Source: Patescibacteria group bacterium
Lineage (GTDB): Bacteria > Patescibacteriota > Dojkabacteria > GCA-002793355
Reading direction: 5' to 3'
DNA: 64,000 nt
NCBI GenBank assembly: GCA_016860985.1
Contig: BOKM01000001.1
Span: 463,462-527,461, forward strand
Below, piece by piece: positions 1 through 64,000 of the stretch; position 1 is the first letter of the stretch, and each line of letters begins with the position of its first letter. Made by a program: the position numbers and the translations under genes. The notes below the pieces were generated by a model. That model was given only the letters and a program-made list of their open reading frames with translations. It was not told where the DNA came from and made no database searches.

Positions 1-697
1 AGACCAACATTTGGAGCGTTTTAAAAGCAAGTCGGAGCTTGCGCAGGCTCTTTCAGAAGTTTTTAGTAACAGTAAACCTCAGTCAGTAAAATTCTGCGAC
101 AAGGAAACAATTAATTTAATTGCTCCCTATTATCCAGAAATAAAAGAGATTCGAGTGCCAGAACCACTTACAAACGCGAACATGGTATCACTCTCAGAAA
201 GTAACCAACATAACCTACGATACGCGGTTTCAATTGCAAAGGAACTCGGAGTGCCAGAGGATATACTACACTCTGCAGTACAGAACATAGAACTACCCGA
301 AAGACGGCAACAGATGACCAATCTGTTTGGATTTGAGGCCATAGACGACTCATATAACATTAGCTTTACAACGGCAACCGCAGGAATAAAGGCTGCAAAA
401 GAACTTGCACAACAAAAAAATAAAAAACTGTTAGTAATTACCGCAGGCATTCCAGAATTGGCAAAAAACGAAAAGGATAAGAACAAAGAACTTGGAGTAT
501 TACTCTCTTCACACGCCGACTTTACTATTATCCTTGCAAGTATGTTTGCACAAGAGATAGCAAAAGGGTTTTCGAAAATGGATCACTACGCCATTGTTTC
601 TACGTTGACCGAAACGATTCAATCGGTACTACCTACCTACAATAAAGACGAATGGGTACTTCTTTTGCAGCCAGAGTTGAATGACTTATATTACTAA
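1..697 (+). CDS. murF: UDP-MurNAc-pentapeptide synthetase MurF, C-terminal part; the 5' end lies upstream of the window
   Basis: Mur-ligase C-terminal domain with the DDSYN motif. The frame stays open back to position 1, and the ORF-track start at 11 is a TTG. It sits directly before ddl, murD and murC. Confidence 0.7.
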   Translation, partial: DQHLERFKSKSELAQALSEVFSNSKPQSVKFCDKETINLIAPYYPEIKEIRVPEPLTNANMVSLSESNQHNLRYAVSIAKELGVPEDILHSAVQNIELPERRQQMTNLFGFEAIDDSYNISFTTATAGIKAAKELAQQKNKKLLVITAGIPELAKNEKDKNKELGVLLSSHADFTIILASMFAQEIAKGFSKMDHYAIVSTLTETIQSVLPTYNKDEWVLLLQPELNDLYY

Positions 698-1842
698 CTG
701 CCTTTAATAAACTTTTCTACAATATCCGTTGTGTAGTCGATTTCGTAACTCCGTTTTGTTGCAGCATCTTTAATACTTTGCTCAATGGCATCGGTTATTT
801 GCTGCTTAAACTGAATTCCAGTTGCTTCCCACAAGTAAAAGGCAAGAGAGCCAGGAATTGGGTTAATTTCTGTTAGGTAGAGATTATCGTCTTCTGCTGC
901 CATAAAATCTATTCGAACCAAGCCTTTACATCGACATGCGACATATGCCTTTTTCGCAAAATTTTGTATGGTTGTTTTTAGTTGGTCGGAAATCTTTGCT
1001 GGCAGTTCTCTTGTCAAAGAGGCCATTCCACTTCCTCCAGTCTTTTTGGCGCCCTTTTTATATTTGTCCTCAAAGCTTAGGATTTCATCTTTTCCCATTG
1101 GCCTTTCAATTTCGCTAGTTTCAAGTACACCATTTTGCATTCGAACTGAGCAGTTATACTCTACGTATTTGGGTATGAAGGTTTCGATTACCAATTCTGA
1201 ATCAAGATATGACGCCTCAAGCAACATTCTTTTTAAATCGCCTTCGTTGTGAGCAACAGAAATACCAATACTTGAACCTAAATGAGCGGGTTTAATAATT
1301 AGCGGAAGTCCCAACAAAGCGACAGCTTCTTTAGCAATTTGAGCATATCTCTCTCGCAGCGTAAAGGTATCGACACATATTCCAGGAACAGTAGCAATTC
1401 CCGCTTCTTTTACTAACTGCTTGGTAAGTTGCTTGTTCATTGTGAGTACAGAACCTTCTACACCCGATGAGGTAAACGGAATACCGACACTTTCTAATAA
1501 TCCTTGTAAGGCACCACCTTCCCCCAATCCTCCGTGAAAAGCCAGAAAAGCTGCGATTGGATAGATCTTCTGACCAAAGATGCCGCTAAGTTGGATATAT
1601 CCTCCTTTTTCGTCTCTCCCGAACGTTGCATTCTCCCGCCTCTTTTTTAAAAAATCCTTCTTGCTTCCCAGTTCTCCAATAAAGTGGAATTCACCTTTTT
1701 TTGTTACGTAGAGCACTTGAGGAATATACTTTGATTTGTCGAGATGTTCTGCTATTTGTAAGCCAGAAATAATTGAGACTTCGTGCTCAGGAGCAATACC
1801 GCCAAACATAATAAGCACTGAATGCTTTTCTACAGACGCCAT
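694..1842 (-). CDS. ddl: D-alanine--D-alanine ligase (ATP-grasp)
   Basis: Typical Ddl N-terminus (VLIMFGGIAPEHEVSIISG) and ATP-grasp core motifs. Length is 382 aa. Confidence 0.9.
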   Translation of the reverse strand: MASVEKHSVLIMFGGIAPEHEVSIISGLQIAEHLDKSKYIPQVLYVTKKGEFHFIGELGSKKDFLKKRRENATFGRDEKGGYIQLSGIFGQKIYPIAAFLAFHGGLGEGGALQGLLESVGIPFTSSGVEGSVLTMNKQLTKQLVKEAGIATVPGICVDTFTLRERYAQIAKEAVALLGLPLIIKPAHLGSSIGISVAHNEGDLKRMLLEASYLDSELVIETFIPKYVEYNCSVRMQNGVLETSEIERPMGKDEILSFEDKYKKGAKKTGGSGMASLTRELPAKISDQLKTTIQNFAKKAYVACRCKGLVRIDFMAAEDDNLYLTEINPIPGSLAFYLWEATGIQFKQQITDAIEQSIKDAATKRSYEIDYTTDIVEKFIKGS

Positions 1843-1963
1843 GGGGTGGAGATTTTAGCTTAGTATTCAAGTGTACCACACTGCACTATTTTTGAGTTCA
1901 GTACGATACATTGGGCGATTACAAGCTAATCCGCATATTTTTTCTGCATGCTACAATCGAATA

Positions 1964-3355
1964 ATGAAACAATTTCCACAATATGAGGGCAAGAAAGTTC
2001 TAGTATTTGGGCTTGGCCTAAATGATGGAGGACTTGGAATGGTCGATTTTTTTGTAGAGCAAGGCGCAGAAGTAACGATAACCGATGGAAAAACCGAAGA
2101 ACAACTTGCCAGCACACTCGAAAAGCTCAAAGAAAAAGGAGGAACGCTAACCTTTCATCTTGGAGGGCATATTGAAAGTGATTTTACTGATAACGACATT
2201 ATTATTCGTAACCCGGCAATAAAACCAGACAACCCATATCTCAAAATTGCCAAAGAGGCAGGAAAAACGATAGAGATGGAAATGTCCCTCTTTTTTAAAC
2301 TCGCTCCCTGTAAAATCGTAGGAATATCCGGAACAAAGGGGAAGTCAACCACCACAACACTTACCTACCTTATGTTAAAAAAGAAATTCGGCGATTCAGT
2401 TGTACTCGCAGGAAATATAGGCAAGAGTGCGATACGGGAACTACCGAAACTGACAAAAGATAACCTTGTGGTTCTTGAAATGTCGAGTTTTCAGCTAGAT
2501 GCACTTCGTGATGCAAAACTATCTCCCCATGTTTCTCTACTTACAAATATCTACGAAGATCACTTGAATTGGCACAAAGATATGGCTGATTACATCGACT
2601 GCAAGCAGACGATGTTCACTTTTCAAAAAGCAGGCGATATTACCATTTTGAATAGTGATGACCCAAGAGTTCATAATATGGAAAACGCAGCAAAAAAAAC
2701 AGGAGCAAAAGTTGTCACTTTTTCGAGCCAAGAATCAGCCGATTACCAAAGAAAAGAAATGGTGGTTTTTGAACAAAGCAAAGAGCTACTCACACTTGAA
2801 GGAATGATCGTAAATGGCGAGCATAATTTTCAGAATGCACTTGGAGCAATTGCCCTAGCCCGACAGTTTGACGTGACTGTGCCACAAATTTTAGAGGTAC
2901 TTTCAGAATTCACCGGTGTTGACGGAAGAGAACAATTGGTACGAGAAGTAAACGGCATAAAGATTTATAATGATACCACCGCGACCGCGATGGAATCGAT
3001 GTTAGCTGCAATGAACCGCTTTGGGCCACAGTTTCCAAAAAAGATAATAATGATTGCAGGGGGAATGGATAAAGGTATGGATTATTCACAGGTTGCACCT
3101 GTATGGAATACCTACTTAAAAGCGTTAGTTTTATTGGAAGGGACAGCATCTGAAAAAATGGCAACCGTAATGGACTCGAGTACAGTTCCTGTTCACAAAT
3201 ATTTTGGAGTTTTCAAAGACGCAGTAGAAAAGGCCTACTCTCTTGCACAATCTGGGGATATGATTATCCTTTGCCCTGGAGGAACAAGTTTTAATATGTT
3301 TGCAAACGAATTTGACCGCGGCAGACAATTCAACGACTTAGTTAACGCACTCTAA
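1964..3355 (+). CDS. murD: UDP-N-acetylmuramoylalanine--D-glutamate ligase MurD
   Basis: KKVLVFGLG Rossmann start, GTKGKST P-loop and the NDTTATA motif. The ORF-track start at 1871 is probably too early, so I moved it to the internal ATG (MKQFP...). Confidence 0.85.
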   Translation: MKQFPQYEGKKVLVFGLGLNDGGLGMVDFFVEQGAEVTITDGKTEEQLASTLEKLKEKGGTLTFHLGGHIESDFTDNDIIIRNPAIKPDNPYLKIAKEAGKTIEMEMSLFFKLAPCKIVGISGTKGKSTTTTLTYLMLKKKFGDSVVLAGNIGKSAIRELPKLTKDNLVVLEMSSFQLDALRDAKLSPHVSLLTNIYEDHLNWHKDMADYIDCKQTMFTFQKAGDITILNSDDPRVHNMENAAKKTGAKVVTFSSQESADYQRKEMVVFEQSKELLTLEGMIVNGEHNFQNALGAIALARQFDVTVPQILEVLSEFTGVDGREQLVREVNGIKIYNDTTATAMESMLAAMNRFGPQFPKKIIMIAGGMDKGMDYSQVAPVWNTYLKALVLLEGTASEKMATVMDSSTVPVHKYFGVFKDAVEKAYSLAQSGDMIILCPGGTSFNMFANEFDRGRQFNDLVNAL

Positions 3356-3358
3356 ACC

Positions 3359-4726
3359 ATGCATCTAACTCAACAGCAACTATCTGATACATTTAGCAGC
3401 ATTAGAAAAGTCCACTTTATTGGGATTACATCTCCGTTCTGTAGCTTCTCGGCAAGTTACCTCCTTTCAAAAGGTATAACCGTTACCGCTTCGGAAGCGA
3501 ATCAGGATTCAGAGGCCGCACAAAAATGGATTGAAAAGGGGATACTCTTCAAAGGCGGTCATTCTGCCGAATATATTCATGAGGATATTGATTTGGTCGT
3601 TTTTCCAAATGGAATTATTCCTGGAAATCCAGAAGTTGAAAAAACGCAAGAGAGTGGACTTCCTTACGTGTTGGTACAAGAATTGCTCGGTATTATCAGT
3701 CAACAATACAAGACAATTGCAATTGCGGGAACACACGGAAAAACAACGACTACCGCACTCGTTATCTGGTTACTGCACAAAACGATAGGAACACCAAACT
3801 TTATAGTCGGAGATGCAAAAGATAAAATAGCAGAATTAGGAACGAACTGGGAATCTCACCCAGAAAGTGAATACTTAGTAATCGAAGCGTGTGAGTACAA
3901 AAAACAATTTCTTGCCAGAGCCCCCCGTCCATACATTTCGGTAATAACGCATATCGATTTGGATCATACTGATTTCTACCCTAATCAGAGCAGTTACAAT
4001 CAAGCCTTCACAGAGTTTCTATCACACACTACCAATACCATTATTATCGATGATGCAAAGAAAAACGAGAAGGAGGTACTCAGCAATCTTCCCAAGGATA
4101 TAGCGGTAGTATCAACTGCGAATTTGAAAAAAGAGCTCGGTACAATTGAGTCAACTCACTTATTTGGTCATCATAATCAAGAAAATCTTATACGGGCGGC
4201 TGGCGTGGCTAAGGTAATTGGAATCTCCAAGATAGAAGCACTCAAAGCACTTTCACAATTTCCTGGGATTTCTTCCCGTTTTGAATATAAGGGAACAACG
4301 AAACAAGGCACACTTGTTTACAAAGATTTTGCGCATAACCCGCAAAAGATAACGGCCTGTTTGCAAGGCGCCAAAGAGGCCTATCCTAACAAAAAACTTG
4401 TTGTCGTTTACCAACCGCATAACCATGAGCGAACCAAAACGTTTGAAACAGAACTTATCAATTCTCTAAAGCAAGCAGACGTTCTTATCGTCCCAAACAT
4501 TTATTCTTTACGCGAAAGCGCCGATGAACGGGCACTTATATCTGCATCTACATTTGTCCGAAACATTCAAAAAAAATATCCTAACAAAGAAGTATTTTTT
4601 ACTGATGAGTTAGGTGTTTACCCTAAAACGCTTCAAAAGCTAACCACATTCAGCAATCCAAATAATCTGATACTTATTGTAAGCGCAGGTGATGTCGACA
4701 AAATTATTCCGGATCTACTCGGCTGA
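3359..4726 (+). CDS. murC: UDP-N-acetylmuramate--L-alanine ligase MurC
   Basis: VHFIGITS N-terminus and GTHGKTTTT P-loop, with Mur-ligase middle and C-terminal domains. It starts 4 nt after the murD stop. Confidence 0.85.
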   Translation: MHLTQQQLSDTFSSIRKVHFIGITSPFCSFSASYLLSKGITVTASEANQDSEAAQKWIEKGILFKGGHSAEYIHEDIDLVVFPNGIIPGNPEVEKTQESGLPYVLVQELLGIISQQYKTIAIAGTHGKTTTTALVIWLLHKTIGTPNFIVGDAKDKIAELGTNWESHPESEYLVIEACEYKKQFLARAPRPYISVITHIDLDHTDFYPNQSSYNQAFTEFLSHTTNTIIIDDAKKNEKEVLSNLPKDIAVVSTANLKKELGTIESTHLFGHHNQENLIRAAGVAKVIGISKIEALKALSQFPGISSRFEYKGTTKQGTLVYKDFAHNPQKITACLQGAKEAYPNKKLVVVYQPHNHERTKTFETELINSLKQADVLIVPNIYSLRESADERALISASTFVRNIQKKYPNKEVFFTDELGVYPKTLQKLTTFSNPNNLILIVSAGDVDKIIPDLLG

Positions 4727-5776
4727 TTGGCGCTTAGGTAGTTCGGTTTTCGCTTTTGATTCTTTAGCCGTTGTGCTTTGTTTCTGATTTACCTCAACTT
4801 TCGTAGTTTTTGGTGCAACAGCAAGCCATATTCCTACTACAAACAATAGAAGTGCAACAACGCCTAAATACGAGCCTTGTTGAGCGATTGGAGAGCCAAG
4901 TGTTGTTTGAATAAGTTCGCTCATGGAACCTATCCCCTTACCAAAACCCAGTAAGAGTAAACTCGCAAGCCCAATCGTGCCACCTGTTGCAAAAAAAGCT
5001 GCTACACGTGGGGTAAAGAGAAGCAGAAGTAACATTATAGAGACTACAATTGCGAGCCAAACCATAAGGATTCCTTTATCTAAAAAGGACTTGAGCGAAA
5101 GAAAACGCTGCCTATCCATTTCTGTTGCATTAGAATCGGAGGTTATTCCCTTTACTAGTACTTCGTTGATTTGCGGAAGCTTCATGTACTCTTTGGCTGC
5201 TGCCTCATATGTTGCACGAGATGGAGTTCCAAATGCACAAGGGACTTCCAAAAAATCTTGGGGAGAAATTTTACCAAGCTCTTTGATTTGTGCCGGAGTA
5301 CACGCTTCCAGTGCATCGTACCGAAGTTTGAGGACTGAAACTGCGAGATCTAATTGTTCGGCTGGTGTTCCGCCTGGTTTATACTTCCAAACGAGGGTTG
5401 GAGATTCACCATCTAGCCATGTATAGAAACCCGCCGCATTTGTTTTAAGGTTTTCACCGACAGACTCGGGAGAAAGAATCTTTCTGACGGTTATTCCGAG
5501 GGGAGAACTTTTATTGGCAGCTAACTGCAACGCCTCTTTTAACATGGGGTCGTCAATCGCTGTCGAAGACGAAGCACTTTCAAGTAATCCATTTACAAAG
5601 GCTTCGACTGAGTCTTTATCAGAAGCAAACGCATTAATCCATGCAAGTCCACTCTCTTTTTTGAAGAGTTCTTGCCCTGCAATCGAAAGTGGAATCGTCA
5701 CCACTACCGCGACAATTAAGGACATTCCCAGAAACAAACCTAACAACCAACGCATAATTGCAAAAAGTGTATTCAT
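4715..5776 (-). CDS. hypothetical membrane protein (N- and C-terminal transmembrane segments, large extracytoplasmic middle)
   Basis: Hydrophobic helices at both termini. No recognisable catalytic motif. Confidence 0.45.
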   Translation of the reverse strand: MNTLFAIMRWLLGLFLGMSLIVAVVVTIPLSIAGQELFKKESGLAWINAFASDKDSVEAFVNGLLESASSSTAIDDPMLKEALQLAANKSSPLGITVRKILSPESVGENLKTNAAGFYTWLDGESPTLVWKYKPGGTPAEQLDLAVSVLKLRYDALEACTPAQIKELGKISPQDFLEVPCAFGTPSRATYEAAAKEYMKLPQINEVLVKGITSDSNATEMDRQRFLSLKSFLDKGILMVWLAIVVSIMLLLLLFTPRVAAFFATGGTIGLASLLLLGFGKGIGSMSELIQTTLGSPIAQQGSYLGVVALLLFVVGIWLAVAPKTTKVEVNQKQSTTAKESKAKTELPKRQSAE

Positions 5777-5827
5777 GTATCAGTGTAACAAATAATCAAA
5801 AACCTGCAAATTTGTTACAATTGCAAA

Positions 5828-6559
5828 GTGGCTAAACCTCTTATCACAATAGTTACCTGCACAAAGAATCAAGGGAAATATTTACCAGAGTTATTACAAT
5901 CGCTTACCACACAGCAAAAAAAGAACTTTGAGCATGTGATCATCGACGGTTTCAGCTCAGACGATACTGTTTCCCTACTAAATAAGTATAAAAAAGAAAA
6001 CGAAACTGCTTTTCCGATACATATCCATCAATTTCCTCCGTTAGGTATTGCTGATGCTATGAACAAAGGTATTCTTCACTCACACGGCGACTGGATAATC
6101 ATAATTCACGGAGATGACTATCTTATCAGCGAGAAAGCGACTGATGTAATAGAAAAAGCAGTAAAAATGAACACTCAATCAGAATGGATTGTTGCTAATA
6201 CGACTCGAAAGTTGTGGGGAATTCGATACACGACCAAAACATTTTTACTAAAGCCAATCTTATTTCGATTGCTCCCCGTCTACAACTTTTTAAACCATCA
6301 GAACATGATTATGAGGCGTGATTTATTCCTAAAATATGGTGGATTTCGAACCGATTTCAAAATCAATATGGATTATGAGTACTACCTACGCCTTTTGCAC
6401 CACGGAGTGATGCCTGCTGCTTTTGACGGGGAGTTTTCAGTCTTTCGAAGGCATGAATCGAGTGCCTCAGCAATGCGAGAAAATCAAGCAACCGTTGTTG
6501 AAGAATTCATAAAACTAAAGCGACAGTACAAGAATACAGTGAAATGGGGCAAAAGATGA
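5828..6559 (+). CDS. family 2 glycosyltransferase (GT-A fold)
   Basis: ITIVTCTKNQG..L..SL..Q N-terminus and a DxD-type acidic motif (HGDDY). The first codon is GTG. Confidence 0.65.
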   Translation: MAKPLITIVTCTKNQGKYLPELLQSLTTQQKKNFEHVIIDGFSSDDTVSLLNKYKKENETAFPIHIHQFPPLGIADAMNKGILHSHGDWIIIIHGDDYLISEKATDVIEKAVKMNTQSEWIVANTTRKLWGIRYTTKTFLLKPILFRLLPVYNFLNHQNMIMRRDLFLKYGGFRTDFKINMDYEYYLRLLHHGVMPAAFDGEFSVFRRHESSASAMRENQATVVEEFIKLKRQYKNTVKWGKR

Positions 6560-6572
6560 TAAGATACCGAAC

Positions 6573-7517
6573 ATGACTCACCTTTCAGGAGAAACTGTCG
6601 CTACTCCACGAGCAACTTCTCAAGAAACAATCAGCAAACGACATGCACTTCCAGATGTTGCGGCACAATTTGCCGACCTAGAAGTTTCTTACGTGCACAC
6701 TCAAAACCGCAATACGTTTGTGCAGTATCGACTTGCCGAGAGTAACCCAGCAACAGCAGAAAACGTAGTACTCGCATTAAACGGAGGTGGAAATAATCCA
6801 TTGCACAACTTTGCACCTTTCGCAAAAAATATCTTGCAATCCGATGCGAACGTCACACGCTTTGTAGCGATGTATTATCCATTACACTACGAAGAACGTA
6901 ACGACGGTAGTGTTTTTGATATTCCAAAAACCATGGAGGATTTAGCTCAAGCGCGCGAACTACTCAATTTACCGCCAAAAGCGCGTATTCATCTTACTGG
7001 TTTAAGCCTGAGTGCCGATCAACTTATTGCCAGCATTGTCGGAGGACAATTACCACAAGAACAGTTTGCCTCCGTAACGCTACTCAGCCCTCTTGCAATC
7101 TTCCCAGAAGGAGAAAAGCATACAAAAGAACTACTCGCTCACTTTGTAGGTGAATCAATGGCGGCAAGAATGCGTGACCGAATAATTGCTACTATCGATG
7201 ATGTTACAAGAGCTTTTGAACTGCCACCGAACATGAAATATTTAGCAGAAACAATAGAACAATTTTTTGAGCAAATGCATCATTACCTAGCAAACCCTAT
7301 TGAACCTGTGAGTAAGATCCCACGTATTACCATGAAATGGGCGACCAAACGGGAGATACTCACCCAAGAAAGGAGAATGCAACTCGCTGCTTTATTAACC
7401 CCATTCACAGATCAACTACAACTCTCTCAGGAATTAATCCCAGGTCGTCACGGTGCGTCTATGCAACCGAAATACTGGAACGATTATTCGAGAGCAGTTA
7501 TCGAAGGTATTAGTTGA
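6573..7517 (+). CDS. hypothetical protein, possibly alpha/beta-hydrolase-like
   Basis: No strong motif. A GLSLS elbow-like segment is weak evidence only. Confidence 0.35.
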   Translation: MTHLSGETVATPRATSQETISKRHALPDVAAQFADLEVSYVHTQNRNTFVQYRLAESNPATAENVVLALNGGGNNPLHNFAPFAKNILQSDANVTRFVAMYYPLHYEERNDGSVFDIPKTMEDLAQARELLNLPPKARIHLTGLSLSADQLIASIVGGQLPQEQFASVTLLSPLAIFPEGEKHTKELLAHFVGESMAARMRDRIIATIDDVTRAFELPPNMKYLAETIEQFFEQMHHYLANPIEPVSKIPRITMKWATKREILTQERRMQLAALLTPFTDQLQLSQELIPGRHGASMQPKYWNDYSRAVIEGIS

Positions 7518-8229
7518 TTTCGACTGGGTTTCCGGCGAAGTAGAGCTTCCCTTTTGTAATAACTAAAGCATCTTCGGGTCTAAGGGCAAAACCTTTTACC
7601 CCTTTTGGTAGAAGCTTTTCGACAGCCGGCAGCAGATTATCTTCAAAGTGAGGGTATACTTCAAAATTAACCAACCCTAATGGCTTAAAGTTCATTACCT
7701 GCGGATCACTCTCACCAATAAAGTTAGCTGCCCAATGCGTTGAAGTCGATACGCACATTGCGCCTGCGCTAAAGCCTACGAAGGGCTTACCTTTCTTAAC
7801 AATTTCTACTAAATTTTCCCGAATTCCTGCCTCATCAACTGCATGAAGTAACCTAGAAACAAGCCCTCCACTCATACATATCACATCGCACGTCTCCAAC
7901 GAGCGCAGCAGTATCTCTTTTGGCCACTTTTCTAAATCAAGTTGCTTGAGATACATGTTATTTATGGTCGTAAACTCTTGTAGGTACACATAACTCATGT
8001 CTGCACGTGCTTGATCCAGTCCACCATTCGGAATCAAGACGACTTTTTTATCATCAAGAGAACCACCAAGCATCTTCTCAAGCATTGGCTTCAAAGATTT
8101 AAATAGGTGTTCGGAAGGTAGAATCATATTGAGCGTTTCATCAGGATATGCTCCAATTTCCCTTACAGGCGAGTCTACCGAAAATACCTCTTTGAAGGCT
8201 GCTTTTCCTTTAAATTTGGAATACGACAT
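7510..8229 (-). CDS. peptidase S51 family protein (dipeptidase E / cyanophycinase-like, class I glutamine amidotransferase-like fold)
   Basis: VVLIPNGG start of fold and a GFSAGA nucleophile-serine motif. Confidence 0.6.
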   Translation of the reverse strand: MSYSKFKGKAAFKEVFSVDSPVREIGAYPDETLNMILPSEHLFKSLKPMLEKMLGGSLDDKKVVLIPNGGLDQARADMSYVYLQEFTTINNMYLKQLDLEKWPKEILLRSLETCDVICMSGGLVSRLLHAVDEAGIRENLVEIVKKGKPFVGFSAGAMCVSTSTHWAANFIGESDPQVMNFKPLGLVNFEVYPHFEDNLLPAVEKLLPKGVKGFALRPEDALVITKGKLYFAGNPVEIN

Positions 8230-8250
8230 ACACGAAGTATAGCATCACAA

Positions 8251-8811
8251 TTACCTATTTTCCCCAAAGCTCAATCGTTCGCTCGCATTCATATCAATAC
8301 CTTTTGCAGCATATAATTTTGCAATATCGTAATCACCAACATCTTTTCCTTGCAAACCAAGTAACGCTAACCCTTCGTTTACTTTCTCTTTAGAGTTACT
8401 TTCTATCTCTAAGTACGTTTCAAGTTTTGGCCAGGTGCACAGACTAAACTCAATGTCGTTATAGTGAAAAATATGTATTTTCTTCTCTTGATACATAGAA
8501 CGATAAAAGAAGCCAAGTTTTTCGAGAATCTCGGTCGTTTTTTTGAAATCGGAGACTTCTACTTCGATTTCTGTTGTACTTCCAACGGATTCATCATCTG
8601 CCGGTTTATATTTGTAGGTCATTTTGGTAACACCGTTTTCTTGGCGAACTCGAACCCATTTCGTGCCTTCGGTTTTCATATCAAAAAGCATTCGGTATTC
8701 TAAATATTCTGGAGTCTCCTGTGCATTAAGCTCACGCAACTTTGCAATAATTTCGGAAGGATTGATATCGAGAACTTTTGTTTCATATTCGATGTGATTC
8801 ATAATTAGCAT
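8251..8811 (-). CDS. CYTH-domain protein (class IV adenylyl cyclase / triphosphate tunnel metalloenzyme family)
   Basis: IEYETKV N-terminal signature of the CYTH tunnel fold and a run of alternating charged beta strands. Its start overlaps the stop of the upstream MazG-like gene. Confidence 0.6.
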   Translation of the reverse strand: MLIMNHIEYETKVLDINPSEIIAKLRELNAQETPEYLEYRMLFDMKTEGTKWVRVRQENGVTKMTYKYKPADDESVGSTTEIEVEVSDFKKTTEILEKLGFFYRSMYQEKKIHIFHYNDIEFSLCTWPKLETYLEIESNSKEKVNEGLALLGLQGKDVGDYDIAKLYAAKGIDMNASERLSFGENR

Positions 8812-9236
8812 TATGATTTGTTCTTGATTTTCATCAGCGGGTGATTAGCCGCCTCTTTCATTGCCGAGAAATGTGACTCTTCGAGATCAATATCGTAATG
8901 TCGTGCAATTCGAACAAGCATTAGAAAAATATCGGAAAGTTCATCACCAATTTTACTTTTTGTTGCGTTAAACTCTTTGACTGTATCTCTTCCCGCCATA
9001 TAGTACCCTTCGGCAGCTAGGATCATTTTGCTTAATTCTCCAACCTGCTTCATAAGTTCGAGTGTCGCGCCCTCAGCTCCCCACGGTCGTTTTTCCACTT
9101 TTTCAAATGCATCTATCAACACATGTGATGCAGAAATAACCTCTTGAAATGTTTTTGATTGCATAAAGGATTGTACTACAAACCATGAATGCAACACGAT
9201 ATTCCAACAATACCAAGTCACCGACATCAGCTTCAA
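8811..9236 (-). CDS. MazG-like nucleotide pyrophosphohydrolase (all-alpha NTP-PPase); the start could instead be the internal ATG at 9164
   Basis: RPWGAEGATLELMKQVGEL...EL.D....L..IARH pattern typical of small MazG/NTP-PPase proteins. It overlaps the upstream gene stop by ATGA. Confidence 0.55.
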   Translation of the reverse strand: MKLMSVTWYCWNIVLHSWFVVQSFMQSKTFQEVISASHVLIDAFEKVEKRPWGAEGATLELMKQVGELSKMILAAEGYYMAGRDTVKEFNATKSKIGDELSDIFLMLVRIARHYDIDLEESHFSAMKEAANHPLMKIKNKS

Positions 9237-10273
9237 GCCAAGCTTGGAAGTGGAATCAAATGTTTAAGTAATTTCCCTTTCTTAAATACCAATTTTCCGC
9301 TAGATGATACTACTCGATCAAAGAATGTGAATAACTCTTGAGGGAGTTTGACAGTACAGAATGGGTTTTCAATTAACACGTACTCCCTATTCCACGGTGA
9401 ATCAGGACCGATATCTTTGAAAAACAATACGGCACTAACTCGTGTTCCCTTTGACGCTGTAAAAATTGGGTCCAAACCAAAAGTCCTCTCACCAAACAGA
9501 GTTATCTTTGCTTCCATTGGCAATTCAACAGCCCAGTCCTCTAGATTAACTGCAATTATAAATGGAGCTTCGATGCTGTATGCGGAAGCTTTTGTCCGAA
9601 TGGTCTTCTGAAATCGAATAAACGGATCATTTCCTATCCAATTCGTTTCTACACCTGTCGAACAAACGAACCTTGTTCTTTTTGGTTCCGTCTTCTTTAG
9701 AAACTTGATTTCAATTTTCCAATCGTCTTGGGTGTACATTATCTGTTCGCTTCCGACATCCATAGCAGTAATACATTGTTTTCTCACTTCAGACACTTTA
9801 ATTGGTGTACTCCCTTTGTTTTGTGTTTCTAACCATCCAAAGAACAGAGTATCTTGCAATGTATTGTTGAGGTAATCAACAAGCTCGTTGAATAATTTAT
9901 CGGATAATTTTTCAGTAGAACTATCGACTGACGAGGTTGCGCACTCGATGTACACCTTTGATTTTCCTCTTGTTGCACAGAAATCAGGAGTTTGACCACT
10001 ACCGACAGAGGGTTCAACTTCAACTGCAAAACCTGTACTAATCAATAATTCTCGAACAAAGAGCTCGAAAAATGCTGGCTTCATATGAGTACGAAATTGA
10101 GAAATGAACCTCTTCTTCAAAGGTTCCGGGTATGTTGAAAACCATTTTTCGAATAGTAGTCTTCTTTGCTCAACCTCAACTCTCGATGATTGATTGTAAA
10201 ACGTGAAGAGATCTTCGGTATACTTCATTGGCCCAGTACGGATTCTAGGAATTTGATCAAAAAGGGTTGGCAT
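9233..10273 (-). CDS. hypothetical protein, first gene of a three-gene coupled operon with MazG-like and CYTH
   Basis: No known motif apart from a possible PD-(D/E)xK-like PDF...IEC segment. The ORF-track start at 10291 is a TTG that would overlap the tmRNA 3' end, so the first ATG at 10271 is used. Confidence 0.45.
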   Translation of the reverse strand: MPTLFDQIPRIRTGPMKYTEDLFTFYNQSSRVEVEQRRLLFEKWFSTYPEPLKKRFISQFRTHMKPAFFELFVRELLISTGFAVEVEPSVGSGQTPDFCATRGKSKVYIECATSSVDSSTEKLSDKLFNELVDYLNNTLQDTLFFGWLETQNKGSTPIKVSEVRKQCITAMDVGSEQIMYTQDDWKIEIKFLKKTEPKRTRFVCSTGVETNWIGNDPFIRFQKTIRTKASAYSIEAPFIIAVNLEDWAVELPMEAKITLFGERTFGLDPIFTASKGTRVSAVLFFKDIGPDSPWNREYVLIENPFCTVKLPQELFTFFDRVVSSSGKLVFKKGKLLKHLIPLPSLA

Positions 10274-10283
10274 ATTGGACCAA

Positions 10284-10699
10284 TTGTTCAAAGTGGAGGT
10301 GAGGGGAATCGAACCCCTGTTCAGCTATTCTAAAAAAGAAGTTTCTCCCAAAACAGTCTGAGTTGTTTACGAGATTATGCCTAAAAATCAGACAAAAAAG
10401 CATAACCCGCCCACACAAATACGATTCTGGCAACTCAGCGGAACTAGCGGCCAGTCGGCATGAACTTTCTTACTCCTGGCTCTCCGCTTGTCATGCGAAG
10501 GAGGAAAAGCCAGTTACGTCGAAATTAGACGTATGAGAATTGCATTGCTGGAGAAACAGCTTTGAGGGCTGAGTTCACGAACGATGCGATTTTCTCAGAA
10601 AGGGTTTGTTTGGCACTTTATGTGCTTTGATAGTTTAACGGGATATCAGCCCGTTTGGCTACTTCTTTCAACGAACAACCGTCTAAACCGATCACCCCC
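10284..10699 (-). ncRNA. ssrA: tmRNA (ssrA), about 415 nt
   Basis: The minus-strand 5' end GGGGGUGAUCGGUUUAGACGG resembles the canonical tmRNA 5' end (GGGGCUGAUUCUGGAUUCGACGG). The 3' end ...CAGGGGUUCGAUUCCCCUCACCUCCA has a T-arm (GGUUCGAUUCC) and an acceptor strand that pairs with the 5' GGGGGUG. CCA is not encoded. Confidence 0.7.
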
Positions 10700-10772
10700 G
10701 GTTACGGAATAATGAATTATATCATTTTTCTGGGGTAAAATGCTATAATACCCATTATTTGACAACTATTAC

Positions 10773-11513
10773 ATGTCACCCTTTTGGCAAGCATTGTCGG
10801 GCATTCTCATCATCAGTTTTATACCTGTAGTTGGTGTTATAAGTCTGTGGCTCTCAAAAAAAACGCTGTCCCGTTATACGCATTTATTAGTGAGTTTTGC
10901 TGTAGGTGCACTTTTAGGAAATGCAATTATTCATCTACTCCCCGAAGTGTTTACAGAAGCAGAGAGAACCGAGATTGTACCCTTTCTCGTTATTGCTGGC
11001 ATACTTCTTTTCTATCTTTTGGAACAATTCCTGCGTTGGCACCATAGTCACGAACAACCCGAAACAGCAAAAGCACAATCAATCGCGACGATGAGCATTT
11101 TTGGCGATTCTGTTCATAACTTTCTTGATGGGCTTCTTATTGCCGGAAGTTTTATTGTTGATCCTCGTTTAGGGTGGTCTACCGTATTGGCAGTAATTCT
11201 TCACGAAATCCCACAGGAAATCGCGGACATAGGCATTCTTTTCTATGCAAAATGGCCTACTAAAAAAATACTCATTGCAAATATACTTTCAGGATTAATC
11301 GCTGGAGCCGGTGTTTTGGTCGGATTCATCGCAAATAATACATTTGAGGCGTTTGCGCCGTACTCGCTTGCTCTTACTGCAGGAGGGTTTATTTATATCG
11401 CGTGTACCGATCTTATTCCAGACCTTCACCAACACGGGGCAGAATCAACAAAAGAACGGCTAATCCAATTCTGTATGCTTCTTCTTGGATTAGGGCTTTT
11501 TGCGATACTCTAG
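10773..11513 (+). CDS. zupT: ZIP family metal (zinc) transporter
   Basis: HEIPQEIADIGIL signature of ZIP/ZupT transporters and multiple transmembrane helices. Confidence 0.8.
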   Translation: MSPFWQALSGILIISFIPVVGVISLWLSKKTLSRYTHLLVSFAVGALLGNAIIHLLPEVFTEAERTEIVPFLVIAGILLFYLLEQFLRWHHSHEQPETAKAQSIATMSIFGDSVHNFLDGLLIAGSFIVDPRLGWSTVLAVILHEIPQEIADIGILFYAKWPTKKILIANILSGLIAGAGVLVGFIANNTFEAFAPYSLALTAGGFIYIACTDLIPDLHQHGAESTKERLIQFCMLLLGLGLFAIL

Positions 11514-11522
11514 CCGACAAAC

Positions 11523-14498
11523 TTATTCAGTGAGTCGGACAATCACATCTTCATTCCGTACAATGGTCTTGACCCACTTATCACCTTCCAACACAAATTC
11601 CTGCTCCCGAAGAAGCTGCTCAGAAATGAGTGAGTTATTTGCTCTCGTCACTATAACTCTAACTACTTCTGGTTCGTACCCAGATTGTTTAAAAAGCGAG
11701 AGTTGCTGTGGAATTGTAGTCATTGTGAATTCCAGAGTAACGGGCTTTGTTTCCTGAATTGCGATAACGGTTTCGCCAAGCAAATAGGGCACCTCTTTTG
11801 AGGTTTTATAAAACATTGGCTGCTTTGTATAACCTGAAGATTGCAAATAACTGAACTCTTGCGGCACATATACCCTTTGCACATTCACGTATTTACCCTC
11901 TGGATATCCCTCGCTTTTACTTTCGTTTGTATAAAGCATTGTCATTGTGGCCTTTTTGGTAACTTCATTCACAATAATATCTGTTGAGCGCTTTATATAT
12001 CGGTTAGCTTTGTTTCCTCCCCAATTCCAATCTACAGCGAACAGTGCACGCTGCTCCGGCAGAATTTTTCTGTATGTGTCGTAATAATCAAGCACGCGAG
12101 AACGAACTTCGTTGTTTGTGGAGTACACCATTATCGAACGTTGAGCGATTGCGTTCAGTAGAACTGTGATAATCTGCTGCTTTTGAGCTGCAGGAGCATT
12201 TGCCATTTTTTCCAAGAATTTTGGCATAAAGGTTGCAACTGCCTTTGTTTTTTCTTGCGATCCAGGCACAAATTCGGAATGTAAAACCCCGACCTTATCG
12301 TAAAGATTCGCTGCGTTTACCTCGCCAAGATTCTCTATCTCCACTCCTCCAATTACAGACAGAATATTTTTAACTACCTGAAAGGTCAATGAGATTGTAA
12401 CGTCATTCGCGTTTGAGACGCTCGCTTGCTTCATTAATTCGGTAACTTGAGAAGATACTTCGGACATTTCTGGACTCCAGTTACTTAGTGATGCTTTAAC
12501 TGTTTTGACACCTAGAGCTTTTTGCATATCAATCGGTGCAGGAACTCCAGAAATCAAGCCATCTACGTTATAAATGTCGTTGACGATAAGTTGTCGAACT
12601 TGCCCATTTTCGATTCCGAGCAAAGCATAGTTAGTAAACCACCCTCCAGTCGAGCGCAATTCTGTTTCGTTTTGAATCATGAGAAAGTAATTTCTTCTTT
12701 CTTTGTATCCAAGTAGGTATGGAATAAGATCGTAGGATTTTGCTACTTCTTCGATTGCAGCTGTATAGCCTGCTGATAACTCTTTAATTTTGTACACGTA
12801 ATTGCGAACAGGAGATGGAAAATCTAAAGGATTGAGGCGCTGAATTCTTGAGTTCCCAATTTTTGCATCTTGTACAGCCTGAGTAACGGCTGTTTGTTTT
12901 GCCATAATTTGGTCAATCTCTGTAAAGTAGTCGCGCGACACTGTACCAGCAGGGTTATTAGGAGAAACCTCGCTAAAGCCCTTTAAAATTGCAATCGCAG
13001 GGGCAAGAGAGTCAAGTGTGGTAGCACCACTTTCAACAAGAGATTTTGCACCATACAAGGCATTAGCGCCATTTTCGTAGAGTGCAGCTGAAGCTGGAAT
13101 ATATTTATAGTAACCAACAGCTTTATAGTCAGAAATCAAGCCATCCATCAAATCGGGTAACTCTGATGCATAGTTCTTAAGATTTTGCGATTCAAGAGAG
13201 GCAACATCTCGAGAGAGTACACTCGCGATTCTTCCCATCTTATAAATAGTCACACCAGCATGCACATATGGTGTTGCCACAAAAAATACAAGAATAAAGA
13301 CGACAAGTGCAATAATTTGCTTTGCTTTTGCATCTTTTTGAACCTGAGACTTTTTCTTTGTACGAGGTTTTGTAAACGAAAGCACAAAGAGTACAGGTTC
13401 TAATACTAATTTTTTGTAGAGCAAGGCAAAGAGACTTTCAGAAGTATTACCAAAACTCTTCGAAACGGGCTGCTGTTTTTCAGTTGCTGGCGGCTGGGGT
13501 GCTACTCCCGCTACTGGCTTCCAAGGAACATTAAGTTGCGTTGCCATTGCATCAACTGTTTCTGCTAGTGCTTGTTCTAACGGAATTTGAGGTTCCCACC
13601 CAAGGCTCAATACAGAAGGAGCTAAACAAATTTCTTTAAGATGAGCAACCTTATCATGATCAGGCAATACTTCGTTGAAAACCACTTGCTTCTCTTCTGA
13701 GGTAAGCTCGAGTAATTGGTAGGCCAAACTTAGTGAAGTAAAGGGGTGATTATACGCAGCAAGGTAAGTTTTCCCTTTTGCCTCGGGCGAAAAAGCAGCT
13801 TTCAACACGGCATATACGGCATCTTCGGTATGAACCAAAAAGTTCTGCTGCATTCCATCGCCAAAAACGTTGATTTTGCTTCGCACAAGTACTTCTCGAA
13901 CTAAGCGGGCGGTATAGGTTGGCGATGCTAAATCAGAATCGTGACCAATAAGTTCACCAATTCTAACGATTCTAGCATTTACATTGTTTCTTTCGACATA
14001 TTCTTGGACCAACGATTCTGCATATTTTTGAATTTGTATATTCGACTCAGGAATTGCCTCCAAGAACTGACTAATATATCCAGAAGTAATGAGTGTAAAC
14101 GTTGCTTCAAAAGAAACCGTTAACTTCATGTACGCATCAATTCGGTTGGACTCCCTAATAAATTCTTTATGATCAATTTTGTCGATTTCCATACTTTCTG
14201 CAAGAACTTCAGGGTACGAGCTACCAGCAGAAAGTTGGGCAAGAAAATAATAGACGTAGTCAATCTTTTTGAACTTACCAATATTCTTAAAGGTACTTTC
14301 AGAATCCATAAATAAACAATCAGACCGGTTCAACAAGTCGCCGAGTAGCTGTCGTTTTCCTGGATTCAGTTTATCGATCAACAATAGACGGCTTCCCTGT
14401 TCCAATAGAATTCGTGCCAGTTTTATTGCAACTGGGTTCGCAATATTGACCAGTACGGTAATCGGTGCAGATGATTTTGTAAATTGGTCGATTGTCAT
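11523..14498 (-). CDS. large multidomain protein: N-terminal NAD-dependent epimerase/dehydratase-like Rossmann domain, one transmembrane helix, and a roughly 600 aa extracytoplasmic domain (DUF4012-like)
   Basis: The N-terminal 330 aa resemble SDR epimerases. A hydrophobic segment (IIALVVFILVFFVATPYV) follows, then a long soluble C-terminal region. It is start/stop coupled with the upstream PEGA gene. Confidence 0.55.
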   Translation of the reverse strand: MTIDQFTKSSAPITVLVNIANPVAIKLARILLEQGSRLLLIDKLNPGKRQLLGDLLNRSDCLFMDSESTFKNIGKFKKIDYVYYFLAQLSAGSSYPEVLAESMEIDKIDHKEFIRESNRIDAYMKLTVSFEATFTLITSGYISQFLEAIPESNIQIQKYAESLVQEYVERNNVNARIVRIGELIGHDSDLASPTYTARLVREVLVRSKINVFGDGMQQNFLVHTEDAVYAVLKAAFSPEAKGKTYLAAYNHPFTSLSLAYQLLELTSEEKQVVFNEVLPDHDKVAHLKEICLAPSVLSLGWEPQIPLEQALAETVDAMATQLNVPWKPVAGVAPQPPATEKQQPVSKSFGNTSESLFALLYKKLVLEPVLFVLSFTKPRTKKKSQVQKDAKAKQIIALVVFILVFFVATPYVHAGVTIYKMGRIASVLSRDVASLESQNLKNYASELPDLMDGLISDYKAVGYYKYIPASAALYENGANALYGAKSLVESGATTLDSLAPAIAILKGFSEVSPNNPAGTVSRDYFTEIDQIMAKQTAVTQAVQDAKIGNSRIQRLNPLDFPSPVRNYVYKIKELSAGYTAAIEEVAKSYDLIPYLLGYKERRNYFLMIQNETELRSTGGWFTNYALLGIENGQVRQLIVNDIYNVDGLISGVPAPIDMQKALGVKTVKASLSNWSPEMSEVSSQVTELMKQASVSNANDVTISLTFQVVKNILSVIGGVEIENLGEVNAANLYDKVGVLHSEFVPGSQEKTKAVATFMPKFLEKMANAPAAQKQQIITVLLNAIAQRSIMVYSTNNEVRSRVLDYYDTYRKILPEQRALFAVDWNWGGNKANRYIKRSTDIIVNEVTKKATMTMLYTNESKSEGYPEGKYVNVQRVYVPQEFSYLQSSGYTKQPMFYKTSKEVPYLLGETVIAIQETKPVTLEFTMTTIPQQLSLFKQSGYEPEVVRVIVTRANNSLISEQLLREQEFVLEGDKWVKTIVRNEDVIVRLTE

Positions 14499-15265
14499 TA
14501 TTTTTCGAGATTCAGTTGATATTGATACAATTTTGATTCGATTGTAATTAATTTGTCGTCTACGACTGTAATATCAAGGAGCACCGGTTTATAGCCCACC
14601 TTTTCAAGAAGAAGTTGGTGTACTCCGGCAGGGATATTTTCGTTTATATACGGCGTCGTTCCAACTTGCTTTCCATCTACAGATACAGATACGCCCTGTG
14701 GCAATGCTTTTACAATTAACTGAGCATCTTCGGGTGACCTGTCTTGTGCAGAAATAATTGTATAACTAAAAAGGCTTGAGTCAGGAGCAATGTTCGTTTT
14801 TATAATTGTTGTATTTCCTGGAAATATTTCAAAGCCAAGCGATTGCTCTTTAAAATAATTATTCACGTTATCAACCGCTTGGATAGTAAGCGTGTGCTTA
14901 CCTGCTGGAATATTCTCTCCAGTGAAGGGGGTCTGTCCAAGTGTTTTGCCATCTAGTTGCAGCTGCGTACGAACATATTCAGAAGACACAATCAGCGTGC
15001 CATTCCCTTCTTGAATGGGTGCGAATAATTTTCGTACCGGATCAAGCACGCCACTCACACTAACTAAAACGACGAGCGCAAAAGCAAGAAGAGCAACCTT
15101 TAAACCATATTGTACGAACTTGATACCTTTTCTTGATGCAACACGCGTGGGATAAAGCCCAGCTTCGATTGATTCTGTTACCTGCTTTTGTTGCTGAACT
15201 TTGTAGGTCATTACTCGCTGTTCAGGGACTGATTCTTTTTTTTTGCGTGAACGAAAGAGAGGCAT
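14498..15265 (-). CDS. PEGA-domain membrane-anchored protein
   Basis: Two PEGA-like repeats (GKTLGQTPFTGENIPAGKHTLTIQA and GKQVGTTPYINENIPAGVHQLLLEKVGYKPV) after an N-terminal transmembrane segment. Confidence 0.6.
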   Translation of the reverse strand: MPLFRSRKKKESVPEQRVMTYKVQQQKQVTESIEAGLYPTRVASRKGIKFVQYGLKVALLAFALVVLVSVSGVLDPVRKLFAPIQEGNGTLIVSSEYVRTQLQLDGKTLGQTPFTGENIPAGKHTLTIQAVDNVNNYFKEQSLGFEIFPGNTTIIKTNIAPDSSLFSYTIISAQDRSPEDAQLIVKALPQGVSVSVDGKQVGTTPYINENIPAGVHQLLLEKVGYKPVLLDITVVDDKLITIESKLYQYQLNLEK

Positions 15266-15357
15266 GAGTCAGTATAGCATTATATTGGGCAAAATATAAA
15301 GAAATCCTCTTTATAGTATAGTTGCGATTGGCCACATGTGTGCTTTGAAATGGGGAG

Positions 15358-16689
15358 TTATTTTTTAATCTGTGCACGAAAATCCTGTTCCATCACTTTC
15401 TTTCGATATTTGTTGGCAAAACGATGGGCTTCATCTCTAAGTTCACGCAAATGGAGGTAGCCAATATTTGATTTTTCAACTTTTGTGACTCGCCACTTAC
15501 CCTCGACCTTTTTTAGAAAAAAGTCATTTGGTTTAAAGATTCCTACGATAGGGACATTCTCAAATGGAGTACCTTTGACGGCATCAATAACAGCACCTAC
15601 TTGCCCCTTTCCACCATCGATCAGAAGCAAATCGGGTAATCGCCAGGCTCGCTTGATTCTTCGGCCTAGAATTTCTTTCATCATCCAAAAGTCCGAAATA
15701 CCTGTTGTATATTTAATTCTGAATTTTCGGTACTGATCTTTAGCTAGCTTTCCGCCCTCGCTCACAACCATAGAGCCTACAGTCCATTTTTCCATGATAT
15801 TTGAGATATCGTAGCATTCTATTCGTTCGGCGGAAGGAAGTTCCAAAAATTGCGCTATATCGTCAGCCCGCCGTTTGTACACATCCACCAAGAGGTTCGG
15901 GTTATCAACATACTGGTCAGGAAGAATACTCGCGGTTTCCAATTGATGTAACTTCGAAAGTGTATCTCTAATTTCTTTTGCTTTCTCGTAATCCTCGGTT
16001 TGCGCAAGCATCCTCATCTCTTTCTCTAGCTCCTCGATTGCGGTGGAATATCCTTTTTTTAGAAACATTTCTAAACCAAGAATATTCTTTCTATTTTCCT
16101 GATATTTAGCGATATCTCCACAGGCGCCGGTGCACAAACCAATATGCGCGTACATACAAGCTCGGTGCTGTTTTAATGATTGAGTAAGCTTGGTTTTAGG
16201 ATATTCACAATGAGGGTAAATTCGTCTTAAATGCTTTAGTACTTGGATGACGAGCGAACCATCAGGAAAAGGACCGTAAAAACGAGTCCTTTTCAAACTC
16301 CTTCCATGAACACCAAAAATTTTTGAAAATGTGTATTTCTTACCTTCGAATAAAACATCAAAATCTTGCACCGCAATATATTTATATGACTTATCGTCTT
16401 TTAACGAGATATTATAGTGTGGTTTATACCGTTTAATGAGCTCTGCTTCAAGTAAGAAGGCCTCGATTTCGGAGCGGACTTGAATAATATCGAGGTCAAC
16501 AATCTGCGACACAAGCGCTTCGGTTTTGGGACCTTTGTATGTATCTACGAAATAACTTGAAACACGATTTTTTAAGTTTTTTGCTTTACCAACATAAATA
16601 ATTTTCCGCTTTTCGTTGTAGTAAAGGTAACACCCTGCGGTGGTTGGAAGGTTGGCTAATTTTTTTTGGAGTTTTATTGAGAGTACCAC
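15358..16689 (-). CDS. uvrC: excinuclease ABC subunit C (compact form lacking the C-terminal HhH domain)
   Basis: N-terminal GIY-YIG (GCYLYYNEKRKIIYVGKAKNLKNR) and a C-terminal RNase H-like endonuclease motif (CYDISNI...GSMVV). It is only 443 aa. Confidence 0.8.
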   Translation of the reverse strand: MVLSIKLQKKLANLPTTAGCYLYYNEKRKIIYVGKAKNLKNRVSSYFVDTYKGPKTEALVSQIVDLDIIQVRSEIEAFLLEAELIKRYKPHYNISLKDDKSYKYIAVQDFDVLFEGKKYTFSKIFGVHGRSLKRTRFYGPFPDGSLVIQVLKHLRRIYPHCEYPKTKLTQSLKQHRACMYAHIGLCTGACGDIAKYQENRKNILGLEMFLKKGYSTAIEELEKEMRMLAQTEDYEKAKEIRDTLSKLHQLETASILPDQYVDNPNLLVDVYKRRADDIAQFLELPSAERIECYDISNIMEKWTVGSMVVSEGGKLAKDQYRKFRIKYTTGISDFWMMKEILGRRIKRAWRLPDLLLIDGGKGQVGAVIDAVKGTPFENVPIVGIFKPNDFFLKKVEGKWRVTKVEKSNIGYLHLRELRDEAHRFANKYRKKVMEQDFRAQIKK

Positions 16690-16715
16690 AGAGAATTATA
16701 CTATTTCTCAATTGT

Positions 16716-16994
16716 TTACGAATCTTCGAGTTCTTGCTTGGCTGCTTCCCAATCCATGTTTGGAGTGACTGTGATTTGCAGACTCGTTCCATCGGCATTC
16801 AGTTGCCTTACATCAGTGACAACTTTACAAATTCTGTGTGCAAACTGACAACCCACACATCCCTGATCAGCAAGCACTTTATCTATTGCTGCTGCTTCAT
16901 CGGGAAGAAAGGGTGGTTCTCCTATTCCGACTCGATGAGTATTTTCTTCATTCTCACACGGCATTTTTTCTAAAATTTCCCATTCAGTAGCCAT
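16716..16994 (-). CDS. small acidic hypothetical protein with 4 Cys (possible metal-binding), 4 nt downstream of uvrA
   Basis: 92 aa ORF with Cys at PCENEE and GCVGCQ...C. No recognisable family. Confidence 0.35.
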   Translation of the reverse strand: MATEWEILEKMPCENEENTHRVGIGEPPFLPDEAAAIDKVLADQGCVGCQFAHRICKVVTDVRQLNADGTSLQITVTPNMDWEAAKQELEDS

Positions 16995-16997
16995 GTT

Positions 16998-19900
16998 TTA
17001 CTCCGCAATATCTAACTCTTTAAGCATCTTACCCGTCCAACTCCTTGGATTTCGTCTAATGTCACCTATTGTGCCTGTCGCTACGATTTCTCCACCACCA
17101 GTTCCACCTTCGGGACCTAAATCGATGAGATAGTCAGCTTCCGCGATAAAGTCGAGGTTATGTTCAATTACAAAAACACTATTCCCTGTCGCAACTAAGG
17201 TTTTTAATACTGCTACCAGTTTCTCAATATCTGCAAAATGCAGACCAGTAGTTGGTTCATCAAGGATGTAGATTGTTTTACCTGTCGAACGCCTTCCAAG
17301 TTCTGCTGATAACTTCACTCTTTGTGCCTCTCCACCCGACAACATTGGGGCTGGCTCTCCAAGCTTCAAATAGCCAAGCCCTACTTGCTGAAGCATTTCG
17401 AATTTTTCTCGAATCATCGAGATTTCTGAAAAGAAAGCAGCAGCTTCATCTACCGACATATCCAACACATCTGCAATATTCTTTCCTTTGTACAACACTT
17501 CTAGAACCTCAGACACATATCGCTTACCGTGACAAACATCACAGTCAATATACACATCGGGCATAAACTGCATTTCGATCTTTATCTTACCCTCTCCTTT
17601 ACAGGCTTCACAACGACCACCTTTCAGGTTGAAACTAAAGCGACTTGCGGTGTAACCTCGCACTTTGGAATCCTTTGTTTGAGCAAAAAGTTCTCGAATA
17701 TCGTCGAAAACCTTTGTGTATGTTGCAGGATTACTTCTTGGTGTTCTACCAATTGGCGACTGATCAATGTAAAGGAGCTTGTCAATAACATCCGATACGT
17801 ATAGGTTTCTGTATTCTGTGTCGGGGCTATCTGTTCTCAGACCAAGAGTCTTTTTGATAGCAGGCAACAAGGTTTCCACCACAAGGGAGCTCTTTCCTGA
17901 ACCTGAAACACCAGTTATTGCAACAAATTTTCCGAGCGGAAACTTAACCGTTACATCTTTTAGATTGTGTGTTTTTGCCCCAGAAAGCTCTAAATACCGG
18001 TCAGCTACGCGCATTCGGGCATGTGACGCAAGAGCATCGTTTAATTTTTTGTTCTTACCAAGCCCTAACTTCACGAGTTTTTCGACTTCTTTTGCAATTG
18101 TTTTCTTACCAGCTAAGTACGGGCCAGTTACAGATTCGGGGTTGTCCATAATCTCTTTTGGCGTACCCATAGCAACGATTTTTCCTCCACGATCTCCTGC
18201 ACCCTTACCAAAATCAAGTACAAGATCTGCATTCATCATGGTATCTCTGTCGTGCTCAACAACGATCACAGTATTTCCCAAATCACGAAGATGCTTTAAT
18301 GTCGCGATTAATCGATGTTGATCTCGTGCATGCAGCCCAATCGAAGGTTCATCTAGTACGTAAATTACCCCCGAAAGGCCTGTTCCAATCTGACTCGCAA
18401 GGCGAATTCGCTGTGCTTCTCCACCAGAAAGCGTAGTTGCAGTTCTACTCACGGTTAAGTATTCAAGCCCCACGTCTAATAGAAATTGCGAACGAAGGAG
18501 GATTTCTCGAATTACTGGTTGTGCAATTGTCTGAGCTTTTGAATCAAATTCTTTAATAAATCCCTTGGTCTCATCTGTAAACTCTTTGATGGTTAAATCG
18601 CAAAGCTGGGAGATATTTAGATTATTAATGGTTACCGCAAGCACAATATCTTTAAGCCTTGTTCCTTTACAAGTTGGGCACGTAACCGTACTCATAAACT
18701 TCTCAATTTCGGTTCGAATAAAATCTGAATTTGTTTCTTTATACCTGCGCTCTAAGTTCGGAATTATCCCCTCGTATTTGGCATGAAGCGAGCGTTCTGT
18801 TCCGTCTTGGCTCGAAAAGTACGTTACTTTGTACTTTTGATCTCCCGTTCCGTAAAGAATCAGGTGTAATTTACCCTCAGTAAGCATACTCACTGGCGTA
18901 TGAATCGAAATAGTGTGTGCATCACAGACTAGTTCAAGCAACCTTCTAAAGTAAGAATCTCTCTCAAGCATTTTTGCGTACGGCATGATGCCACCTGCAA
19001 GTATCGAACGCTTTCCGTCGATAATTCCCTCTGTTGATATCTTCTTTATAACGCCAAGTCCATCACATTCAGGGCAGGCACCGTGTGGGGAATTAAAGGA
19101 AAAATCTCTAGGTTCAAGATCAGGAACAGAAATACCGCATTTTTTACAACTTTTGGTAACGCTATAATCGTGGGAAAGTACTGAGGTTGGACGAGCAGGT
19201 ATTCCCGGTTGTGGATCTCTTATTTCTAAAATTCGAACAAAGGTTGGTTGAATTTTAAGTGCGGCCTCAACTGATTGAAATATTCTTGAGCGCATTTCTT
19301 TTAGCGCTTCTTCTGAATCAAAGAGCGTTTTGCTCACACTTAAGGTGTCGACTACTACTTCTATTTCGTGTTGCTTGTACTTGTCGAGCTGTGGCAACAT
19401 TAATTTCAAGTCAATATATTCACCATCAACTCGAACAACATTCCACCCCTGTTTTCGCAAGTTCATAAATACCTGCTCATATTCACCTTTTCTTCCAGAA
19501 ATTGGAACTGCGGTAATCATAAAGCGGAACCCAAATTTTTGAGTATTTTTATCGTTTTCGTATTCGCGTTTTATCTTCTGCAATAAACCATCTACTACCT
19601 GGTCAATTGTTTGGGAGGTAAGTACCGCCCCACATTGTGGACAATGCGCAACACCGACTCTCGCGTACAACAATCGTAGGTAATCATAGATCTCGGTGAT
19701 TGTACCAACAGTCGAACGAGGATTATGTGATACCGTTTTCTGGTCAATAGCTATAGAGGGTGACAATCCTTCAATTTTATCGACATCTGGCTTACGTAGT
19801 TCACCCAAGAATTGCCTTGCATATGCAGATAAGCTCTCCACATATTTTCGCTGGCCTTCGGCATAAATGGTATCCATTGCAAGTGAGCTCTTGCCAGACC

Positions 19901-20000
19901 CCGACAAGCCAGTAAAAACAATCAACTTGTTTTTTGGGATATCGACGTCAATATTCTTGAGATTGTTCTCGCGCGCACCGCGAATCGAGAGAAAGTCCAT
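16998..20000 (-). CDS. uvrA: excinuclease ABC subunit A
   Basis: Two ABC ATPase modules with Walker A (GLSGSGKSS and GVSGSGKSS), LSGGE signatures, and zinc-finger Cys pairs. 1000 aa. Confidence 0.95.
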   Translation of the reverse strand: MDFLSIRGARENNLKNIDVDIPKNKLIVFTGLSGSGKSSLAMDTIYAEGQRKYVESLSAYARQFLGELRKPDVDKIEGLSPSIAIDQKTVSHNPRSTVGTITEIYDYLRLLYARVGVAHCPQCGAVLTSQTIDQVVDGLLQKIKREYENDKNTQKFGFRFMITAVPISGRKGEYEQVFMNLRKQGWNVVRVDGEYIDLKLMLPQLDKYKQHEIEVVVDTLSVSKTLFDSEEALKEMRSRIFQSVEAALKIQPTFVRILEIRDPQPGIPARPTSVLSHDYSVTKSCKKCGISVPDLEPRDFSFNSPHGACPECDGLGVIKKISTEGIIDGKRSILAGGIMPYAKMLERDSYFRRLLELVCDAHTISIHTPVSMLTEGKLHLILYGTGDQKYKVTYFSSQDGTERSLHAKYEGIIPNLERRYKETNSDFIRTEIEKFMSTVTCPTCKGTRLKDIVLAVTINNLNISQLCDLTIKEFTDETKGFIKEFDSKAQTIAQPVIREILLRSQFLLDVGLEYLTVSRTATTLSGGEAQRIRLASQIGTGLSGVIYVLDEPSIGLHARDQHRLIATLKHLRDLGNTVIVVEHDRDTMMNADLVLDFGKGAGDRGGKIVAMGTPKEIMDNPESVTGPYLAGKKTIAKEVEKLVKLGLGKNKKLNDALASHARMRVADRYLELSGAKTHNLKDVTVKFPLGKFVAITGVSGSGKSSLVVETLLPAIKKTLGLRTDSPDTEYRNLYVSDVIDKLLYIDQSPIGRTPRSNPATYTKVFDDIRELFAQTKDSKVRGYTASRFSFNLKGGRCEACKGEGKIKIEMQFMPDVYIDCDVCHGKRYVSEVLEVLYKGKNIADVLDMSVDEAAAFFSEISMIREKFEMLQQVGLGYLKLGEPAPMLSGGEAQRVKLSAELGRRSTGKTIYILDEPTTGLHFADIEKLVAVLKTLVATGNSVFVIEHNLDFIAEADYLIDLGPEGGTGGGEIVATGTIGDIRRNPRSWTGKMLKELDIAE

Positions 20001-20045
20001 GAAGAGTATTATACAGGATTGTTCGAAAAAATGGAACTTATAACC

Positions 20046-20675
20046 TTATTGGACTCCGGCCTTCTTTAGCTTTGTAATCACAAAATATGTTAATGGTGTT
20101 GCCACTACTTCATATACTACTTTTACGACCCATTGAGTAAGAACCATCGTTACGATTTGTGCCGATGCTAATAGTCCTCCAAATGCGATCCCCAGAAATA
20201 AGATTGTATCTACACCTTCACCGAGCACCGTTGAGGAGATAGTTCTCAACCACAAAAACCTGCCCTTGGTCAATTCCTTGATTTTGTGCATGCTCCAAGC
20301 GTTTAAAAGAGAGCCTCCCAAATAGCCGGAAAATGAAGCAACGAGGATTCTCGGTGCTACACCTAAAATAGCATCAAAGCTGAGCTGTAAATCCCAAAAA
20401 GGAGCAGCAGGCAAGGCTTGGGCAGCAGCGATGGCAAGCACCACAATAAAGTTTGCAACAAAACCAAGTAGAATTGCGAATTTTGCTTTCTGAAATCCAA
20501 ATATCTCCGTCATTACATCTCCAATGATGTAACTTAATGGGAAAACTACTATACCAGCAGGAAGAAAAACGCCACCAAGTCCCACAATTTTTACAGCAAT
20601 TATATTGGCAGCAATCAGACAGGCAATAAATAAAGAGGTCAACCCAACAAAATAACCTGAATACATAATTTGCAA
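20046..20675 (-). CDS. yhhQ: YhhQ/VUT-family queuosine-precursor (preQ0/preQ1) transporter
   Basis: Conserved PLSYIIGDVMTEIFG motif of the DUF165/YhhQ family and about 6 transmembrane helices. Confidence 0.7.
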   Translation of the reverse strand: MQIMYSGYFVGLTSLFIACLIAANIIAVKIVGLGGVFLPAGIVVFPLSYIIGDVMTEIFGFQKAKFAILLGFVANFIVVLAIAAAQALPAAPFWDLQLSFDAILGVAPRILVASFSGYLGGSLLNAWSMHKIKELTKGRFLWLRTISSTVLGEGVDTILFLGIAFGGLLASAQIVTMVLTQWVVKVVYEVVATPLTYFVITKLKKAGVQ

Positions 20676-20728
20676 TCAAATTTATCTTTCTACCGATGAT
20701 ACATTAAGTTAGGCCCCCCCTCAATAGC

Positions 20729-20757
20729 TTGACTATGGGACCGCACTTCTTTAAAAT
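20729..20757 (+). promoter_or_regulatory. sigma70-like promoter (TTGACT-N17-TAAAAT) for the DpdA-like gene; the mRNA is probably leaderless
   Basis: Near-consensus -35 and -10 elements with a 17 nt spacer. The -10 element ends 5 nt before the ATG at 20763. Confidence 0.35.
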
Positions 20758-20762
20758 AACGC

Positions 20763-21545
20763 ATGCGCCTTGCGATTATTGCACCAAATGCATATCTGCA
20801 GGATTTTTCAGCTTTTCATAACAACTCATACCATCTTGTTCTTGCACATCGATTCAACTCCGAGCCCGAATACCGTAGTTTTTACATTGAGCAAAGAAAG
20901 AAGACTCACAGTTTTATAATTCTTGATAACGGAGCTTGCGAACTCGGAGAGTCGATTAACAATGGCACACTACTAGAAACTGCCAGTGTCCTTCGTCCTG
21001 ACGTACTTGTTCTTCCCGACGTCTTGCATCAAAGTCAAGCAACAATTGCCAGAACAGAGAAATTCATTGAGTCCTATAAACACCAGAACAAAATAAAGTG
21101 CAAATTGATGGCAGTTGTACAGGGCAAAACAAGAAAGGAGTGGCTCTCAACATTATCTTCCTTTACCTCTAATCCATATATCGATATGATTGGGATTTCG
21201 AGTACAAACGCCGTATACCCGAAGACAAAAAACTACTATACCAGAATCAAAACACTTAGGTATTTGCATCAAAGACAACTTATAGGGAAGAAAAAAATTC
21301 ATATGCTCGGGTTAGATGACTCTGGACACTTCGAATTACGTCATTTCTCAAAATATTCCTTCATCGAAGGAGCAGATTCTAGCGCTCCAGTAGTTCATGG
21401 AGCAAAAGGGATAAAAATTTACAAGAACAAGCGTTACGAAAAGATTCGAACGTATCTACCAAGCGATGCAATCCTCACGAAGGAGCAGGTATTAGCAGTA
21501 AAAGCTAATCTGCAAGTATTTTTTGACATGGCTTCACATGAATAG
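20763..21545 (+). CDS. short TGT-fold guanine transglycosylase-like protein (DpdA-like), lacking the C-terminal zinc subdomain
   Basis: Matches to tRNA-guanine transglycosylase landmarks: LMAVVQGKT (LFGIVQGG), IHMLGLD (YLMGVG) and FIILDNG (LTDSGGFQ). Only 260 aa and no CxCxxC..H zinc site. Confidence 0.5.
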   Translation: MRLAIIAPNAYLQDFSAFHNNSYHLVLAHRFNSEPEYRSFYIEQRKKTHSFIILDNGACELGESINNGTLLETASVLRPDVLVLPDVLHQSQATIARTEKFIESYKHQNKIKCKLMAVVQGKTRKEWLSTLSSFTSNPYIDMIGISSTNAVYPKTKNYYTRIKTLRYLHQRQLIGKKKIHMLGLDDSGHFELRHFSKYSFIEGADSSAPVVHGAKGIKIYKNKRYEKIRTYLPSDAILTKEQVLAVKANLQVFFDMASHE

Positions 21546-23292
21546 AAAAATATTTGTATCGGGCGAAGGTGCTCGAGGAGCAGGAAAAACCTCTACGTTA
21601 AATGTTCTACTGCAAGAATCTACGACTCCCACTGCTGTTAACAGGGTAGCCCCAAACATACCTACAGAGCACCTTCTTCTGATTGACACTCATAAAGCGA
21701 CAAGCCCGTTTCACAAGAGAGCGCTCGAAATACATAAACAGTGGGAAGAAGCCGTCAAAACCCCAGGTGAAGGTGCAGAGCGATTATCATGGAAAAAGTT
21801 TGAGCTCGGAATACTACAGCTACGGTATGAATCCGACAGCTATCACGACGCAACTAGCAAAGCGGAGCAAATTTTTCTCGATAGAGATATTGATACAGCT
21901 GTCGTATACTCTGCAGCAGAGATTATTTTATCCAATCCTCACAAATACGATTCGGTACGTTCGCATATTGCGCTACTACACAATCTATGGCAGAAAGTAT
22001 ATTCAGTATGCCAGACAAACGACTGGGACGTGAGCACTTTTCCACACCTTGATACCGAAGATGATGTCTTATCATTAGTTGATTTTTTAAAACAACAACC
22101 CTTAAGGGATATACCCACTAATACCTTTTACTTCTTTACAAAAGATAAGACTGAATCACTAAAAAGGAGCCACACTTTACGTATAGACACTGCACTCGAA
22201 TACAATCTCACCGTAGTACAGCAAGCAACACAAGATATTATCCAACCATTGTACCTCTATTCCTTTCTCATCCGAAAACAATTATTCCCTGAGGCGCAAG
22301 TTCATTATCTCTCTTCAGATGCGCACAACATCAAAGAGCTCGCGAATTTGGTAAAACTACATGTTAATACGACGACGCTTGAGGTTCCAGGCGCAGACCA
22401 TATCCCCGTTAAGCTACGAATACCTTTTAACAAAGACCACTCCCTACCCTCATCCATTGAGACGCTTAGCCAAGTAATATTCGAAAGCACTGTTGGATCA
22501 ACCTTCCCAAGCAAACGAGAAGTACACATTAATGGAGAATCAAATTGTGTTTACAACAATAAGGCACTGTACGAATACGCATCATTACTAGGACTTGGCC
22601 ACATTGAATTCGTCCAAATTCAACGAGAGACATTCTCTGAAACTTGTCCTGTCCACTGGGCGTGTATTGAGTGGCTTACTCCCCAAAGAGATACTGCACG
22701 AATAATTGATCTGACACCTTTTAGAATTAAGCCCTACATTTCCCAACCTTGTAAAGTTACACACAATGGGGATACATACCAACTGACCTCGCTCACACAA
22801 CAGCCTATTGAATTTACTCAAGTAAAGAAAGAAACGTCATTAATTCCAGAAAGAGCCATGGAATTCGCCTATAACGTTGAATATACTTTCCAGGAAGAAT
22901 CGTTACAAGCATTAACACGTGAGGGATATGAATTGTTAGGCCAATCAAACAACGAATCGCAGAATATATTTTTAACTATTAGGTTAGGAAGATTGTTGCA
23001 GAAACAGGAACGCATCCAAGAGGCAGTCGAATTGCTTGAGCGAGCAGTGACCACTTTCCCGCAAAATCTTATACTTGCCAGGGAAGTTGCAAAGTATGTC
23101 ATTGATGGGTACATTAAATTCGTACCACCGTATTTTTATACTTACCTCAGTAACGCAAACCAGATTCTTGAACGAACTACCCAAACAATGCGAGAACATG
23201 ATATTGATGAAACTGAAATCAATGCGTATTATGAGTATAGGAAATTTATTCCACATGCACTTAAGTTAATCACCGAAGAACATGAAAGTTGA
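21538..23292 (+). CDS. hypothetical P-loop NTPase with a long alpha-helical (TPR-like) C-terminal region
   Basis: Walker A GARGAGKTS near the N-terminus. The ORF-track start is TTG, and the first ATG is at 21538. No further family assignment. Confidence 0.45.
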   Translation: MNRKIFVSGEGARGAGKTSTLNVLLQESTTPTAVNRVAPNIPTEHLLLIDTHKATSPFHKRALEIHKQWEEAVKTPGEGAERLSWKKFELGILQLRYESDSYHDATSKAEQIFLDRDIDTAVVYSAAEIILSNPHKYDSVRSHIALLHNLWQKVYSVCQTNDWDVSTFPHLDTEDDVLSLVDFLKQQPLRDIPTNTFYFFTKDKTESLKRSHTLRIDTALEYNLTVVQQATQDIIQPLYLYSFLIRKQLFPEAQVHYLSSDAHNIKELANLVKLHVNTTTLEVPGADHIPVKLRIPFNKDHSLPSSIETLSQVIFESTVGSTFPSKREVHINGESNCVYNNKALYEYASLLGLGHIEFVQIQRETFSETCPVHWACIEWLTPQRDTARIIDLTPFRIKPYISQPCKVTHNGDTYQLTSLTQQPIEFTQVKKETSLIPERAMEFAYNVEYTFQEESLQALTREGYELLGQSNNESQNIFLTIRLGRLLQKQERIQEAVELLERAVTTFPQNLILAREVAKYVIDGYIKFVPPYFYTYLSNANQILERTTQTMREHDIDETEINAYYEYRKFIPHALKLITEEHES

Positions 23293-23794
23293 TCAAGCAA
23301 AACTTGGAGTAGGTACAATCTGTTACCTACACTCAAACGACTCTTACTTACTAGGCGAAAAAAAGTACGGTGGCGCACAAGGTAAAGTTAATGGGTTTGG
23401 TGGCAAGATCGAAACGACAGACCAATCAATCTATGATGCAGTTAAGAGGGAATTTCGTGAAGAAACATCAATCCAACTCAACGCACCCAAGTATTGTGGC
23501 ATTATCGAAATTTTTAAGAACGAGACGAGAAAAGCAATTTTTTATCTGTTTAAAGCAGATGACTTTATCGGCCAACCTCAAGAATCTGAGGAGATGAAAG
23601 TGTACTGGGTGAAAAATACTGAGGTCCCTTTCGAAAAAATGTGGGCATCAGATGCATTATGGCTTCCACTCTTTCTTAAAAATGACAATATACGTGTAAA
23701 ACTTTATTTTCAGGAAGGCAATGACAAAGCAGATCGAATGGAAGTAACCTTTAATGCGACTCTAGATGAAACATATCACGAAAACTTTATCTAA
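23282..23794 (+). CDS. NUDIX hydrolase
   Basis: Nudix box G.....E.......REFREETSI. Confidence 0.7.
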   Translation: MKVDQAKLGVGTICYLHSNDSYLLGEKKYGGAQGKVNGFGGKIETTDQSIYDAVKREFREETSIQLNAPKYCGIIEIFKNETRKAIFYLFKADDFIGQPQESEEMKVYWVKNTEVPFEKMWASDALWLPLFLKNDNIRVKLYFQEGNDKADRMEVTFNATLDETYHENFI

Positions 23795-24668
23795 GGTTCC
23801 ATCCTATTTGATAGAAACTATTGAGAAGGAATCTATTCCCTACCTCGAGCAAGTTCGTGTAAAGGAATATTCTAAACGTCTTCCACCACTTGAAGGGCAA
23901 AGAGTTGCAGTAATCCCTTGGAGTGGTGGGTTAGACTCAACAACCAGTCTTATCATGGCGATAGAAGCAGGCATCTCAATCAGGACCATATTTCTGAATT
24001 ACGGACAACCTTACATAAAGAAAGAATTGCTCGCAACCAATAAGTTAGAAAAACTGATACGCGCAAAATATCCGGAAGCAGATTGGACCGAGCATTACAT
24101 AGTCGATGTGAGCTTCATAGACCAGCTTGTGAAATCGAAATTCAACGGAGAATGGGGACATATTTTCCCAATGCGTAACTTTCTCATCCTTGAAGAATCA
24201 GCCGCGATAGCACAACCAAATAGATACACAGAAGTTTGGTTTAGCAGTGTGCAAGGAGAAATGCCTTATTCAGGAGGAGACAAGAGTGTGGTATTTCTCA
24301 CCTATATGAAAGAAATTTTTGGAAAACGGAATATTAATTTAACCACGCCGCTCGTCGGCCTCACAAAGGCAGATATGGTTCAATGGGCTATTGCCCAACT
24401 AGATAGGTTCCGTATTATTCGACATACGATATCCTGCTTCAACGGAGAAGGAGATTCCCACTGTGGTGAATGTCAAGCTTGTTTCAATCGTGCAGTAGCA
24501 TTTTTCGCTGCAAATCAACTCCCACTTAGCGGAGTCCCTTACCACAAAAACGCATTGCAAAATTTTGGAGAAAATTATATTCGTAAACTTGCTAAAGAAA
24601 GTTATTACTCCCCAACAAGAAGAAGCCAGTTACAGCAGTTCATAAACTTTATAAGCCAACAAACATGA
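23766..24668 (+). CDS. QueC-family PP-loop ATPase (7-cyano-7-deazaguanine synthase-like) with an N-terminal extension of about 45 aa
   Basis: PP-loop SGGLDSTT and a C-terminal zinc cluster SCFNGEGDSHCGECQACFNRAVAF, which matches the QueC signature TCYNG....CGHCAAC.LR. Confidence 0.7.
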   Translation: MKHITKTLSKVPSYLIETIEKESIPYLEQVRVKEYSKRLPPLEGQRVAVIPWSGGLDSTTSLIMAIEAGISIRTIFLNYGQPYIKKELLATNKLEKLIRAKYPEADWTEHYIVDVSFIDQLVKSKFNGEWGHIFPMRNFLILEESAAIAQPNRYTEVWFSSVQGEMPYSGGDKSVVFLTYMKEIFGKRNINLTTPLVGLTKADMVQWAIAQLDRFRIIRHTISCFNGEGDSHCGECQACFNRAVAFFAANQLPLSGVPYHKNALQNFGENYIRKLAKESYYSPTRRSQLQQFINFISQQT

Positions 24669-25534
24669 TTAGCTTTGTTATACCCTCTTATCAGCGAGCA
24701 GACGGTGCAATCTTTATGATACTTAATTTGTTGCACCAAACAGTTTTCACAAAATATCCAACAGAACTAATACTGTCTATTGATGAAACTGATACCCAAA
24801 AAGAATTGTATGCAAACTACATCATTCAAGCAAAAAAAATTGCGCAAGAAATCGTACCTGCATGTAACATATCACTCCTGGTTAATCAGACAAAAGGCTT
24901 AGTCGCAGCAAAGAATAACGCTGTGCGAGCTTCTAAATACGAGTTCATCATGATGCTCGATGATGATCTTGCTGCAGTAGATAATTACGTTGAAGCCTTG
25001 TTAGCCGACATGAAGGCTGCCCCTTCAGTAGGTGCTATTTCAGGATTTATAGTTTCATACCTTTCTGCTATATCTCACACTCAACCCTCCGATTTCATTG
25101 AAGAGGTACCTAAGGAATCGCATCTACAGACACTAAAACTGGACTCCAACAATGGTGCTTGGAGAACATTTTTCGGCAAGAAAGAGCAGGTCATGGATTG
25201 GAGTAGAATCAATAAGAATATTCCTTCTACGGTTCGCTATACCATGGACTATTTTGTCAATTCGTATCTCTTTAGAAGAAGCGCATACAACAAAATAGGT
25301 GGATACTCAAATGATTTAAATTCTAAGACATCTGCCCACGAGGAGGTCGATTTCACTTATAGAATGAGAAAAGCTGGCTACCAACTTCTTTTTAATCCAT
25401 TTGTCCAGATGTGGCATATTACCGTCGGCCACGGAGGTATCTACAAAGGAGCAGATTACAATGAGAGTAAAGAAATCTTAGAAAAAGAGTATAAAGAAAG
25501 TATACCTCTATTTGTTCAGTCGATTTCCAGGTAG
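24665..25534 (+). CDS. family 2 glycosyltransferase
   Basis: ISFVIPSY N-terminus, a MMLDDD DxD motif and an EEVDF.YR.RKAGY C-terminal GT2 signature. Confidence 0.6.
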   Translation: MISFVIPSYQRADGAIFMILNLLHQTVFTKYPTELILSIDETDTQKELYANYIIQAKKIAQEIVPACNISLLVNQTKGLVAAKNNAVRASKYEFIMMLDDDLAAVDNYVEALLADMKAAPSVGAISGFIVSYLSAISHTQPSDFIEEVPKESHLQTLKLDSNNGAWRTFFGKKEQVMDWSRINKNIPSTVRYTMDYFVNSYLFRRSAYNKIGGYSNDLNSKTSAHEEVDFTYRMRKAGYQLLFNPFVQMWHITVGHGGIYKGADYNESKEILEKEYKESIPLFVQSISR

Positions 25535-25577
25535 AATCCTTGCCCTCAAGCTGTTTCCGTGTTAAACTCGCGCAAAG

Positions 25578-26372
25578 ATGAAATCCCCGTATGTTCAGGG
25601 TTTGAAACAGGGGTTCGCCGAACTTTCAGTCTACTCTCTCGATTTCCTGTTTGGGTTATTCCAAGCAGTTGCGCTTGTCGGCTTTGAAATACTCCTGTGG
25701 ACTTTTGTCCTCCCTGCTGATAACCAAACTGCCCTATTTGAACGCACCTCTTATTTTTTGCTAGCCAATGGCATTGCCTTGGTAATCGGAGGTGCCCGAT
25801 ATCGCTTTGCCAGAGATTTATCACTCGTCATCAAAGAGGGAACGTTGTCGCACTACCTTCTTAAACCGATTAATCCTGTACTTTACATCTATTCAGAACA
25901 TGTTGGAGGAAAAGGACCAGATTTTATGATCGGATTAATTTTTATAATCATGGGAACTTTGTGGATACCGACCTTTACGCTCGTTAAGCTACCATTGTTG
26001 TTGATAACGCTGGCTGCAGCTCTCATAAATACAATCTCACTAAACGTTATCGCAGGGGCTGTAGCCTTTTGGACAACCGAGGCAAACGGTATTAAGAATG
26101 CCTTTGCGCAAACAACGCGATTATTTAACGGACAGCAAGTTCCCATCAATCTTTTCATGGAAATGATCAGTCCTTTTTGGGCGCAATTCTTGTATATTCT
26201 CCCCTTCGCAAGTGTTGCATATACGCCAACGCACATAGTTATTGCCAAAACATTCGACGCAATAGATTTTAGATTTATCATCGCTTCGATTATCTGGGCG
26301 TTCATTCTCCCGTTACTCGCAACACTAATTTGGAATAGAGGACTCAAACGATATGAGGGGACTGGTCTCTAA
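25578..26372 (+). CDS. ABC-2 type transporter permease
   Basis: Six predicted transmembrane helices. It sits just upstream of a second permease and an ABC ATPase. Confidence 0.5.
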   Translation: MKSPYVQGLKQGFAELSVYSLDFLFGLFQAVALVGFEILLWTFVLPADNQTALFERTSYFLLANGIALVIGGARYRFARDLSLVIKEGTLSHYLLKPINPVLYIYSEHVGGKGPDFMIGLIFIIMGTLWIPTFTLVKLPLLLITLAAALINTISLNVIAGAVAFWTTEANGIKNAFAQTTRLFNGQQVPINLFMEMISPFWAQFLYILPFASVAYTPTHIVIAKTFDAIDFRFIIASIIWAFILPLLATLIWNRGLKRYEGTGL

Positions 26373-27171
26373 CCTACGATTCTACTTTCGAGTACTTGCA
26401 AAAAAGATTTTGTTTGCCTGGCAGATAGAAACGGCTTACGCAGGGAACACGATAGGTGAGCTTTTTTCAACCATTTTTTACAACATTACCTTTATTATTT
26501 TTATCGATATTGTACTGCGAAAATATAAGCTGCTCGCTGGCTACTCTTTCAACGATATGCTGGTACTTGTTTTTGTGACACAGATTGTATTCTATACAGG
26601 ACTAACTATTACTTACGATAGCATGTCAAAATTCGTACAATCTGTAAGAGATGGTATTTTTGATACGTACCTTCTCAAACCGATGTCTGTTTTCTTTCAA
26701 GTGATGACCTTAAGCATCAGGCCGTTTTCTGGGCTGTTCTTTTCTGTTCCACCATTGCTAATTTATGTAGTGCTCATCATTAAAAATCAAGCATTTCATC
26801 CCGAACCTTTTGGGCTAACGGTTGGCTTACTTGGAATGTTGGTTGGGATTCTCTACCTTCATTTTTATCGATTTACGTTTGCGATGTTCGTGTTTAAAAC
26901 AAAACAGGTAAAAAACCTACTCAAAACACTTGACCTACTTGGGGATGCTGGATCTTTTCCCTACGAGGCTTATGTTGAACCGTTTAGAACAATTGTCTTT
27001 TTTATTGCGCCATTTCTTGCTGCGGCTGCCATTCCTGCAACCTACTTCTTAAACAAAACGACTTCTCTTTGGCCATTTGTTATTCAGATTGGACTCATGC
27101 TATTTTTTATGACTACTGCACTACTTTTATGGAGAAAAGGATTAAAAGAATATGAATCAATTTCATCTTAA
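26353..27171 (+). CDS. ABC-2 type transporter permease
   Basis: Polytopic membrane protein that overlaps its neighbours. Confidence 0.5.
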   Translation: MRGLVSNLRFYFRVLAKKILFAWQIETAYAGNTIGELFSTIFYNITFIIFIDIVLRKYKLLAGYSFNDMLVLVFVTQIVFYTGLTITYDSMSKFVQSVRDGIFDTYLLKPMSVFFQVMTLSIRPFSGLFFSVPPLLIYVVLIIKNQAFHPEPFGLTVGLLGMLVGILYLHFYRFTFAMFVFKTKQVKNLLKTLDLLGDAGSFPYEAYVEPFRTIVFFIAPFLAAAAIPATYFLNKTTSLWPFVIQIGLMLFFMTTALLLWRKGLKEYESISS

Positions 27172-27186
27172 TTATTCACCCCTATT

Positions 27187-28170
27187 ATGAAACCAGTTAT
27201 CACTACACAAAACCTCAAAAAGGATTTTCTTGTTCCTGCACGACAGTCATTTTGGCAAAGACTGTTTACTCCAAAATACGAAGAAGTCACGGCTGTCGAC
27301 AACATTTCTTTTCACATTATGGAAGGCGAATCTGTTGCACTTCTTGGACCGAATGGCGCGGGCAAAACAACAACCATGAAAATGATGACCGGCATACTTT
27401 ATCCAACAGCCGGAAGTTGCAATGTGCTTGGATACAACCCTAATAAACGCAACCCTGCGATGCTTAAAAACATTGGCTTTGTAATGGGCAATAAAAGCAC
27501 GCTTTCTATGGACCTTTCCCCTATGCAAAACTACGAGCTTAACAGAGTTATTTACGATATTGATGCCACAAGATTTTATAACACGATAGACGAACTTGGG
27601 GAACTTCTTGAGGTAAAAGATCATTTATATAAACAAACACGAAAACTCTCGCTTGGACAAAGAATGAAAGCGGAAATGATAAACTCGATACTACACAGAC
27701 CGAAGATTCTCTTTCTAGACGAACCGACCATTGGACTAGACATCTCCTCTCAGAACAATATTCGCACATTTCTTAAAAAAGTTAACAAAGAGCTAGGAAC
27801 GACGATTATCCTTACGAGCCACAATATGGAAGATATTTCACAAGTTTCTGAAAGAGTACTTATAATCAATCAAGGCAAACTCGTTTACGACAACTCTCTC
27901 GAAATGCTGAAGCGGACTTTTTCAACAAAAAAATACATCAAGGTTATTGTTACAACAAAAGGAAACTCCCGCTCCTTTGAGAAAAAGTTTAAGCCATTTG
28001 GTGACATTGTCAGCTCTGGTAAAGATTTCGTGACGCTCGAAATTGATAAAAACAGACAGGCACCCATTATTGCAGCAATACTCAACATGGAGCACGTTCA
28101 TGATATCGATATTGAGGGGGTACCACTCACAAAAATCATAGAATCGATTTTCAAGAAAAAACTTGATTAG
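27187..28170 (+). CDS. ABC transporter ATP-binding protein (ABC-2 exporter ATPase with a C-terminal extension)
   Basis: Walker A GPNGAGKTT, signature LSLGQRMK, Walker B ILFLDEPT. Confidence 0.85.
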   Translation: MKPVITTQNLKKDFLVPARQSFWQRLFTPKYEEVTAVDNISFHIMEGESVALLGPNGAGKTTTMKMMTGILYPTAGSCNVLGYNPNKRNPAMLKNIGFVMGNKSTLSMDLSPMQNYELNRVIYDIDATRFYNTIDELGELLEVKDHLYKQTRKLSLGQRMKAEMINSILHRPKILFLDEPTIGLDISSQNNIRTFLKKVNKELGTTIILTSHNMEDISQVSERVLIINQGKLVYDNSLEMLKRTFSTKKYIKVIVTTKGNSRSFEKKFKPFGDIVSSGKDFVTLEIDKNRQAPIIAAILNMEHVHDIDIEGVPLTKIIESIFKKKLD

Positions 28171-28178
28171 GTTACGTA

Positions 28179-28991
28179 TTACTTTGTTACTTGCAGTGTT
28201 TTCATAACCGAATCACAAATGGCGATGTACGACGCATCGATTGAACAATACGCACTAAACCAAATGTCCTTATTGTAGGTTAAGGCGGGTGAAGCACAAG
28301 GCGATGTAGTCGCATCAGAAATAACAGGTTCTGTGCACTCTTTCCCACTCGAGAGAGAAGAAGGCGTCACATACGCAACAGCAAAGCTGTAGCTACCCGA
28401 ATTACCAAATACCTTTTTAGAACGAACTCTTTTTAAATCCTTAATTGATGAACTCACATTGGTTAGTGATGAGTAACCCTGAATTTCATACAACTCATAA
28501 GGGAGGTTAAACGCCATAAAGGCCTTCGTTCCCTTTCGTAAGAGAATGCCATTCCAGGTCCCAATTTTTGTTTCTGATACCGTCACATCTGCCGGCAATT
28601 TCATAGTAAAAGTGAGTGTAAAACTACCCTCCCACTCTTTAATTTTGGCCGTCTTTGTTACTGTAGATGCGGTGGCAGTCGGGGTTGGCGTTGAGGTTGC
28701 AGAAGGTGTTGGAGATTCTGTTGGTGTATCAGAAACCGAAGGAGTCACACTCTCGGTTGGGGTAGGTGTGACGGTCACAGTAGGAGTTGGAGTCAATGGT
28801 GTTGGTGTTTTTTGTTTGCCGGCATAAAAGCCCAAAGCGGAGGCGAGTGCAATAAGCGCGACTACTAGGCCAATTATCAATCCTTTTGATAATGACTGCG
28901 ATTGCACTTGAGGCTCAATCTGCGGCTGGCTATCTAACTGAACGCCTTCTGCATTTGCTTCAGGCATATTTGTTGGCTGTGAAATTTCCAT
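28179..28991 (-). CDS. membrane-anchored surface protein with a Thr/Pro-rich linker
   Basis: Transmembrane anchor (LIIGLVVALIALASALGF), then TPTPLTPTPTVTVTPTP low-complexity linker and a C-terminal globular domain. I took the internal ATG as the start. Confidence 0.4.
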   Translation of the reverse strand: MEISQPTNMPEANAEGVQLDSQPQIEPQVQSQSLSKGLIIGLVVALIALASALGFYAGKQKTPTPLTPTPTVTVTPTPTESVTPSVSDTPTESPTPSATSTPTPTATASTVTKTAKIKEWEGSFTLTFTMKLPADVTVSETKIGTWNGILLRKGTKAFMAFNLPYELYEIQGYSSLTNVSSSIKDLKRVRSKKVFGNSGSYSFAVAYVTPSSLSSGKECTEPVISDATTSPCASPALTYNKDIWFSAYCSIDASYIAICDSVMKTLQVTK

Positions 28992-29072
28992 AATGAAGAG
29001 TAGCGCGAATTTTCGAATCTGTAAAATGAAATGCCTCTGGCGAAAATTCGCGCAAAACATGTATAATCTACC

Positions 29073-30425
29073 ATGTCAAACTTATCAGTAGACGAGCGAA
29101 TTGCTCTCATAAAATCCATCACCGAAAATGGTGGAGAGTTCATCGGCGAAGATGAACTAGAAAAGGTCCTTACCTCTGGAGAGCAACTCTATACGTACGA
29201 TGGGTTCGAACCCTCTGGCCAAATGCATATTGCACAAGGAATTATCCGCGCAATTAACGTTAATAAGATGATTGACGCTGGCTTCACTTTTAGAATGTGG
29301 GTAGCTGACTGGTTCGGTTATTTGAATAACAAAATGGGCGGCGATTTAGAGAAAATAAAAACTGTTGGTCGCTATTTTGTTGAGATTTGGAAAGCAAGCG
29401 GCATGAATCTTGATAAAACAGAATTCCTTTGGACCTCAGATTTTGTTGGCCAGCGATGGTACTGGGAATTGGTTATGAAGATAGCCAAGGCAGTTACCCT
29501 CAAACGTGCGCTTAGAACAACTGCAATTATGGGGCGGACCGAAAGTGACGATCTTTCCGCTGGTCAAATCTTTTATCCGTGCATGCAAATTGCTGACATA
29601 TTCGGTGTTATGAATGCGCAAGTTACACAACTTGGGCTTGATCAGCAAAAAGTAAACGTTCTTGCTCGAGAAATAGGAGAAGAATTAGGTTACTGGAAAC
29701 CCGTAATTGTGAGCCATGGTATGTTGCAAGGATTGCAAAAGCCAGAAGACAAAAAACGAACAGTTATCTCAACCAACAATTTTATGGCTCAAGAACTGAT
29801 TTACAAAGGGAGTAAAGCTTCTATTGTAGTTCAAGGAAGAGAAGAAAACTGCATAACCCTCAGTTTTGTTAATACAAAACAAGACGTACTACGAACCGAA
29901 GATGTGTCCACAGAAAAAAGTATAAAGTACTTCGATTTGCAGATTACATTACACACCAATGGCGAGCTCGAAATACTCGAGAATACTCCAGAAAGAATGA
30001 TATCCATGAAGATGAGTAAATCAAAACCAGACACCGCCATCTTTATGACCGACACCTCAGAAGAAGTTCAGCGCAAAATTATGAAGGCATACTGTCCAGA
30101 AGGAATAATCGACGACAATCCCGTACTTGATTATTGCAAACAAATCATTTTTAACGCTCACTATCTAAAACGCGAAAATCCACTTCTGAAAGACGGGGTG
30201 TTCGAGATTAAGCGAAAACCAGAGTTCGGTGGAGATATCACCTTTGCATCGTATCAGGTACTTGAAAAAGCATATGCAGATAAACAAGTGTACCCACTTG
30301 ATCTAAAGAATACCGTTATTGAGTACTTGAATGCATTATTGCAACCAGTACGAGATCATTTTGAAAACAATGCCGAGGCAAAAGCACTTCTTGAACAGGT
30401 GCGTAGCTTTCAAGTATCACGCTAA
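29073..30425 (+). CDS. tyrS: tyrosyl-tRNA synthetase, archaeal/eukaryal type, with an insertion of about 85 aa before KMSKS
   Basis: GFEPSGQMHIAQG (HIGH-like) and KMSKS motifs. The C-terminal block KAYCPEGII..NP...IKRKPEFGGD...LDLKN aligns well with Methanocaldococcus TyrRS. Confidence 0.8.
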   Translation: MSNLSVDERIALIKSITENGGEFIGEDELEKVLTSGEQLYTYDGFEPSGQMHIAQGIIRAINVNKMIDAGFTFRMWVADWFGYLNNKMGGDLEKIKTVGRYFVEIWKASGMNLDKTEFLWTSDFVGQRWYWELVMKIAKAVTLKRALRTTAIMGRTESDDLSAGQIFYPCMQIADIFGVMNAQVTQLGLDQQKVNVLAREIGEELGYWKPVIVSHGMLQGLQKPEDKKRTVISTNNFMAQELIYKGSKASIVVQGREENCITLSFVNTKQDVLRTEDVSTEKSIKYFDLQITLHTNGELEILENTPERMISMKMSKSKPDTAIFMTDTSEEVQRKIMKAYCPEGIIDDNPVLDYCKQIIFNAHYLKRENPLLKDGVFEIKRKPEFGGDITFASYQVLEKAYADKQVYPLDLKNTVIEYLNALLQPVRDHFENNAEAKALLEQVRSFQVSR

Positions 30426-31180
30426 TCCTGTGGATAGATGCATTCGAGTATCGTTGCAAAAAGTACTTTGGTCATGGGACTGTGCAATAAGGGAAGTACG
30501 TCTTCTAACCTGCCATTTCCAACAATAGGGCCATTATCCTCGCATAATCGGGGGTAAAGTATTTCGCACCGTTGCATTGCTGCAACTTCATCTTGCGCCA
30601 CATCTTTTTGATCGTACGCGGAGAATAGCTCCATCACATTTGATGTGCGCAAAAGATTATTAAGTCCAACTGCGAATTTGTCTCCCTGCTTTGCTTTCTC
30701 ACGTACTTCCTGTTGCAACGACTGCTGAACGAACATCGCCCGCGAACTAACAGAATCTCTTAGAGCAATCATTAATAATTTACCTTTTTTTTCGTCTACA
30801 AATCTTTTTGGGTGTTCGGGTAGAAACAACTGCCCCGCAAGTTTGTCGATATAAGCCAGAGGAGCTCCCATTATTCGTAGCTCATCTTTTAGGTTGGAAT
30901 TCCATGATTTAGGCAATAACAAGACAATATCAAACAACACTCCTACTCGTCCTCGGGTTCTTAGGAGTTTATCTAGTTCATACTTAACTCCCCAACTCAA
31001 TTTCTTCTTTTGTGTTTCCTGGCTGAAAATTCTTTGAAAACTCGTTAAGGTAGGCACAGAATCCCATTTTGTAAGTACGCCCTTTGTATCCATTTCCGCC
31101 GCAATGGTTTGAATATCACTTAAGGCGCCACAATCCGAGGCATATCCTCTTGCGCGCTCGTCTCGGTAATAATGAAACAT
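30422..31180 (-). CDS. hypothetical protein
   Basis: ORF of 252 aa directly downstream of uvrB. No motif recognised. Confidence 0.35.
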   Translation of the reverse strand: MFHYYRDERARGYASDCGALSDIQTIAAEMDTKGVLTKWDSVPTLTSFQRIFSQETQKKKLSWGVKYELDKLLRTRGRVGVLFDIVLLLPKSWNSNLKDELRIMGAPLAYIDKLAGQLFLPEHPKRFVDEKKGKLLMIALRDSVSSRAMFVQQSLQQEVREKAKQGDKFAVGLNNLLRTSNVMELFSAYDQKDVAQDEVAAMQRCEILYPRLCEDNGPIVGNGRLEDVLPLLHSPMTKVLFATILECIYPQD

Positions 31181-31202
31181 TACACAATTATACTATAAGC
31201 CA

Positions 31203-33257
31203 CTAGCTTTTAAGATTTTTTATAAGTTCACGTAGTTCAATTGCTTTTTCAAAATTCAGGGACATCGCTTCTTTCTTCATCTCTTTTGTTAACCAATCAA
31301 TTGTGGATTTTTGCTCTTTTTTGGGCATAGTGCGGTACGAAGCAGTCATAATTTCGATATCTTTCCCAAGCATTGTATGGATCTTCTTCTCGCGTGCTAC
31401 ATCTGTTTCTTCTTCAATTTTTGGCAATATACGTTCTCTGATTGCTTTGTGGATAGATTGTGGAGTAATTCCCATCTTCTGGTTATACTCTAACTGTGCC
31501 TTTCGGCGTCTTTCTACTTCAAAGAGCGCTTCTTGCATACTGTGAGTTGTATGGTTCGCGTACAAAATGACTCGTCCTTCTACGTGCCTTGCTGCTCTCC
31601 CCATTGTTTGGATTAAACTTGTTCTGGAGCGCAAAAAACCTTCTTTATCCGCATCAAGAATTGCAACCAACGAAACTTCCGGCAAGTCCAAGCCTTCACG
31701 CAACAGGTTAATTCCTACCAAAACATCGTAATTACCTGCTCTTAGGTCAGAAAGAATATCAGTTCTGTCCATCGTATCGATATCAGAGTGCAAGTAGGTC
31801 ACCCTTACTCCACCTTCTTTTAGATACTCAGACAAGTCTTCTGCCATCCGTTTTGTCATTGTGGTAACCAGTACGCGTTCTTTTTTGGCAATTGTCGTTT
31901 TAATTTCAGTTACCAAATCCTGGATCTGATTTTCGGCAGGACGTACCTCAACAACCGGATCAACGATGCCTGTAGGTCTAATGAGTTGCTCTGCAACGTT
32001 CTCTTTTCCTGCTTTTTCCATTTCATATTCTTCCGGTGTTGCCGAGAGAAACACTGTATACCCCATTCGGTCTTCGAATTCAGGAAACCGCAAGGGTCTG
32101 TTCTCTTTTGCCGAAGGAAGGCGAAAGCCATAGTCTATAAGATTTTGCTTTCTTGCTTGGTCACCATTGTACATGCCTCTGATCTGAGGAACAGTCATAT
32201 GTGATTCATCAATAACCAGCAAGTAGTCTTTTGGAAAATAGTCCATTAGTGAATATGGCGGGTCACCAAGCTGTCGGCCATCAAAGTAATAGGAGTAGTT
32301 TTCAATGCCTTTGCAATATCCAATTTCGCGAATCATTTCTAAATCATATTGAACCTTTTGCTTTAATCGGTGAGCTTCTATCAATTTTCCTTGAGATTCG
32401 AACTCTTTAACTCGTTTTGCCGTATCTTGTTGTATCCTTTCTATTGCTTGCTGCTGAAGTGCCTCGTCCATTACATAGTGCTTCGCGGGGTACAAGACTA
32501 CTTTTTTAATCGCTTCGCCTTCTGTTTCTAGCAACATGTCGATATAGTACGAATAGTCTGTGATAACTGCTCCATCTATTGGGTTAAATAGCTCTAAAGA
32601 AGAAACCTCGTCACCCAAGTATGTGACTCGAACACCAATATCTGCATATGAAATGTAAATATCAACAGAATTACCCCTAATTCGAAAGGTTCCTCTTTTA
32701 AAGTCGATATCGTTTCGTTCATAATACAAGTTGACTAACTGTGCTTGCAGCTTTTGTGGACCATTTCCTTTTCCAACTTCAACCAGTGCCATCGCATTTT
32801 TATACGTTTTTGGTGAACCAAGGTTGTAAATTGCCGATACTGACGCGATAACAATTGCATCCTCTCTTGTCATTAATGCAGTAGTTGCAGCCAGTCGGAG
32901 TTTATCAATTTCTTCATTAATATCCGAGTCTTTTTCAATATACAAGTCACGCTGAGGAATATACGCCTCTGGTTGATAGTAGTCGTAGTAACTAACGAAG
33001 TAATGAACAGCATTTTTAGGAAAAAACTCTTTAAACTCTTGGTACAACTGCGCCGCGAGTGTCTTGTTGTGAGAAATAATCAGGGTCGGTTTTTGAACAC
33101 GCTGAATAAGATTTGCCACTGTAAAGGTTTTTCCGCTACCAGTCACTCCGAGTAATACTTGTGAATGTTGACCGTTACCGACTCCTGCAACTAGTTTTTC
33201 TATTGCCGTAGGCTGGTCACCCATCGGACTATATTGTGCAGAGAGTTGGAACTTCAT
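31203..33257 (-). CDS. uvrB: excinuclease ABC subunit B
   Basis: Helicase Walker A GVTGSGKTFT, the YVSYYDYYQPEAY beta-hairpin region, and a C-terminal UVR domain. Confidence 0.95.
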   Translation of the reverse strand: MKFQLSAQYSPMGDQPTAIEKLVAGVGNGQHSQVLLGVTGSGKTFTVANLIQRVQKPTLIISHNKTLAAQLYQEFKEFFPKNAVHYFVSYYDYYQPEAYIPQRDLYIEKDSDINEEIDKLRLAATTALMTREDAIVIASVSAIYNLGSPKTYKNAMALVEVGKGNGPQKLQAQLVNLYYERNDIDFKRGTFRIRGNSVDIYISYADIGVRVTYLGDEVSSLELFNPIDGAVITDYSYYIDMLLETEGEAIKKVVLYPAKHYVMDEALQQQAIERIQQDTAKRVKEFESQGKLIEAHRLKQKVQYDLEMIREIGYCKGIENYSYYFDGRQLGDPPYSLMDYFPKDYLLVIDESHMTVPQIRGMYNGDQARKQNLIDYGFRLPSAKENRPLRFPEFEDRMGYTVFLSATPEEYEMEKAGKENVAEQLIRPTGIVDPVVEVRPAENQIQDLVTEIKTTIAKKERVLVTTMTKRMAEDLSEYLKEGGVRVTYLHSDIDTMDRTDILSDLRAGNYDVLVGINLLREGLDLPEVSLVAILDADKEGFLRSRTSLIQTMGRAARHVEGRVILYANHTTHSMQEALFEVERRRKAQLEYNQKMGITPQSIHKAIRERILPKIEEETDVAREKKIHTMLGKDIEIMTASYRTMPKKEQKSTIDWLTKEMKKEAMSLNFEKAIELRELIKNLKS

Positions 33258-33288
33258 ACTGAATTATAGCGCAAAAGTGGGAATTTCC

Positions 33289-34050
33289 CTATTTTTTGCC
33301 CGTGTACTTTACTATCTTTCCTGTTCTCCACGCTTCTTCGAGATCCTTTGCACCAGTCATGCCACTACCTATATGTGCCATCTCTTGAGCTTCTCTGTAT
33401 CCTTGACGAGCTACGAGCCCAACTGCCAATCCACCTACAATACCCAATGGATTTAAACCAGTAGCCAACCCTCCGATGATTCCAGATAACATGACAAAGT
33501 CAGTGTCTGCACGCAATTTATCATGCTGAAATAGTGTTAATACCACCACACCAAACCTCTCCACTCCTGATTCAATCCGTTCCTTAATCGTTGGACGTGG
33601 CGCACTTTTCTGGATCCGACCTGTTTTTAGTGCTCTTGCGAGCATTGTAATTCCTGAAACATTAATATCTCTATCGTCTGGCCGAGTTATTTCGCGAACA
33701 GCGTTACCAACAAGAGGAGACACAAGAATCCCAAGCGCCGCCCCAGTTATTGGATTCGACGAAATAAGCCCAAGTGCCACTGCGGAAGCGAGATCTTCAT
33801 GAACATTCCGATTCGTAAGCATAGTCAAAAAAACGGCACCCGCTTTTTCTAATTGGTCAACAATGGCTTTTCCAACTTTGGTGGAGTCTAGTTTTTTAAC
33901 CAATGGGTCCGCAAGTTCCGTCACCTTTCTCTCAAAAGCACCCATTTTCGGCTGTTTCTTGACCGGACGAGCTGCATAATGCTCGACATATTGAAATGTC
34001 CTCCCGTTCGGTGCAACCCTAACTGGTTCTTTTGAAGGTTCAGTTGCCAT
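33289..34050 (-). CDS. hypothetical protein with Gly-rich hydrophobic segments
   Basis: GxxxG-rich hydrophobic stretches (GIIGGLATGLNPLGIVGGLAVGLVA). Family unknown. Confidence 0.35.
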   Translation of the reverse strand: MATEPSKEPVRVAPNGRTFQYVEHYAARPVKKQPKMGAFERKVTELADPLVKKLDSTKVGKAIVDQLEKAGAVFLTMLTNRNVHEDLASAVALGLISSNPITGAALGILVSPLVGNAVREITRPDDRDINVSGITMLARALKTGRIQKSAPRPTIKERIESGVERFGVVVLTLFQHDKLRADTDFVMLSGIIGGLATGLNPLGIVGGLAVGLVARQGYREAQEMAHIGSGMTGAKDLEEAWRTGKIVKYTGKK

Positions 34051-34055
34051 ATTTA

Positions 34056-34403
34056 CTATTCTTCTTTTAATGCAAGATAAATTTCATGTCCCTTTTTTAC
34101 TAACTCTTCTTCAAGTGCTTGGGCATAGGAAACCTGCTCTTCTGCAGTGAGTGTCTTGAACTTTTGTGCAAAGACCTCAGCTACTAAGGAAGTTTGTTTA
34201 TCAGTATCTTTTGTTTGTTCAAGAATCTTTTCAACTAGTTGATATTCCTGAGGTGTGTTAAAAAGCATTTTTTCTGCATAAACAAACAGATGCATAATCA
34301 AGCGCTTTGTAATTTCTTCATATTCTTCAGGAAGTAAATCAGGCAAAAGCTTTTCTAAGGCCTGTCGGATTACTTCTGCAGAAATAACAGAGGTAGTTTC
34401 CAT
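34056..34403 (-). CDS. small acidic hypothetical protein
   Basis: ORF of 115 aa, helical and acidic. Confidence 0.35.
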   Translation of the reverse strand: METTSVISAEVIRQALEKLLPDLLPEEYEEITKRLIMHLFVYAEKMLFNTPQEYQLVEKILEQTKDTDKQTSLVAEVFAQKFKTLTAEEQVSYAQALEEELVKKGHEIYLALKEE

Positions 34404-34438
34404 CTGTAATTATACACCTTTAAGAGACATCGTGTCGA

Positions 34439-35812
34439 TTACCCAGCCTTCTTTGGCCTTCGAGCAACATTTACATATCGCGCTCCAACAAAAGCGAATA
34501 CTCCAATAGCATACAGCGTACCCCCAATGTATAGCAGCACATCGTCAGCAAAACCGGTTTCACTTGGAGTGTGAGTAACAGAAGGAGTTCTTGTGCCAGT
34601 TGTTGTTGGAGGTACCGTAGTTGTTGGAGGAGGGGGGAAGTTGCATGTGTAACTAGTATTGGTACAATCGTCACTTGTGTACTGACACCCAGAAGGAAGT
34701 GGAACCCTTGTACACTGAGGAGTTATCGAAGGGGTTGTTGTTCCAGTACTTGAGACTGTTGGCGTTGAGGTTGGAGTTGGGGAACCGGTGTTTGTTGGTG
34801 TCGGTGTCCTCGATGTTGTCGGAGTAGGAGTTCTTGTTGCCGTTGGACTTGGAGTACGTGTCGCTGTTGGTGAGGGAGTTCGAGTTGCTGTCGGAGTAGG
34901 AGTTCTTGTTGCGGTGGGGGTAGGGGTAACAGTATTTGTTGTTGCATCACAGTAAAAACTGCCACTCGTGCCCTTAACAACTGCTCCAGGAGCACAACAA
35001 TCTTTGATAACATCTGTAGAGGAAGCATTCAAACATTTTCTCCCAATGGCGTTAGCAACCCACTCATTTCTACAATCAAGTCCCGTCCCAAAATTTGCAC
35101 AAGAGGTATTTGAGCAAGTGTTTTTTGGATGCGAACCATAATCATTGCAATACGCCTTTGTTGGGGTTGGGACTGGGGTTGTTGGACCAATGATCACACA
35201 TGCGGTTCCGGCGCTGTTAATCACCTGCCCTGAGGGGCAACAATCAAATATTTGATCATATGTCGACCTACTTACACATTTTACATTCGATGCTCCTGAT
35301 AAAGATTTCGATGCACAATAACGGCCACTTGGGCACGTTGCATTTGTACATGAATTTTTGGCGTGATTTCCATAGCTACTGCAATACCCAGAACTTGGTG
35401 TAGGGGTGGGGGTAGGAGTTCGAGTTGGTGTTGGCGTAGCAGTTGGTGTTGTACCGGGGCAAACTCCAGAAGCAGATGGTGCTCCGTTGCGACAGCAGTC
35501 GACTATCTGATCCTGTTCTCCTATTATTCTACATTTTGTTACATACCCAGTCCCACTCAATGCACGTGATGCACATTTGTTCCCAAGATTTCCCGTTCCA
35601 AGTGCTGTAGTACACGATGTGTTATTACATGTACCTGAAGAATATGTTCCATAATTATTACAAAAGCCCGCCGCTTCCGAACCTGGCTCCCACAATTTTC
35701 TTCCTGGATCGGAAAGTAAAAAACCTGTCACGCCCAATACAATTAACCCAGCGATTGCAAAAATGATAGTTGGCAACTGTTTCATCCGATTCTTGGAGGC
35801 AAGTTTTTTCAT
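34439..35812 (-). CDS. cysteine-rich repeat surface protein (three or four copies of a novel Cys-rich module of about 75 aa separated by Thr/Pro linkers, C-terminal transmembrane anchor)
   Basis: Repeated pattern CNNYG..S..C.N.SC....G....KC.......DCC..G found three times, plus a partial fourth. Also TPTPTATRTP linkers, an N-terminal signal sequence and a C-terminal hydrophobic anchor. Confidence 0.5.
   Translation of the reverse strand: MKKLASKNRMKQLPTIIFAIAGLIVLGVTGFLLSDPGRKLWEPGSEAAGFCNNYGTYSSGTCNNTSCTTALGTGNLGNKCASRALSGTGYVTKCRIIGEQDQIVDCCRNGAPSASGVCPGTTPTATPTPTRTPTPTPTPSSGYCSSYGNHAKNSCTNATCPSGRYCASKSLSGASNVKCVSRSTYDQIFDCCPSGQVINSAGTACVIIGPTTPVPTPTKAYCNDYGSHPKNTCSNTSCANFGTGLDCRNEWVANAIGRKCLNASSTDVIKDCCAPGAVVKGTSGSFYCDATTNTVTPTPTATRTPTPTATRTPSPTATRTPSPTATRTPTPTTSRTPTPTNTGSPTPTSTPTVSSTGTTTPSITPQCTRVPLPSGCQYTSDDCTNTSYTCNFPPPPTTTVPPTTTGTRTPSVTHTPSETGFADDVLLYIGGTLYAIGVFAFVGARYVNVARRPKKAG
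34790..34930. repeat. imperfect tandem nucleotide repeats encoding the TATRTP(S/T)P linker
   Basis: Recurring units such as tcggagtaggagttcttgttgc at roughly 34820 and 34891, and cgagttgctgtcgg-type units, seen directly in the sequence. Confidence 0.5.
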
Positions 35813-35849
35813 ATCTACATTCTATCCCAATCGTTTTAAGACGTCAAAA

Positions 35850-37025
35850 TCATGTGCCTACCAAAATCAACTCCTCCTCCGCTCTTGTGACGCCAGTATA
35901 TAACCAGCGCCTCCATTCGTCATCGCTCATTTTAGCGAAACGTTCTTCAAAGAGAACAACACGTTTTGCTTGGCTTCCTTGGGCTTTATGCACGGTAAGC
36001 GCATAACCATAATCAAAAAGATCAAATTGTCGAGTAATAGATCGGTCTTTCGTAAAATTCATCGCTGCTGGGGCGTGAAATTGAGCTGCTAATACGTCCC
36101 CTCGGAATGGGTAATCTTCTCCGTCTAGCCGAGCTTCGATAAAATAATTACCATCGTCTCGCATATCGACTGTTTCTACAGTACCCAACATCCCATTATA
36201 AATCTGAGCAGTGTGATTATTCCGTAAACAGATGACTCTATCGCGAGGCTTTGGAATATCAGTTTCATAACCCCGCTGTTTTCGAATATATTTATTCAAA
36301 TCGACGCGCGTTTTGTTGTAACCGCAAAGAAGCATTGTTTCTGCGTTATAACTTTCAAGAATGGTACCAATTTGCTCTCTAGCCTCTGGATCATACCTAT
36401 TCACCTTCTTGACGCGTTCTCCATATTTGCCGATTGGAATATTCCCTTCTGTTCGTGCCATAAGCGAAACCATAATAATTGGATTCCCTTCATTTTGCCT
36501 ATGAATCTTTTCAAGTTTAATTTGTGGTTCTTGCATTAAGTTGAAATTTCCACGAACTGGAGGAAGTTGCCCATGGTCTCCGACTGCCACGATAGGAATA
36601 CCGTAAGATTGAATATCAAACCAAATATTTTCATCGACCATAGAGGCCTCATCTATAACGATTAAGTCGGCCTTTATCTCCTTTCTCCTTTCCCATCCTA
36701 TAATTTCTTCTGTTTTTGTGTCAGTTACGGGTGAATACATTAGGGAATGGATTGTTCCGACAGAATCGATAATTTTCAGCGCATTATGAATTTTTAACCG
36801 TTGCTGCAAAACTCTAGCTGCTTTTCCGGTGTAACTACAAAAAGCAACTTTTGTTAAGTCAGAAAGTTTTGAGAGTTCTTTTCTAAATTCTGCTAGTACA
36901 GTTGTTTTTCCTGTTCCGGCATAACCACCTACCGTAATGTAAGGTGCCCTTTGAACAGAGGTATTCCAATCTAACAAAGCCTCAAGGACTTTTCTTTGAT
37001 CTTCGGATAACTGGAATTCTGCCAT
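35850..37025 (-). CDS. SF1 DNA helicase, RecD/Pif1-like (AAA_30 plus UvrD_C_2 type)
   Basis: Walker A GGYAGTGKTT, Walker B VIDEASMV and a C-terminal LTVHKAQGSQ motif. I used the first ATG; the ORF-track start is GTG. Confidence 0.7.
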   Translation of the reverse strand: MAEFQLSEDQRKVLEALLDWNTSVQRAPYITVGGYAGTGKTTVLAEFRKELSKLSDLTKVAFCSYTGKAARVLQQRLKIHNALKIIDSVGTIHSLMYSPVTDTKTEEIIGWERRKEIKADLIVIDEASMVDENIWFDIQSYGIPIVAVGDHGQLPPVRGNFNLMQEPQIKLEKIHRQNEGNPIIMVSLMARTEGNIPIGKYGERVKKVNRYDPEAREQIGTILESYNAETMLLCGYNKTRVDLNKYIRKQRGYETDIPKPRDRVICLRNNHTAQIYNGMLGTVETVDMRDDGNYFIEARLDGEDYPFRGDVLAAQFHAPAAMNFTKDRSITRQFDLFDYGYALTVHKAQGSQAKRVVLFEERFAKMSDDEWRRWLYTGVTRAEEELILVGT

Positions 37026-37097
37026 GTGCGAGTATAGCAAGGTCGTAAAGGTATTTGGTTTCACGGACTCTCACAATATAAGCTATAATTTGCCATC

Positions 37098-38060
37098 ATG
37101 TTAACAGTTGGTAACCTCCTCAAAAAAGCTAGAGAGCACTCAGGCAAGCACATTGAAGAGATTGCACAGATTATAAAAATCAAACCCGAGTATCTTAATA
37201 AGATTGAACAGAACGACTTTTCTTCGTTTAACTCGTCAACTTTTGTAAAAGGTTTCATCAGAAGTTACGCCGCCTTTCTTGGACTTGATGCAGAGAATAT
37301 CGTGGCACTGTTTCGCAGGCAAATTGGGGAAGAAGATGTTCCTTTAAAAGCAAAAAAAACGCTAATAAAGCAGCAAAGCATCGTTATTTCTCCGACTTCA
37401 ATTATGTCGGTTGCAATTATTTTATTCTTTGTTGCAGTATTTGGATTTTTAATCAGTCAATTCTATCGATTACAACAGCCACCAGTATTAAAAATAGTAC
37501 AGCCAAGCACAGAGATCACAACATCTGACTCACCAAACTTTGAAATTAAAGGTCTCACAGAAGAAAACACTATAGTTACGGTAAATGAAACGCAACTACA
37601 ACTTCGCGAAGATAATACTTTTTCACTCGCCGTAGAATTAAAAGAAGGTGACAATACGTTTACATTCAATGCGTGGAAGAAAAATATTGAAGGCAAGCAT
37701 GCGACGCAAATTGTTACCATTCTCTATAATCCAAGGGGTAATTCATCCCCATCAGTTACACCAACTGAAGGAGCATCGACAAGTAATAACAATGGACAGG
37801 ACCTTCAAGTAGAGTTTACGCTTAGTGACCAAGCTTGGATTCAAATCGTAAGCGACGATACACAAAAGGCTGTTGGCGTAAAAAACAAAGGATATGTTCT
37901 GAACTTTACCGCAAAAAAGATGATTGAAATAACGACAGGAAAGCCAGCAGTATCTGCAATCAAACTAAACGGAAAACCAACCTCCTGGAGACTAAAGAAT
38001 GGCGTTGGCTCGCTTGTTTGCGCGTACAGTACAGAAATCAACGACTGGAAGTGTAATTAA
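37098..38060 (+). CDS. rodZ: RodZ-like membrane protein (N-terminal XRE-type HTH, one transmembrane helix, C-terminal DUF4115-like domain)
   Basis: HTH (LLKKAREHSGKHIEEIAQIIKIKPEYLNKIEQ), FVKGFIRSYA motif typical of RodZ, and a transmembrane segment near 100 aa. Confidence 0.55.
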   Translation: MLTVGNLLKKAREHSGKHIEEIAQIIKIKPEYLNKIEQNDFSSFNSSTFVKGFIRSYAAFLGLDAENIVALFRRQIGEEDVPLKAKKTLIKQQSIVISPTSIMSVAIILFFVAVFGFLISQFYRLQQPPVLKIVQPSTEITTSDSPNFEIKGLTEENTIVTVNETQLQLREDNTFSLAVELKEGDNTFTFNAWKKNIEGKHATQIVTILYNPRGNSSPSVTPTEGASTSNNNGQDLQVEFTLSDQAWIQIVSDDTQKAVGVKNKGYVLNFTAKKMIEITTGKPAVSAIKLNGKPTSWRLKNGVGSLVCAYSTEINDWKCN

Positions 38061-38066
38061 CCAACG

Positions 38067-39866
38067 CTATACTGCAAAGTTTCCAACTTCTGCCTCTGTT
38101 ACTTCTGCAAGATCTTCTCCTTTCATGGTAATTGAACATGTCTGCATACCTGCGTTAAACGACACCTGTTCGAGTTGCGCAATAGCGCTATCCATGTACA
38201 CTTTCATGCCCAAAAGATTGCCAAAAGGAGGGACTCCCCCAACTTTAATACCATAGGTCGCGAGAATGTTCTCTGGCTTCTCAAACTCTGCTTTTTCTCC
38301 AATGGCGGCAGTTACTGCTTCAAAGGATATTTTTTTATCGCCTGGAATAACTACCATAACCGGAGTATTGGTCTTTTTTCCAGAAAGAATAAGCGCCTTT
38401 GCTCCATTAGAGAGAGATGTTCCTCGAAGCGCTGCGGCCTCTTCACTTGTTCGCACAGCTTCGTGTTCAGAAAATTCGTATGCAACTGCACGGCTATCAA
38501 GTATTTTTTTAATTTTTGCCACAACTTCCTTATCAGAACCAAGCTTTTCCTTGATTCTATTTGCACCTGCGATTCTCTTGAGATCAGAAGGGAATAAGGT
38601 TGCCTCTCGGATATTTTGCAAGTTGAACAACTTCATGGTTAATCGCTCAAGTCCAAAAGAAAATCCTGCCTCTGAAGGCATTCCGTATTTAAAGGCTTGG
38701 AAATAGTGCTCGTAATACGCTTCAGACAAGCCTTGCTCTTTAAATCTTTCGAAAAGCTTTTCGTATTCGTGGATACGATGGGTACCTGAAAGCATTTCAA
38801 GACCTCTAAACTCAAGGTCAAAGCTAAGAGATTCCGAAGCTTCTTCTGGGTTATCCCATGTATAAAAGTTTTTGTTGCTTTTAAAGTTTACAACCCACAG
38901 AAAATCTGAACCTTTTTCCTCTAATGCCCACTTGCTAATCTCACGCTCGTCTTCCGGATCGAGGTCTAACTCCTCTCGTTCTGCTGACTTTCCGATTCTT
39001 CTTTCTATAATCTCCAAAGCTTCTCGAACTTTTATTTTCGGAAATCGACCATTTGGTAATTTGGGAAGCTCAACCCCATACAAGGCGAACACATCTTTTG
39101 AGGTCTCCACTACACCATCAACAATATGTCGAATAACATTTTCAGCAATCTGCATGGCCTCGTCGTAATTATCAATAAAGCCCATCTCCGCATCCATTTG
39201 CGTGAGTTCCATTATGTGGCGGGTAGTATTATGCTTCTCTGCTCGAAAAACGGGACCGACACAGAAAGCGCGTTCAAAGGCTGTAACCATAATTTGCTTA
39301 TAAACCTGTGGCGACTGCGCCAAATATGCTTTTCCTTCAAAGTAGTTCACTTCAAAAACACTTGCACCACTTTCAGACGGAGCACTCATAATTACCGGTG
39401 ACTTAAATTCGGTAAAACCTTGAGAGCGTAGAGATTCCGCAAACTTTTGTAAAATAACCGCTTGTACTTTAAAAATTGCTTGTTTTTTAAGATTTCTTAG
39501 CACCAAAGGTCTGTAATCCAACTCTGTGTCGATATTGACATCAATTGATTTTTTGTTGTACGAAACCGGTGGAACTTCCTTAATTGGGACCTTTATTTCG
39601 ACCGTAGGGTTAACTACTTCAACACCAATATCTGTTGAGTCAGTTTTTTTTACCGTTCCCACAACACGAACAACACTTCCGGGTTGCAACGACGCTAATT
39701 CTTTTAACGTATCTTTATTATCAACAACTACCTGAACTAAGCCACCTCGATCACGAACAATCAAGAAACCGAGTTTGCCTAACTCACGAAAGTTATGAAG
39801 CCACCCATCAAGGCGTACTTCTTTGCTCTCATATCCAGAGAGCTCTGTTGAAATAATACGTTCCAT
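38067..39866 (-). CDS. class IIb aspartyl/asparaginyl-tRNA synthetase fused to a C-terminal YbaK/ProX-like aminoacyl-tRNA deacylase domain
   Basis: OB anticodon-binding domain, QSPQVYKQ, FRAE (motif 2), and GFSFGLERLTM plus IREATLFPSD (motif 3). The C-terminal 140 aa match YbaK closely (YEFSEHE; GIKVGGVPPFG vs GYLVGGISPLG). Confidence 0.8.
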   Translation of the reverse strand: MERIISTELSGYESKEVRLDGWLHNFRELGKLGFLIVRDRGGLVQVVVDNKDTLKELASLQPGSVVRVVGTVKKTDSTDIGVEVVNPTVEIKVPIKEVPPVSYNKKSIDVNIDTELDYRPLVLRNLKKQAIFKVQAVILQKFAESLRSQGFTEFKSPVIMSAPSESGASVFEVNYFEGKAYLAQSPQVYKQIMVTAFERAFCVGPVFRAEKHNTTRHIMELTQMDAEMGFIDNYDEAMQIAENVIRHIVDGVVETSKDVFALYGVELPKLPNGRFPKIKVREALEIIERRIGKSAEREELDLDPEDEREISKWALEEKGSDFLWVVNFKSNKNFYTWDNPEEASESLSFDLEFRGLEMLSGTHRIHEYEKLFERFKEQGLSEAYYEHYFQAFKYGMPSEAGFSFGLERLTMKLFNLQNIREATLFPSDLKRIAGANRIKEKLGSDKEVVAKIKKILDSRAVAYEFSEHEAVRTSEEAAALRGTSLSNGAKALILSGKKTNTPVMVVIPGDKKISFEAVTAAIGEKAEFEKPENILATYGIKVGGVPPFGNLLGMKVYMDSAIAQLEQVSFNAGMQTCSITMKGEDLAEVTEAEVGNFAV

Positions 39867-40057
39867 GGGGAATTATAACGCAACACAATCGAGAATGAAA
39901 TAAACGTTGACCTGCCCACTGCCGCACGAAGTCGTATAATACGAGTATGGTTTATCATTCAGCAACAAAAGAGAATTGCGAACTCGTACTCCCTCCCTTA
40001 TCACTTAACTAAAAACCTTTTCAGTTGAATCAGCCAAAATTCGGTGCAAAATATAGT

Positions 40058-40765
40058 ATGGAGACAATTAAACTACACTATTTTCAAAAAGAGTTATTAA
40101 AGAAACTCACACTTTCTGCCAAAGGACTTCGGTTCAACGAACTACTGATCGAAGGACTGGAAAGTGAGCACATGAATTACCATCTACAAAAACTTATTGA
40201 GTTCGAGCTGGTACAGAAACAAGAGCAATACTATCAACTAACAGATGAAGGAAAAGACTACTCGAATCAGCTTGATGACAATGTCGACGTTGTCGAAAAA
40301 CAGCCAAAGACATCGGTTCTGCTGGTAGTTGTTCGATACAACAAAGAAAAGAAAGAGGAAGAATACCTTGTGAATAAACGACTACGCCAACCATATTACG
40401 GAAAGGTAGGATTACTCACAGGGAAAGTCCGTTTCGGTGAATCTTTGGAACAAGCAGTCAAGAGAGAACTCTACGAAGAATCAGGGCTTTCTGCCGGGTT
40501 AGTAAAACTACTCAGCATTTATCACAAAATACGAACAAAAGGTGTGGAAACCGTTCAAGATGTAATCTTTTACAGGCATTTAGTCACAGAAATTTCTGGA
40601 GACCTCATCACTAAAACTGCGTTTCAAGAAAATTTTTGGGCAACTGCAAAAGAGCTGCAACAAAGAGACGATCGATACGATACCTTTCAGTTGAAATCAA
40701 CCGAGGCATACTTACAAGATATGCTCACGTACACAGAGGACATAGGAGTTGCAAAAGATTTTTAA
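40058..40765 (+). CDS. NUDIX hydrolase with an N-terminal winged-helix domain
   Basis: Nudix box GKVRFGESLEQAVKRELYEESGL preceded by about 90 aa of HTH-like sequence. The start is set at the first ATG because the ORF-track start is TTG. Confidence 0.55.
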   Translation: METIKLHYFQKELLKKLTLSAKGLRFNELLIEGLESEHMNYHLQKLIEFELVQKQEQYYQLTDEGKDYSNQLDDNVDVVEKQPKTSVLLVVVRYNKEKKEEEYLVNKRLRQPYYGKVGLLTGKVRFGESLEQAVKRELYEESGLSAGLVKLLSIYHKIRTKGVETVQDVIFYRHLVTEISGDLITKTAFQENFWATAKELQQRDDRYDTFQLKSTEAYLQDMLTYTEDIGVAKDF

Positions 40766-41541
40766 ATAGCTAGATCAACAAGCAATGCTTTGTGGTCACT
40801 AATTGGAACTTTGAACATTCGCTTCCGTACGATTTTCATTCCTTCTGGGATAAGTATATGATCAAGTTGCTGGTGAAATGGGTAATTGGTCGTTTTAAGG
40901 TGTGCAAAGGGATTTTGTAGGTGATAGTCTTTCACGATTTTGTTTACTTCTTTTCGCTCATCATAAAAGTAATCACCCAATGTGTAACCACATGCCCATC
41001 CGGCAATTATTTTAAACATCATGTCGCTTACAATGTTGAAATCACCACAAAAGATAGTCCTTCCGTCGGCAAAGCGCTGAAGCATCTTAGTTAACTGACT
41101 TATTCTAACTCGTGGACCGCAGGCAGTAGAAAGATGTAGGTTAACTACTCTGTATTTCTCGCCATTTCGACGAAATGTGGTCACAAGGCCCTCGTGCCGC
41201 TCGCGTAATTTTGCAACTTTTTGATAGATAAATGCCCACGGCACAGCTATAGGTGAATCATAGTATCGTGCCTTCTCAACAGAGATAATACTCTGAGCAC
41301 TTCTCACGCCGGTTGTGACAAAACCCGTTTGCCCTCCGATATGTTGATAGTCAGCAACTTGTCCAGTCTTGTATCCAAGCTTGGTAAGATGATCAATTCT
41401 TGACTGCAAAACCTCTTGCAGACAGACAATATCGGGCAATCTTCGGTGAGTCATACGTAAGGCAAGCTTCCCAAACGGATTTTTTCTTCCGACATTCAGA
41501 CTTACAATTCGTAACGGTTTTTGTTCCATAGCAATAGACAC
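40762..41541 (-). CDS. endonuclease/exonuclease/phosphatase (EEP) family nuclease, exodeoxyribonuclease III-like
   Basis: LRIVSLNV...PDIVCLQEV N-terminus typical of the Xth/EEP fold, with C-terminal D..H catalytic residues. Confidence 0.65.
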   Translation of the reverse strand: MSIAMEQKPLRIVSLNVGRKNPFGKLALRMTHRRLPDIVCLQEVLQSRIDHLTKLGYKTGQVADYQHIGGQTGFVTTGVRSAQSIISVEKARYYDSPIAVPWAFIYQKVAKLRERHEGLVTTFRRNGEKYRVVNLHLSTACGPRVRISQLTKMLQRFADGRTIFCGDFNIVSDMMFKIIAGWACGYTLGDYFYDERKEVNKIVKDYHLQNPFAHLKTTNYPFHQQLDHILIPEGMKIVRKRMFKVPISDHKALLVDLAI

Positions 41542-41546
41542 CGATT

Positions 41547-42359
41547 TTACCGTGGCTGAAAGAGATTTTCCAGCTTGTTAACAAAAGACGCAGCGTTTTT
41601 TGCAGAAAAACCAAAGCGCAGCCAGATACCTATTGAAAATACGAATACCGCAAAAAGGAACTCAACCCTGCCGTACGTCCAAAGAAGAGAGATAAAGGCA
41701 AGGAACAAAAAAAAGTTCCCAAAAACGCTTAAGCCCCTAGATGAGTAATTGCCAATCAAAAAAGTACGCTTCCTCCCTCCTTGTAGTTTTCCCAACTGTT
41801 TTTCTGCATGTAAAAAGCATGCAACAAAATACATCAGCGACAAAAAAGGAAGATAAGGGAGAAGTGTTGTAATTGCAACCCCACACAAAGAAAGTGCGGT
41901 AAGGTACTTAATAGGATGAGTGAAAGAAATAAACAGCAACTCAAGATACGGAACACCTTTCATTGCCCAAGAGTAAAATATATTAATTCCAAGAAGGAGC
42001 AGCATGTATCCAAGCATTTGCAAGGAAAACCACCCAACATACCCTAATGTAACCGCAATTAATACAACTGCTGCAAACGTTGCTGTTTTTCGGTTTAATC
42101 TATTAGAAGCAATCAATCTAGACTTGTTATGGTAATCTCTTCGATCTCCTTTGTAATCGGCTATGTCATTCAGCAAATACACTGCCCCATAAAAAAGTAG
42201 ATAGGCGAAAACTGCAACCGTATGCTTCCAATCAAATTGTGAATGACTCCAAAACAGGGCGAGTCCAATAAAAAAACTGGGATGAGAAGTAAATATTCGT
42301 TCTGGCTTTAAGGCAGGAAGTAACAAACCTACTTGCGTCATATTCGAACGATAACACAA
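41547..42359 (-). CDS. UbiA-family prenyltransferase (polyprenyl-phosphate pentose transferase-like)
   Basis: NDIADYKGDRRD Asp-rich motif and polytopic membrane topology. Confidence 0.55.
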   Translation of the reverse strand: MCYRSNMTQVGLLLPALKPERIFTSHPSFFIGLALFWSHSQFDWKHTVAVFAYLLFYGAVYLLNDIADYKGDRRDYHNKSRLIASNRLNRKTATFAAVVLIAVTLGYVGWFSLQMLGYMLLLLGINIFYSWAMKGVPYLELLFISFTHPIKYLTALSLCGVAITTLLPYLPFLSLMYFVACFLHAEKQLGKLQGGRKRTFLIGNYSSRGLSVFGNFFLFLAFISLLWTYGRVEFLFAVFVFSIGIWLRFGFSAKNAASFVNKLENLFQPR

Positions 42360-42377
42360 CCGCTATAATACGTACAT

Positions 42378-43025
42378 ATGCAAAAGGTTACCATCTACGA
42401 GCTCTACGATATTCTGGAACGCGCGACCAAAGGGTTTCCAGAACCACTTGCCGAACACGTATTTCATTGGACAAAATCACCCTTTTTCACCCTTGTATCC
42501 ACAGTACTTTCAGCTCGAACAAAAGATAGCCTTACAATTACAAAACTCCCCGATTTATGGAGCACTGCGAAAACTCCGCTCGAGTTTTCGCAGCTCACCA
42601 CAGAACGACTCGAGCCAATGCTCCGCCCCATCGGTTTTTACAAAACGAAGGCACATCATTTAATCGACCTCGGAGCGATTGTTCACCAGCAATACAACGA
42701 TGTCGTCCCTTCTAATATGGAAGATTTACTTAAACTTCCAGGAGTTGGAAGAAAAACGGCGAATTTGCAGCTTTCTGTTGTTAATAATATTCCTGCAATT
42801 TGTGTTGATACTCATGTTCACCGCATCATGAATCACATTGGGTACGTTAAAACCAATACTCCTGAACAAACGGAATTTGCGCTACGAAAAAAACTTCCTA
42901 TGGATTTATGGAACAAAACTAACTACCTTCTTGTACTCACTGGGCAAAATCTAGCAAATCACATTCAGATTAAAGATCCCAACAACATACTAAACACCTA
43001 CGAGCTTATCGAGCGAGTCCGCTAA
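42378..43025 (+). CDS. HhH-GPD base-excision DNA glycosylase (endonuclease III-like, apparently without the C-terminal 4Fe-4S loop)
   Basis: HhH-GPD LPGVGRKTANL...CVDTHVHRI. No terminal Cys cluster. Confidence 0.65.
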   Translation: MQKVTIYELYDILERATKGFPEPLAEHVFHWTKSPFFTLVSTVLSARTKDSLTITKLPDLWSTAKTPLEFSQLTTERLEPMLRPIGFYKTKAHHLIDLGAIVHQQYNDVVPSNMEDLLKLPGVGRKTANLQLSVVNNIPAICVDTHVHRIMNHIGYVKTNTPEQTEFALRKKLPMDLWNKTNYLLVLTGQNLANHIQIKDPNNILNTYELIERVR

Positions 43026-43893
43026 AAAGCGCGACTCCTGCCACCAACAACGATAACAAGAGCAAGAGAAAGAGCACAAGACCTAGCCGGTGATGCAAAA
43101 AGAAAGCAAACCCATCTTCGGCAATATCCTTTCTGTTTTCTGCAAAGCACATATATTCATGCACTACTAACAAAACGAGAAAGTACAGGACATCCGTATA
43201 GACCAAAGGCAACGCGACCACCGACATTGCAAGAAAATAAAATATTACGGATACCATCATAAAAAAAGTCATGAGAAATTTCAGTGCACGAGGTGAGTAT
43301 TTCTTAATTACAGGTCGAGCCGCAACATTATTAACCGCGACTTCGGCAAGTCGTTGAACGGTAAGTATAAAAAGGAATAGTGCCATAACCGCACCAACCA
43401 AAAACCAATTCACTGCGACTCCAAGAAGAAAAAAACCGGAAGCGGCACGAATCCCCGCAAATAATGCGACAAAAACAATATCAACATACGGAATATGCTT
43501 TATGTAGTAGGTGTAAAGCAAGTTTAACAACACATACCCAAACAAAAGAGCCGTAAATTGGACATTTGCAAGTAACCCCACTAAAACAAGAACCAAACCT
43601 GAAAGTAGTACCATAAGGCTCGCGACCTCAAAAGGAGTAAGTACACCAGAAGCGAGTGGTCGCAACTTTTTTACAGGGTGTTGTCTATCGCGTTCTATAT
43701 CGCCAAGGTCGTTAATGATGTAAACTATACTACTCGACAATGCAAACGCGATTGCTCCTGCAAGAACTAAACTAAAAGAACCTACCGATTGATGTTGCAG
43801 AAAAAGGAGAACAGAAAAGACAAGAAGGGCCTTATACCACTGATGCCAGCGAAGTTGCCTAAGAATATCGTACGTTTTTACGAAAAGTTGCAT
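43006..43893 (-). CDS. UbiA-family decaprenyl-phosphate phosphoribosyltransferase-like enzyme (DPPR synthase-like)
   Basis: NDLGDIERDRQHPVKKLRPLASG matches the DPPR synthase motif NDxxDxxxDRxHPxKxxRPxAxG. The start could be as far upstream as 43938. Confidence 0.6.
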   Translation of the reverse strand: MQLFVKTYDILRQLRWHQWYKALLVFSVLLFLQHQSVGSFSLVLAGAIAFALSSSIVYIINDLGDIERDRQHPVKKLRPLASGVLTPFEVASLMVLLSGLVLVLVGLLANVQFTALLFGYVLLNLLYTYYIKHIPYVDIVFVALFAGIRAASGFFLLGVAVNWFLVGAVMALFLFILTVQRLAEVAVNNVAARPVIKKYSPRALKFLMTFFMMVSVIFYFLAMSVVALPLVYTDVLYFLVLLVVHEYMCFAENRKDIAEDGFAFFLHHRLGLVLFLLLLLSLLVAGVALFSGLAR

Positions 43894-44385
43894 TTTATTG
43901 ATATAAAATATACTACTCTCGTTTTCACGACAGTACAAAAGTATACCTTTCTTCGCATAGCGAGTAAAGTTATTGCCGAAATCTCCAATGGGCCAGCACT
44001 TCCCTTGTTTTTAATTCTCTATTGGTTATACGGTAATCCATCTGCATTTACGTTCTCTGCGTACATAATTTTTTGGGTTCTATACCACGAATTCGGAGTA
44101 AAAGAGCTCTTTCAGCGAAGTCGCCCAGATACAGCCGGGCAGCAAAAAGGGTTTTCCTTTCCCTCTTCCCACTCTTTCGCCTCTGGATTAATACTCACCA
44201 GTTGTATCTTCTTTTCACTTCCCTACGAACCAATAATAATGGCTTTTGCGGTACTCAACGCGATTAATCGACCTGCGATTGGCGTACATTATATCGCTGA
44301 TGTAGTTGCAGGCCTCTCACTTGGGGTAATCGCGGGCTTAGGCTGGCCGTTTATCCTAGAAATTGCAAGGGTAGCTCTACCGTAA
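43846..44385 (+). CDS. PAP2-family phosphatase (phosphatidic acid phosphatase type 2)
   Basis: PAP2 motifs RSRPDTAG...PSSHS...HYIADVVAG. The start is uncertain because the ORF-track ORF overlaps the divergent UbiA gene. Confidence 0.55.
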   Translation, partial: PAKLPKNIVRFYEKLHFIDIKYTTLVFTTVQKYTFLRIASKVIAEISNGPALPLFLILYWLYGNPSAFTFSAYIIFWVLYHEFGVKELFQRSRPDTAGQQKGFSFPSSHSFASGLILTSCIFFSLPYEPIIMAFAVLNAINRPAIGVHYIADVVAGLSLGVIAGLGWPFILEIARVALP

Positions 44386-45856
44386 TTACCTGTTTTCCAG
44401 ACTCCACTACGACTTCGTCTGCTTTGTAAGCCATAGACATCCCGACTGGATCAAAGAAAGGCATAAAAAGAACAACCGTATCCTTTGCAGATGATTCTGC
44501 GAATTTCTCAATTGTGGAAGCCAGACGTCGAGGGTCTTTCGGTTTAGCAAATAACACCCCAAAGGTTATGTCACCGCGCTCAAACACAATATCGACCTTA
44601 TGACCTGAATAATTCTGCCAATAGGTAATTTGGGGCACGTGTGCCAAAAGACTAAAGCCAGAGAGCATCGTACTTAACAGCCATGTTCCAACAATTCTTG
44701 AATAGGTATCTGGCCTGAGCATCTCTTGCATCGACGTCACATACGATAAATTGTTCAGAATTCCGGAATCAAGATAGTACATCACCACACTTTTAGTTGC
44801 ATCTTCATCCCCCCCACTTGTTAAGGGATATACCTTTTTGATCAAATAAGTGTTTTCGAGCAAATCGAGATATTTGTACAAACTTGGACGAGAAATACCA
44901 ACATCCTTGCTCACTTGATTGATATTAAGCGTAGAACCGTTTTGCTGCGCAAAAGACTGCAAACTGAGCCCAAACAATTCCAAATCAAGGTTACGGGCTA
45001 ACGTCCCAATTTCTTTTTCCATATACACGTCAATATAGTTTTTGATCATTCGAACACGTTCCTCAATAGTACTCGTAATTACGCGCGGAAGCCCACCATA
45101 AAAAAGCGTTTCGACCACACTGGCAGTTGCTTCTCTCACTATTGGTGCCAATTGTCGGTGATATTCAGGAAATTTTTGTTCGAAGTATTGCTTTATTTCA
45201 GAAAAGATTTCTTCTTTTGACTTACTCGCCGAGAGTTGCGAGAGTATTGAATCCGCAGAAGAATCAGCTGCTTCCCCACCTGAAATCGAGTCAACTTTCT
45301 GTATAAGGTCAAGAAAGAAGTGTTGCCGAACGCCTGTTTTTGCCTGCAACAACTCGCTATACACAAAGGGATAAACGTTAATATACTCCACTCTACCGGC
45401 AAGAGTTTCACTTGCAACAGAGGTAATTGATATTGCAGAAGACCCAGAGAGTACAAATTTTACATGCTCACTATTTGCATCAAAAATCTGCTTAATCCAG
45501 TCAAAAAGGGAAGGCATTTTTTGCACTTCATCTATAAAAATGAAAACTCGTTGCTCTGTCTTTTCGAGCGTTTCTCCCAACGATAATTCGATATCTTTTT
45601 GAATAAAGCGAATATCTTTTTTTAGTGCGCTTCGTAGCTGCAAATCATCCAAAATATAGGTAAAAACATTTCTGGCAAGAACAATTCCACCGGCCTCTTT
45701 GTTTTTCTCCTGCTCTTGAAGCTCAACTTTTGCCTGTGCTTGTTGCATTAAAGTCGTCTTTCCCACCTGTCGTGGACCAATTACCATTGTTATCAAGCCT
45801 GAAGAAATTGACTTTTCTAACCGTTCTTCTACAAATCGTGTGATATAACCTTTCAT
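44351..45856 (-). CDS. AAA+ ATPase of the DUF4143 type
   Basis: Walker A GPRQVGKTTL followed by a Walker B IDEVQ. Start set at the internal MKGYITRF. Confidence 0.6.
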   Translation of the reverse strand: MKGYITRFVEERLEKSISSGLITMVIGPRQVGKTTLMQQAQAKVELQEQEKNKEAGGIVLARNVFTYILDDLQLRSALKKDIRFIQKDIELSLGETLEKTEQRVFIFIDEVQKMPSLFDWIKQIFDANSEHVKFVLSGSSAISITSVASETLAGRVEYINVYPFVYSELLQAKTGVRQHFFLDLIQKVDSISGGEAADSSADSILSQLSASKSKEEIFSEIKQYFEQKFPEYHRQLAPIVREATASVVETLFYGGLPRVITSTIEERVRMIKNYIDVYMEKEIGTLARNLDLELFGLSLQSFAQQNGSTLNINQVSKDVGISRPSLYKYLDLLENTYLIKKVYPLTSGGDEDATKSVVMYYLDSGILNNLSYVTSMQEMLRPDTYSRIVGTWLLSTMLSGFSLLAHVPQITYWQNYSGHKVDIVFERGDITFGVLFAKPKDPRRLASTIEKFAESSAKDTVVLFMPFFDPVGMSMAYKADEVVVESGKQVITVELPLQFLG

Positions 45857-45899
45857 ACAAAGAATGTAACAGGTGTTTACAAATTTAGCAAGAACTTTG

Positions 45900-46382
45900 C
45901 TAGTAACCAGTACAAGGAATCTGAACACTCCGGCTTACGGTTCCACCTGCAGCAACCGCGCTACTTGCCCCAATACCCTTAGAATTTCCAACTTTTTTAC
46001 CATATGCATCGTAGGCTGTTACGGTTTGAATTGCCATTGCTCGCCCTTTGTACGTTGTTTTTAACTGGTGAGTAAAGCTACTCGGAACGGCAGTCTTTTT
46101 GAATGAGGTTGTGGAGGAACCCCATTGAACGGATGTACTATCGGCATTAACCCATTTTGAATACACGGTGTAGGAAGCTATTTTCGAATTGCATCCAGTT
46201 TTGTTCAGGGTAGGTTTAACTTGCACATTATAGTAATACGTTGTTGCAGCCTCTGGTTCTACCTCAAATAAAGGATTTTGCACCACATACACTAGTCCAA
46301 ACATAGCGACAACCGACACAAATACGCCAAGAAACAACTTCAAGCTATTTTTCTTTGTAAAAGTGAATGTTTTTGCTTTCAT
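45900..46382 (-). CDS. hypothetical secreted/anchored protein
   Basis: N-terminal transmembrane/signal segment, then a beta-rich domain. Confidence 0.35.
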   Translation of the reverse strand: MKAKTFTFTKKNSLKLFLGVFVSVVAMFGLVYVVQNPLFEVEPEAATTYYYNVQVKPTLNKTGCNSKIASYTVYSKWVNADSTSVQWGSSTTSFKKTAVPSSFTHQLKTTYKGRAMAIQTVTAYDAYGKKVGNSKGIGASSAVAAGGTVSRSVQIPCTGY

Positions 46383-46436
46383 ATATCATTATACACTTCT
46401 CTTTTAATCTCCCGTTTTTTGCATTACAATGGGCAT

Positions 46437-47972
46437 ATGAAACAGTCCCGAGCAAAAATTTTGCTCTTTTTATTACTCTCCGCAATTGCGATTCCGCTCA
46501 CAATAGTCGCATTACAACGCTTTAACATCTTTAATCCAAACGCAGCGGGTGCAACACCAGAACTTGTAATCATTTCGAACCTTACCGATGTCACTGCCTC
46601 AATTTCCTGGACTTCTGGAGAATCCGCAACACTCACAAACCTCCATTGGGGAGAGTCCACCTTACTGGGTAATGTTGAATCTGATTTGCGCGATAAACGT
46701 GACAAAACGACCAAATTGCGCACCACTCATTACGTGCAACTCACAGGATTACAGCCCAATACAACCTATTACTATCGAATAATTTCGGGCGAAACGACAT
46801 ACCCCGCAGAAGACCAGCCTCCTGCTACCTTTAAAACACTGGCTAGATCGTCAGCTACCCAACCGCTTTCGCTTACCGCCTACGGAGATATTGAAACACA
46901 AGAAGAAGACGTCGTTGTTATCGCCTATATTCCAGGAAAAACCGCCTATGCCGGAATTATTCCCCTCTCCACGGTACTCAACGACGATGGTACATGGCTA
47001 CTCAATGTTGCCTCCGCACGGAATACCGACGGAACTTATGTAGATCCAGCCGAGAATGGAGAGATTGCCCTACTTACCATTGGAGCCCAAGGAAAAGGCT
47101 CAATAAAAACATATTCAATTGCAGACAGCCCGCTCTCTTTAAACGCAACTGCAACACTAACACAAAGCGGACTAGACTCCATACTTCTTTCTGCGCCTAT
47201 CACCACGACTCCTACACCTACCAATACTCCAACCACCACGACCAAACCACGACAAGACGTTCCCCTCAGACCTCCAGGCTCAACAGTAACAGTTACACCC
47301 ACGACCTCAGGTACTGTGACTCCAACACCGACGACCACCATTCCACAATCAAATATTTCAAAGAGCCAACTCCTGGCATCTTTTGCCTCGCCTTCAGTAT
47401 CAAACGTGACCGACAGCTCACTTAGTATCATGTTTCTTACCACCACAAAAATTGTTGGAACTTTAAACTGGGGCACGAGTTCAACTTCGCTCACATCAAA
47501 CCGCCTTGATGACCGAGATACCTCGGCAGCAACCGCTCGATACATCCACCACTACACACTAACGGGACTTACAGCCAACAAACAGTACTTCTTTAAACCA
47601 ACCGCCGACCCAACAACTCGTACCTTTACAACTCCAGCCAAAATCGCGACGCCTTCGGGGCAAACCATTATTACCGGTAGTCTTACAAATGGGTCGGGAG
47701 AATGCTTAGTAAGAACTCAAATCCAGCGAAATTCGGTCTATTCTTCTGTAATAACGACCTTACCAAACTCGCTCAACTCATGGGCAGTAAATGTAATGCC
47801 TGTTCGAACTGCTGCACTTGATACCTTTATGATACCAGTCGCAACCGACACAGTACTTACAAACGCGTTTTGCTTTGAATCTAATGGCGATGTGTACTAC
47901 CAAGCAGATGCCACAACGGTACAACAAGCTGTAACAAGCGGGATTTCAATGACTTTGGTTAAACTTCAGTAG
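46437..47972 (+). CDS. secreted protein with two fibronectin-III-like (purple-acid-phosphatase N-terminal-like) domains and a Thr/Pro linker
   Basis: Signal peptide. Two domains end in ...YYYRI and ...YFFKP after W.tS patterns. TPTPTNTPTTTT linker. Confidence 0.45.
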   Translation: MKQSRAKILLFLLLSAIAIPLTIVALQRFNIFNPNAAGATPELVIISNLTDVTASISWTSGESATLTNLHWGESTLLGNVESDLRDKRDKTTKLRTTHYVQLTGLQPNTTYYYRIISGETTYPAEDQPPATFKTLARSSATQPLSLTAYGDIETQEEDVVVIAYIPGKTAYAGIIPLSTVLNDDGTWLLNVASARNTDGTYVDPAENGEIALLTIGAQGKGSIKTYSIADSPLSLNATATLTQSGLDSILLSAPITTTPTPTNTPTTTTKPRQDVPLRPPGSTVTVTPTTSGTVTPTPTTTIPQSNISKSQLLASFASPSVSNVTDSSLSIMFLTTTKIVGTLNWGTSSTSLTSNRLDDRDTSAATARYIHHYTLTGLTANKQYFFKPTADPTTRTFTTPAKIATPSGQTIITGSLTNGSGECLVRTQIQRNSVYSSVITTLPNSLNSWAVNVMPVRTAALDTFMIPVATDTVLTNAFCFESNGDVYYQADATTVQQAVTSGISMTLVKLQ

Positions 47973-48666
47973 TGGCAACAACACGCTGCTCATACTGTTT
48001 TCGAGGATAGAGATACCATCCGATACCTGCAATAACAACCGCAACACCTACAATAATTCGAGGATCAACGCCAAGATTATCTGGTGGTTTTGGAGTCGGA
48101 GTCGCAATACTGTTTACGACAGAATAAGCCCCATCTTGAGGTGCAGTCATAATAAAGGTTGGAGGGCTGTTTGAGTCTTTAATACCAGACATACCATCTG
48201 CTTCGCGACCATTAAACATAAACGAAAGATCGGCAGTACCAGTTTTTTTTGCTTTAAATGTAACACGCGCAAACATGTTTCCCGCCGTTGTGATTTCTGG
48301 GTATGGACATGAGGTTTCTCCGGTAGAAATGCCGGTAATCATCAACTGCCCTTCTTCGTTATCGGCTATGTAGTTATCTTCGTCTGTTGGGTAGTTACAA
48401 AATAGACTTCCTGCCTCTACAGCTTGCGGAATTTCGAGCATAGTTGGATCAAAAACCAGGATTGCGCGTGCGTAGCTGATTTGCTTATTCGCCGTTGCTT
48501 TAAGATTGATTACCACATCAAACGACGTGTTTTTTACGACTGTTTTTGTCTTTGGAGATAACGCAAACGTAACCGTTGCACTTTGCGCAGCCACAGGGAG
48601 TATCCCCAAAGAAGCCACATAAAGTACAAACATTAAAATTGAGAAAAATCGTATGCACCAGTTCAT
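47959..48666 (-). CDS. cohesin-like domain surface protein with a C-terminal transmembrane anchor
   Basis: Signal peptide, a beta-sandwich region that looks like a cohesin domain (TVTFALSP...FDVVINLKA...ISYARAILVFDP), and a C-terminal hydrophobic segment. Confidence 0.4.
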   Translation of the reverse strand: MNWCIRFFSILMFVLYVASLGILPVAAQSATVTFALSPKTKTVVKNTSFDVVINLKATANKQISYARAILVFDPTMLEIPQAVEAGSLFCNYPTDEDNYIADNEEGQLMITGISTGETSCPYPEITTAGNMFARVTFKAKKTGTADLSFMFNGREADGMSGIKDSNSPPTFIMTAPQDGAYSVVNSIATPTPKPPDNLGVDPRIIVGVAVVIAGIGWYLYPRKQYEQRVVATTEV

Positions 48667-48713
48667 ATCTGCATTATAGTAGCACGACCACGCAATACAT
48701 GCTACATTCAGTC

Positions 48714-49565
48714 ATGCCATTTCAAATGAAGAAACAATTTGGCCAACATTTTTTGCGGCAAGTTCCCAAGGAAGTTCTTTTTCCACTTGATGTGCTCGAA
48801 CAGCGCCAGTCTCTGCAAAAGAATACCTCCATCACTATTTATGAAATTGGACCTGGAAGCGGCGTGGTCACTCAAGCCGTTGTGCAGCAACTTCTCCCCT
48901 TCTCACACCTTTCGATAACCTACGAAGTCGTTGATATCGACCTTGAAGCAATACAAACTACCAAAGAACTTATCGCCGGCATGGCTCTACCAAAACGTTT
49001 CAAATTCATTTATACCCACAAAGACGTGCTAAAGCACTCGCCAACCGCGGTTGACAAAGCAGAATTTATCTACATATTTGGTTCACTGCCTTACAATATT
49101 TCCAAGAAAATTGTAAACGCTACCAAACATTTTTCTATAAAACTCTCTCAAAAAAGTGTACTGCTGCCTTCTCGCTTTATTATTCAAAAAGAGGTTGCAG
49201 AAGATTATGTTTCGGCGCCACCGAGCGCAGCTTTTTTGGGCGCCGACCTCTCTCTTTTTGCGGATTATCGGAAAATCACAAAGAAATTACCTCCAGGAGC
49301 TTTTTTTCCACCTCCAAAGGTCGAAAGTGCCGTGCTTGAGATAGGGTGGAAGTCTCTAAAAAATACCGAAGGTGATAAAGCTCTGGAGTTAGCCAAAGTG
49401 ATTCGCCAAGGATTTATCGCAAAAAGAAAGGTTATTGGTTCTGTATTTAAAAATCGGATTAGCGAAAAAAAGAAGACGCCGACGCTTGAACATCTCATGC
49501 ACCTTCGTGCTCACGAGGTGTCTCTTGCCGAATGGGAGTTGATTTTTCACTCACTTGGTAAATAG
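48714..49565 (+). CDS. rsmA: 16S rRNA (adenine1518/1519-N6)-dimethyltransferase
   Basis: KKQFGQHFL motif and SAM-binding EIGPGSG. Start moved to the internal ATG downstream of the convergent gene. Confidence 0.8.
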   Translation: MPFQMKKQFGQHFLRQVPKEVLFPLDVLEQRQSLQKNTSITIYEIGPGSGVVTQAVVQQLLPFSHLSITYEVVDIDLEAIQTTKELIAGMALPKRFKFIYTHKDVLKHSPTAVDKAEFIYIFGSLPYNISKKIVNATKHFSIKLSQKSVLLPSRFIIQKEVAEDYVSAPPSAAFLGADLSLFADYRKITKKLPPGAFFPPPKVESAVLEIGWKSLKNTEGDKALELAKVIRQGFIAKRKVIGSVFKNRISEKKKTPTLEHLMHLRAHEVSLAEWELIFHSLGK

Positions 49566-49575
49566 CCGGGATTCA

Positions 49576-50004
49576 TTATGCAATAAATTTCTTCATCACC
49601 ACGAGTGCAGCGTACACAATCTGTTCATTGTCACCATAAACCTGTAATCCTTCATGCACAACTTCGTTACGCATATGGTGAAATTGCTTAAGAACTCTGA
49701 ATTGGTCGTATGTGAGAGTGTTTCTTTCAAGGGCGGAACGCAATTGTTGCTTCACACTTGAATCTTTTAGTCCGTAATTCCACAGAATTTGAGAAAGCAC
49801 TCGGTCTGCAGAGATGGTTAACTTATGAAGTCGAAGACGTTTTTTCTCTAAATCCTTTTCGGTATGAGCAATAAAATACTCGTCGATCAAACCTTTTACT
49901 GCTACTTCAAGGTACTTTGTATTGGGGTTAAGCCTTTTGGGAATAACGACCGCTGCAAGATAAATAAACAAAAGTAACAACGCAGCAAGAATATAGTAGA
50001 ACAT
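49576..50004 (-). CDS. hypothetical membrane-anchored protein
   Basis: N-terminal transmembrane helix, helical remainder. Confidence 0.35.
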   Translation of the reverse strand: MFYYILAALLLLFIYLAAVVIPKRLNPNTKYLEVAVKGLIDEYFIAHTEKDLEKKRLRLHKLTISADRVLSQILWNYGLKDSSVKQQLRSALERNTLTYDQFRVLKQFHHMRNEVVHEGLQVYGDNEQIVYAALVVMKKFIA

Positions 50005-50046
50005 GATTTTATTATAGCCGTCTATCCGATGTTTGTCACAAAGAGT

Positions 50047-50769
50047 CTAGCTCCCGCCAAAGCGTCGCTGCCTTTCGTAATATTCACCCACAACTTCCTT
50101 TAATTTTTGCTTCGTAAGATCTGGAAAGTTTATCGGAAGAAAACAAAGCTCTGCGTATCCCGATTGATAGGCCATAAACCCAGAAGTTCGTTGTTCTCCG
50201 GAGGTTCTGATAATAAAGTCTGGATTAGGAACTCCCTTTGTATCGAGGTATTCGGAGAACATATCTGTTGTAATGTCATCCGGCTGCAATTTACCAGCCT
50301 GAACATCCTCGATGATTTGTTTTGTTGCCCTTACCACTTCGTCTTGCCCACCGTAATCAAGCCCGACAATGTAGTGCCACTCTGTAAAATGCGCGGTGTC
50401 TTTTTCTAGCTGGGTTAAACCTTCAAGCAAATCAGGTGCGAGTCGATCCTTTCTACCAATGTGGCGAAAGTTAATCTTGTATTTGATAATGTCATCGCGT
50501 TTTTTCTTTATAAAATCTCGAAAAAGATTCATTAATTGCTCGACTTCTTCTGGACCGCGCTTCCAATTTTCCGTTGAAAATCCCCACATTGAAAGGTAGG
50601 GAATTCCGAGTTCTTGGCATGCTTCAAGTATTCCTTGGATATTTTCGGCTCCTCTGCGATGCCCCTCCCATGTTGGAAGCCCTTTCGCACGTGCCCAGCG
50701 TCTATCGCCATCGGGCATAATAACAAGGTGCTTTAAAGGAATCACCTGTTCTTCTTTATTTTCAAGCAT
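50047..50769 (-). CDS. uppS: undecaprenyl-diphosphate synthase (cis-prenyltransferase)
   Basis: HLVIMPDGDRRWA and SMWGFSTENWKR motifs. Start set at the internal MLENK. Confidence 0.85.
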   Translation of the reverse strand: MLENKEEQVIPLKHLVIMPDGDRRWARAKGLPTWEGHRRGAENIQGILEACQELGIPYLSMWGFSTENWKRGPEEVEQLMNLFRDFIKKKRDDIIKYKINFRHIGRKDRLAPDLLEGLTQLEKDTAHFTEWHYIVGLDYGGQDEVVRATKQIIEDVQAGKLQPDDITTDMFSEYLDTKGVPNPDFIIRTSGEQRTSGFMAYQSGYAELCFLPINFPDLTKQKLKEVVGEYYERQRRFGGS

Positions 50770-50852
50770 GACATTTTTTGTAGATTTATACTGGATGCCA
50801 GTCAAGTAGAGTACCATATAAACGCGAAAAAGGCACCATTACCAACAGTAAG

Positions 50853-52655
50853 CTAGATTCCTTTTAACTCATCGACGGTTGTTGCCTGTTCCGCCTTCTT
50901 TTCCCTGAATTTTTTAAACCTTGGAAAGCGAAGTGCATAACCTGAAGAATGAAGGGGGCTTTTGGTTATTTCGTCTGCTTCGACTTCTACTACAAGCGAG
51001 GGCAATAAATAAACATCTGGAGTGAGCGACTTAGGAATAACTACATTATCCAGTTTTCTATCGGTCTTTACCTCGTCACAGGCTGCTTTAATGATTTTCC
51101 ATTGCTCGTGTGTAACCCCCGTGCCTATTTTTGTTACGGTTAGGTACTCATCTGTCTCTCGGTTATAAACAGCAGCAAGCAGTGCACCGATACCAAATTG
51201 GGCGAGTTTTCCTTCTCCGCGATAATAACCTACCAAAACGATATCAACCGTATCTGCGAGTTCTTTTTTCATCGCTTTTTTATATTTTAACCAATCAAAG
51301 TTACGCGTTCCTGGAGTATAAATAGATGACGTATCCTTAAAAATGACTCCCTCTAAACCCTCTGCCACATATTCAAGGAAAAGTTTTTCCGCCTCAGCAA
51401 CATCTTTTGGATAATGAATTGGAGTTTTAACAATTGTACGTTGAACCTCCTGATTTTCGTCGAGAAAAGTTAAGAGTTCTTTTCGAACTGAAAGTGATTT
51501 GTCCATCAAATTTTCATTATTTACCAAAAGAATATCAAAAGAGAAGACTTTAACAGGAACTTCGTTTGCTGCACCTTCTACCCCGTGTTTCCGCTTGCGA
51601 GTCATTGTTTGTTGGAAAGGAAGATACTCCTGAACGATATCATTGTAACCGATGACTTCACCATCGAGCACAATGGATTCAACAGAGACACCGTGCTTTT
51701 TTTCATACTGCAGTGGAAGCTTCTTTGCTGCTTCTACGACTTCGGGGAACATTTCGGTCATATTTTCGAGATTGCGGGAAAAAAGCATAACTGAGTAATC
51801 CTCTTTTTCATTCTGTTCTGGTTGAGAAAAAAGGCTAAGATTCGCTTCTTTTGACTTATCTTCGTGTGAAAAGTATGGTTGCCAAACTCTTTCTGCATAG
51901 ACGTTTTCAAGAACCTTTTCTTTGAATACGTGGAGTTGTATTCGCAAACCGTCATATTTTGGCTCTTCAATTGGCTCTGGAATTCTTTTGTAGATAGACT
52001 CGATTGAATCTTCACGTTCAACCAGCTTTGCTGAGACAGGAATTCCTGGTGAAAATACTGATCGTTCCGGGGCTGCTTCGCCATACTTTAGAGAGAGATA
52101 CACTGTATGCCCAATATCTGAACAATTCGCAAACAGCTTTTTTAGCTCGTCATTTTTTGTCCCCTGTAATGCGCCGAGTGCCTCAAGTATGGTTCTTTCG
52201 CTTGCTCCAAGCCGAAGTTTGCTGTTCACAATTCGCAGTGTATACTTGCCCGCTAGAGGTGAGCATCTTTTTAGCAGATTAATTAGTAATTCTTGTTTCT
52301 TTGCCTGTGAGCCTGTCCCTTTGGTTTTTGCAACATCCCACAAGAGAGAGTAGTAGTCGAGTAGGGTAAGGTCAGTCTCTTGTTTTGGTGCGTAGGCCTC
52401 CCATACTGAACCGATATCACCATATGTGGTTAAATCTTGCACAACATCTTTACCCAAGAGTGTTTCGACAACAGTTCGCAACGTTTTATCAGACAATTGA
52501 AACTCAACCGCAATAAATTCAGGGACAATTCTTCCTATTATCAAATATGCCGTAATTGCACCTTCTTCAGGGGTTGCCTGACGGAAATAATCAGTTAAAA
52601 GGGCCTGCATTTCGAGTCTTTTTGGTGTTTTCTCAATTGCCGAAAATAATTCCAT
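50853..52655 (-). CDS. ATP-dependent DNA ligase
   Basis: Adenylation motif I EPKYDGLR and an OB-fold domain. Start set at the internal MELFS. Confidence 0.8.
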   Translation of the reverse strand: MELFSAIEKTPKRLEMQALLTDYFRQATPEEGAITAYLIIGRIVPEFIAVEFQLSDKTLRTVVETLLGKDVVQDLTTYGDIGSVWEAYAPKQETDLTLLDYYSLLWDVAKTKGTGSQAKKQELLINLLKRCSPLAGKYTLRIVNSKLRLGASERTILEALGALQGTKNDELKKLFANCSDIGHTVYLSLKYGEAAPERSVFSPGIPVSAKLVEREDSIESIYKRIPEPIEEPKYDGLRIQLHVFKEKVLENVYAERVWQPYFSHEDKSKEANLSLFSQPEQNEKEDYSVMLFSRNLENMTEMFPEVVEAAKKLPLQYEKKHGVSVESIVLDGEVIGYNDIVQEYLPFQQTMTRKRKHGVEGAANEVPVKVFSFDILLVNNENLMDKSLSVRKELLTFLDENQEVQRTIVKTPIHYPKDVAEAEKLFLEYVAEGLEGVIFKDTSSIYTPGTRNFDWLKYKKAMKKELADTVDIVLVGYYRGEGKLAQFGIGALLAAVYNRETDEYLTVTKIGTGVTHEQWKIIKAACDEVKTDRKLDNVVIPKSLTPDVYLLPSLVVEVEADEITKSPLHSSGYALRFPRFKKFREKKAEQATTVDELKGI

Positions 52656-52789
52656 TACTGTTGTCAGTTGCATACAGGATTGTACCACTAGCAGCCGAAA
52701 TTGCCGTAGTATTTTACTTACACACTGCCACGTTATATAATTACTCAGTACGCATTGACCCAGCAATCACTGGTGAGCGTCAGGAAGAA

Positions 52790-52946
52790 ATGCACATTAG
52801 CATTGTAGAACCTGTCGGCGACCTCCGAACCAACTGGTTAAGCCATTTAGGCTAAGGGATACAAAAACGTATCTGAACGAGGGTGGTACCGTGAGCTAAA
52901 TCACTCACCCCTCTATAGGGATTTGCATTAATTTACTATAGAGGCC
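52790..52946 (+). promoter_or_regulatory. T-box leader controlling ileS, with a sequestrator hairpin that includes the Shine-Dalgarno
   Basis: Conserved T-box antiterminator GAGGGUGGUACCGUGAG...CUCACCCCUC at 52879-52913. A mutually exclusive 9 bp perfect hairpin CCUCUAUAG/CUAUAGAGG at 52910-52944 overlaps the AGAGG SD just before the ATG at 52947. Confidence 0.6.
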
Positions 52947-55883
52947 ATGGCACACAACGAATTTACACTCCCGAATGTCCGCAATTTTTACACTGACGTC
53001 GAACAACCTATTCTATCGTTTTGGAAAGAGAACAAAATCTTCGAAAAATCAGTAGATCAGCGCAGTGACAAGGATCGATTTGTATTCTACGACGGTCCTC
53101 CCTTTGTTACTGGTTTACCCCATTATGGGCACTTGCTTGCGAGCGTACTCAAAGACATCGTCCCTCGTTACCAAACAATGAAAGGCAAGAAAGTCGAGAG
53201 ACTCTGGGGTTGGGATTGTCACGGCATTCCAATTGAAGAGATGGTCGAAAGAAAATACAAAACAAAGAACCGAAGAGAAATCGAATCACGGGTTGGCATC
53301 AAAGAGTTTATAGAAGCCTGTGCGTCATATGTCACCGATGTTTCGGGAGAATGGGAGTGGTATATCGACAGAATCGCGCGCTGGGTCGATATGAAAAAAC
53401 CATACAGAACAATGGACCTTTCCTACATGGAAACAGTGATGTGGGTGTTTAAGCAATTCTACGAAAAAGGGTTAGTCTATAAAGGAAAACGCGTTTCTTT
53501 GTACTGCACCCGCTGTGGTACGCCTCTCTCAAACTTTGAAATCGCTATGGACAACTCGTACCGAGACCTTGAAGATCCTTCAGTATTTGTGAAATTCCCC
53601 GTCAAAGATGAAAAGAATACCTACATACTCGCATGGACAACAACACCATGGACTCTTCCGGCAAACAGTGCGTTGGTAGTTAATCAAGAGGCAGATTATG
53701 TAAAAGTAAAATCCGGCACCGATTCTATGTACCTTGCAAAAGCTCTCGTAGAAAAAGTCTTTAAAGATTTAGAATACACGGTAGAAGACGAAGTAAAAGG
53801 AGCAGCATTGATTGGGCTACATTACGAACCATTATTCAACTACTTTACTGCAGGGGAGCATGATTATCAGGTTTATCACGCAGATTTTGTCAGCATGGAA
53901 GAAGGTACAGGAATAATCCACATGGCTCCTGGATTTGGTGAGGACGACACTGCGCTCGGAAAGCAAATCGGGTTATCCATGCACGAAACAATCGACGACG
54001 AAGGAAGGCTTATACCCGAAGTTACTGATTATGCAGGCAAGTACTTTAAAGAAGCCGATCCATTTATCTCCGAAGACTTAACAAAGCGAGGTCTTATGCT
54101 AAAAGCGGAGCGAATCGTTCACAGTTATCCTATCTGTCACCGATGCAAAACACCTCTTGTTTATAAAGCACAGGACTCTTGGTATGTGAATATCCAGCAA
54201 ATTAAGGACCAACTCTACAAAAACAACGAAAATATCAACTGGATTCCAGAACATATCAAACACGGAAGATTTGAAGATGCGATTAAAACCTTCCCAGATT
54301 GGGGTATTTCAAGAACTCGTTATTGGGCAACTCCGATGCCAATTTGGGAATGTGACTCCTGTGACCACCAGGAAGTGTTAGGCTCAGTAGCAGAAATTGA
54401 AGAGCGATCAGGCAAAAAAGTTACAGACCTTCATCGTCCATACATAGATGAGCATACGTACGCTTGTAAAAAGTGTGAGAAAGGAACAATGAAGCGTGTC
54501 GCAGAGGTTGTTGATAGCTGGTTGGAATCAGCCTCCATGCCGTTTGCGCAATTCCACTATCCCTTTGAAAACAAAGAAAAGTTTGAAGCCAACTTCCCCG
54601 GTGATTTTATTACCGAATACGTGGGGCAAACGAGAGCTTGGTTTAACGTGATGCACGTGGTTTCAACTATACTTTTCGGTACAAATGCCTTCAACAATGT
54701 AATCTGCACAGGCGTTATCAAAGGAACCGATGGCCAAAAAATGAGTAAAAGCCTTGGCAACTACCCAGACCCTCGAGGTGTTATCGAAAAATACGGTGGC
54801 GACGCATTCAGACTCTATATTGCAGGAAGCGTATTACCATTAGGTGAGGACTTGAACGTTTCTGAAGAATCAATATCTGCCCCCGGAAAAGAGATTCTCA
54901 TGCCACTAATGAATACATACAAGTACTTTGCGTTATACGCCAATCAACATACCTTTGCTTTTGACCAAAATGCAAAATCGGAGCATGTACTCGATAGGTG
55001 GATTCTTGCACGTGTTAATTCTGTTGTTAGAACAATAGATTCAATGATTGCCGGATATACACTTCCAAAGGCAATTGCAGAGATTAAGCCCCTTGTAGAC
55101 GACATTTCCACTTGGTACATCCGAAGATCCCGAGATCGTTTTGTTGAGGGTGATAACAATGCATTGCAAACGTTATATCAAGTACTTCTTCTTGTGGTTA
55201 CCGCAATAGCACCAATCTCACCGTTTATAGCAGAGTATCTTTACCAAGAGTTAAAACGTGCGTTACCTACAGACCTTCAACAGGAATCAGTGCACCTACT
55301 CCTTTTCCCGTCACTTGCAGAGCAAACTGCAGAAGAACAATCAGTCCTAGCAACAATGGAACTTGCACGAAAGGCTGCATCGCTTGGGCAAAGTATTCGA
55401 GTAGAAAAAGCAATTGCACTCAAACAACCGCTTAGCCAAATGTTAGTTAATACAAAGGAGAAGCTCACAGCAGAATACCTAGACCTTTTATCAGAAGAGC
55501 TTAATGTTCAGGAGACACTCGCCGTGACCGAATTAACAGAAAAAGAGTTTTTGGCGGTTAAGAAAGATCAAGGAATAGAAGTCGGCTTAAATCTCGAAAT
55601 TACACCAGAACTTGCAGAAAAAGGGTTACTTCGCGAAGTGACAAGAGCGATCCAAGCCTCAAGAAAGAATGCTTCTCTCCAAATCGGGCAACATGCAAAG
55701 GTGCGAATTTTCACAGAAAGTACCGCAATCAAGGAACTTGTTGCAAAATACGGCACAGAGCTAAAGCAGGGAACACTCCTCGAAAGCATCGATACCGTTC
55801 AGCAACCACTTGGTGAAAACGCATTTACAGCAGCTGTAGGGCCACAGAAAGAGCAATTATCCATTGAAGTCACGCCACTTTAG
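52947..55883 (+). CDS. ileS: isoleucyl-tRNA synthetase
   Basis: HYGH and KMSKS class I motifs, a CP1 editing domain. 978 aa. Confidence 0.95.
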   Translation: MAHNEFTLPNVRNFYTDVEQPILSFWKENKIFEKSVDQRSDKDRFVFYDGPPFVTGLPHYGHLLASVLKDIVPRYQTMKGKKVERLWGWDCHGIPIEEMVERKYKTKNRREIESRVGIKEFIEACASYVTDVSGEWEWYIDRIARWVDMKKPYRTMDLSYMETVMWVFKQFYEKGLVYKGKRVSLYCTRCGTPLSNFEIAMDNSYRDLEDPSVFVKFPVKDEKNTYILAWTTTPWTLPANSALVVNQEADYVKVKSGTDSMYLAKALVEKVFKDLEYTVEDEVKGAALIGLHYEPLFNYFTAGEHDYQVYHADFVSMEEGTGIIHMAPGFGEDDTALGKQIGLSMHETIDDEGRLIPEVTDYAGKYFKEADPFISEDLTKRGLMLKAERIVHSYPICHRCKTPLVYKAQDSWYVNIQQIKDQLYKNNENINWIPEHIKHGRFEDAIKTFPDWGISRTRYWATPMPIWECDSCDHQEVLGSVAEIEERSGKKVTDLHRPYIDEHTYACKKCEKGTMKRVAEVVDSWLESASMPFAQFHYPFENKEKFEANFPGDFITEYVGQTRAWFNVMHVVSTILFGTNAFNNVICTGVIKGTDGQKMSKSLGNYPDPRGVIEKYGGDAFRLYIAGSVLPLGEDLNVSEESISAPGKEILMPLMNTYKYFALYANQHTFAFDQNAKSEHVLDRWILARVNSVVRTIDSMIAGYTLPKAIAEIKPLVDDISTWYIRRSRDRFVEGDNNALQTLYQVLLLVVTAIAPISPFIAEYLYQELKRALPTDLQQESVHLLLFPSLAEQTAEEQSVLATMELARKAASLGQSIRVEKAIALKQPLSQMLVNTKEKLTAEYLDLLSEELNVQETLAVTELTEKEFLAVKKDQGIEVGLNLEITPELAEKGLLREVTRAIQASRKNASLQIGQHAKVRIFTESTAIKELVAKYGTELKQGTLLESIDTVQQPLGENAFTAAVGPQKEQLSIEVTPL

Positions 55884-56700
55884 CGAAAGAGAACCGAAAA
55901 AGGGGTACTGAAGCTAAAAATAAGCGAACCGACTGATCTTTTGACAACGTATCAAGCATTACGGTTGTTGTTGCTCCGGTTGTAATTACATCATCTACGA
56001 CAATCACTACCTCTGGAGCGAGTGAGATGAGGTTGGGGACTTGAAAAGCATTGAGGGAATATTCACTGTTTAGCGTTAACAACCGCTGTTGTCGGGTTTT
56101 TTTTGCTTGCGCTATGCTGCCTTCACGTTTTTTCAGAATTTCTTGCGAAATATAACAATTACATGCAAAGTTATCGCGAAGATATCTTCCGAGCAGAATC
56201 GCTAATTCTCGCGCGGGCGAAAAACCTCGTTCAGTATATTTATTGCGTGACATAGGGACCGGAAGGAGCAGTATTCTCAAGTCTTTCCATTTTTCGAAGC
56301 ATGAAACAATGTAATTAAACGGATCTAGCCGAAAGTACGACTGAATCATCAAGGCAATCTCATTAAAAAGATGATAACAACCCTTGTATTTATAGGTGGA
56401 GAGAAGATATTTTACAGTTTTTGCATACTCAAAGCAAGAAATCGTCTGGGCATAAGTTAATCGTTTTGTCTGACATATCGAATGAAGCAACCCTTTTTCC
56501 GAGAATTGATTGCATTCAGCACAGGAGGGAGTGGAAAAAAGAAATTGCTCTGCGCATGTACAACAAAGAGGGTACACTTCGTGGTTACAAGCAGCACAAG
56601 TAAAAAGCCCACAGTTTCGTGAAACAAAATACGATATTCGAGAAAAAAGATTTTCTGTGTACAAATTGTATTCAGACAGCAGGGCAAAATCTTTTCTCAC
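55870..56700 (-). CDS. comF: ComF-family protein (double zinc ribbon plus phosphoribosyltransferase domain)
   Basis: N-terminal Cys clusters (CAACNHE...CCTC...CAEC) and a PRTase motif VVIVVDDVITTGAT. Confidence 0.7.
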   Translation of the reverse strand: MRKDFALLSEYNLYTENLFSRISYFVSRNCGLFTCAACNHEVYPLCCTCAEQFLFSTPSCAECNQFSEKGLLHSICQTKRLTYAQTISCFEYAKTVKYLLSTYKYKGCYHLFNEIALMIQSYFRLDPFNYIVSCFEKWKDLRILLLPVPMSRNKYTERGFSPARELAILLGRYLRDNFACNCYISQEILKKREGSIAQAKKTRQQRLLTLNSEYSLNAFQVPNLISLAPEVVIVVDDVITTGATTTVMLDTLSKDQSVRLFLASVPLFRFSFAKVA

Positions 56701-56727
56701 ACAAAGAATATATAGCCCAAATTATGA

Positions 56728-57408
56728 CTATGTTCTCTTTTTTAGCAAAAAATACTGAAAACTCCTCCCTTTTCGAATCCATTTTTGGTGAAAATGCGTG
56801 ATAGGGAGCCCAAACTTGGGCGCTTCATACACACCATCCTCGACAGAGTATTTCGTGGTGACTTCATTCGCCTGACTGGCTATAAACTTGCTGTAATCGT
56901 CCCAATCTGTGGCAATAAGTATTTCACCATTTGATTTGAGATAGGGATATACTTTTTCAAAAAATTCTTTGGTAATTGGTCTTCGTTTGGCATGCTTTTT
57001 CTTGTGCCAAGGGTCGGGAAAGAGAATCACAATTCGAGAAATTGAATCCGGAGCATAATGCAAATCGAGTGACTCGTATCCGCTTCCTTTATAGACAAAA
57101 ACGTCAGAGCGTTTACGAATTTTACGTTTTGTAAGCAAGTAAAAACGTGCCTTAATTTCATACCCGACAGTAACGGACCTTGCAGAATCATTTGCTAAAA
57201 GCACCTCTCCGTGTCCTGAGCCAATTTCAACTTGCAGTGACCTCCCTTGAGCTATTGCACTCCAGTTTACTGGCGAAGGAAGTTTTTGATACTCAATATT
57301 CTTAAGTTTTTCAACAGTTGGTCTAAAGAAAAAGCTTTGAATTCTCTTGGTGATACGTTTAAACACATCTCTACTTGTTTTTTTGAGTAACCACCAATTT
57401 CTTTTCAC
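56728..57408 (-). CDS. trmB: tRNA (guanine46-N7)-methyltransferase
   Basis: EIGSGHGE SAM motif and FPDPWHKKKHAKRR. Confidence 0.8.
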   Translation of the reverse strand: MKRNWWLLKKTSRDVFKRITKRIQSFFFRPTVEKLKNIEYQKLPSPVNWSAIAQGRSLQVEIGSGHGEVLLANDSARSVTVGYEIKARFYLLTKRKIRKRSDVFVYKGSGYESLDLHYAPDSISRIVILFPDPWHKKKHAKRRPITKEFFEKVYPYLKSNGEILIATDWDDYSKFIASQANEVTTKYSVEDGVYEAPKFGLPITHFHQKWIRKGRSFQYFLLKKRT

Positions 57409-57459
57409 AATATCGTGCTATAATTGAATTGTTAGATTATATCGCATTATTGGGCAACA

Positions 57460-58665
57460 ATGAATAACCGACGCGAAGATTTTCCCTTACTAAAACGGCA
57501 CCTTAATGGTTTTCCACTTATTTACTTTGATAATGCTGCGACCTCACTAAAACCAAAACAAGTGATTTCTGCGATAAGCTCCCATTACGAAACACTTGGC
57601 GGAAATCCAGGCAGAGGAACACACGAGCTGGCATTTGAAACTTCGAAAAAAATAGCGCAAACCAGGCAACTCATTCTCCGCTTCCTAAATGCAGATGACT
57701 CTTATACGGTACTTTTTACAAAAAACGCGACAGAAGGGTTTAACCTTGTCGCACAATCTATAGGCAAAGATCCTGCGATTAATGCTGTAATCACGACCGA
57801 ACTTGAGCACCATTCTAACCTCGTTCCTTGGCTGCAATATGTAAAAGACAAAAAGATAGTTGTGGTTCCCATAAGTTCCGATGGACTCCTGAAAGAAGAA
57901 ATTATTGAACAAACACTTAAAAATGAAAAAGGTAGCGACCTGCTTGCAATAACACTCGCCTCCAACGTAACTGGTCAAACGATCTCATTCGACAAAATCC
58001 TTCCCATGGCACGTGCAAAAAACGATGTCGTCCTTGTTGACGCAACACAGGCTATTGGGCATAAGAAAATTAGCTTAAACGATACCCCTTTCGATTTTCT
58101 TGTTGCTTCAGGTCATAAAATGTTTGGACCAGAGGGGATTGGTTTTGTGGTTCTAAAAAAACTGCATCTCCCCCGTATGATTCCGCTTTTATATGGTGGA
58201 GGAGCAATTAAAACAGTGTCTACTCAAAGCTTTAAACTCCTCGAGGACTTAGAGAAATTTGAAGCAGGGACTCCCCACTCAGCGGGTATAAGCGGACTTC
58301 ATGCTGCCATTACCTACATTCAAGAGATTGGGATAGACGCTATATATGCCTACGAATCTGAACTAAAAGAATACCTTATCCAAAAGCTTACAAAGCTTCC
58401 GAGTTGTCGCGTTTTAGGAGAAAACGTACCACATGGAAGCCCAATATGTAGCTTTGTTCACGAAACACTCCACCCACACGATATTGCAGAATATCTGAAT
58501 GAACACGGCGTTGCTGTAAGGGCAGGGCTACACTGTGCAGAACCATTACATAAAGCACTCAAGGTGCAGGGAAGTACCAGATTAAGTCTTTCTATCGCAA
58601 ATACAAAAGAAGAAATTGATTATGTTATTTCATTGTTAACAGCATGCTTTCAGAAATACGCATAA
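57460..58665 (+). CDS. cysteine desulfurase (class V aminotransferase, SufS/NifS-like)
   Basis: IYFDNAATS, PLP-lysine region SGHKMFGP and a C-terminal RAGLHCA active-site Cys loop. Confidence 0.85.
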   Translation: MNNRREDFPLLKRHLNGFPLIYFDNAATSLKPKQVISAISSHYETLGGNPGRGTHELAFETSKKIAQTRQLILRFLNADDSYTVLFTKNATEGFNLVAQSIGKDPAINAVITTELEHHSNLVPWLQYVKDKKIVVVPISSDGLLKEEIIEQTLKNEKGSDLLAITLASNVTGQTISFDKILPMARAKNDVVLVDATQAIGHKKISLNDTPFDFLVASGHKMFGPEGIGFVVLKKLHLPRMIPLLYGGGAIKTVSTQSFKLLEDLEKFEAGTPHSAGISGLHAAITYIQEIGIDAIYAYESELKEYLIQKLTKLPSCRVLGENVPHGSPICSFVHETLHPHDIAEYLNEHGVAVRAGLHCAEPLHKALKVQGSTRLSLSIANTKEEIDYVISLLTACFQKYA

Positions 58666-59267
58666 AACCACGCCTCCCGAGGATGATAACAAAATCAATT
58701 AAAGAGGTAATTGGTTTAATCGTCCTTTTTATAATTGGTAGTATATTGCTACTCCAGCTTCCTACCCAACAGCCTGCACCTTACGAGGATACCTACAAAT
58801 ATTTAAGCAGTACAGGCCAACTATACCAAGATGTCGCGATTGCAAAGGAAAAGAACTTAGAAAAAGTGTATGTAGAAGAAATTACAGACGGAGACACTAT
58901 AAAAGTTACTCGAGCAGATGGTTCCAAAGCAATAATCAGATATATCGGCATTGATACCCCAGAGATTAAACACAGAGAAGGTGAAATAAATGAGAAGTAC
59001 GGGCAAGAAGCAACTAGTGTCAATGCGTGGTTGGTATATAACAAAGAAGTATATCTGCAAAAGGATGCTGCAGAAACGGACAAATATGGAAGACTACTTC
59101 GTTATGTTTACCTTGAAGACGGCACTATGGTTAACTACGTGTTAATTCGTTTGGGCTATGCAACTATCATGACCATTCCACCGAATGTTGCTTTTCAGCA
59201 ACAATTTTATGCAGCACAGGAGCTTGCAAAAACGGAAGGGCGCAACCTTTTCGCACCAACAGAATAA
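58644..59267 (+). CDS. thermonuclease (staphylococcal nuclease-like) with an N-terminal membrane anchor; the start may be the ATG at 58683
   Basis: SNase motifs DGDTIKV, IRYIGIDTPE, YGRLLRYVY. Confidence 0.65.
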   Translation: MLSEIRIKPRLPRMITKSIKEVIGLIVLFIIGSILLLQLPTQQPAPYEDTYKYLSSTGQLYQDVAIAKEKNLEKVYVEEITDGDTIKVTRADGSKAIIRYIGIDTPEIKHREGEINEKYGQEATSVNAWLVYNKEVYLQKDAAETDKYGRLLRYVYLEDGTMVNYVLIRLGYATIMTIPPNVAFQQQFYAAQELAKTEGRNLFAPTE

Positions 59268-59306
59268 CCAGCTGAGTCGATGAAAATAGTGTTATAATGA
59301 TTCAAA

Positions 59307-59453
59307 ATGCTCGGATTTTTGAGAAAAAATGATGTATTGCTCTTCTGGACTGCGTTTGTGATACTTTCATTCATTTGTTACGGAGGGTTCACTTACATGT
59401 TTAGCAGGTATTCACCTCCAACCGAAGCGGAACTTATTTTGAAAATCAAATAA
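59307..59453 (+). CDS. possible 48 aa single-pass membrane peptide, translationally coupled (TAATG) to murJ
   Basis: An ORF missing from the ORF track because it is under 60 aa. It has a TATAAT-like box 9 nt upstream, one hydrophobic helix (VLLFWTAFVILSFICYGGF), and a stop that overlaps the murJ start. Confidence 0.3.
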   Translation: MLGFLRKNDVLLFWTAFVILSFICYGGFTYMFSRYSPPTEAELILKIK

Positions 59454-61225
59454 TGACTATCGCCTCACTTAAAGAGAAAATATCACACTTTGAATCCAAG
59501 CTGATTTCAATTTCTATTTTGATCGGGAGCTTGTCAATTATTAGTAAACTCCTTGGTTTCTTTAAAGTTCACCTTATTGCCCGACTTTTTGGTACAAGCA
59601 AAGAGAGTGACATTTTCTATGCCGCCTTTGCTCTCCCTGATCTTGTTTTTGCATTGCTTGTTGTTGGAACAGTTAACGCAGCGCTTGTGCCGATTTTCAT
59701 CAAAATTATTAAAAAGAAAGAAGATAAAACGTTACATACAACCCTAAATACCGTTATTACACTGCTTTTTGTAACAATGTTGGTGCTTTTGGGGACGCTT
59801 TATTTTCTAATGCCCTCGATAACTTCTTGGATATTTTCCAGCAAAGAAGTATTAAAAGCTTTTGACCTAAGCTTAGATCTTCCTAGAGGGAGCAACGAGT
59901 ACTATCAAAACCTATTTGTTAACCTTTCACGATTAATGTTGGTTTCGCCCTTACTCCTTTCGGTAAGCAGTGTATTTGGGGCATATTTGCAAGCCCATAA
60001 ACGCTTTATTTCCACCGCGATAGCCCCTTTAATGTATAACATTGGAATTGTTATCGGCATTGCCTTTTTCGTGAAGTTCGCGCCACAGTATGGAGTATAT
60101 GCGTTAAGTTATTCAGTTCTTATCGGCACAATGCTGCACTTTATTACGCAGTTAATCGGAGTATTAAACCTGCACGATAACGATTTTTCCTGGTCTTTTT
60201 CAGTCAATTCCTACGTCAAAGATATTGCGAAACTTTCTCTTCCTAGAATTTTTGGCTTAGCAGTCGAGCAAACTGCTATTATGTTCAACACCTTTTGGGG
60301 TTTTACTCTTGGAACTGGGGCGCTTTCTGTGTTCAAATTTGCAAGTACCCTTTATCTAGTACCGGTAGACCTGTTGTCTGGTACCTTTTTGCAATTGGTT
60401 TTTCCACGATTAAACGAGCGAGCGCACGAAGATGACAATTACCGCTCGCTTAACAAGCTCTACTGGAGGACTCTTATATTGTTAGTGCTTATTGCACTGC
60501 CAATTATTATTCTTTTTATTGTACTTCGACTCCCTATTGTACGTCTTGTGCTTGGGGCAGGTCGTTTTACATGGACCGCAACACTCGTAACTAGTTTTAC
60601 ACTCGCGTTCTTTACACCGGCAATTCTTTTACAAGCGTTAGCTGCCCTAAACATTAGGACTTTTTATGCAATTAACAACACTAAAACACCGCTTGTCATC
60701 AGTATTGTTGGAGTAGTATTAAATATTCTTTTTAGCATTGGCTTTACAAACTTCTTCTCGCATTCAACTCAGATAAAAGCTCTTTCTTTAGGGAATCTTG
60801 TAAACCTTCAATCCATTGAACAGTTGTTAAGCTGGTTTACCACAAGAGGCGACTCGTTTGGTGCAGTTGCAGGTTTAGCTTTTGGTATTTCTGTGGGCCT
60901 GTTTGTTGAGGTTGCAGTGAGTTTTTGGCTCCTTTCTCGTAAAACAAAATTGTGGCAACACGCAAAAGCAGAACAAAAGCCAATTACTTCGATTAAGACG
61001 ATGGTATTTGCATCGATTGTGACGCTGCTTATTACCTACGGAATGTATAAGATTGCAGATATTGGCATTGACACAAGTAGAGCGCTGGGCGTCTTAACCG
61101 TCGGTGCCTTTACCAGTATTCCTTGTTTAATTGTCTATGGCTACCTTACACGCTATGTGTGGAATGATTATGTGCACATATCAAAGATAAAAGAAAAGGT
61201 TTCGAAAATTTTCAAGAGAAAATAA
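59453..61225 (+). CDS. murJ: lipid II flippase MurJ (MviN family)
   Basis: N-terminal LLGFFKVHLIARLFGTSKESDIFYAAFALPD pattern and about 14 transmembrane helices. Confidence 0.8.
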   Translation: MTIASLKEKISHFESKLISISILIGSLSIISKLLGFFKVHLIARLFGTSKESDIFYAAFALPDLVFALLVVGTVNAALVPIFIKIIKKKEDKTLHTTLNTVITLLFVTMLVLLGTLYFLMPSITSWIFSSKEVLKAFDLSLDLPRGSNEYYQNLFVNLSRLMLVSPLLLSVSSVFGAYLQAHKRFISTAIAPLMYNIGIVIGIAFFVKFAPQYGVYALSYSVLIGTMLHFITQLIGVLNLHDNDFSWSFSVNSYVKDIAKLSLPRIFGLAVEQTAIMFNTFWGFTLGTGALSVFKFASTLYLVPVDLLSGTFLQLVFPRLNERAHEDDNYRSLNKLYWRTLILLVLIALPIIILFIVLRLPIVRLVLGAGRFTWTATLVTSFTLAFFTPAILLQALAALNIRTFYAINNTKTPLVISIVGVVLNILFSIGFTNFFSHSTQIKALSLGNLVNLQSIEQLLSWFTTRGDSFGAVAGLAFGISVGLFVEVAVSFWLLSRKTKLWQHAKAEQKPITSIKTMVFASIVTLLITYGMYKIADIGIDTSRALGVLTVGAFTSIPCLIVYGYLTRYVWNDYVHISKIKEKVSKIFKRK

Positions 61226-61258
61226 ACTGATCACTGAACGGCACACTCTTTTGGTAAC

Positions 61259-62413
61259 TTAGAAACAATCCGAGTAAATCGCCCTCATCTGTTCTTCGTT
61301 CAGTGGAATTTCTCCCATTGGGTCACGATTAACGGCCTTTTCCACAAGCTTCGCAACCTCAGTAGAGGAGATTCCCCATTCAGAAAAGGTCATTTTGACA
61401 CCCAAACTCTCAAAAAATTCACTTGTCTTGTTTATGGCTTGTTGCGCTACTTCCTCGTTTGTACCTGACAATCCCCATACACGACGCCCATATTGTGCCA
61501 TTTTAGCGAGTTTTTGAGTCAACCCAATATGCTTCATCCACCGTGGCGTAATTACCGCTAAACCAGCTGCATGGGGAATATCATAAAAGCCACTAACAAC
61601 ATGCTCTAATTCGTGCGTAGCCCAGTCTTGGCCAACACCAGAGCCGATCAGATTATTAAGCGCCATTGAAGCAGCAAACGCAATATTCGCACGTGCGGAA
61701 TAGGAGGTAGGTTCTTTCAGCACTACTGGCCCCCATTCGATTAGGGTTAACATGAGCCCTTCTGCGAACCTGTCCTGCACTGTTGCATGTTCAGTTTGAT
61801 TAATATATTGCTCCAATATATGTGAAAACGTATCAATTACCCCATATGCAGATTGATCGACAGGCAGAGAATACTGAAACTCAGGATTCACAATTGAAAA
61901 GACGGGATTGACCTTTACAGTGGAAAAATAGTCTTTCTCGTTTGTTTCCCATTTTGTAATAACCGAACCGCCGTTTACCTCAGAAGCCGTTGCAGAAATC
62001 GTAAGTACTGTTGCCAAAGGAATAATTTTTGCTGCAATTTTTTCGCCTTTTGTCGCGATTACATCCCATGCGTCACCATCATAATAGGTAGCTGCAGCAA
62101 TAAGTTTAGAGCCATCTATCGTACTTCCTCCACCAACAGCAAGAATAATATCTGGCTGAAATTCTTTTGCTTGGGCGATAGCTTTTCGCAAGGTCTCAAC
62201 ACGTGGATTTGGCTCAATTCCGCCAAACTCTTGTACGTCAAAATCAGTGAGTTGCTGCATCACTTTGTCGTAGATACCATTCTTTTTAATACTTCCACCA
62301 CCGTAGGTTACAAAAACTTTTTTGCCAATCTTTGCTGTCTCGCTTGCTAATGAGTCGAGTGCGTTTTTACCAAAAATGTAATTTGTTGGATTATAAAATG
62401 AGAAATCTTCCAT
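61259..62413 (-). CDS. iron-containing alcohol dehydrogenase
   Basis: Fe-ADH family GGGS..D motifs and metal-binding His. Confidence 0.8.
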   Translation of the reverse strand: MEDFSFYNPTNYIFGKNALDSLASETAKIGKKVFVTYGGGSIKKNGIYDKVMQQLTDFDVQEFGGIEPNPRVETLRKAIAQAKEFQPDIILAVGGGSTIDGSKLIAAATYYDGDAWDVIATKGEKIAAKIIPLATVLTISATASEVNGGSVITKWETNEKDYFSTVKVNPVFSIVNPEFQYSLPVDQSAYGVIDTFSHILEQYINQTEHATVQDRFAEGLMLTLIEWGPVVLKEPTSYSARANIAFAASMALNNLIGSGVGQDWATHELEHVVSGFYDIPHAAGLAVITPRWMKHIGLTQKLAKMAQYGRRVWGLSGTNEEVAQQAINKTSEFFESLGVKMTFSEWGISSTEVAKLVEKAVNRDPMGEIPLNEEQMRAIYSDCF

Positions 62414-62434
62414 TATTCGTATGAATAAGTTTAT

Positions 62435-64000
62435 TTATGACTCATCAAAAGCATCGACTTCATCAATACTTGTAACGAGGACCTCTCGTGGTTTACTCCC
62501 ATTTGGACCACCCACGACTCCAATTTTTTCCATTAAGTCGATATAACGCGCAGCTCGATTAAAACCAATCTGCAAAAAACGCTGAATAGTTGAAGCAGAA
62601 CCTTTTTGTTGCTGAATTACGAGCTCAACCGCTCTTCTGAATAAAGGGTCGCTCTTTATCTCTGCGCCATAATCTCCGTCGCCTTGGCCACCCGCGCCGC
62701 CGCCTGCAGCATTAAAGTTCTCGATACCAGCGAGATACCATGTCTCTTGCCCTGGATCGAGTAATCTTGCTTGATCACGAATAGCTTTTGTAACCTTATT
62801 TACCTCATCTGTACCTACAAAAGCGCCTTGTAACCTTCGGATTTTTGCGTTATCAGGTGTTTTTACCAACATATCACCCTTTCCAATAAGTGTTTCTGCA
62901 CCTTGTTGGTCAATGATTACACGAGAATCAACCCCTTGTGATACAGCAAGAGAAATTCGTGCGGGAATGTTTGCCTTAATAAGTCCGGTAATAACATTTA
63001 CGCTTGGCCTTTGCGTTGCAAGAATCAAGTGAATTCCGGTCGCACGTGCAAGCTGGGCAAGTCGAACAATCTTGTTTTCTACCTCTTGCTTTTTGGTCAT
63101 CATAAGGTCAGCCATTTCATCTACCACAATAATTATGGTTGGAAGTTTATAACTCGCTTTTTCGTTGAACTCTTCTAGATTTCGCACAACATTATCCTTA
63201 AACAGCTGCAAACGCTTGGTCATTTCTGTAATTGCCCAGTCGAGAGCGTGAACAACGTTGTCCATTTCGTCGATTGCAGGGGTAAGTAAATGCGGGATTC
63301 CATTATATGGCGTCATTTCAACACGCTTTGGGTCAACAAGAATCAAGCGAAGCTCGTCTGGAGTGAACTTCATGAGTAAACCTACCAAAATGGTGTTAAT
63401 TGCTGCAGATTTACCTGTTCCTGTTGCACCCGCTACAAGCACGTGAGGCATACTATAGAGGTCGATAACTACCGATTCATTGCGAATATCGGCACCCAAC
63501 GCCAGTGGAATCTTTTTAGTTTTTCGGGACATTTCGGCAGATTGGATAATTTCGCTAGCTCGAACCATTCTGCCTTTTGTCTTTGGAACTTCAATACCAA
63601 CATACGATGTGTTTGCGATAGATTCAATACGAATATAGTCTGCGGACGCAGATTCTAAGGCAACACCAATATCTCTTGCTAAGCCCTTAACTTTCGAAAG
63701 TCTTGTTCCGGTGGCAAGATTTAACGCGTACTGAACAACCGAAGGACCAGGAAAGACTTTAACAACCCTTGCCTGTATATTGAAACTCGCAAGTGTTTGC
63801 TCGATTTTTTTACTCTTTTCAATCAAATCCGCCTTATCATCAGTACCCGCAACTGGTGGTTCTAAAAGGGAGAGTGGAGGGAGAGCCCAGTTTTCAAAAC
63901 GAGTTGGATACTTCGAGCGAAATTCTTGTTCCAAGTCAGATACCTGAACATTTCCTTCTTCGCCACTTTCAGGGTTACCTTGTAAATCTTTACCATAAGA
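62435..64000 (-). CDS. ftsK: DNA translocase FtsK/SpoIIIE, motor and gamma domains; the 5' end lies beyond the window
   Basis: Walker A GATGTGKSA, the LPPLSLL linker/motor junction and a C-terminal winged-helix gamma domain. The reading frame stays open to the window edge, and the ORF-track M at 63934 is a TTG. Confidence 0.85.
   Translation of the reverse strand, partial: SYGKDLQGNPESGEEGNVQVSDLEQEFRSKYPTRFENWALPPLSLLEPPVAGTDDKADLIEKSKKIEQTLASFNIQARVVKVFPGPSVVQYALNLATGTRLSKVKGLARDIGVALESASADYIRIESIANTSYVGIEVPKTKGRMVRASEIIQSAEMSRKTKKIPLALGADIRNESVVIDLYSMPHVLVAGATGTGKSAAINTILVGLLMKFTPDELRLILVDPKRVEMTPYNGIPHLLTPAIDEMDNVVHALDWAITEMTKRLQLFKDNVVRNLEEFNEKASYKLPTIIIVVDEMADLMMTKKQEVENKIVRLAQLARATGIHLILATQRPSVNVITGLIKANIPARISLAVSQGVDSRVIIDQQGAETLIGKGDMLVKTPDNAKIRRLQGAFVGTDEVNKVTKAIRDQARLLDPGQETWYLAGIENFNAAGGGAGGQGDGDYGAEIKSDPLFRRAVELVIQQQKGSASTIQRFLQIGFNRAARYIDLMEKIGVVGGPNGSKPREVLVTSIDEVDAFDES

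Follow-up and report, generated by a model that had tools for sequence, protein, structure and literature searches.

The window examined here, a stretch of 64,000 nucleotides from a Patescibacteria genome, contains a cluster of overlapping genes related to enzymes of 7-deazaguanine metabolism, which raises the question of what these genes modify and with which base. A sequence-only reading had listed five reading frames, for a YhhQ transporter, a short DpdA-like enzyme, a P-loop protein, a NUDIX hydrolase, and a QueC-like ATPase, all of which were found in place and belonged to the families named. It had interpreted them either as a minimal, salvage-based system for the modification of DNA or tRNA or as an unusual queuosine salvage route.

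Five overlapping genes conserved at six loci

The core unit consisted of five tightly overlapping genes located at positions 20763 to 25534 (Table 1), which encoded, in this order, a DpdA3-type transglycosylase, a protein of 584 amino acids, an MTH1-like NUDIX hydrolase, a divergent QueC paralog, and a soluble GT2 glycosyltransferase. The gene for the GT2 protein had been left out of the earlier list. The same five genes were identified in the same order, with overlaps of 1 to 41 nucleotides, at all six loci that contained the core, namely the window, L001, L002, L003, L011, and L012. These loci ranged from 31% to 56% in GC content, differed in their flanking genes, and included MAGs of Daviesbacteria and Saccharimonadia. 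The shared gene order and overlaps across such diverse backgrounds indicate that the five genes represent one functional unit. With a conserved core that includes the GT2 gene, and a large protein that is kinase-like and composed of several domains, the system is not minimal.

The cassette was very rare, with two representative clusters at 50% identity and six loci in total, and the hosts had reduced genomes of about 1 Mb. It was flanked by housekeeping genes, without defence islands. In the window, an ABC-2 exporter-like operon was located directly downstream of the cassette; this transporter was not conserved alongside it. No published description of the five-gene operon was found, and the Patescibacteria operon appears to be previously undescribed.

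Table 1. Features of the operon and its upstream region, in window coordinates
Feature	Position	Strand	Remark
YhhQ/COG1738 (Vut_1) 7-deazaguanine-precursor transporter	20046-20675	-	Optional accessory, divergent from operon
Divergent intergenic region yhhQ/operon	20676-20762	.	87 bp
DpdA3-type zinc-less TGT-fold guanine/7-deazaguanine transglycosylase, 260 aa	20763-21545	+	
584-aa protein, N-terminal thymidylate-kinase-like P-loop domain, aa 1 to ~290	21538-22407	+	
584-aa protein, alpha/beta middle domain, no family assigned	22423-22872	+	Putative Cys/His/Asp catalytic site
584-aa protein, C-terminal TPR-like helical domain, ~140 aa	22873-23292	+	
MTH1/NUDT1-like NUDIX hydrolase (modified purine (d)NTP pyrophosphatase type)	23282-23794	+	Overlaps upstream gene by 11 nt
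Divergent QueC-family PP-loop ATPase with N- and C-terminal extensions	23766-24668	+	
Soluble GT-A (GT2) glycosyltransferase, fifth operon gene	24665-25534	+	Start overlaps QueC-like stop by 4 nt

The assignment of the upstream gene to the YhhQ/VUT family was confirmed by matches to Pfam Vut_1 (E 1.9e-49) and to the TIGR00697 model for queuosine precursor transporters (119 bits, cutoff 51), and the protein contained five hydrophobic segments. The gene preceded the core at three of the six loci, occupying in L001 and L002 the position that it has in the window, and was absent from L003, L011, and L012; it also adjoined DpdA3-type genes in L013 and L014. In L003, genes for QueD and QueE were translationally coupled to the operon, and nothing related was seen at the remaining two loci. 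Feeding by salvage is therefore optional, one route among others, and not the defining trait that had been proposed. The spacer between yhhQ and the operon contained promoter-like hexamers on both strands (20729-20757 on the forward strand and 20724-20696 on the reverse), although such sites were not more frequent there than in shuffled sequences, and an Rfam search of the spacer gave no riboswitch at E<=1.

The transglycosylase and its phage relatives

The 260-amino-acid protein had been described as a zinc-less TGT-fold enzyme nearer to DpdA than to tRNA Tgt, a description that held and could be narrowed to the phage DpdA3 subfamily. Its closest structure was the DNA enzyme DpdA, and tblastn searches retrieved the DpdA proteins of Campylobacter phage CP220 and Flavobacterium phage immuto_2-6A. 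Sequence identities to the phage DpdA3 proteins were 26% to 31% (E 5e-12 to 6e-9). The Patescibacteria proteins formed a distinct clade, with members at least 43% identical to the window protein (mostly 43% to 45%, up to 85%) and all other relatives at most 31%. The Pfam TGT model matched neither the 260-amino-acid protein nor phage DpdA3. An Asp pair, D55 and D205, was conserved, and D86 and Q120 were putative recognition residues. The zinc subdomain of canonical TGT and DpdA, which helps polynucleotide binding, was missing, as was a tRNA-binding subdomain.

The operon is strongly tied to 7-deazaguanine by the flanking genes for YhhQ or QueD-QueE and by the surroundings of the transglycosylase family: within 6 kb of its members at 47 viral loci, we found FolE at 33, QueE at 17, QueD at 15, and QueC at 12. 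FolE, QueD, QueE, QueF, Tgt, and QueA were not found in the 64-kb window, as had been claimed for the first three. The phage DpdA3 systems share with the operon a homologous, zinc-less transglycosylase of about 260 amino acids, linkage to genes for FolE, QueD, QueE, and QueC, and an NTP pyrophosphohydrolase neighbor, sometimes with a TMPK-like kinase. In contrast to these systems, the operon is cellular and chromosomal, has a divergent QueC, may be fed by salvage through YhhQ, and adds the 584-amino-acid protein, the NUDIX hydrolase, and the GT2 protein. The latter three were absent from all 47 viral loci and no phage relatives of them were found, so the phage precedent says nothing about their roles.

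Membership in the DpdA3 lineage, the named members of which are DNA modifiers, leads us to infer that DNA is the target. The genomes of phages CP220 and immuto_2-6A have G fully replaced, while attempts to demonstrate activity of DpdA3 members in vitro or in heterologous hosts have failed (PMC10516641). A non-canonical pathway that replaces Tgt and the Que enzymes in the modification of tRNA or rRNA, with the GT2 protein producing a glycosylated Q-like nucleoside, is quite unlikely. In favor of it, YhhQ serves the tRNA queuosine pathway as its salvage transporter, canonical Tgt is missing from the window, and glycosylated queuosines occur in eukaryotic tRNA. However, the nearest structure is a DNA enzyme, the nearest sequence relatives reside in phage DNA-replication modules (PolA, primase), and the protein has neither the tRNA-binding nor the zinc subdomain. 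Furthermore, it is hard to see what an MTH1-like dNTPase and a dNMP-kinase-like domain would contribute to tRNA modification, and the rarity of the cassette is ill-suited to a housekeeping tRNA pathway. The unusual queuosine salvage route was likewise disfavored: the window lacks Tgt and QueA, the relatives of the transglycosylase are phage DNA modifiers, and the core is coupled to QueD-QueE at one locus and transporter-free at others.

Enzymes that may act on the base or its nucleotides

The QueC-like protein belonged to the QueC family as proposed (Pfam PF06508, E 6.8e-24) and retained the SGGLDS and FPMRN motifs, the conserved Lys, and the Cx8CxxCxxC cluster. However, it scored only 69 bits against TIGR00364, under the 150-bit cutoff for QueC equivalogs, was extended at the C-terminus as well as at the N-terminus, and had lost catalytic motifs. 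In comparison with published QueC (PMC13082051), YPDC was changed to an invariant PYSGGDKS, YxQxH to YGQPY, and the Tyr after the first zinc Cys to Phe; the Tyr of the YPDC motif is essential in QueC (PMC13082051). Synthesis of preQ0 should therefore not be assumed. Since the PP-loop, the zinc site, and the Arg of VPxRN are kept while YPDC and the His are lost, the product is probably of the amide type (ADG or an N-substituted amide) and not preQ0.

These features bear on two other readings. We give hardly any credence to ordinary queuosine precursor salvage, in which YhhQ and QueC would supply a canonical Tgt located elsewhere in the genome and have no connection with the neighboring genes. 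The transporter does exceed its model cutoff, and the NCBI annotation of the QueC-like protein is 7-cyano-7-deazaguanine synthase, but that protein falls far below the equivalog threshold and lacks the essential Tyr, a cell that imports preQ0 would have no need of a preQ0 synthase, and the five overlapping genes are co-conserved in six divergent genomes, half of them without an adjacent yhhQ. Very improbable is also protein deazaguanylation in defence signaling, as performed by QueC-family proteins in type IV CBASS (Cap9/Cap10) and QatABCD (bioRxiv 10.1101/2025.04.06.647259, PMC13082051), with the QueC-like protein as the ligase that attaches CDG to the N-terminus of a protein and the TGT-like enzyme as the factor that binds or transfers CDG. 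The C-terminal part gave weak matches to QatC (NCBIfam 2e-6, PADLOC 5e-5) and weak similarity to Cap9, the protein is extended at both ends, as is QatC, and a QueC-family and a TGT-fold enzyme occur together in both settings. However, no CD-NTase, QatA, QatB, QatD, or CBASS partner was found near the cassette, none of the cassette proteins begins with the conserved M(G/S)G(G/S)GG or Gly that receives the modification in those systems, Cap10 ranked below DpdA, TGT, ArcTGT, and QTRT2 as a match to the transglycosylase, and the context is not a defence island.

The GT2 protein matched PF00535 (E 1.5e-10), kept the DDD motif at all six loci, and had no identifiable transmembrane segment. Its specific library matches were to DNA-base glycosyltransferases, TAGT (TET-associated glycosyltransferase; 29.8 bits, cutoff 27.5) and, as best PHROG, the phage beta-glucosyl-HMC-alpha-glucosyltransferase (3e-7), although these covered only the N-terminal 100 residues or so and were weaker than the generic GT2 match. 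A soluble enzyme with such matches suggests glycosylation of a DNA base. Together with the kinase-like, NUDIX, and QueC-like (amide ligase) proteins, it also resembles a nucleoside-tailoring set, and N-glycosylated and amide-linked 7-deazaguanine natural products exist. A pathway to a free 7-deazapurine nucleoside, nucleotide, or glycoside (a pyrrolopyrimidine metabolite), with no polymer modified, is nevertheless distinctly unlikely. The exporter-like operon downstream would suit it but is not conserved with the cassette, the gene set contains no phosphoribosyltransferase, the characterized TGT-fold relatives all act on macromolecules, and the hosts have reduced genomes.

The large protein probably starts at the ATG at position 21538, in agreement with the gene callers. 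The sequence-only reading of a P-loop protein with a helical tail of about 550 residues was correct for the P-loop but not for the tail, which resolved into the remainder of a kinase-like domain, an alpha/beta domain, and a short helical domain. The N-terminal domain contained the invariant motifs GxRGxGK[ST] (Walker A), DRDxDTxVxY, and PDxTF...LxRS. Thymidylate_kin was the top Pfam match for four of four orthologs (E 6e-6 to 3e-3, all below the cutoff), and profile searches against PDB returned almost only thymidylate kinases (best E 5.4e-5). The middle domain had no Pfam or PDB match; alignments identified N336-C337, P371-V-H373-W, R388, D391, and T-P-F as invariant, and a low-confidence model placed the Cys at a helix start and the His and Asp on the following strands. 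The C-terminal domain was all-helical and the best-modelled portion of the protein, with weak TPR matches in Pfam (amino acids 486 to 523) and only TPR-type repeat proteins, none significant, in Foldseek. The NUDIX call was borne out and refined to an MTH1/NUDT1-like protein, with phmmer matches in PDB to NUDT1 (5otn, E 9.7e-24) and human MTH1 (7.7e-20) that were far stronger than those to bacterial MutT (about 1e-6), and with the Nudix box G-x5-[DE]-x8-REFxEE kept at all six loci.

Proposed pathway and relation to known systems

We tentatively favor the reading that the operon installs and then elaborates, probably by glycosylation, a 7-deazaguanine in the DNA of the cell itself; the product would probably be a new, possibly sugar-decorated, DNA base. 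The base would be supplied by import through YhhQ in the window, or by de novo synthesis of CDG through QueD-QueE in L003. The QueC paralog may then, at the expense of ATP, activate the C7 carboxyl or convert it to an amide, after which the DpdA3-type enzyme would exchange guanine for the modified base through D55 and D205, with recognition by D86 and Q120, and the GT2 protein would attach a sugar. The NUDIX protein and the TMPK-like domain may sanitize the pool of the corresponding free nucleotides or recycle them. Another possible task of the kinase domain is to activate a base substituent by phosphorylation, as does 5-HMUDK, a precedent known from DNA hypermodification (PMC5889632).

Against a route on DNA, no restriction partner that would give self-modification an evident purpose is located nearby, and the relatives of the NUDIX and TMPK-like proteins act on free nucleotides, to which a pre-replicative route is suited at least as naturally. 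The DpdA3-type enzyme would here exchange the base on a free guanine deoxynucleotide, the NUDIX protein would produce the monophosphate from dGTP or from the modified dNTP, the modified dNMP would be rephosphorylated by the TMPK-like domain for incorporation by a polymerase, and the QueC-like and GT2 proteins would tailor the base before or after incorporation. The MTH1 family acts on free purine dNTPs, the 584-amino-acid protein has a dNMP kinase-like domain, and the transglycosylase lacks the zinc subdomain. DpdA3 genes also repeatedly have NTP pyrophosphohydrolases as neighbors, and these represent three unrelated folds: MazG-like genes were located within 2.6 kb at 11 of the 47 viral loci and directly upstream in L013, the immuto_2-6A gene is flanked by an NTP-PPase and a TMPK, the CP220 gene by an HD phosphohydrolase and a TMPK, and the phiST cluster contains a MazG/dUTPase-like gene. 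Moreover, G is replaced completely (100%) in DpdA3 phages, and activity of DpdA3 on DNA has yet to be demonstrated (PMC10516641). We nevertheless consider this route unlikely. No TGT-superfamily enzyme is known to use mononucleotides, the TMPK neighbor is not general (1 of 47 viral loci), the MazG association is inadequately controlled (0 of 8 and 1 of 19 in small, related sets), and the NUDIX protein is equally compatible with pool sanitation. Global replacement of G in a salvage-fed cellular genome would also be demanding and unprecedented.

In the bacterial Dpd island (dpdA-K), DpdA and DpdB insert preQ0 and DpdC makes dADG (PMC10164549). Both systems are cellular and use 7-deazaguanine precursors of the Q pathway. 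The operon had been said not to match classical Dpd systems, and indeed there were no PADLOC Dpd matches, DpdB, DpdC, and DpdD-K were not found, and no restriction partner was located nearby. Unlike DpdA of the island, which is longer by about 150 residues, the operon transglycosylase has no zinc site, and the operon additionally has GT2, NUDIX, and kinase-like proteins and its own QueC paralog. In the hypermodification of thymidine and cytosine by phages (5-HMUDK, TAGT, T-even glucosyltransferases; PMC5889632), a base is installed and then tailored on DNA by a kinase and a glycosyltransferase, as proposed here for the operon, and the specific matches of the GT2 protein were to glycosyltransferases of this kind. 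The base of the operon would be a purine, 7-deazaguanine, and not a pyrimidine, and the likeness is one of analogy, not of membership.

Composition and conservation of the operon

All of the open reading frames listed for this region in the sequence-only reading were recovered at the positions given there, but its gene set was incomplete, as it had left out a fifth gene for a GT2 glycosyltransferase. The five plus-strand genes overlap by 4 to 29 nucleotides in the window. The same genes were identified in identical order in 6 loci, namely the window and loci L001, L002, L003, L011, and L012, across which the overlaps measure 1 to 41 nucleotides, with the exception of two gaps of 10 and 44 nucleotides. 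Locus L001 showed 55% identity, while L011 and L012 were found in MAGs of Candidatus Daviesbacteria and Candidatus Saccharimonadia, respectively. The 6 loci have different flanks and a GC content of between 31% and 56%. The window's own cassette proteins are labelled "Patescibacteria group bacterium" by NCBI, and identical proteins were encoded by at least 9 contigs, which stem from several sequencing runs and include a contig of 1.05 Mb. What is conserved is an operon of 5 genes, found in Patescibacteria. No further copies of the cassette were detected in the JGI metagenomes with the large 584-amino acid protein as the query, and only fragments of 33% identity were obtained for the QueC-like clade.

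Features in the window
Feature	Position	Strand	Remarks
tmRNA gene, full length	10291-10699	-	Rfam 92 bits, E 1.6e-34
UvrC, UvrA	15358-20000		
YhhQ (Vut_1/COG1738 transporter)	20046-20675	-	Pfam E 1.9e-49; TIGR00697 119 bits
260-aa putative DpdA3-type transglycosylase	20763-21545	+	
584-aa protein	ATG 21538 (most likely start)	+	Form in public gene calls
NUDIX hydrolase	23282-23794	+	MTH1/NUDT1-like, PDB E 1e-23 to 8e-20
QueC-like protein	23766-24668	+	PF06508 E 6.8e-24; TIGR00364 69 bits
GT2 glycosyltransferase	24665-25534	+	4-nt overlap with the stop codon of the QueC-like gene
ABC-2 operon	25578-28170	+	Two ABC2_membrane_6 permeases and a DrrA-like ATPase
UvrB-sized ORF	31203-33257		

The contig that contains both L002 and locus L010 (CAYUGO010000011.1, 36% GC, with the five-gene cassette and YhhQ) belongs to a MAG labelled "uncultured Gammaproteobacteria", which suggests either mis-binning or horizontal transfer. 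The ABC-2 operon that adjoins the GT2 gene downstream is unique to the window's version of the locus and is missing at the equivalent position in L001; it was rejected as a part of the module for lack of conservation with the cassette. Genes for DNA repair were located beside the cassette in 2 independent contexts. In the window and L001, the cassette is preceded by UvrC and UvrA and followed by a UvrB-sized ORF, and L003 contains MutL and UvrB upstream (L003:945-5409) and an OGG glycosylase downstream (L003:17398-18225). The contexts in L011 and L012 have no such neighbors, and the proximity may be a coincidence. It was also noted that ARAGORN reported no tRNA or tmRNA in the window, in which a tmRNA gene was identified with Rfam.

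The transglycosylase and its link to 7-deazaguanine synthesis

Sequence searches of Pfam, NCBIfam, PADLOC, and PDB returned nothing that matched the 260-amino acid protein. There was no Pfam match at E<=0.1, the TGT family PF01702 included, and none of its 18 homologs had a precomputed Pfam domain; the public NCBI annotation of both this and the 584-amino acid protein is "hypothetical protein". A TGT-type (beta/alpha)8 barrel was recovered for the protein, as predicted in the sequence-only reading, and D55, D86, Q120, and D205 were invariant in an alignment of 18 sequences, as part of the motifs D55-N-G (ILDNGAxE), P85-D86 (VLPD), Q120, H180-x-x-G183, and D205-S-S-A-P-V. With a shallow family profile, hhalign gave E-values of 0.53 for Tgt and 0.0017 for DpdA, and a profile of 113 sequences was needed before the alignments became informative. 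This profile matched a classical Seuratvirus DpdA with a probability of 80% and an E-value of 1.3e-5, and E. coli Tgt over 222 columns with a modest E-value of 0.009. The invariant residues aligned with TDSGG, FDEC, IQGS, LMGVG, and FDCVMPTR in E. coli Tgt, motifs that hold the 2 catalytic aspartates, here D55 and D205, and the guanine-recognition Asp/Gln, and their counterparts in the phage DpdA were LDSGAF and CDSSSW. The zinc subdomain (CxCxxC...H) is absent, as had been claimed, with 1 to 5 cysteines per ortholog and none of them conserved. The E-values also agree with the earlier proposal that the protein is of the DpdA type rather than a tRNA Tgt.

A tblastn search of 50,697 phage records identified the Campylobacter phage CP220/CPt10/CP21 group with E-values of 5e-12 to 1e-9 and, for the CP220 group and immuto_2-6A taken together, of 5e-12 to 6e-9 at a coverage of 79% to 90%. 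The matched gene in immuto_2-6A carries the annotation DNA guanine transglycosylase DpdA, and both this phage and the CP220 group are included in the DpdA3 subfamily (PMC10516641). Judging from these similarities, the 260-amino acid protein is a predicted DpdA3-type transglycosylase. The wider family comprises 5,093 clusters at 50% identity, and the clade of the window protein consists of 2 representative clusters with about 8 proteins at 43% identity or more.

In 47 viral loci from IMG/VR (L015-L061), the genes located within 6 kb of members of the family included FolE (33 loci), QueE (17), QueD (15), and QueC (12), and the typical neighbors were DNA polymerase A and primase-helicases. All 6 cassette loci have their own QueC-like gene next to the DpdA3-type gene. 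The DpdA3-type family is tied to 7-deazaguanine synthesis. Modification of tRNA and ordinary queuosine salvage, in which these genes would serve tRNA metabolism, are less likely explanations. The presence of a transporter from a queuosine precursor family is consistent with salvage, but neither the window nor any other cassette locus contained a canonical Tgt, QueA, or QueG/H. The 64-kb window also lacked FolE, QueD, QueE, and QueF; the absence of the first 3 had been pointed out before.

The family assignment of YhhQ was confirmed by the Vut_1 match and by a score far above the 51-bit cutoff of TIGR00697, "queuosine precursor transporter", and 5 hydrophobic segments were identified in the protein. 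The yhhQ gene and the gene for the 260-amino acid protein are divergent and separated by a spacer of 87 bp, for which no Rfam riboswitch was matched. Of the shared divergent promoter previously suggested, the layout holds, but promoter-like sites in the spacer were no more frequent than expected from shuffled sequences. YhhQ is located divergently upstream of the cassette in the window, L001, and L002, whereas in L003 the cassette is preceded by, and translationally coupled to, QueD-QueE, and in L011 and L012 nothing related to the precursor is adjacent to it. Salvage is an accessory of the cassette and not the defining feature implied by the earlier label "salvage-based". Nevertheless, YhhQ also adjoins DpdA3-type genes in 2 unrelated loci, L014 and L013, the latter a prophage-like module with the gene order QueC, YhhQ, MazG, DpdA3-like, PolA, so that salvage-fed DpdA3 systems are a recurring theme. 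A YhhQ preQ0 transporter is also part of the FolE/QueD/QueE/QueC/DpdA cluster of the Escherichia phage VogelGryff, a Seuratvirus (L063:6853-7332), and transporter-assisted deazaguanine modification of DNA thus exists in classical DpdA phages too.

The partner proteins

The 584-amino acid protein had been described as a P-loop protein with a helical region of about 550 amino acids, but was instead found to consist of 3 parts: an N-terminal part of about 290 residues that resembles thymidylate kinases (TMPK), a middle part of about 150 residues with conserved Cys, His, and Asp, and a TPR-like C-terminus. In the N-terminal part, all 3 motif regions of TMPK (PF02223) could be aligned, namely the P-loop (fEGxDGxGK[ST]), DR[YF]xxS, and the lid/PDLT region. 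Thymidylate_kin was the top Pfam match for 4 of 4 orthologs, all of which scored below the cutoff (best 26.5 versus 27 bits), and a profile search of PDB retrieved almost only thymidylate kinases, with a best E-value of 5.4e-5. The relationship was visible only in profile searches; the BLASTP similarity to the phage TMPKs encoded beside DpdA3 was not significant and was rejected as a sign of homology, and no meaningful phage relatives were found. Only 4 homologs were identified among 5.8 billion proteins, and the structure model built from these had a pLDDT of 60, was poor over the TMPK-like region, and gave meaningless Foldseek matches. The middle domain had no relatives in Pfam or PDB. Its invariant residues were N-C337, P-V-H373-W, R388, D391, and T-P-F, and the low-confidence model, with the Cys at the beginning of a helix and with His and Asp on the strands that come next, is suggestive of a thiol enzyme.

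The NUDIX hydrolase, recognized as such from the start, matched MTH1/NUDT1 structures in PDB over about 125 residues, as compared to E-values of about 1e-6 for bacterial MutT. It has retained the MTH1 base-recognition segment (MWASDALWLPLFL versus MWPDDSYWFPLLL in the human protein), and Ser replaces the first of the 2 adjacent Asp residues of MTH1. The Nudix box was conserved in all 6 loci, and LLGxKKxGxxxGxxNGFGGK and PFxxMWxxDxxWxPLxL are further conserved segments. By sequence, the protein is specifically MTH1/NUDT1-like.

The earlier QueC-like call holds with respect to the PF06508 match, the SGGLDST motif, and the Cys cluster, but not with respect to the canonical QueC signature or the equivalog cutoff of TIGR00364, which is 150 bits. 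WSGGLDST and SCFxGxGxxHCGxCxACF were invariant in the orthologs. The SGGxDS PP-loop, the Cx8CxxCxxC zinc motif, and the conserved Lys have been retained, and FPMRN preserves the Arg-Asn of VPxRN. The experimentally refined signature of QueC consists of YxQxHxxE, VPxRN, YPDC with an essential Tyr, and Tyr189 (PMC13082051). In the cassette protein, YGQPYxxKE corresponds to the first of these, with His replaced by Tyr, an invariant PYSGGDKS is found in the place of YPDC, and Phe replaces Tyr189 after the first zinc Cys. Conserved extensions of about 45 residues at the N-terminus and 50 residues at the C-terminus were also observed. Because of the altered catalytic motifs, the protein is predicted to activate the C7 carboxyl in an ATP-dependent manner and to have a remodelled pocket for its substrate, and synthesis of preQ0 should not be assumed. 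Two short metagenome contigs (L068, SDBT01450764.1 and L069, SDBT01654704.1) encode QueC-like proteins that were 32% to 33% identical to the cassette paralog, including the C-terminal extension, and may represent a sister clade.

The GT2 protein is of the GT-A type, soluble, and has a DDD motif that is conserved. Besides the generic GT2 match, it scored above the model cutoff for TAGT (TET-associated DNA glycosyltransferase), and its best PHROG was the phage beta-glucosyl-HMC-alpha-glucosyltransferase. Both of these matches span only the N-terminal 100 residues or so, and serve as a lead, not as proof. No meaningful phage relatives of GT2 were detected.

Predicted pathway and comparison with known systems

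Based on the sequence comparisons, the operon probably represents a 7-deazaguanine nucleic-acid modification system with a previously undescribed combination of genes. Two sources of 7-deazaguanines in DNA are already known, namely phages and, in bacteria, the Dpd restriction-modification island. Unlike the Dpd island (dpdA-K), the cassette contains no DpdB, DpdC, or DpdD-K and had no PADLOC Dpd match, in line with the mismatch noted before, and it is flanked by UvrA, ABC transporter, TyrRS, and similar genes. It differs from type IV CBASS (Cap9/Cap10) and QatABCD in that it contains no CD-NTase or QatA/B/D. Protein deazaguanylation of the Cap9/QatC type, to which a QueC-family protein could otherwise point, was largely rejected since neither a partner protein nor the Gly-rich N-terminus of the CBASS/Qat partners was found among the cassette proteins. 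In contrast to the DpdA3 clusters of phages, the cassette is cellular, and 3 of its 5 genes were absent from all 47 viral loci. Searches of the full-text literature returned no description of this gene combination or of 7-deazaguanine systems in Patescibacteria, and the neighborhood is unmentioned in a 2026 survey of the QueC family. The cassette places the phage-type DpdA3, the least understood of these transglycosylases, in a Candidate Phyla Radiation chromosome, together with partners not previously seen with deazaguanine systems: GT2, an MTH1-like NUDIX hydrolase, a kinase-like multidomain protein with a putative catalytic domain of no known family, and a QueC paralog with an altered substrate pocket.

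The family memberships and the gene order are consistent with a pathway in which the 7-deazaguanine base, supplied by import or by QueD/QueE, would be processed at C7 by the QueC paralog. The DpdA3-type enzyme would then exchange the processed base for guanine, most likely in DNA, and GT2 would glycosylate it. For the 2 remaining proteins, the kinase-like one and the MTH1-like NUDIX, the role may lie in handling the nucleotides that correspond to this base or in the activation of a substituent. A small-molecule pathway is a less likely alternative. DNA is favored as the target because the closest structure is that of the DNA enzyme DpdA and because the nearest relatives by sequence are enzymes of DNA modification from phages, embedded in replication modules. 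If so, bacterial DNA would contain a 7-deazaguanine nucleoside that has so far escaped discovery and is probably glycosylated. In lineages known only from MAGs, modifications of this kind have an effect on restriction, on targeting by CRISPR, and on the sequencing signal.

The strongest rival to base exchange in DNA is that the exchange takes place at the nucleotide level, before replication. DpdA3 phages replace 100% of their G, and insertion into DNA by DpdA3 has never been reconstituted (PMC10516641). Furthermore, NTP pyrophosphohydrolases of 3 unrelated folds (MazG, HD, and NUDIX) repeatedly adjoin DpdA3-type genes. A MazG gene is located directly upstream of the DpdA3-like gene in L013 (L013:5984-10848), an annotated NTP pyrophosphohydrolase and an HD phosphohydrolase are found beside DpdA3 in immuto_2-6A and CP220, respectively, phiST contains a MazG/dUTPase-like gene (PMC10516641), and the cassette has its own NUDIX. 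MazG-like genes were identified in 11 of the 47 viral loci, 5 of them within 600 nucleotides, so that the link holds after the census, but the control sets were too small for statistics. A thymidylate kinase also adjoins DpdA3 in CP220 and immuto_2-6A, but HMM and jackhmmer censuses recovered this neighbor in only 1 of the 47 viral loci, and a general trio of DpdA3, TMPK, and NTPase was rejected. No explanation for the pyrophosphohydrolases was found in the literature, and their recurrence is a hint at manipulation of the dGTP pool by DpdA3 systems.

In its full form, the pre-replicative alternative holds that DpdA3-type enzymes, the one in the window included, act on the deoxynucleotide pool and not on finished DNA to yield a 7-deazaguanine dNTP, and that a glycosylated 7-deazaguanine replaces much of the genomic G in this lineage, which we consider improbable. 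The same joint reading, and with it the same doubt, extends to the partners in such a pool-level pathway, an NTP pyrophosphohydrolase dedicated to it and an enzyme that resembles dNMP kinases. If true, no cellular genome before this one would have been known to carry a hypermodified purine. The operon is compact, and its expression could provide a handle both on the mechanism of DpdA3 and on whether it acts before or after replication.

Follow-up and report, generated by a model that had tools for sequence, protein, structure and literature searches.

AspRS joined to a predicted aminoacyl-tRNA deacylase domain in a Dojkabacteria-like CPR bacterium and in environmental chlamydiae

Editing domains mark error-prone points of the genetic code. 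To our knowledge AspRS is generally taken to be without editing function, and it is regarded as accurate enough without such a domain. As it also stands, as far as we know, outside the set of synthetases known to need editing, it has no obvious mischarged product to clear. Deacylases joined to a synthetase are known from ProRS, where ProXp-ala at the N-terminus (Plasmodium, Trypanosoma and other protists) or the bacterial INS insertion places an INS-superfamily deacylase physically on a class II synthetase, with a flexible linker, as in the gene described in this study. These domains are thought to edit mostly after product release (PMC11286415, PMC11295145). However, ProRS has well-established Ala/Cys mischarging and carries the domain N-terminally or inserted, whereas our gene pairs an AspRS without known editing need with a C-terminal domain of a different subfamily. 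Editing has been described for 10 of 23 aaRSs (PMC7373986), and in the INS superfamily the Lys and the GXXXP loop have catalytic roles (PMC11286415). INS-superfamily proteins outside ProRS are single-domain according to a 2024 review. We found no description of an AspRS with an editing domain in the literature searched, in agreement with a sequence-only reading of this DNA that knew of no reported fusion; public databases do contain these proteins, annotated simply as AspRS.

Three further systems resemble parts of the protein. The free-standing Ser/Thr-tRNA deacylase YeaK/ProXp-ST1 shares with our domain the PF04073 fold family, the catalytic Lys in GAKAL, the GXXXP loop and FNAG. YeaK differs in being single-domain and in acting in trans on many tRNAs, whereas our domain is covalently joined, in frame, to AspRS; it belongs to a separate clade with its own motifs TSE(E/D) and GEKxEFEKPE, some members of which are translationally coupled to AspRS. 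YbaK (Cys-tRNAPro deacylase) and ProXp-x (T. thermophilus TTHA1699, 2cx5) share the superfamily, the Lys and GXXXP but are clearly more distant, with GGG/SGG in place of the FNAG of our clade. T. thermophilus AspRS2 (1n9w, transamidosome 3kfu) is an archaeal-type non-discriminating AspRS and resembles residues 3-432 of our protein. Solved enzymes of this type end soon after motif 3 (about 420-440 aa) without a C-terminal domain, and many non-discriminating enzymes carry a loop Pro that our AspRS lacks. Our preferred reading, to which we give a probability of roughly 0.5, is that the C-terminal domain may be an active deacylase dedicated to AspRS.

Gene architecture and the AspRS half

The gene lies in the window, by which we mean the whole stretch of 64,000 nucleotides analysed, and its synthetase part is laid out as follows:

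38067..39866, minus strand: aspS with editing domain, whole gene, 599 codons plus stop (ORF list, Pfam three-domain architecture, full-length homologues)
39597..39818, minus strand: OB-fold anticodon-binding domain, residues 17-90 (PF01336, E 1.2e-14; AlphaFold beta-barrel, pLDDT >90)
38586..39533, minus strand: class IIb catalytic core (class II D/K/N), residues 112-427 (PF00152, E 9.8e-76)
38535..38570, minus strand: variable linker, residues about 433-444, AGANRIKEKLGS, after the conserved FPSDLKRI (poorly conserved in the alignment; pLDDT about 63-73)

By sequence comparison we interpret it as the gene for an AspRS with a predicted C-terminal aminoacyl-tRNA deacylase (editing) domain from a Dojkabacteria-like CPR bacterium. 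The ORF list gives one uninterrupted frame of 599 aa, and the junction between the AspRS and editing halves, PSDLKRIAGANRIKEKLGS, contains neither stop nor frameshift. Dozens of independently assembled genomes encode the same three-domain protein, with identities of 43-92%. Since the protein recurs in this way and the fusion is in frame at 71 of 80 loci, chimerism and chance are excluded. An artefactual frameshift is likewise ruled out by the single open frame and by the same fusion in more than 70 independent genomes. Pfam and NCBIfam bear out the sequence-only description of a class IIb Asp/Asn-type synthetase joined to a YbaK-superfamily deacylase domain, and every motif quoted in it is found (QSPQVYKQ, FRAE, GLERLTM, FPSD, YEFSEHE and GGVPPFG).

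Residues 1-432 form a complete archaeal-type AspRS that exceeds the cut-offs of the two NCBIfam models for aspartate--tRNA(Asn) ligase, with 463.9 bits for NF003483 (cut-off 353) and 370.6 bits for TIGR00458, the latter barely over its cut-off of 368.4. The AsnRS models gave 238 and 218 bits, under their cut-offs of 414 and 343. The core, first described as AspRS or AsnRS, thus keeps its class IIb assignment and can be narrowed to AspRS, and the NCBIfam scores rule out an AsnRS or LysRS as the N-terminal half. By the same scores the synthetase half is predicted to be of the archaeal or 'non-discriminating' type. The best solved relatives of the core are T. thermophilus AspRS2 (1n9w/3kfu) and the T. 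kodakarensis enzyme (3nel). AspRS2 is matched over residues 3-432 with E 4e-91 and, in Foldseek, a TM score of 0.92-0.93 on the target, and Foldseek with the whole model returned AspRS/AsnRS chains only. QSPQ (184-187), motif 2 FRAE (207-210) with its R-H loop and motif 3 GLER (405-408) align with 1n9w and 3nel and are invariant in 37 fusion proteins. The non-discriminating signature, which we take to be a His at the position of T. kodakarensis W26 together with a Pro in the L1 loop (K85 position), appears in part: His24 is present, as in 47 of 60 fused proteins, and the L1 loop has Asp or Glu without Pro. A Pro in this loop occurs in many unfused CPR AspRS.

Neither GatCAB nor AsnRS nor tRNA genes were found within the window. 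In the related CPR genomes L007 and L010 GatCAB is encoded near aspS, which in one of them is fused; adjacency as a general feature was rejected, having been seen at L007, L008 and L010 only. The domain might serve as a safety valve of the indirect asparagine pathway: Asp-tRNA(Asn), a mis-acylated intermediate that this pathway cannot do without, would be hydrolysed whenever it slips past GatCAB, which would keep Asp out of Asn codons in cells without AsnRS. Such a role would fit an AspRS that scores as aspartate--tRNA(Asn) ligase, whose best solved relative is a transamidosome subunit and some of whose relatives, fused and unfused, have GatCAB encoded beside them, and chlamydiae are known to depend on a non-discriminating AspRS plus GatCAB. 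However, the enzyme would then undo its own product in a futile cycle, and the domain would have to distinguish tRNA(Asn) from tRNA(Asp). The side chains accepted by characterised INS-family pockets are small and neutral (Ala, Cys, Ser, Thr, Abu), not acidic. The non-discriminating signature is also mixed, with His24 fitting and the loop Pro absent, and we find this role quite improbable.

The editing domain and its relatives

The C-terminal part contributes these features:

38070..38534, minus strand: YeaK/ProXp-ST1-like aminoacyl-tRNA editing domain, residues 445-599, Pfam match 468-588 (PF04073, E 2.7e-26; pLDDT 88-92)
38397..38399, minus strand: Lys490, codon translating to K, aligned with the INS-superfamily catalytic Lys (E. 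coli YbaK K46)
38226..38240, minus strand: GXXXP loop, G543-G-V-P-P547, translating to GGVPP and aligned to YbaK GGISP

The PF04073 (tRNA_edit) match is full length, covering profile positions 1-122 of 123 with 92.5 bits (cut-off 25.5), and Lys490 aligns with the Lys of YbaK, YeaK, 3op6, 1wdv and 2cx5. Neither half is truncated and each is conserved; the hydrolytic Lys and the GXXXP loop are retained in the editing part. Across 37 fusions, the most distant with 43% identity, K490, G543, P547, H468 and F570 do not vary, nor does any AspRS motif, which settles in the affirmative whether the catalytic residues had survived. This conservation also argues against a non-catalytic module, in which an old editing fold would have been kept for tRNA acceptor-arm binding or protein docking, for example to hand tRNA to GatCAB or EF-Tu. 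Some appended INS-family domains can indeed boost tRNA binding (plant ProXp-ala CTD, T. brucei MCP3 NTD), and a few fused members have diverged motifs, as in P0050 and P0053 with VGEVPPFG and FTIAD. Nevertheless lineages less than 45% identical all retain the catalytic Lys and the GXXXP loop without change, as they do the other pocket-lining positions H468, F570, N571 and G573. A purely structural role is therefore the least probable of the readings we weighed, and an active deacylase dedicated to AspRS remains the one that we prefer.

The superfamily assigned in the sequence-only reading stood, as the full PF04073 match shows, but the nearest characterised relative is YeaK/ProXp-ST1, not YbaK or ProX. 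In pairwise alignment E. coli YeaK is 27% identical end to end (69.7 bits), against 34.3 bits for YbaK, and an HMM of the fused clade gave 75.7 bits for YeaK, 73.1 for 3op6, 56.0 for 1wdv, 54.0 for ProXp-x (2cx5) and 52.2 for YbaK. The GAKAL and FNAG motifs are common to the fused clade, YeaK and 3op6 only. Cc ProXp-ala (5vxb) matched with E 0.15. YbaK proper was rejected (68 bits for TIGR00011 against a cut-off of 153.25, and 20.6 for PRK10670 against 243), as was membership in ProXp-x or ProXp-ala, whose matches are weaker than that of YeaK. Among the characterised INS families compared, a set from which ProXp-ST2 was left out, sequence similarity thus places the domain closest to YeaK/ProXp-ST1. 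With an identity of just 27%, the Ser/Thr specificity of YeaK is not transferable to the fused domain. In our first tree 60 of 60 fused domains form one clade, with YeaK within a free-standing sister group, and GEKxEFEKPE is specific to the clade of AspRS-associated domains.

Distribution, AspRS scaffolds and split forms

The fusion is in frame at 71 of 80 species-representative genome loci, which include Dojkabacteria, Doudnabacteria and at least 30 Chlamydiota (30 of the 71 fused loci bear Chlamydiota titles). The best 120 chlamydial homologues are fused without exception, at 73% identity or more. The same pairing of AspRS and editing domain is conserved across many CPR bacteria and environmental chlamydiae. 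Three AspRS scaffolds carry editing domains of this kind: the archaeal type (the window and Rhabdochlamydia L050), the bacterial type without GAD insertion (L021 and L087, with 560-573 bits for NF001750) and the bacterial type with GAD insertion (P0244 and P0283). Fused and unfused forms interleave in the tree of AspRS cores. A single fusion event restricted to Dojkabacteria was rejected on account of this interleaving, the Chlamydiota fusions and the fusions to bacterial-type AspRS. The domain is absent from many CPR AspRS and therefore dispensable in close relatives.

Natural split forms break exactly at the linker point, aspS being followed directly by the editing gene. At L009 the two genes are separated by a 29-nt spacer, and at L011 stop and start overlap (ATGAATAA); the editing gene of the latter clusters with the free-standing set in the tree. 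A free tRNA_edit gene at L003, 8 kb from an unfused aspS, was rejected as a split form, as it is 26% identical and groups with ProXp-x and 1wdv. The coupling of this editing-domain clade is thus specific to AspRS, whether by fusion or by an operon in which the editing gene comes next.

This coupling has to be weighed against a generic trans-editing factor that is merely tethered. Such a factor would clear Ser- and Thr-mischarged tRNAs produced by AlaRS, ThrRS, LysRS, ValRS and IleRS, as free YeaK/ProXp-ST1 does, and would owe to AspRS co-expression, stability or localisation only. ProXp-ST1 has broad tRNA specificity (PMC11295145), and YeaK is the closest characterised relative of our domain. 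Free-standing homologues with 38-50% identity are common in other CPR bacteria, away from aspS, and the split gene at L011 falls in the free-standing group. Against this, AspRS is the partner in every case, on three independently derived scaffolds and in operonic split forms; of those long proteins that were checked within the 150 top matches of an exhaustive search, none was fused to another synthetase, and the AspRS-associated domains form a clade with a motif of their own. We consider the generic factor unlikely. Of the two roles first offered for the fusion, AspRS-linked proofreading is favoured over generic moonlighting by the wide spread in CPR bacteria and Chlamydiota and by the three AspRS scaffolds, which take the fusion well beyond a single reduced genome.

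A possible role in AspRS fidelity

If the domain is indeed a deacylase dedicated to AspRS, the N-terminal part would charge tRNA(Asp), and probably tRNA(Asn) too for later amidation by GatCAB. The tethered editing pocket might then sample the 3' end of an aminoacylated tRNA that has not left the synthetase or has soon bound to it again, and would hydrolyse the ester if the amino acid were wrong, correct Asp being excluded. By analogy with ProXp-ST1 the rejected amino acid may be small and polar, that is Ser/Thr-like or an Asp analogue. As class II synthetases release their product fast, apparent 'cis' editing may in fact act in trans, on tRNA that has been captured again (PMC11286415).

The conserved predicted deacylase, its catalytic residues intact, is joined to AspRS on three scaffolds and in two phyla and also occurs as a coupled operon partner. 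This suggests that a problem of fidelity, either at Asp/Asn codons or along the transamidation route, has gone unrecognised, and it adds an AspRS-linked branch to the INS superfamily. Going one step further, it might be possible, at somewhat less than even odds, that dedicated post-transfer editing belongs to the AspRS of two unrelated host-dependent groups, namely CPR/Patescibacteria and the environmental Chlamydiota. An unrecognised AspRS-specific INS branch would then police one of two things, an Asp look-alike activated by mistake or the Asp-tRNA(Asn) formed as an intermediate in the indirect asparagine pathway. If true, this would be the first such case among class IIb Asp/Asn synthetases. 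The question may also bear on translation in chlamydiae and in CPR symbionts.

A different kind of substrate is conceivable as well. The domain might act as a chirality or analogue filter on tRNA(Asp), clearing it of D-Asp or of Asp analogues, for example beta-hydroxy-aspartate; in host-dependent bacteria it would then take the place of DTD or complement it. We give this only a slim chance, as no INS-family member that selects by chirality is known. D-Asp transfer has been reported for AspRS, and D-Asp-tRNA(Asp) is among the products that DTD clears. Recognition of beta-hydroxy amino acids is a property of the YeaK family, with the relative FthB acting on fluorothreonine. Furthermore, close relatives of the editing domain are joined to DD-carboxypeptidases (P0317 and P0368), which provides a link to D-amino-acid metabolism.

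Architecture and recurrence of the fusion

In the window, an aspartyl-tRNA synthetase (AspRS) and an editing domain share one reading frame:

38067..39866, minus strand: aspS-editing fusion ORF, 599 codons, uninterrupted frame
residues 17-90, minus strand: OB anticodon-binding fold (Pfam)
residues 112-427, minus strand: class II D/K/N catalytic core (Pfam, E 9.8e-76)
residues 468-588, minus strand: tRNA_edit/YbaK-type domain (Pfam, E 2.7e-26, profile positions 1-122 of 123)

The sequence-only reading had placed a synthetase and a YbaK-type editing domain in a single protein, which the 599-codon ORF, Pfam and AlphaFold2 all confirm. The AlphaFold2 model, built from 37 homologues, shows both halves with confidence (mean pLDDT 86.6; editing domain 88-92) and a dip in pLDDT at the linker, which is flexible. 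The synthetase half is complete, and so is the editing half, an INS-type deacylase domain with conserved catalytic residues. Structure searches found no solved structure covering both parts together.

The translated junction is in frame (...FPSDLKRIAGANRIKEKLGS...), and dozens of proteins of ~600 aa showing this three-domain Pfam architecture (43-92% identity) were found in a large protein collection. They come from independent assemblies with the source names Candidatus Dojkabacteria or Doudnabacteria. This settles the earlier concern about a stop codon, frameshift or chimerism at the junction: the fusion is no artefact. In 37 aligned fusion proteins the AspRS motifs are invariant while the linker is variable. 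We also searched GTDB representatives, one genome per species, with an editing-domain alignment as query, and in 71 of the 80 loci returned, classed by tblastn, the editing domain is joined in frame to an AspRS core. The fusion is thus present in relatives and is widespread rather than unique. Thirty loci are Chlamydiota fusions, judged by chlamydial record titles, with the common linker AGNRIKA.IFFGGENIRN; with a Rhabdochlamydia protein as query, the best 120 matches listed were all three-domain fusions of at least 73% identity. At two loci of one 659-kb contig (L017 and L018, CAZGEO010000001.1) the entire fused aspS is part of a stretch of 4.5 kb or more that is repeated exactly, with the two copies 5,079 bp apart; the repeat either stems from a very recent tandem duplication or is an artefact of assembly.

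Assignment of the two halves

The N-terminal part scores above the cut-offs of two NCBIfam aspartate--tRNA(Asn) ligase equivalogs (463.9 against 353 and 370.6 against 368.4) and under those of the AsnRS, LysRS and bacterial AspRS models. Judged by these profiles it is an AspRS rather than an AsnRS, so that of the earlier label 'AspRS/AsnRS' only the first half stands. Its closest solved structures are archaeal AspRS and T. thermophilus AspRS2, the non-discriminating enzyme of the transamidosome. The window enzyme may charge tRNA(Asn) too: His24 agrees with the non-discriminating signature, but the L1-loop proline is absent.

Catalytic hallmarks of the INS/YbaK superfamily are a conserved Lys and a GXXXP loop (PMC11286415). 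Both, proposed earlier as a point to check, are kept in the window domain as K490, the alignment counterpart of K46 in E. coli YbaK, and the loop G543-G-V-P-P547. H468, K490, E529, G543, P547, G549 and F570 show no variation in the 37 aligned fusions. It might be possible that the domain has a purely tRNA-binding, non-catalytic role, but the invariant Lys and GXXXP residues speak against this.

The earlier description as YbaK-like holds at the level of the superfamily and not beyond it. The top characterised match is E. coli YeaK (ProXp-ST1), with 27% identity across the whole domain and 69.7 bits compared with 34.3 for YbaK. An HMM of the fused clade gives 75.7 bits for YeaK, 73.1 for the uncharacterised protein 3op6, 56.0 for 1wdv, 54.0 for ProXp-x (2cx5) and 52.2 for YbaK. 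Among the proteins compared, the GAKAL and FNAG motifs are common only to the fused clade, YeaK and 3op6, and the window domain scores 68 bits with the curated YbaK equivalog, below its cut-off of 153. For these reasons the domain is YeaK-like, not YbaK-like. A free-standing YeaK-like homologue (37% identity) was found in a MAG of Candidatus Nanoanaerosalina halalkaliphila (L086), presumably a DPANN archaeon and thus beyond the bacterial groups dominating this family. At another locus (L003:1522-1938) a 138-aa tRNA_edit gene with a GGVKP loop lies 8 kb from an unfused AspRS gene; it belongs to a different subfamily, with ProXp-x (2cx5) and 1wdv.

The editing domain is coupled to AspRS specifically

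Five lines of evidence agree that in evolution the editing domain is tied to AspRS in particular. Firstly, all fused editing domains (60/60) form a single clade in a neighbour-joining tree, with E. coli YeaK and ~115 free-standing CPR homologues outside it. Secondly, the Chlamydiota fusions sit within this clade. Thirdly, the partner can be an AspRS of another lineage:

L021:2588-4468 and L087:2543-4444: bacterial-type AspRS without GAD, with C-terminal editing domain

These two loci (NF001750, 560-573 bits) lack the GAD insertion domain that is usual in bacterial AspRS, whereas two database proteins (P0244 and P0283, 744-748 aa) have it. The C-terminal tRNA_edit domains of all four show 39-47% identity to the window domain, and that of L087, the one placed in the tree, lies inside the AspRS-associated clade. 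Fourthly, split forms exist. At L009 an unfused aspS with the end ...FPSDLKRIAGAKRMK* is followed, 29 nt downstream, by a separate 163-aa gene, the product of which shares 47% identity with the window domain. At L011 the stop codon of aspS and the ATG of the editing gene overlap (ATGAATAA), as is typical of translationally coupled genes. Fifthly, phmmer, run exhaustively against 1.84 billion representative proteins, gave no other synthetase partner among the long proteins checked within the best 150 matches listed; the sole other partner there was a DD-carboxypeptidase. A generic Ser/Thr-tRNA deacylase merely tethered to AspRS might be imagined, but the repeated, exclusive pairing with AspRS speaks against it. 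Fused and unfused proteins are intermixed in the AspRS-core tree, so the association has been repeatedly gained, lost or transferred, with the editing domains still one family.

In P0317 (486 aa) and P0368 (505 aa) a close relative of the editing domain is N-terminal to a Peptidase_S11 D-Ala-D-Ala carboxypeptidase, a surprising partner that has a link to the metabolism of D-amino acids. P0247 (448 aa) carries three Pfam-confirmed tRNA_edit copies; three stretches of P0362 (491 aa) and 23 of P0331 (3719 aa) match the domain.

Predicted function and genomic context

To our knowledge AspRS is not among the synthetases with described editing. A general review describes editing in 10 of 23 aaRSs (PMC7373986). 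INS-domain fusions to synthetases are known for ProRS only, as an INS insertion or as N-terminal ProXp-ala in protists, whereas here the partner is AspRS and the domain C-terminal. Superfamily members other than INS are held to be single-domain proteins, and ProXp-7, -8 and -9 are uncharacterised (2024 review, PMC11295145). Openly accessible full-text literature yielded no description of an AspRS with an INS-type domain, in line with what the sequence-only reading had supposed. The fusion proteins are already public with precomputed Pfam domains, but their names are plain ones, for example 'aspartate--tRNA(Asn) ligase'. Each part was known before; the combination is conserved. Such a pattern is surprising for AspRS; it is robust and open to direct testing, with editing as its predicted function.

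The domain would be an active aminoacyl-tRNA hydrolase on tRNAs handled by AspRS, acting either before tRNA release or through rapid re-capture, as proposed for ProRS-fused ProXp-ala (PMC11286415). By analogy with ProXp-ST1 (PMC11295145), the rejected amino acid may be small and polar, for instance Ser or Thr. D-Asp or Asp analogues are another possibility, as is Asp-tRNA(Asn) escaping GatCAB. Related genomes have gatCAB a few kb or less from aspS, which is unfused at L007 and fused at L010; these lineages therefore have transamidation machinery.

As a stretch of CPR chromosome the window is ordinary: it encodes Mur ligases, UvrABC, ATP-dependent DNA ligase, FtsK and MurJ. Besides aspS it holds one class I I/L/M/V-type and one W/Y-type synthetase gene; no tRNA genes, GatCAB, AsnRS or ProRS were found within its 64 kb. 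At E <= 1e-5 Pfam matches neither of two large ORFs (21523-23292, plus, 589 aa; 34439-35812, minus, 457 aa). The aspS gene stands by itself, flanked by a divergent NUDIX gene and a convergent RodZ-like gene:

37098-38060, plus strand: RodZ-like gene, stop codon 6 nt from the aspS (minus) stop (38060-38067)

No terminator-like hairpin was found between these two genes, and a consensus scan called no promoter on the aspS strand. The stretch ahead of aspS (39867-39890) has no obvious Shine-Dalgarno sequence and holds a TATAAT-like hexamer (gttataatt) ending ~5 nt before the ATG; transcription may yield a leaderless mRNA or one whose leader is very short. This bacterial segment also carries an archaeal/eukaryotic-type enzyme:

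50853-52766, minus strand: ATP-dependent DNA ligase, all three domains

Follow-up and report, generated by a model that had tools for sequence, protein, structure and literature searches.

The ileS gene of a Patescibacteria group bacterium is preceded by a leader of about 200 nt, and this locus raises the questions of whether the leader is a tRNA-sensing riboswitch and of whether it acts on transcription or on translation. The leader lies within a stretch of 64,000 nucleotides that was analysed as a whole (hereafter the window). A preliminary description of positions 52790-52946 had proposed a T-box that controls ileS by hiding its Shine-Dalgarno (SD) sequence. The analysis presented here indicates that 52748-52946 is the 5' leader of ileS and a genuine T-box riboswitch of tRNA-Ile type, which most probably exerts its control at translation and not at transcription termination.

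The gene itself (52947-55883, + strand) encodes an isoleucyl-tRNA synthetase (IleRS) of 978 amino acids with the Pfam domains tRNA-synt_1 and Anticodon_1 and with HIGH and KMSKS motifs, so the T-box does lie directly 5' of ileS, as had been proposed. Divergent from it is a gene for a three-domain, archaeal/eukaryotic-type ATP-dependent DNA ligase of 606 amino acids (50853-52673, - strand), with a TACAAT box placed 5 nt upstream of the ATG. All close relatives retain the synteny of ligase and ileS, and the contigs of the closest IleRS proteins share with the window the gene order undecaprenyl-diphosphate synthase, an ATP-dependent DNA ligase read from the opposite strand, ileS, a TrmB-like methyltransferase, a class-V aminotransferase and SNase. 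Among named relatives, the best matches of the IleRS are metagenome-assembled genomes of the candidate phyla radiation (CPR), and the closest named relatives of both IleRS and UvrB are labelled Saccharibacteria, Dojkabacteria or Patescibacteria, with the UvrB of the window sharing 71% identity with a Dojkabacteria-labelled protein. These relatives bear out the earlier impression of a CPR-like genome and place it probably near the Dojkabacteria-labelled group. Many IleRS proteins of a sister clade (P0008-P0014 and P0016-P0025; for example L089:3001-6375 and L001:4001-7399) are about 1120-1170 amino acids long and have a NUDIX domain (PF00293) inside or fused.

The covariance-model search suggested in the preliminary description was carried out with Rfam. 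In E-value mode, the T-box family RF00230 matched 52746-52915 from model end to model end with 37 bits and E-values of 8.1e-7 over 401 nt and 1.3e-4 over the whole window, both strands and all families. The match is thus significant, but its score falls under the gathering score of 93 for this family. The low score is explained by the alignment, in which 74 model positions of distal Stem I are missing and only 4 nt stand in their place. Since 37 bits are below the gathering score, a default Rfam scan misses the T-box and reports only a tmRNA in the window. This tmRNA gene (10291-10699, - strand; 92 bits) has a large insertion relative to the model, and ARAGORN called neither a tmRNA nor a tRNA in the 64-kb window.

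Five orthologous leaders (L081/L083, L082, L084, L085 and L089) align with that of the window throughout the element and at the TATAAT of its promoter. They precede IleRS genes whose products share 67-87% identity with the window's protein (67% for L089, an IleRS with a NUDIX domain) and retain the synteny of ligase and ileS; the closest of these proteins (74-87% identical) come from metagenome assemblies. Alignment of the six distinct leaders, including that of the window, with MAFFT under a hand-drawn structure gave 93% of cells paired and 12 pairs with double-sided changes, compared with at most 5 in slid controls, and the pseudoknot is among the supported elements. A covariance model (R1) built from these six leaders was used to search 80 species-representative CPR loci gathered by IleRS similarity. 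It identified 32 further matches (E<0.01), all on the + strand and upstream of ileS, most of them within about 250 nt of the gene and eight at 390-1220 nt upstream. By their labels, the loci with R1 matches belong to Saccharibacteria, Dojkabacteria, Moraniibacteriota, Pacebacteria, Magasanikbacteria and the Patescibacteria group.

When metagenomes were scanned for the Stem I pattern GACCCAGCNATCACTGG, 80 loci were obtained, with T-boxes only in L095 and L126; the other 78 lack a T-box motif downstream of the match and were attributed to chance. Matches to RF00230 below the gathering score (38-49 bits) were found in L095, L044, L082 and L084. In an alignment of 40 sequences, 91% of cells are paired, with double-sided changes in 423 cells (slid controls, at most 74) and a covariation score of 0.664 (slid controls, at most 0.112); this alignment is model-fitted and biased toward R1 by construction, but the margin is large and the MAFFT alignment of six leaders concurs.

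The leader (about 52748-52946, + strand) comprises, from 5' to 3', a promoter, Stem I, Stem II with its S-turn, the IIA/B pseudoknot, a linker hairpin, Stem III, the antisequestrator and the sequestrator. An unconstrained fold gives Stem I, Stem II, both small hairpins, Stem III and the sequestrator. The promoter-like sequence TTTACT-17 nt-TATAAT (52713-52741, + strand; 10/12 matches) has its -10 hexamer at 52736-52741, and each of the five orthologous leaders has a TATAAT in this place. The T-box begins 6-10 nt 3' of this hexamer, with its 5' end near 52748-52752, and not at 52790 as previously given, a start that leaves Stem I and half of Stem II outside the element. A leader peptide or upstream ORF was also considered and set aside, as the 5' end of the leaders has no conserved AUG.

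Stem I (52752-52778, + strand) is ultrashort, in agreement with the short Stem I noted earlier and with the published descriptions of actinobacterial ileS leaders. It is made up of two basal pairs (G52752-C52778 and C52753-G52777), a GA motif resembling a K-turn and a stem of 4 bp (CCAG/CUGG) capped by a 6-nt apical loop, CAAUCA. The K-turn-like motif consists of an AUU bulge and of G52757 and A52758 opposite G52775 and A52776, and reads UGA...GAG (52756-52758 and 52775-52777). The basal G-C pair is replaced by A-U in three of the six leaders, and all four pairs of the 4-bp stem covary in the 40-sequence alignment. The apical loop carries the predicted specifier, the isoleucine codon AUC (52766-52768), which is followed by a conserved purine, A (together 52766-52769, + strand). 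AUC-A is invariant in all six clade leaders, whose loops read C-N-A-U-C-A with A, U or G at position 2, and AUC followed by A is present in 32 of the 40 listed loop strings of CPR T-boxes. The triplet UCA is as conserved in this loop as AUC, and AUC was taken as the specifier because the regulated gene is ileS. The specifier of the Mycobacterium tuberculosis (Mtb) ileS T-box is also AUC with a purine next to it (PMC11297988, PMC7583486). The two specifier candidates put forward previously are not sustained: no AUC occurs around 52812, and the one at 52871 belongs to the 3' strand of Stem III.

Stem II (52780-52815, + strand) has a lower helix, 52780-52784/52811-52815, and an upper helix, 52789-52793/52800-52804, separated by an S-turn-like internal loop with AAGAA (52785-52789) opposite GUAGAA (52805-52810), which fits the Rfam consensus GAA...AGUA. 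The lower helix shows double-sided changes in four of its five pairs among the six leaders and in all five among the 40 sequences, while the upper helix is weakly supported, with 58-64% of cells paired. In Stem IIA (52816-52827, + strand), C52816-G52818 pair with C52825-G52827, and an F-box-like CCGAA follows. Its loop, A52821-U52824, pairs with U52835-U52838 to form the IIA/B pseudoknot (52816-52838 including Stem IIA), which covaries from ACCU/AGGU to GUCU/AGAC and GCCU/AGGC; in the six leaders, both sides change in two of its four pairs, and 96% of its cells are paired.

Between the pseudoknot and Stem III is an extra linker hairpin, AGCC-AUUUA-GGCU (52841-52853, + strand), which the Rfam alignment reads as an insertion and which is followed by the conserved UAAGGGAU. 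Two of its four pairs covary in the clade, and all four covary CPR-wide where the hairpin is present (94% paired). Stem III, GAUAC-AAAAAC-GUAUC (52858-52873, + strand), occupies the Rfam Stem III positions and covaries in two of five pairs within the clade and in five of five CPR-wide. The leader therefore contains the S-turn of Stem II, the IIA/B pseudoknot and Stem III, all of which characterize T-boxes.

The antisequestrator, or discriminator (52879-52913, + strand), consists of two helices and a 7-nt bulge, and contains every piece of the antiterminator named in the preliminary description. Helix A1 pairs GAGGG (52879-52883) with CCCUC (52909-52913), the T-box bulge UGGUACC occupies 52884-52890, and helix A2 pairs GUGAG (52891-52895) with CUCAC (52904-52908), all on the + strand. 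The 14-nt T-box sequence, AGGGUGGUACCGUG (52880-52893), matches the consensus AGGGUGGNACCGCG at 13 of 14 positions, and its single departure, C to U, preserves the pairing of A2. Within the clade, A1 is invariant and A2 has one compensatory pair, whereas CPR-wide (40 sequences) four of five A1 pairs and all five A2 pairs covary, with 95-99% paired; the bulge UGGUACC is found in 31 of the 40 T-boxes. The bulge UGGU implies an A73 discriminator on the predicted partner tRNA-Ile, and ARAGORN found no tRNA gene in the 64-kb window and no tRNA-Ile in 44 related loci. In three Saccharibacteria-labelled T-boxes (L013, L027 and L040), UGGA takes the place of UGGU, which would imply U73 on their tRNA-Ile or a mispair.

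The window-wide Rfam match and the compensatory changes in orthologous leaders support the earlier assignment to the T-box family. They also bear on whether the sequence might be a decaying or chance T-box-like element with no regulatory role left. Such decay could be read from the Rfam score under the gathering value and from three close relatives, L001, L087 and L088 (IleRS 64%, 60% and 59% identical), in which no T-box was found. However, every module is conserved with compensatory changes, although the IleRS proteins behind these leaders are only 67-87% identical; the 14-nt T-box sequence, the specifier and the sequestrator are all intact; and model R1 scores 162-179 bits inside the clade and 19-84 bits across CPR. 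We consider decay or chance resemblance very improbable. In the three leaderless relatives, 5-6 nt separate a TATAAT-like box from the ileS ATG (L001:3960-4003, L087:1560-1580 and L088:2985-3003), and apparently the T-box has been lost there and ileS is transcribed without a leader.

The structure that competes with the antisequestrator is a hairpin at 52910-52944 (+ strand), the sequestrator, in which CCUCUAUAG (52910-52918) pairs in full with CUAUAGAGG (52936-52944), giving the perfect 9-bp helix reported previously and an inner AU-rich extension. Its 3' arm stops 2 nt before the ATG at 52947. Eight of the nine pairs are kept in all six leaders; the outermost C-G pair occurs only in the window, L084 and L089 have a G.G mismatch, and the one compensatory change is U-A to A-U in L089. 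The helix is mostly invariant, 80 of 500 shuffles attained its score, and the support for a sequestrator hairpin comes mainly from conservation.

The sequestrator and A1 both use C52910-C52913, an overlap of 4 nt, and therefore cannot both form in full. The mutual exclusivity expected from the preliminary description thus holds for these shared nucleotides but is partial, extending to four of the nine hairpin pairs, and folding energy also yields a shifted pairing of the T-box region that is compatible with 8 bp of the hairpin. The four pairs are exactly those covering GAGG: formation of A1 takes these four G/C-containing pairs from the hairpin and leaves five A/U-rich ones. ViennaRNA evaluated the antisequestrator at -12.1 kcal/mol and the sequestrator together with A2 at -17.3 kcal/mol. 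In the absence of tRNA, the OFF state is thus favoured over the ON state by about 5 kcal/mol and is expected to be the default, as in other T-boxes.

No U-tract is present 3' of the hairpin, and no terminator-like site was called within 52500-53100, so that the structure is not a U-tailed terminator, as had been recognized before. In the six clade leaders, U runs between the T-box and the AUG reach at most 2-3 nt. In contrast, the other 33 T-boxes (the 32 CPR genome loci and L126) have a run of 4-8 U shortly after the T-box, and terminator sites were called over the T-box 3' end in L036 and L010 and not in the window. Five loci combine an ultrashort Stem I with a strong hairpin and a U-tract (L036:3716-3922, L010:2284-2445, L044:486-700, L126:473-650 and L095:1-225 on the - strand), and their T-boxes look like transcriptional terminators. 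In many Saccharibacteria leaders, AGGAG occurs as a separate motif 5-8 nt from the AUG. At some loci (L080:3822-3986, L022, L052, L061, L047, L038, L057, L006, L070, L077 and L012), 160-1220 nt and apparently another ORF separate the T-box from ileS, and the T-box may control a small operon there.

Because termination is the common state of the family (hairpin and U-tract in 33 of 33 other T-boxes found), the hairpin of the window, which is likewise built from the 3' strand of A1, might be a U-tract-independent or factor-dependent terminator of a transcriptional T-box like those of its CPR relatives. This appears quite unlikely, since no U run longer than 3 follows the T-box in any of the six clade leaders, no terminator-like site was called, and the sequence 3' of the hairpin is A-rich coding sequence. 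In addition, all six leaders keep a distance of 2-4 nt from the hairpin to the AUG despite a variable loop length, a pattern expected of start-site masking and not of termination. With a hairpin that has no U-tract and ends 2 nt before the ATG, as opposed to the U-tracts of the 33 other T-boxes, control at the level of translation is the best reading for this clade. The clade of the window would accordingly be an exception in a mostly terminator-type family, with an expression platform that looks translational.

What the hairpin would mask is a separate matter. The preliminary description had it occlude an SD sequence, AGAGG, 3 nt before the ATG. This motif is found in the 3' arm at 52940-52944, and its distance to the ATG is 2 nt; functional SD sequences usually lie about 5-9 nt from the start. 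All five orthologous leaders carry AGAGA or GUGAGA instead, so AGAGG is confined to the window. Among 54 genes of the window, defined as non-overlapping ORFs of at least 150 codons, only two (one of them ileS) have an SD-like motif (GGAG, GAGG or AGGA within 20 nt of the start), compared with 11.8% of random 20-mers from the window; SD usage is essentially missing from these gene starts. In 24 of the 54 genes, a TANNNT hexamer ends 5-9 nt before the ATG, a placement of TANNNT or TATAAT boxes that implies pervasive leaderless mRNAs in this genome. Examples of such gene-start sites are 19986-20000 (-), 30411-30425 (+) and 52679-52684 (-), and operon-internal genes mostly overlap or adjoin the preceding stop codon.

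In its strict form, the SD proposal states that AGAGG at 52940-52944 is the functional SD of ileS and that the riboswitch keeps it from the anti-SD of the 16S rRNA, exactly in the manner of actinobacterial ileS leaders. The position of AGAGG inside the 3' arm fits this proposal, as do the presence of ileS among only two genes with an SD-like motif, the possible need for an SD where a gene has a long leader and its neighbours have none, and the fact that the pairs freed by the antisequestrator are exactly those over GAGG. We nevertheless regard it as unlikely, given the AGAGA or GUGAGA of the orthologues, the pairing of the outermost G in the window only, the 2-nt spacing and the rarity of SD-like motifs at gene starts. 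The purine run is, moreover, dictated by its pairing, because the 3' arm must complement CCUCU of the T-box 3' strand.

Occlusion of an SD by the hairpin is thus doubtful, and from the earlier claim of a translational T-box hiding an SD we retain the translational part, which agrees with a hairpin abutting the start in six of six leaders. In view of the weak support for an SD, the proposed mechanism is better described as one that masks the site where ribosomes load at the start codon. One observation counts against this explanation as well, namely that ribosomes would have to initiate behind a leader of about 200 nt, in a genome with 24 apparently leaderless genes and two SD-like starts among 54. 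A -10-like TACTAT (52934-52939, + strand), 7 nt before the ATG in the region of the hairpin 3' arm, resembles the -10 boxes of leaderless genes. Its use as a bypass promoter for a leaderless ileS was considered and set aside; it occurs in only three of the six leaders, is forced by the hairpin sequence and is probably coincidental.

Based on these features, we infer that the leader binds tRNA-Ile, responds to its charging and is read out at translation, in the following manner. The GAU anticodon of the tRNA would read the AUC specifier in the apical loop of Stem I, assisted by the S-turn of Stem II and the IIA/B pseudoknot, as in the ileS T-boxes of Mycobacterium and Nocardia. If the tRNA is uncharged, its 3' ACCA end would pair with UGGU of the bulge and stabilize the antisequestrator (52879-52913). 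This would remove C52910-C52913 from the hairpin and make the AU-rich 52914-52946 single-stranded, so that ribosomes could load at the AUG at 52947. With charged tRNA-Ile, the more stable hairpin (52910-52944) would form against the start codon and block initiation. The masked part would then be the ribosome-loading region next to the AUG and not necessarily a functional SD.

T-boxes are known mainly from Firmicutes and Actinobacteria, with some from Chloroflexi and Deinococcus-Thermus, and translational T-boxes with an ultrashort Stem I have been described mostly from Actinobacteria (PMC7583486; TBDB). The class II search of TBDB covered only Actinobacteria and class I hits with a truncated Stem I (10.1101/2020.06.17.157016), and regulation in CPR has been called virtually unknown (PMC11665869). 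In the full-text literature, which leaves subscription journals and database contents outside its scope, no T-box has been linked to Patescibacteria, Saccharibacteria or the candidate phyla radiation, and none of the full-text papers combining riboswitches with CPR describes native T-boxes. T-boxes in CPR therefore appear not to have been described previously. A scan at the Rfam gathering score overlooks such T-boxes, as the five that are detected at all (the window and four related leaders) score 37-49 bits against 93.

We tentatively propose that a phylum-wide family of ileS T-boxes, so far undescribed, exists in CPR, with an ultrashort, platform-less Stem I and mostly U-tract terminators, and that in the lineage of the window, with its mostly leaderless mRNAs and unused SD, it was converted to an SD-independent mask of the start codon; we hold this broader proposal to be about as open to error as to confirmation, with a slight lean toward error. 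If it is true, the occurrence of a short Stem I with terminators would contradict the view that transcriptional T-boxes need a long Stem I to capture tRNA fast enough. The leader of the window would in itself be a native, sequence-readable switch reporting the charging of isoleucine tRNA in organisms that rely on hosts for amino acids. A minimal decoding module coupled to both terminator and start-site platforms would also make the CPR set a natural experiment on the kinetic role of the long Stem I. Published phylogenies place CPR within Terrabacteria. A T-box common to CPR, Firmicutes, Actinobacteria and Chloroflexi is consistent with that placement.

The ileS T-boxes of other CPR bacteria (for example, L044 labelled Dojkabacteria, L036 and L062 labelled Saccharibacteria and L070 labelled Moraniibacteriota) have the same ultrashort Stem I with an NNAUCA loop. 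They also share with the window the S-turn, Stem IIA, in many cases the linker hairpin, the bulge UGGUACC and the location upstream of ileS. They differ in the expression platform, which is a hairpin followed by 4-8 U, whereas the clade of the window has no U-tract and a hairpin abutting the AUG. Transcriptional T-boxes generally need a long Stem I with an elbow-binding motif (PMC7583486), and the CPR leaders with an ultrashort Stem I and clear terminators (L036, L010, L044, L126 and L095, among others) depart from this generalization.

With the canonical transcriptional T-boxes (RF00230; for example, tyrS and glyQS of Bacillus subtilis), the window shares the 14-nt T-box sequence, a UGGN bulge for NCCA, helices A1 and A2, the basal K-turn of Stem I, the S-turn of Stem II, the IIA/B pseudoknot with an F-box-like sequence, Stem III and an expression platform with two mutually exclusive states. 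It differs from them in the absence of a U-tract terminator and in a match of 37 bits against the gathering score of 93.

Sherwood, Grundy and Henkin reportedly described translational ileS T-box riboswitches of Actinobacteria in 2015. The class II ileS T-boxes of Mycobacterium tuberculosis, M. smegmatis and Nocardia farcinica, known also from the structures 6UFG and 6UFM (PMC7583486), resemble the leader of the window in the ileS target and in an AUC specifier followed by a purine. In both, Stem I is ultrashort, lacks the platform that binds the tRNA elbow and holds the specifier in its apical loop, and both contain a Stem II that bears an S-turn, the IIA/B pseudoknot, Stem III and a discriminator with a 7-nt bulge. 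The alternative hairpin adjoins the start codon in both and is not a U-tailed terminator, a combination that agrees with the definition of class II T-boxes (PMC7583486 and the TBDB methods, 10.1101/2020.06.17.157016). The likeness to actinobacterial leaders was established from their published descriptions (PMC7583486, PMC11297988). In size, the window's element, which spans about 162 nt if measured from Stem I through the antisequestrator, compares with nucleotides 1-166 of the Mtb leader (PMC11297988). The leader of the window differs in its host, which belongs to CPR/Patescibacteria and not to Actinobacteria, and in the extra covarying hairpin of its linker (52841-52853), whereas the Mtb linker has 14 nt, at positions 79-92 (PMC11297988). 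Unlike in the actinobacterial leaders, the purine run masked by its hairpin is not a conserved SD and is found in a genome seemingly without SD use.
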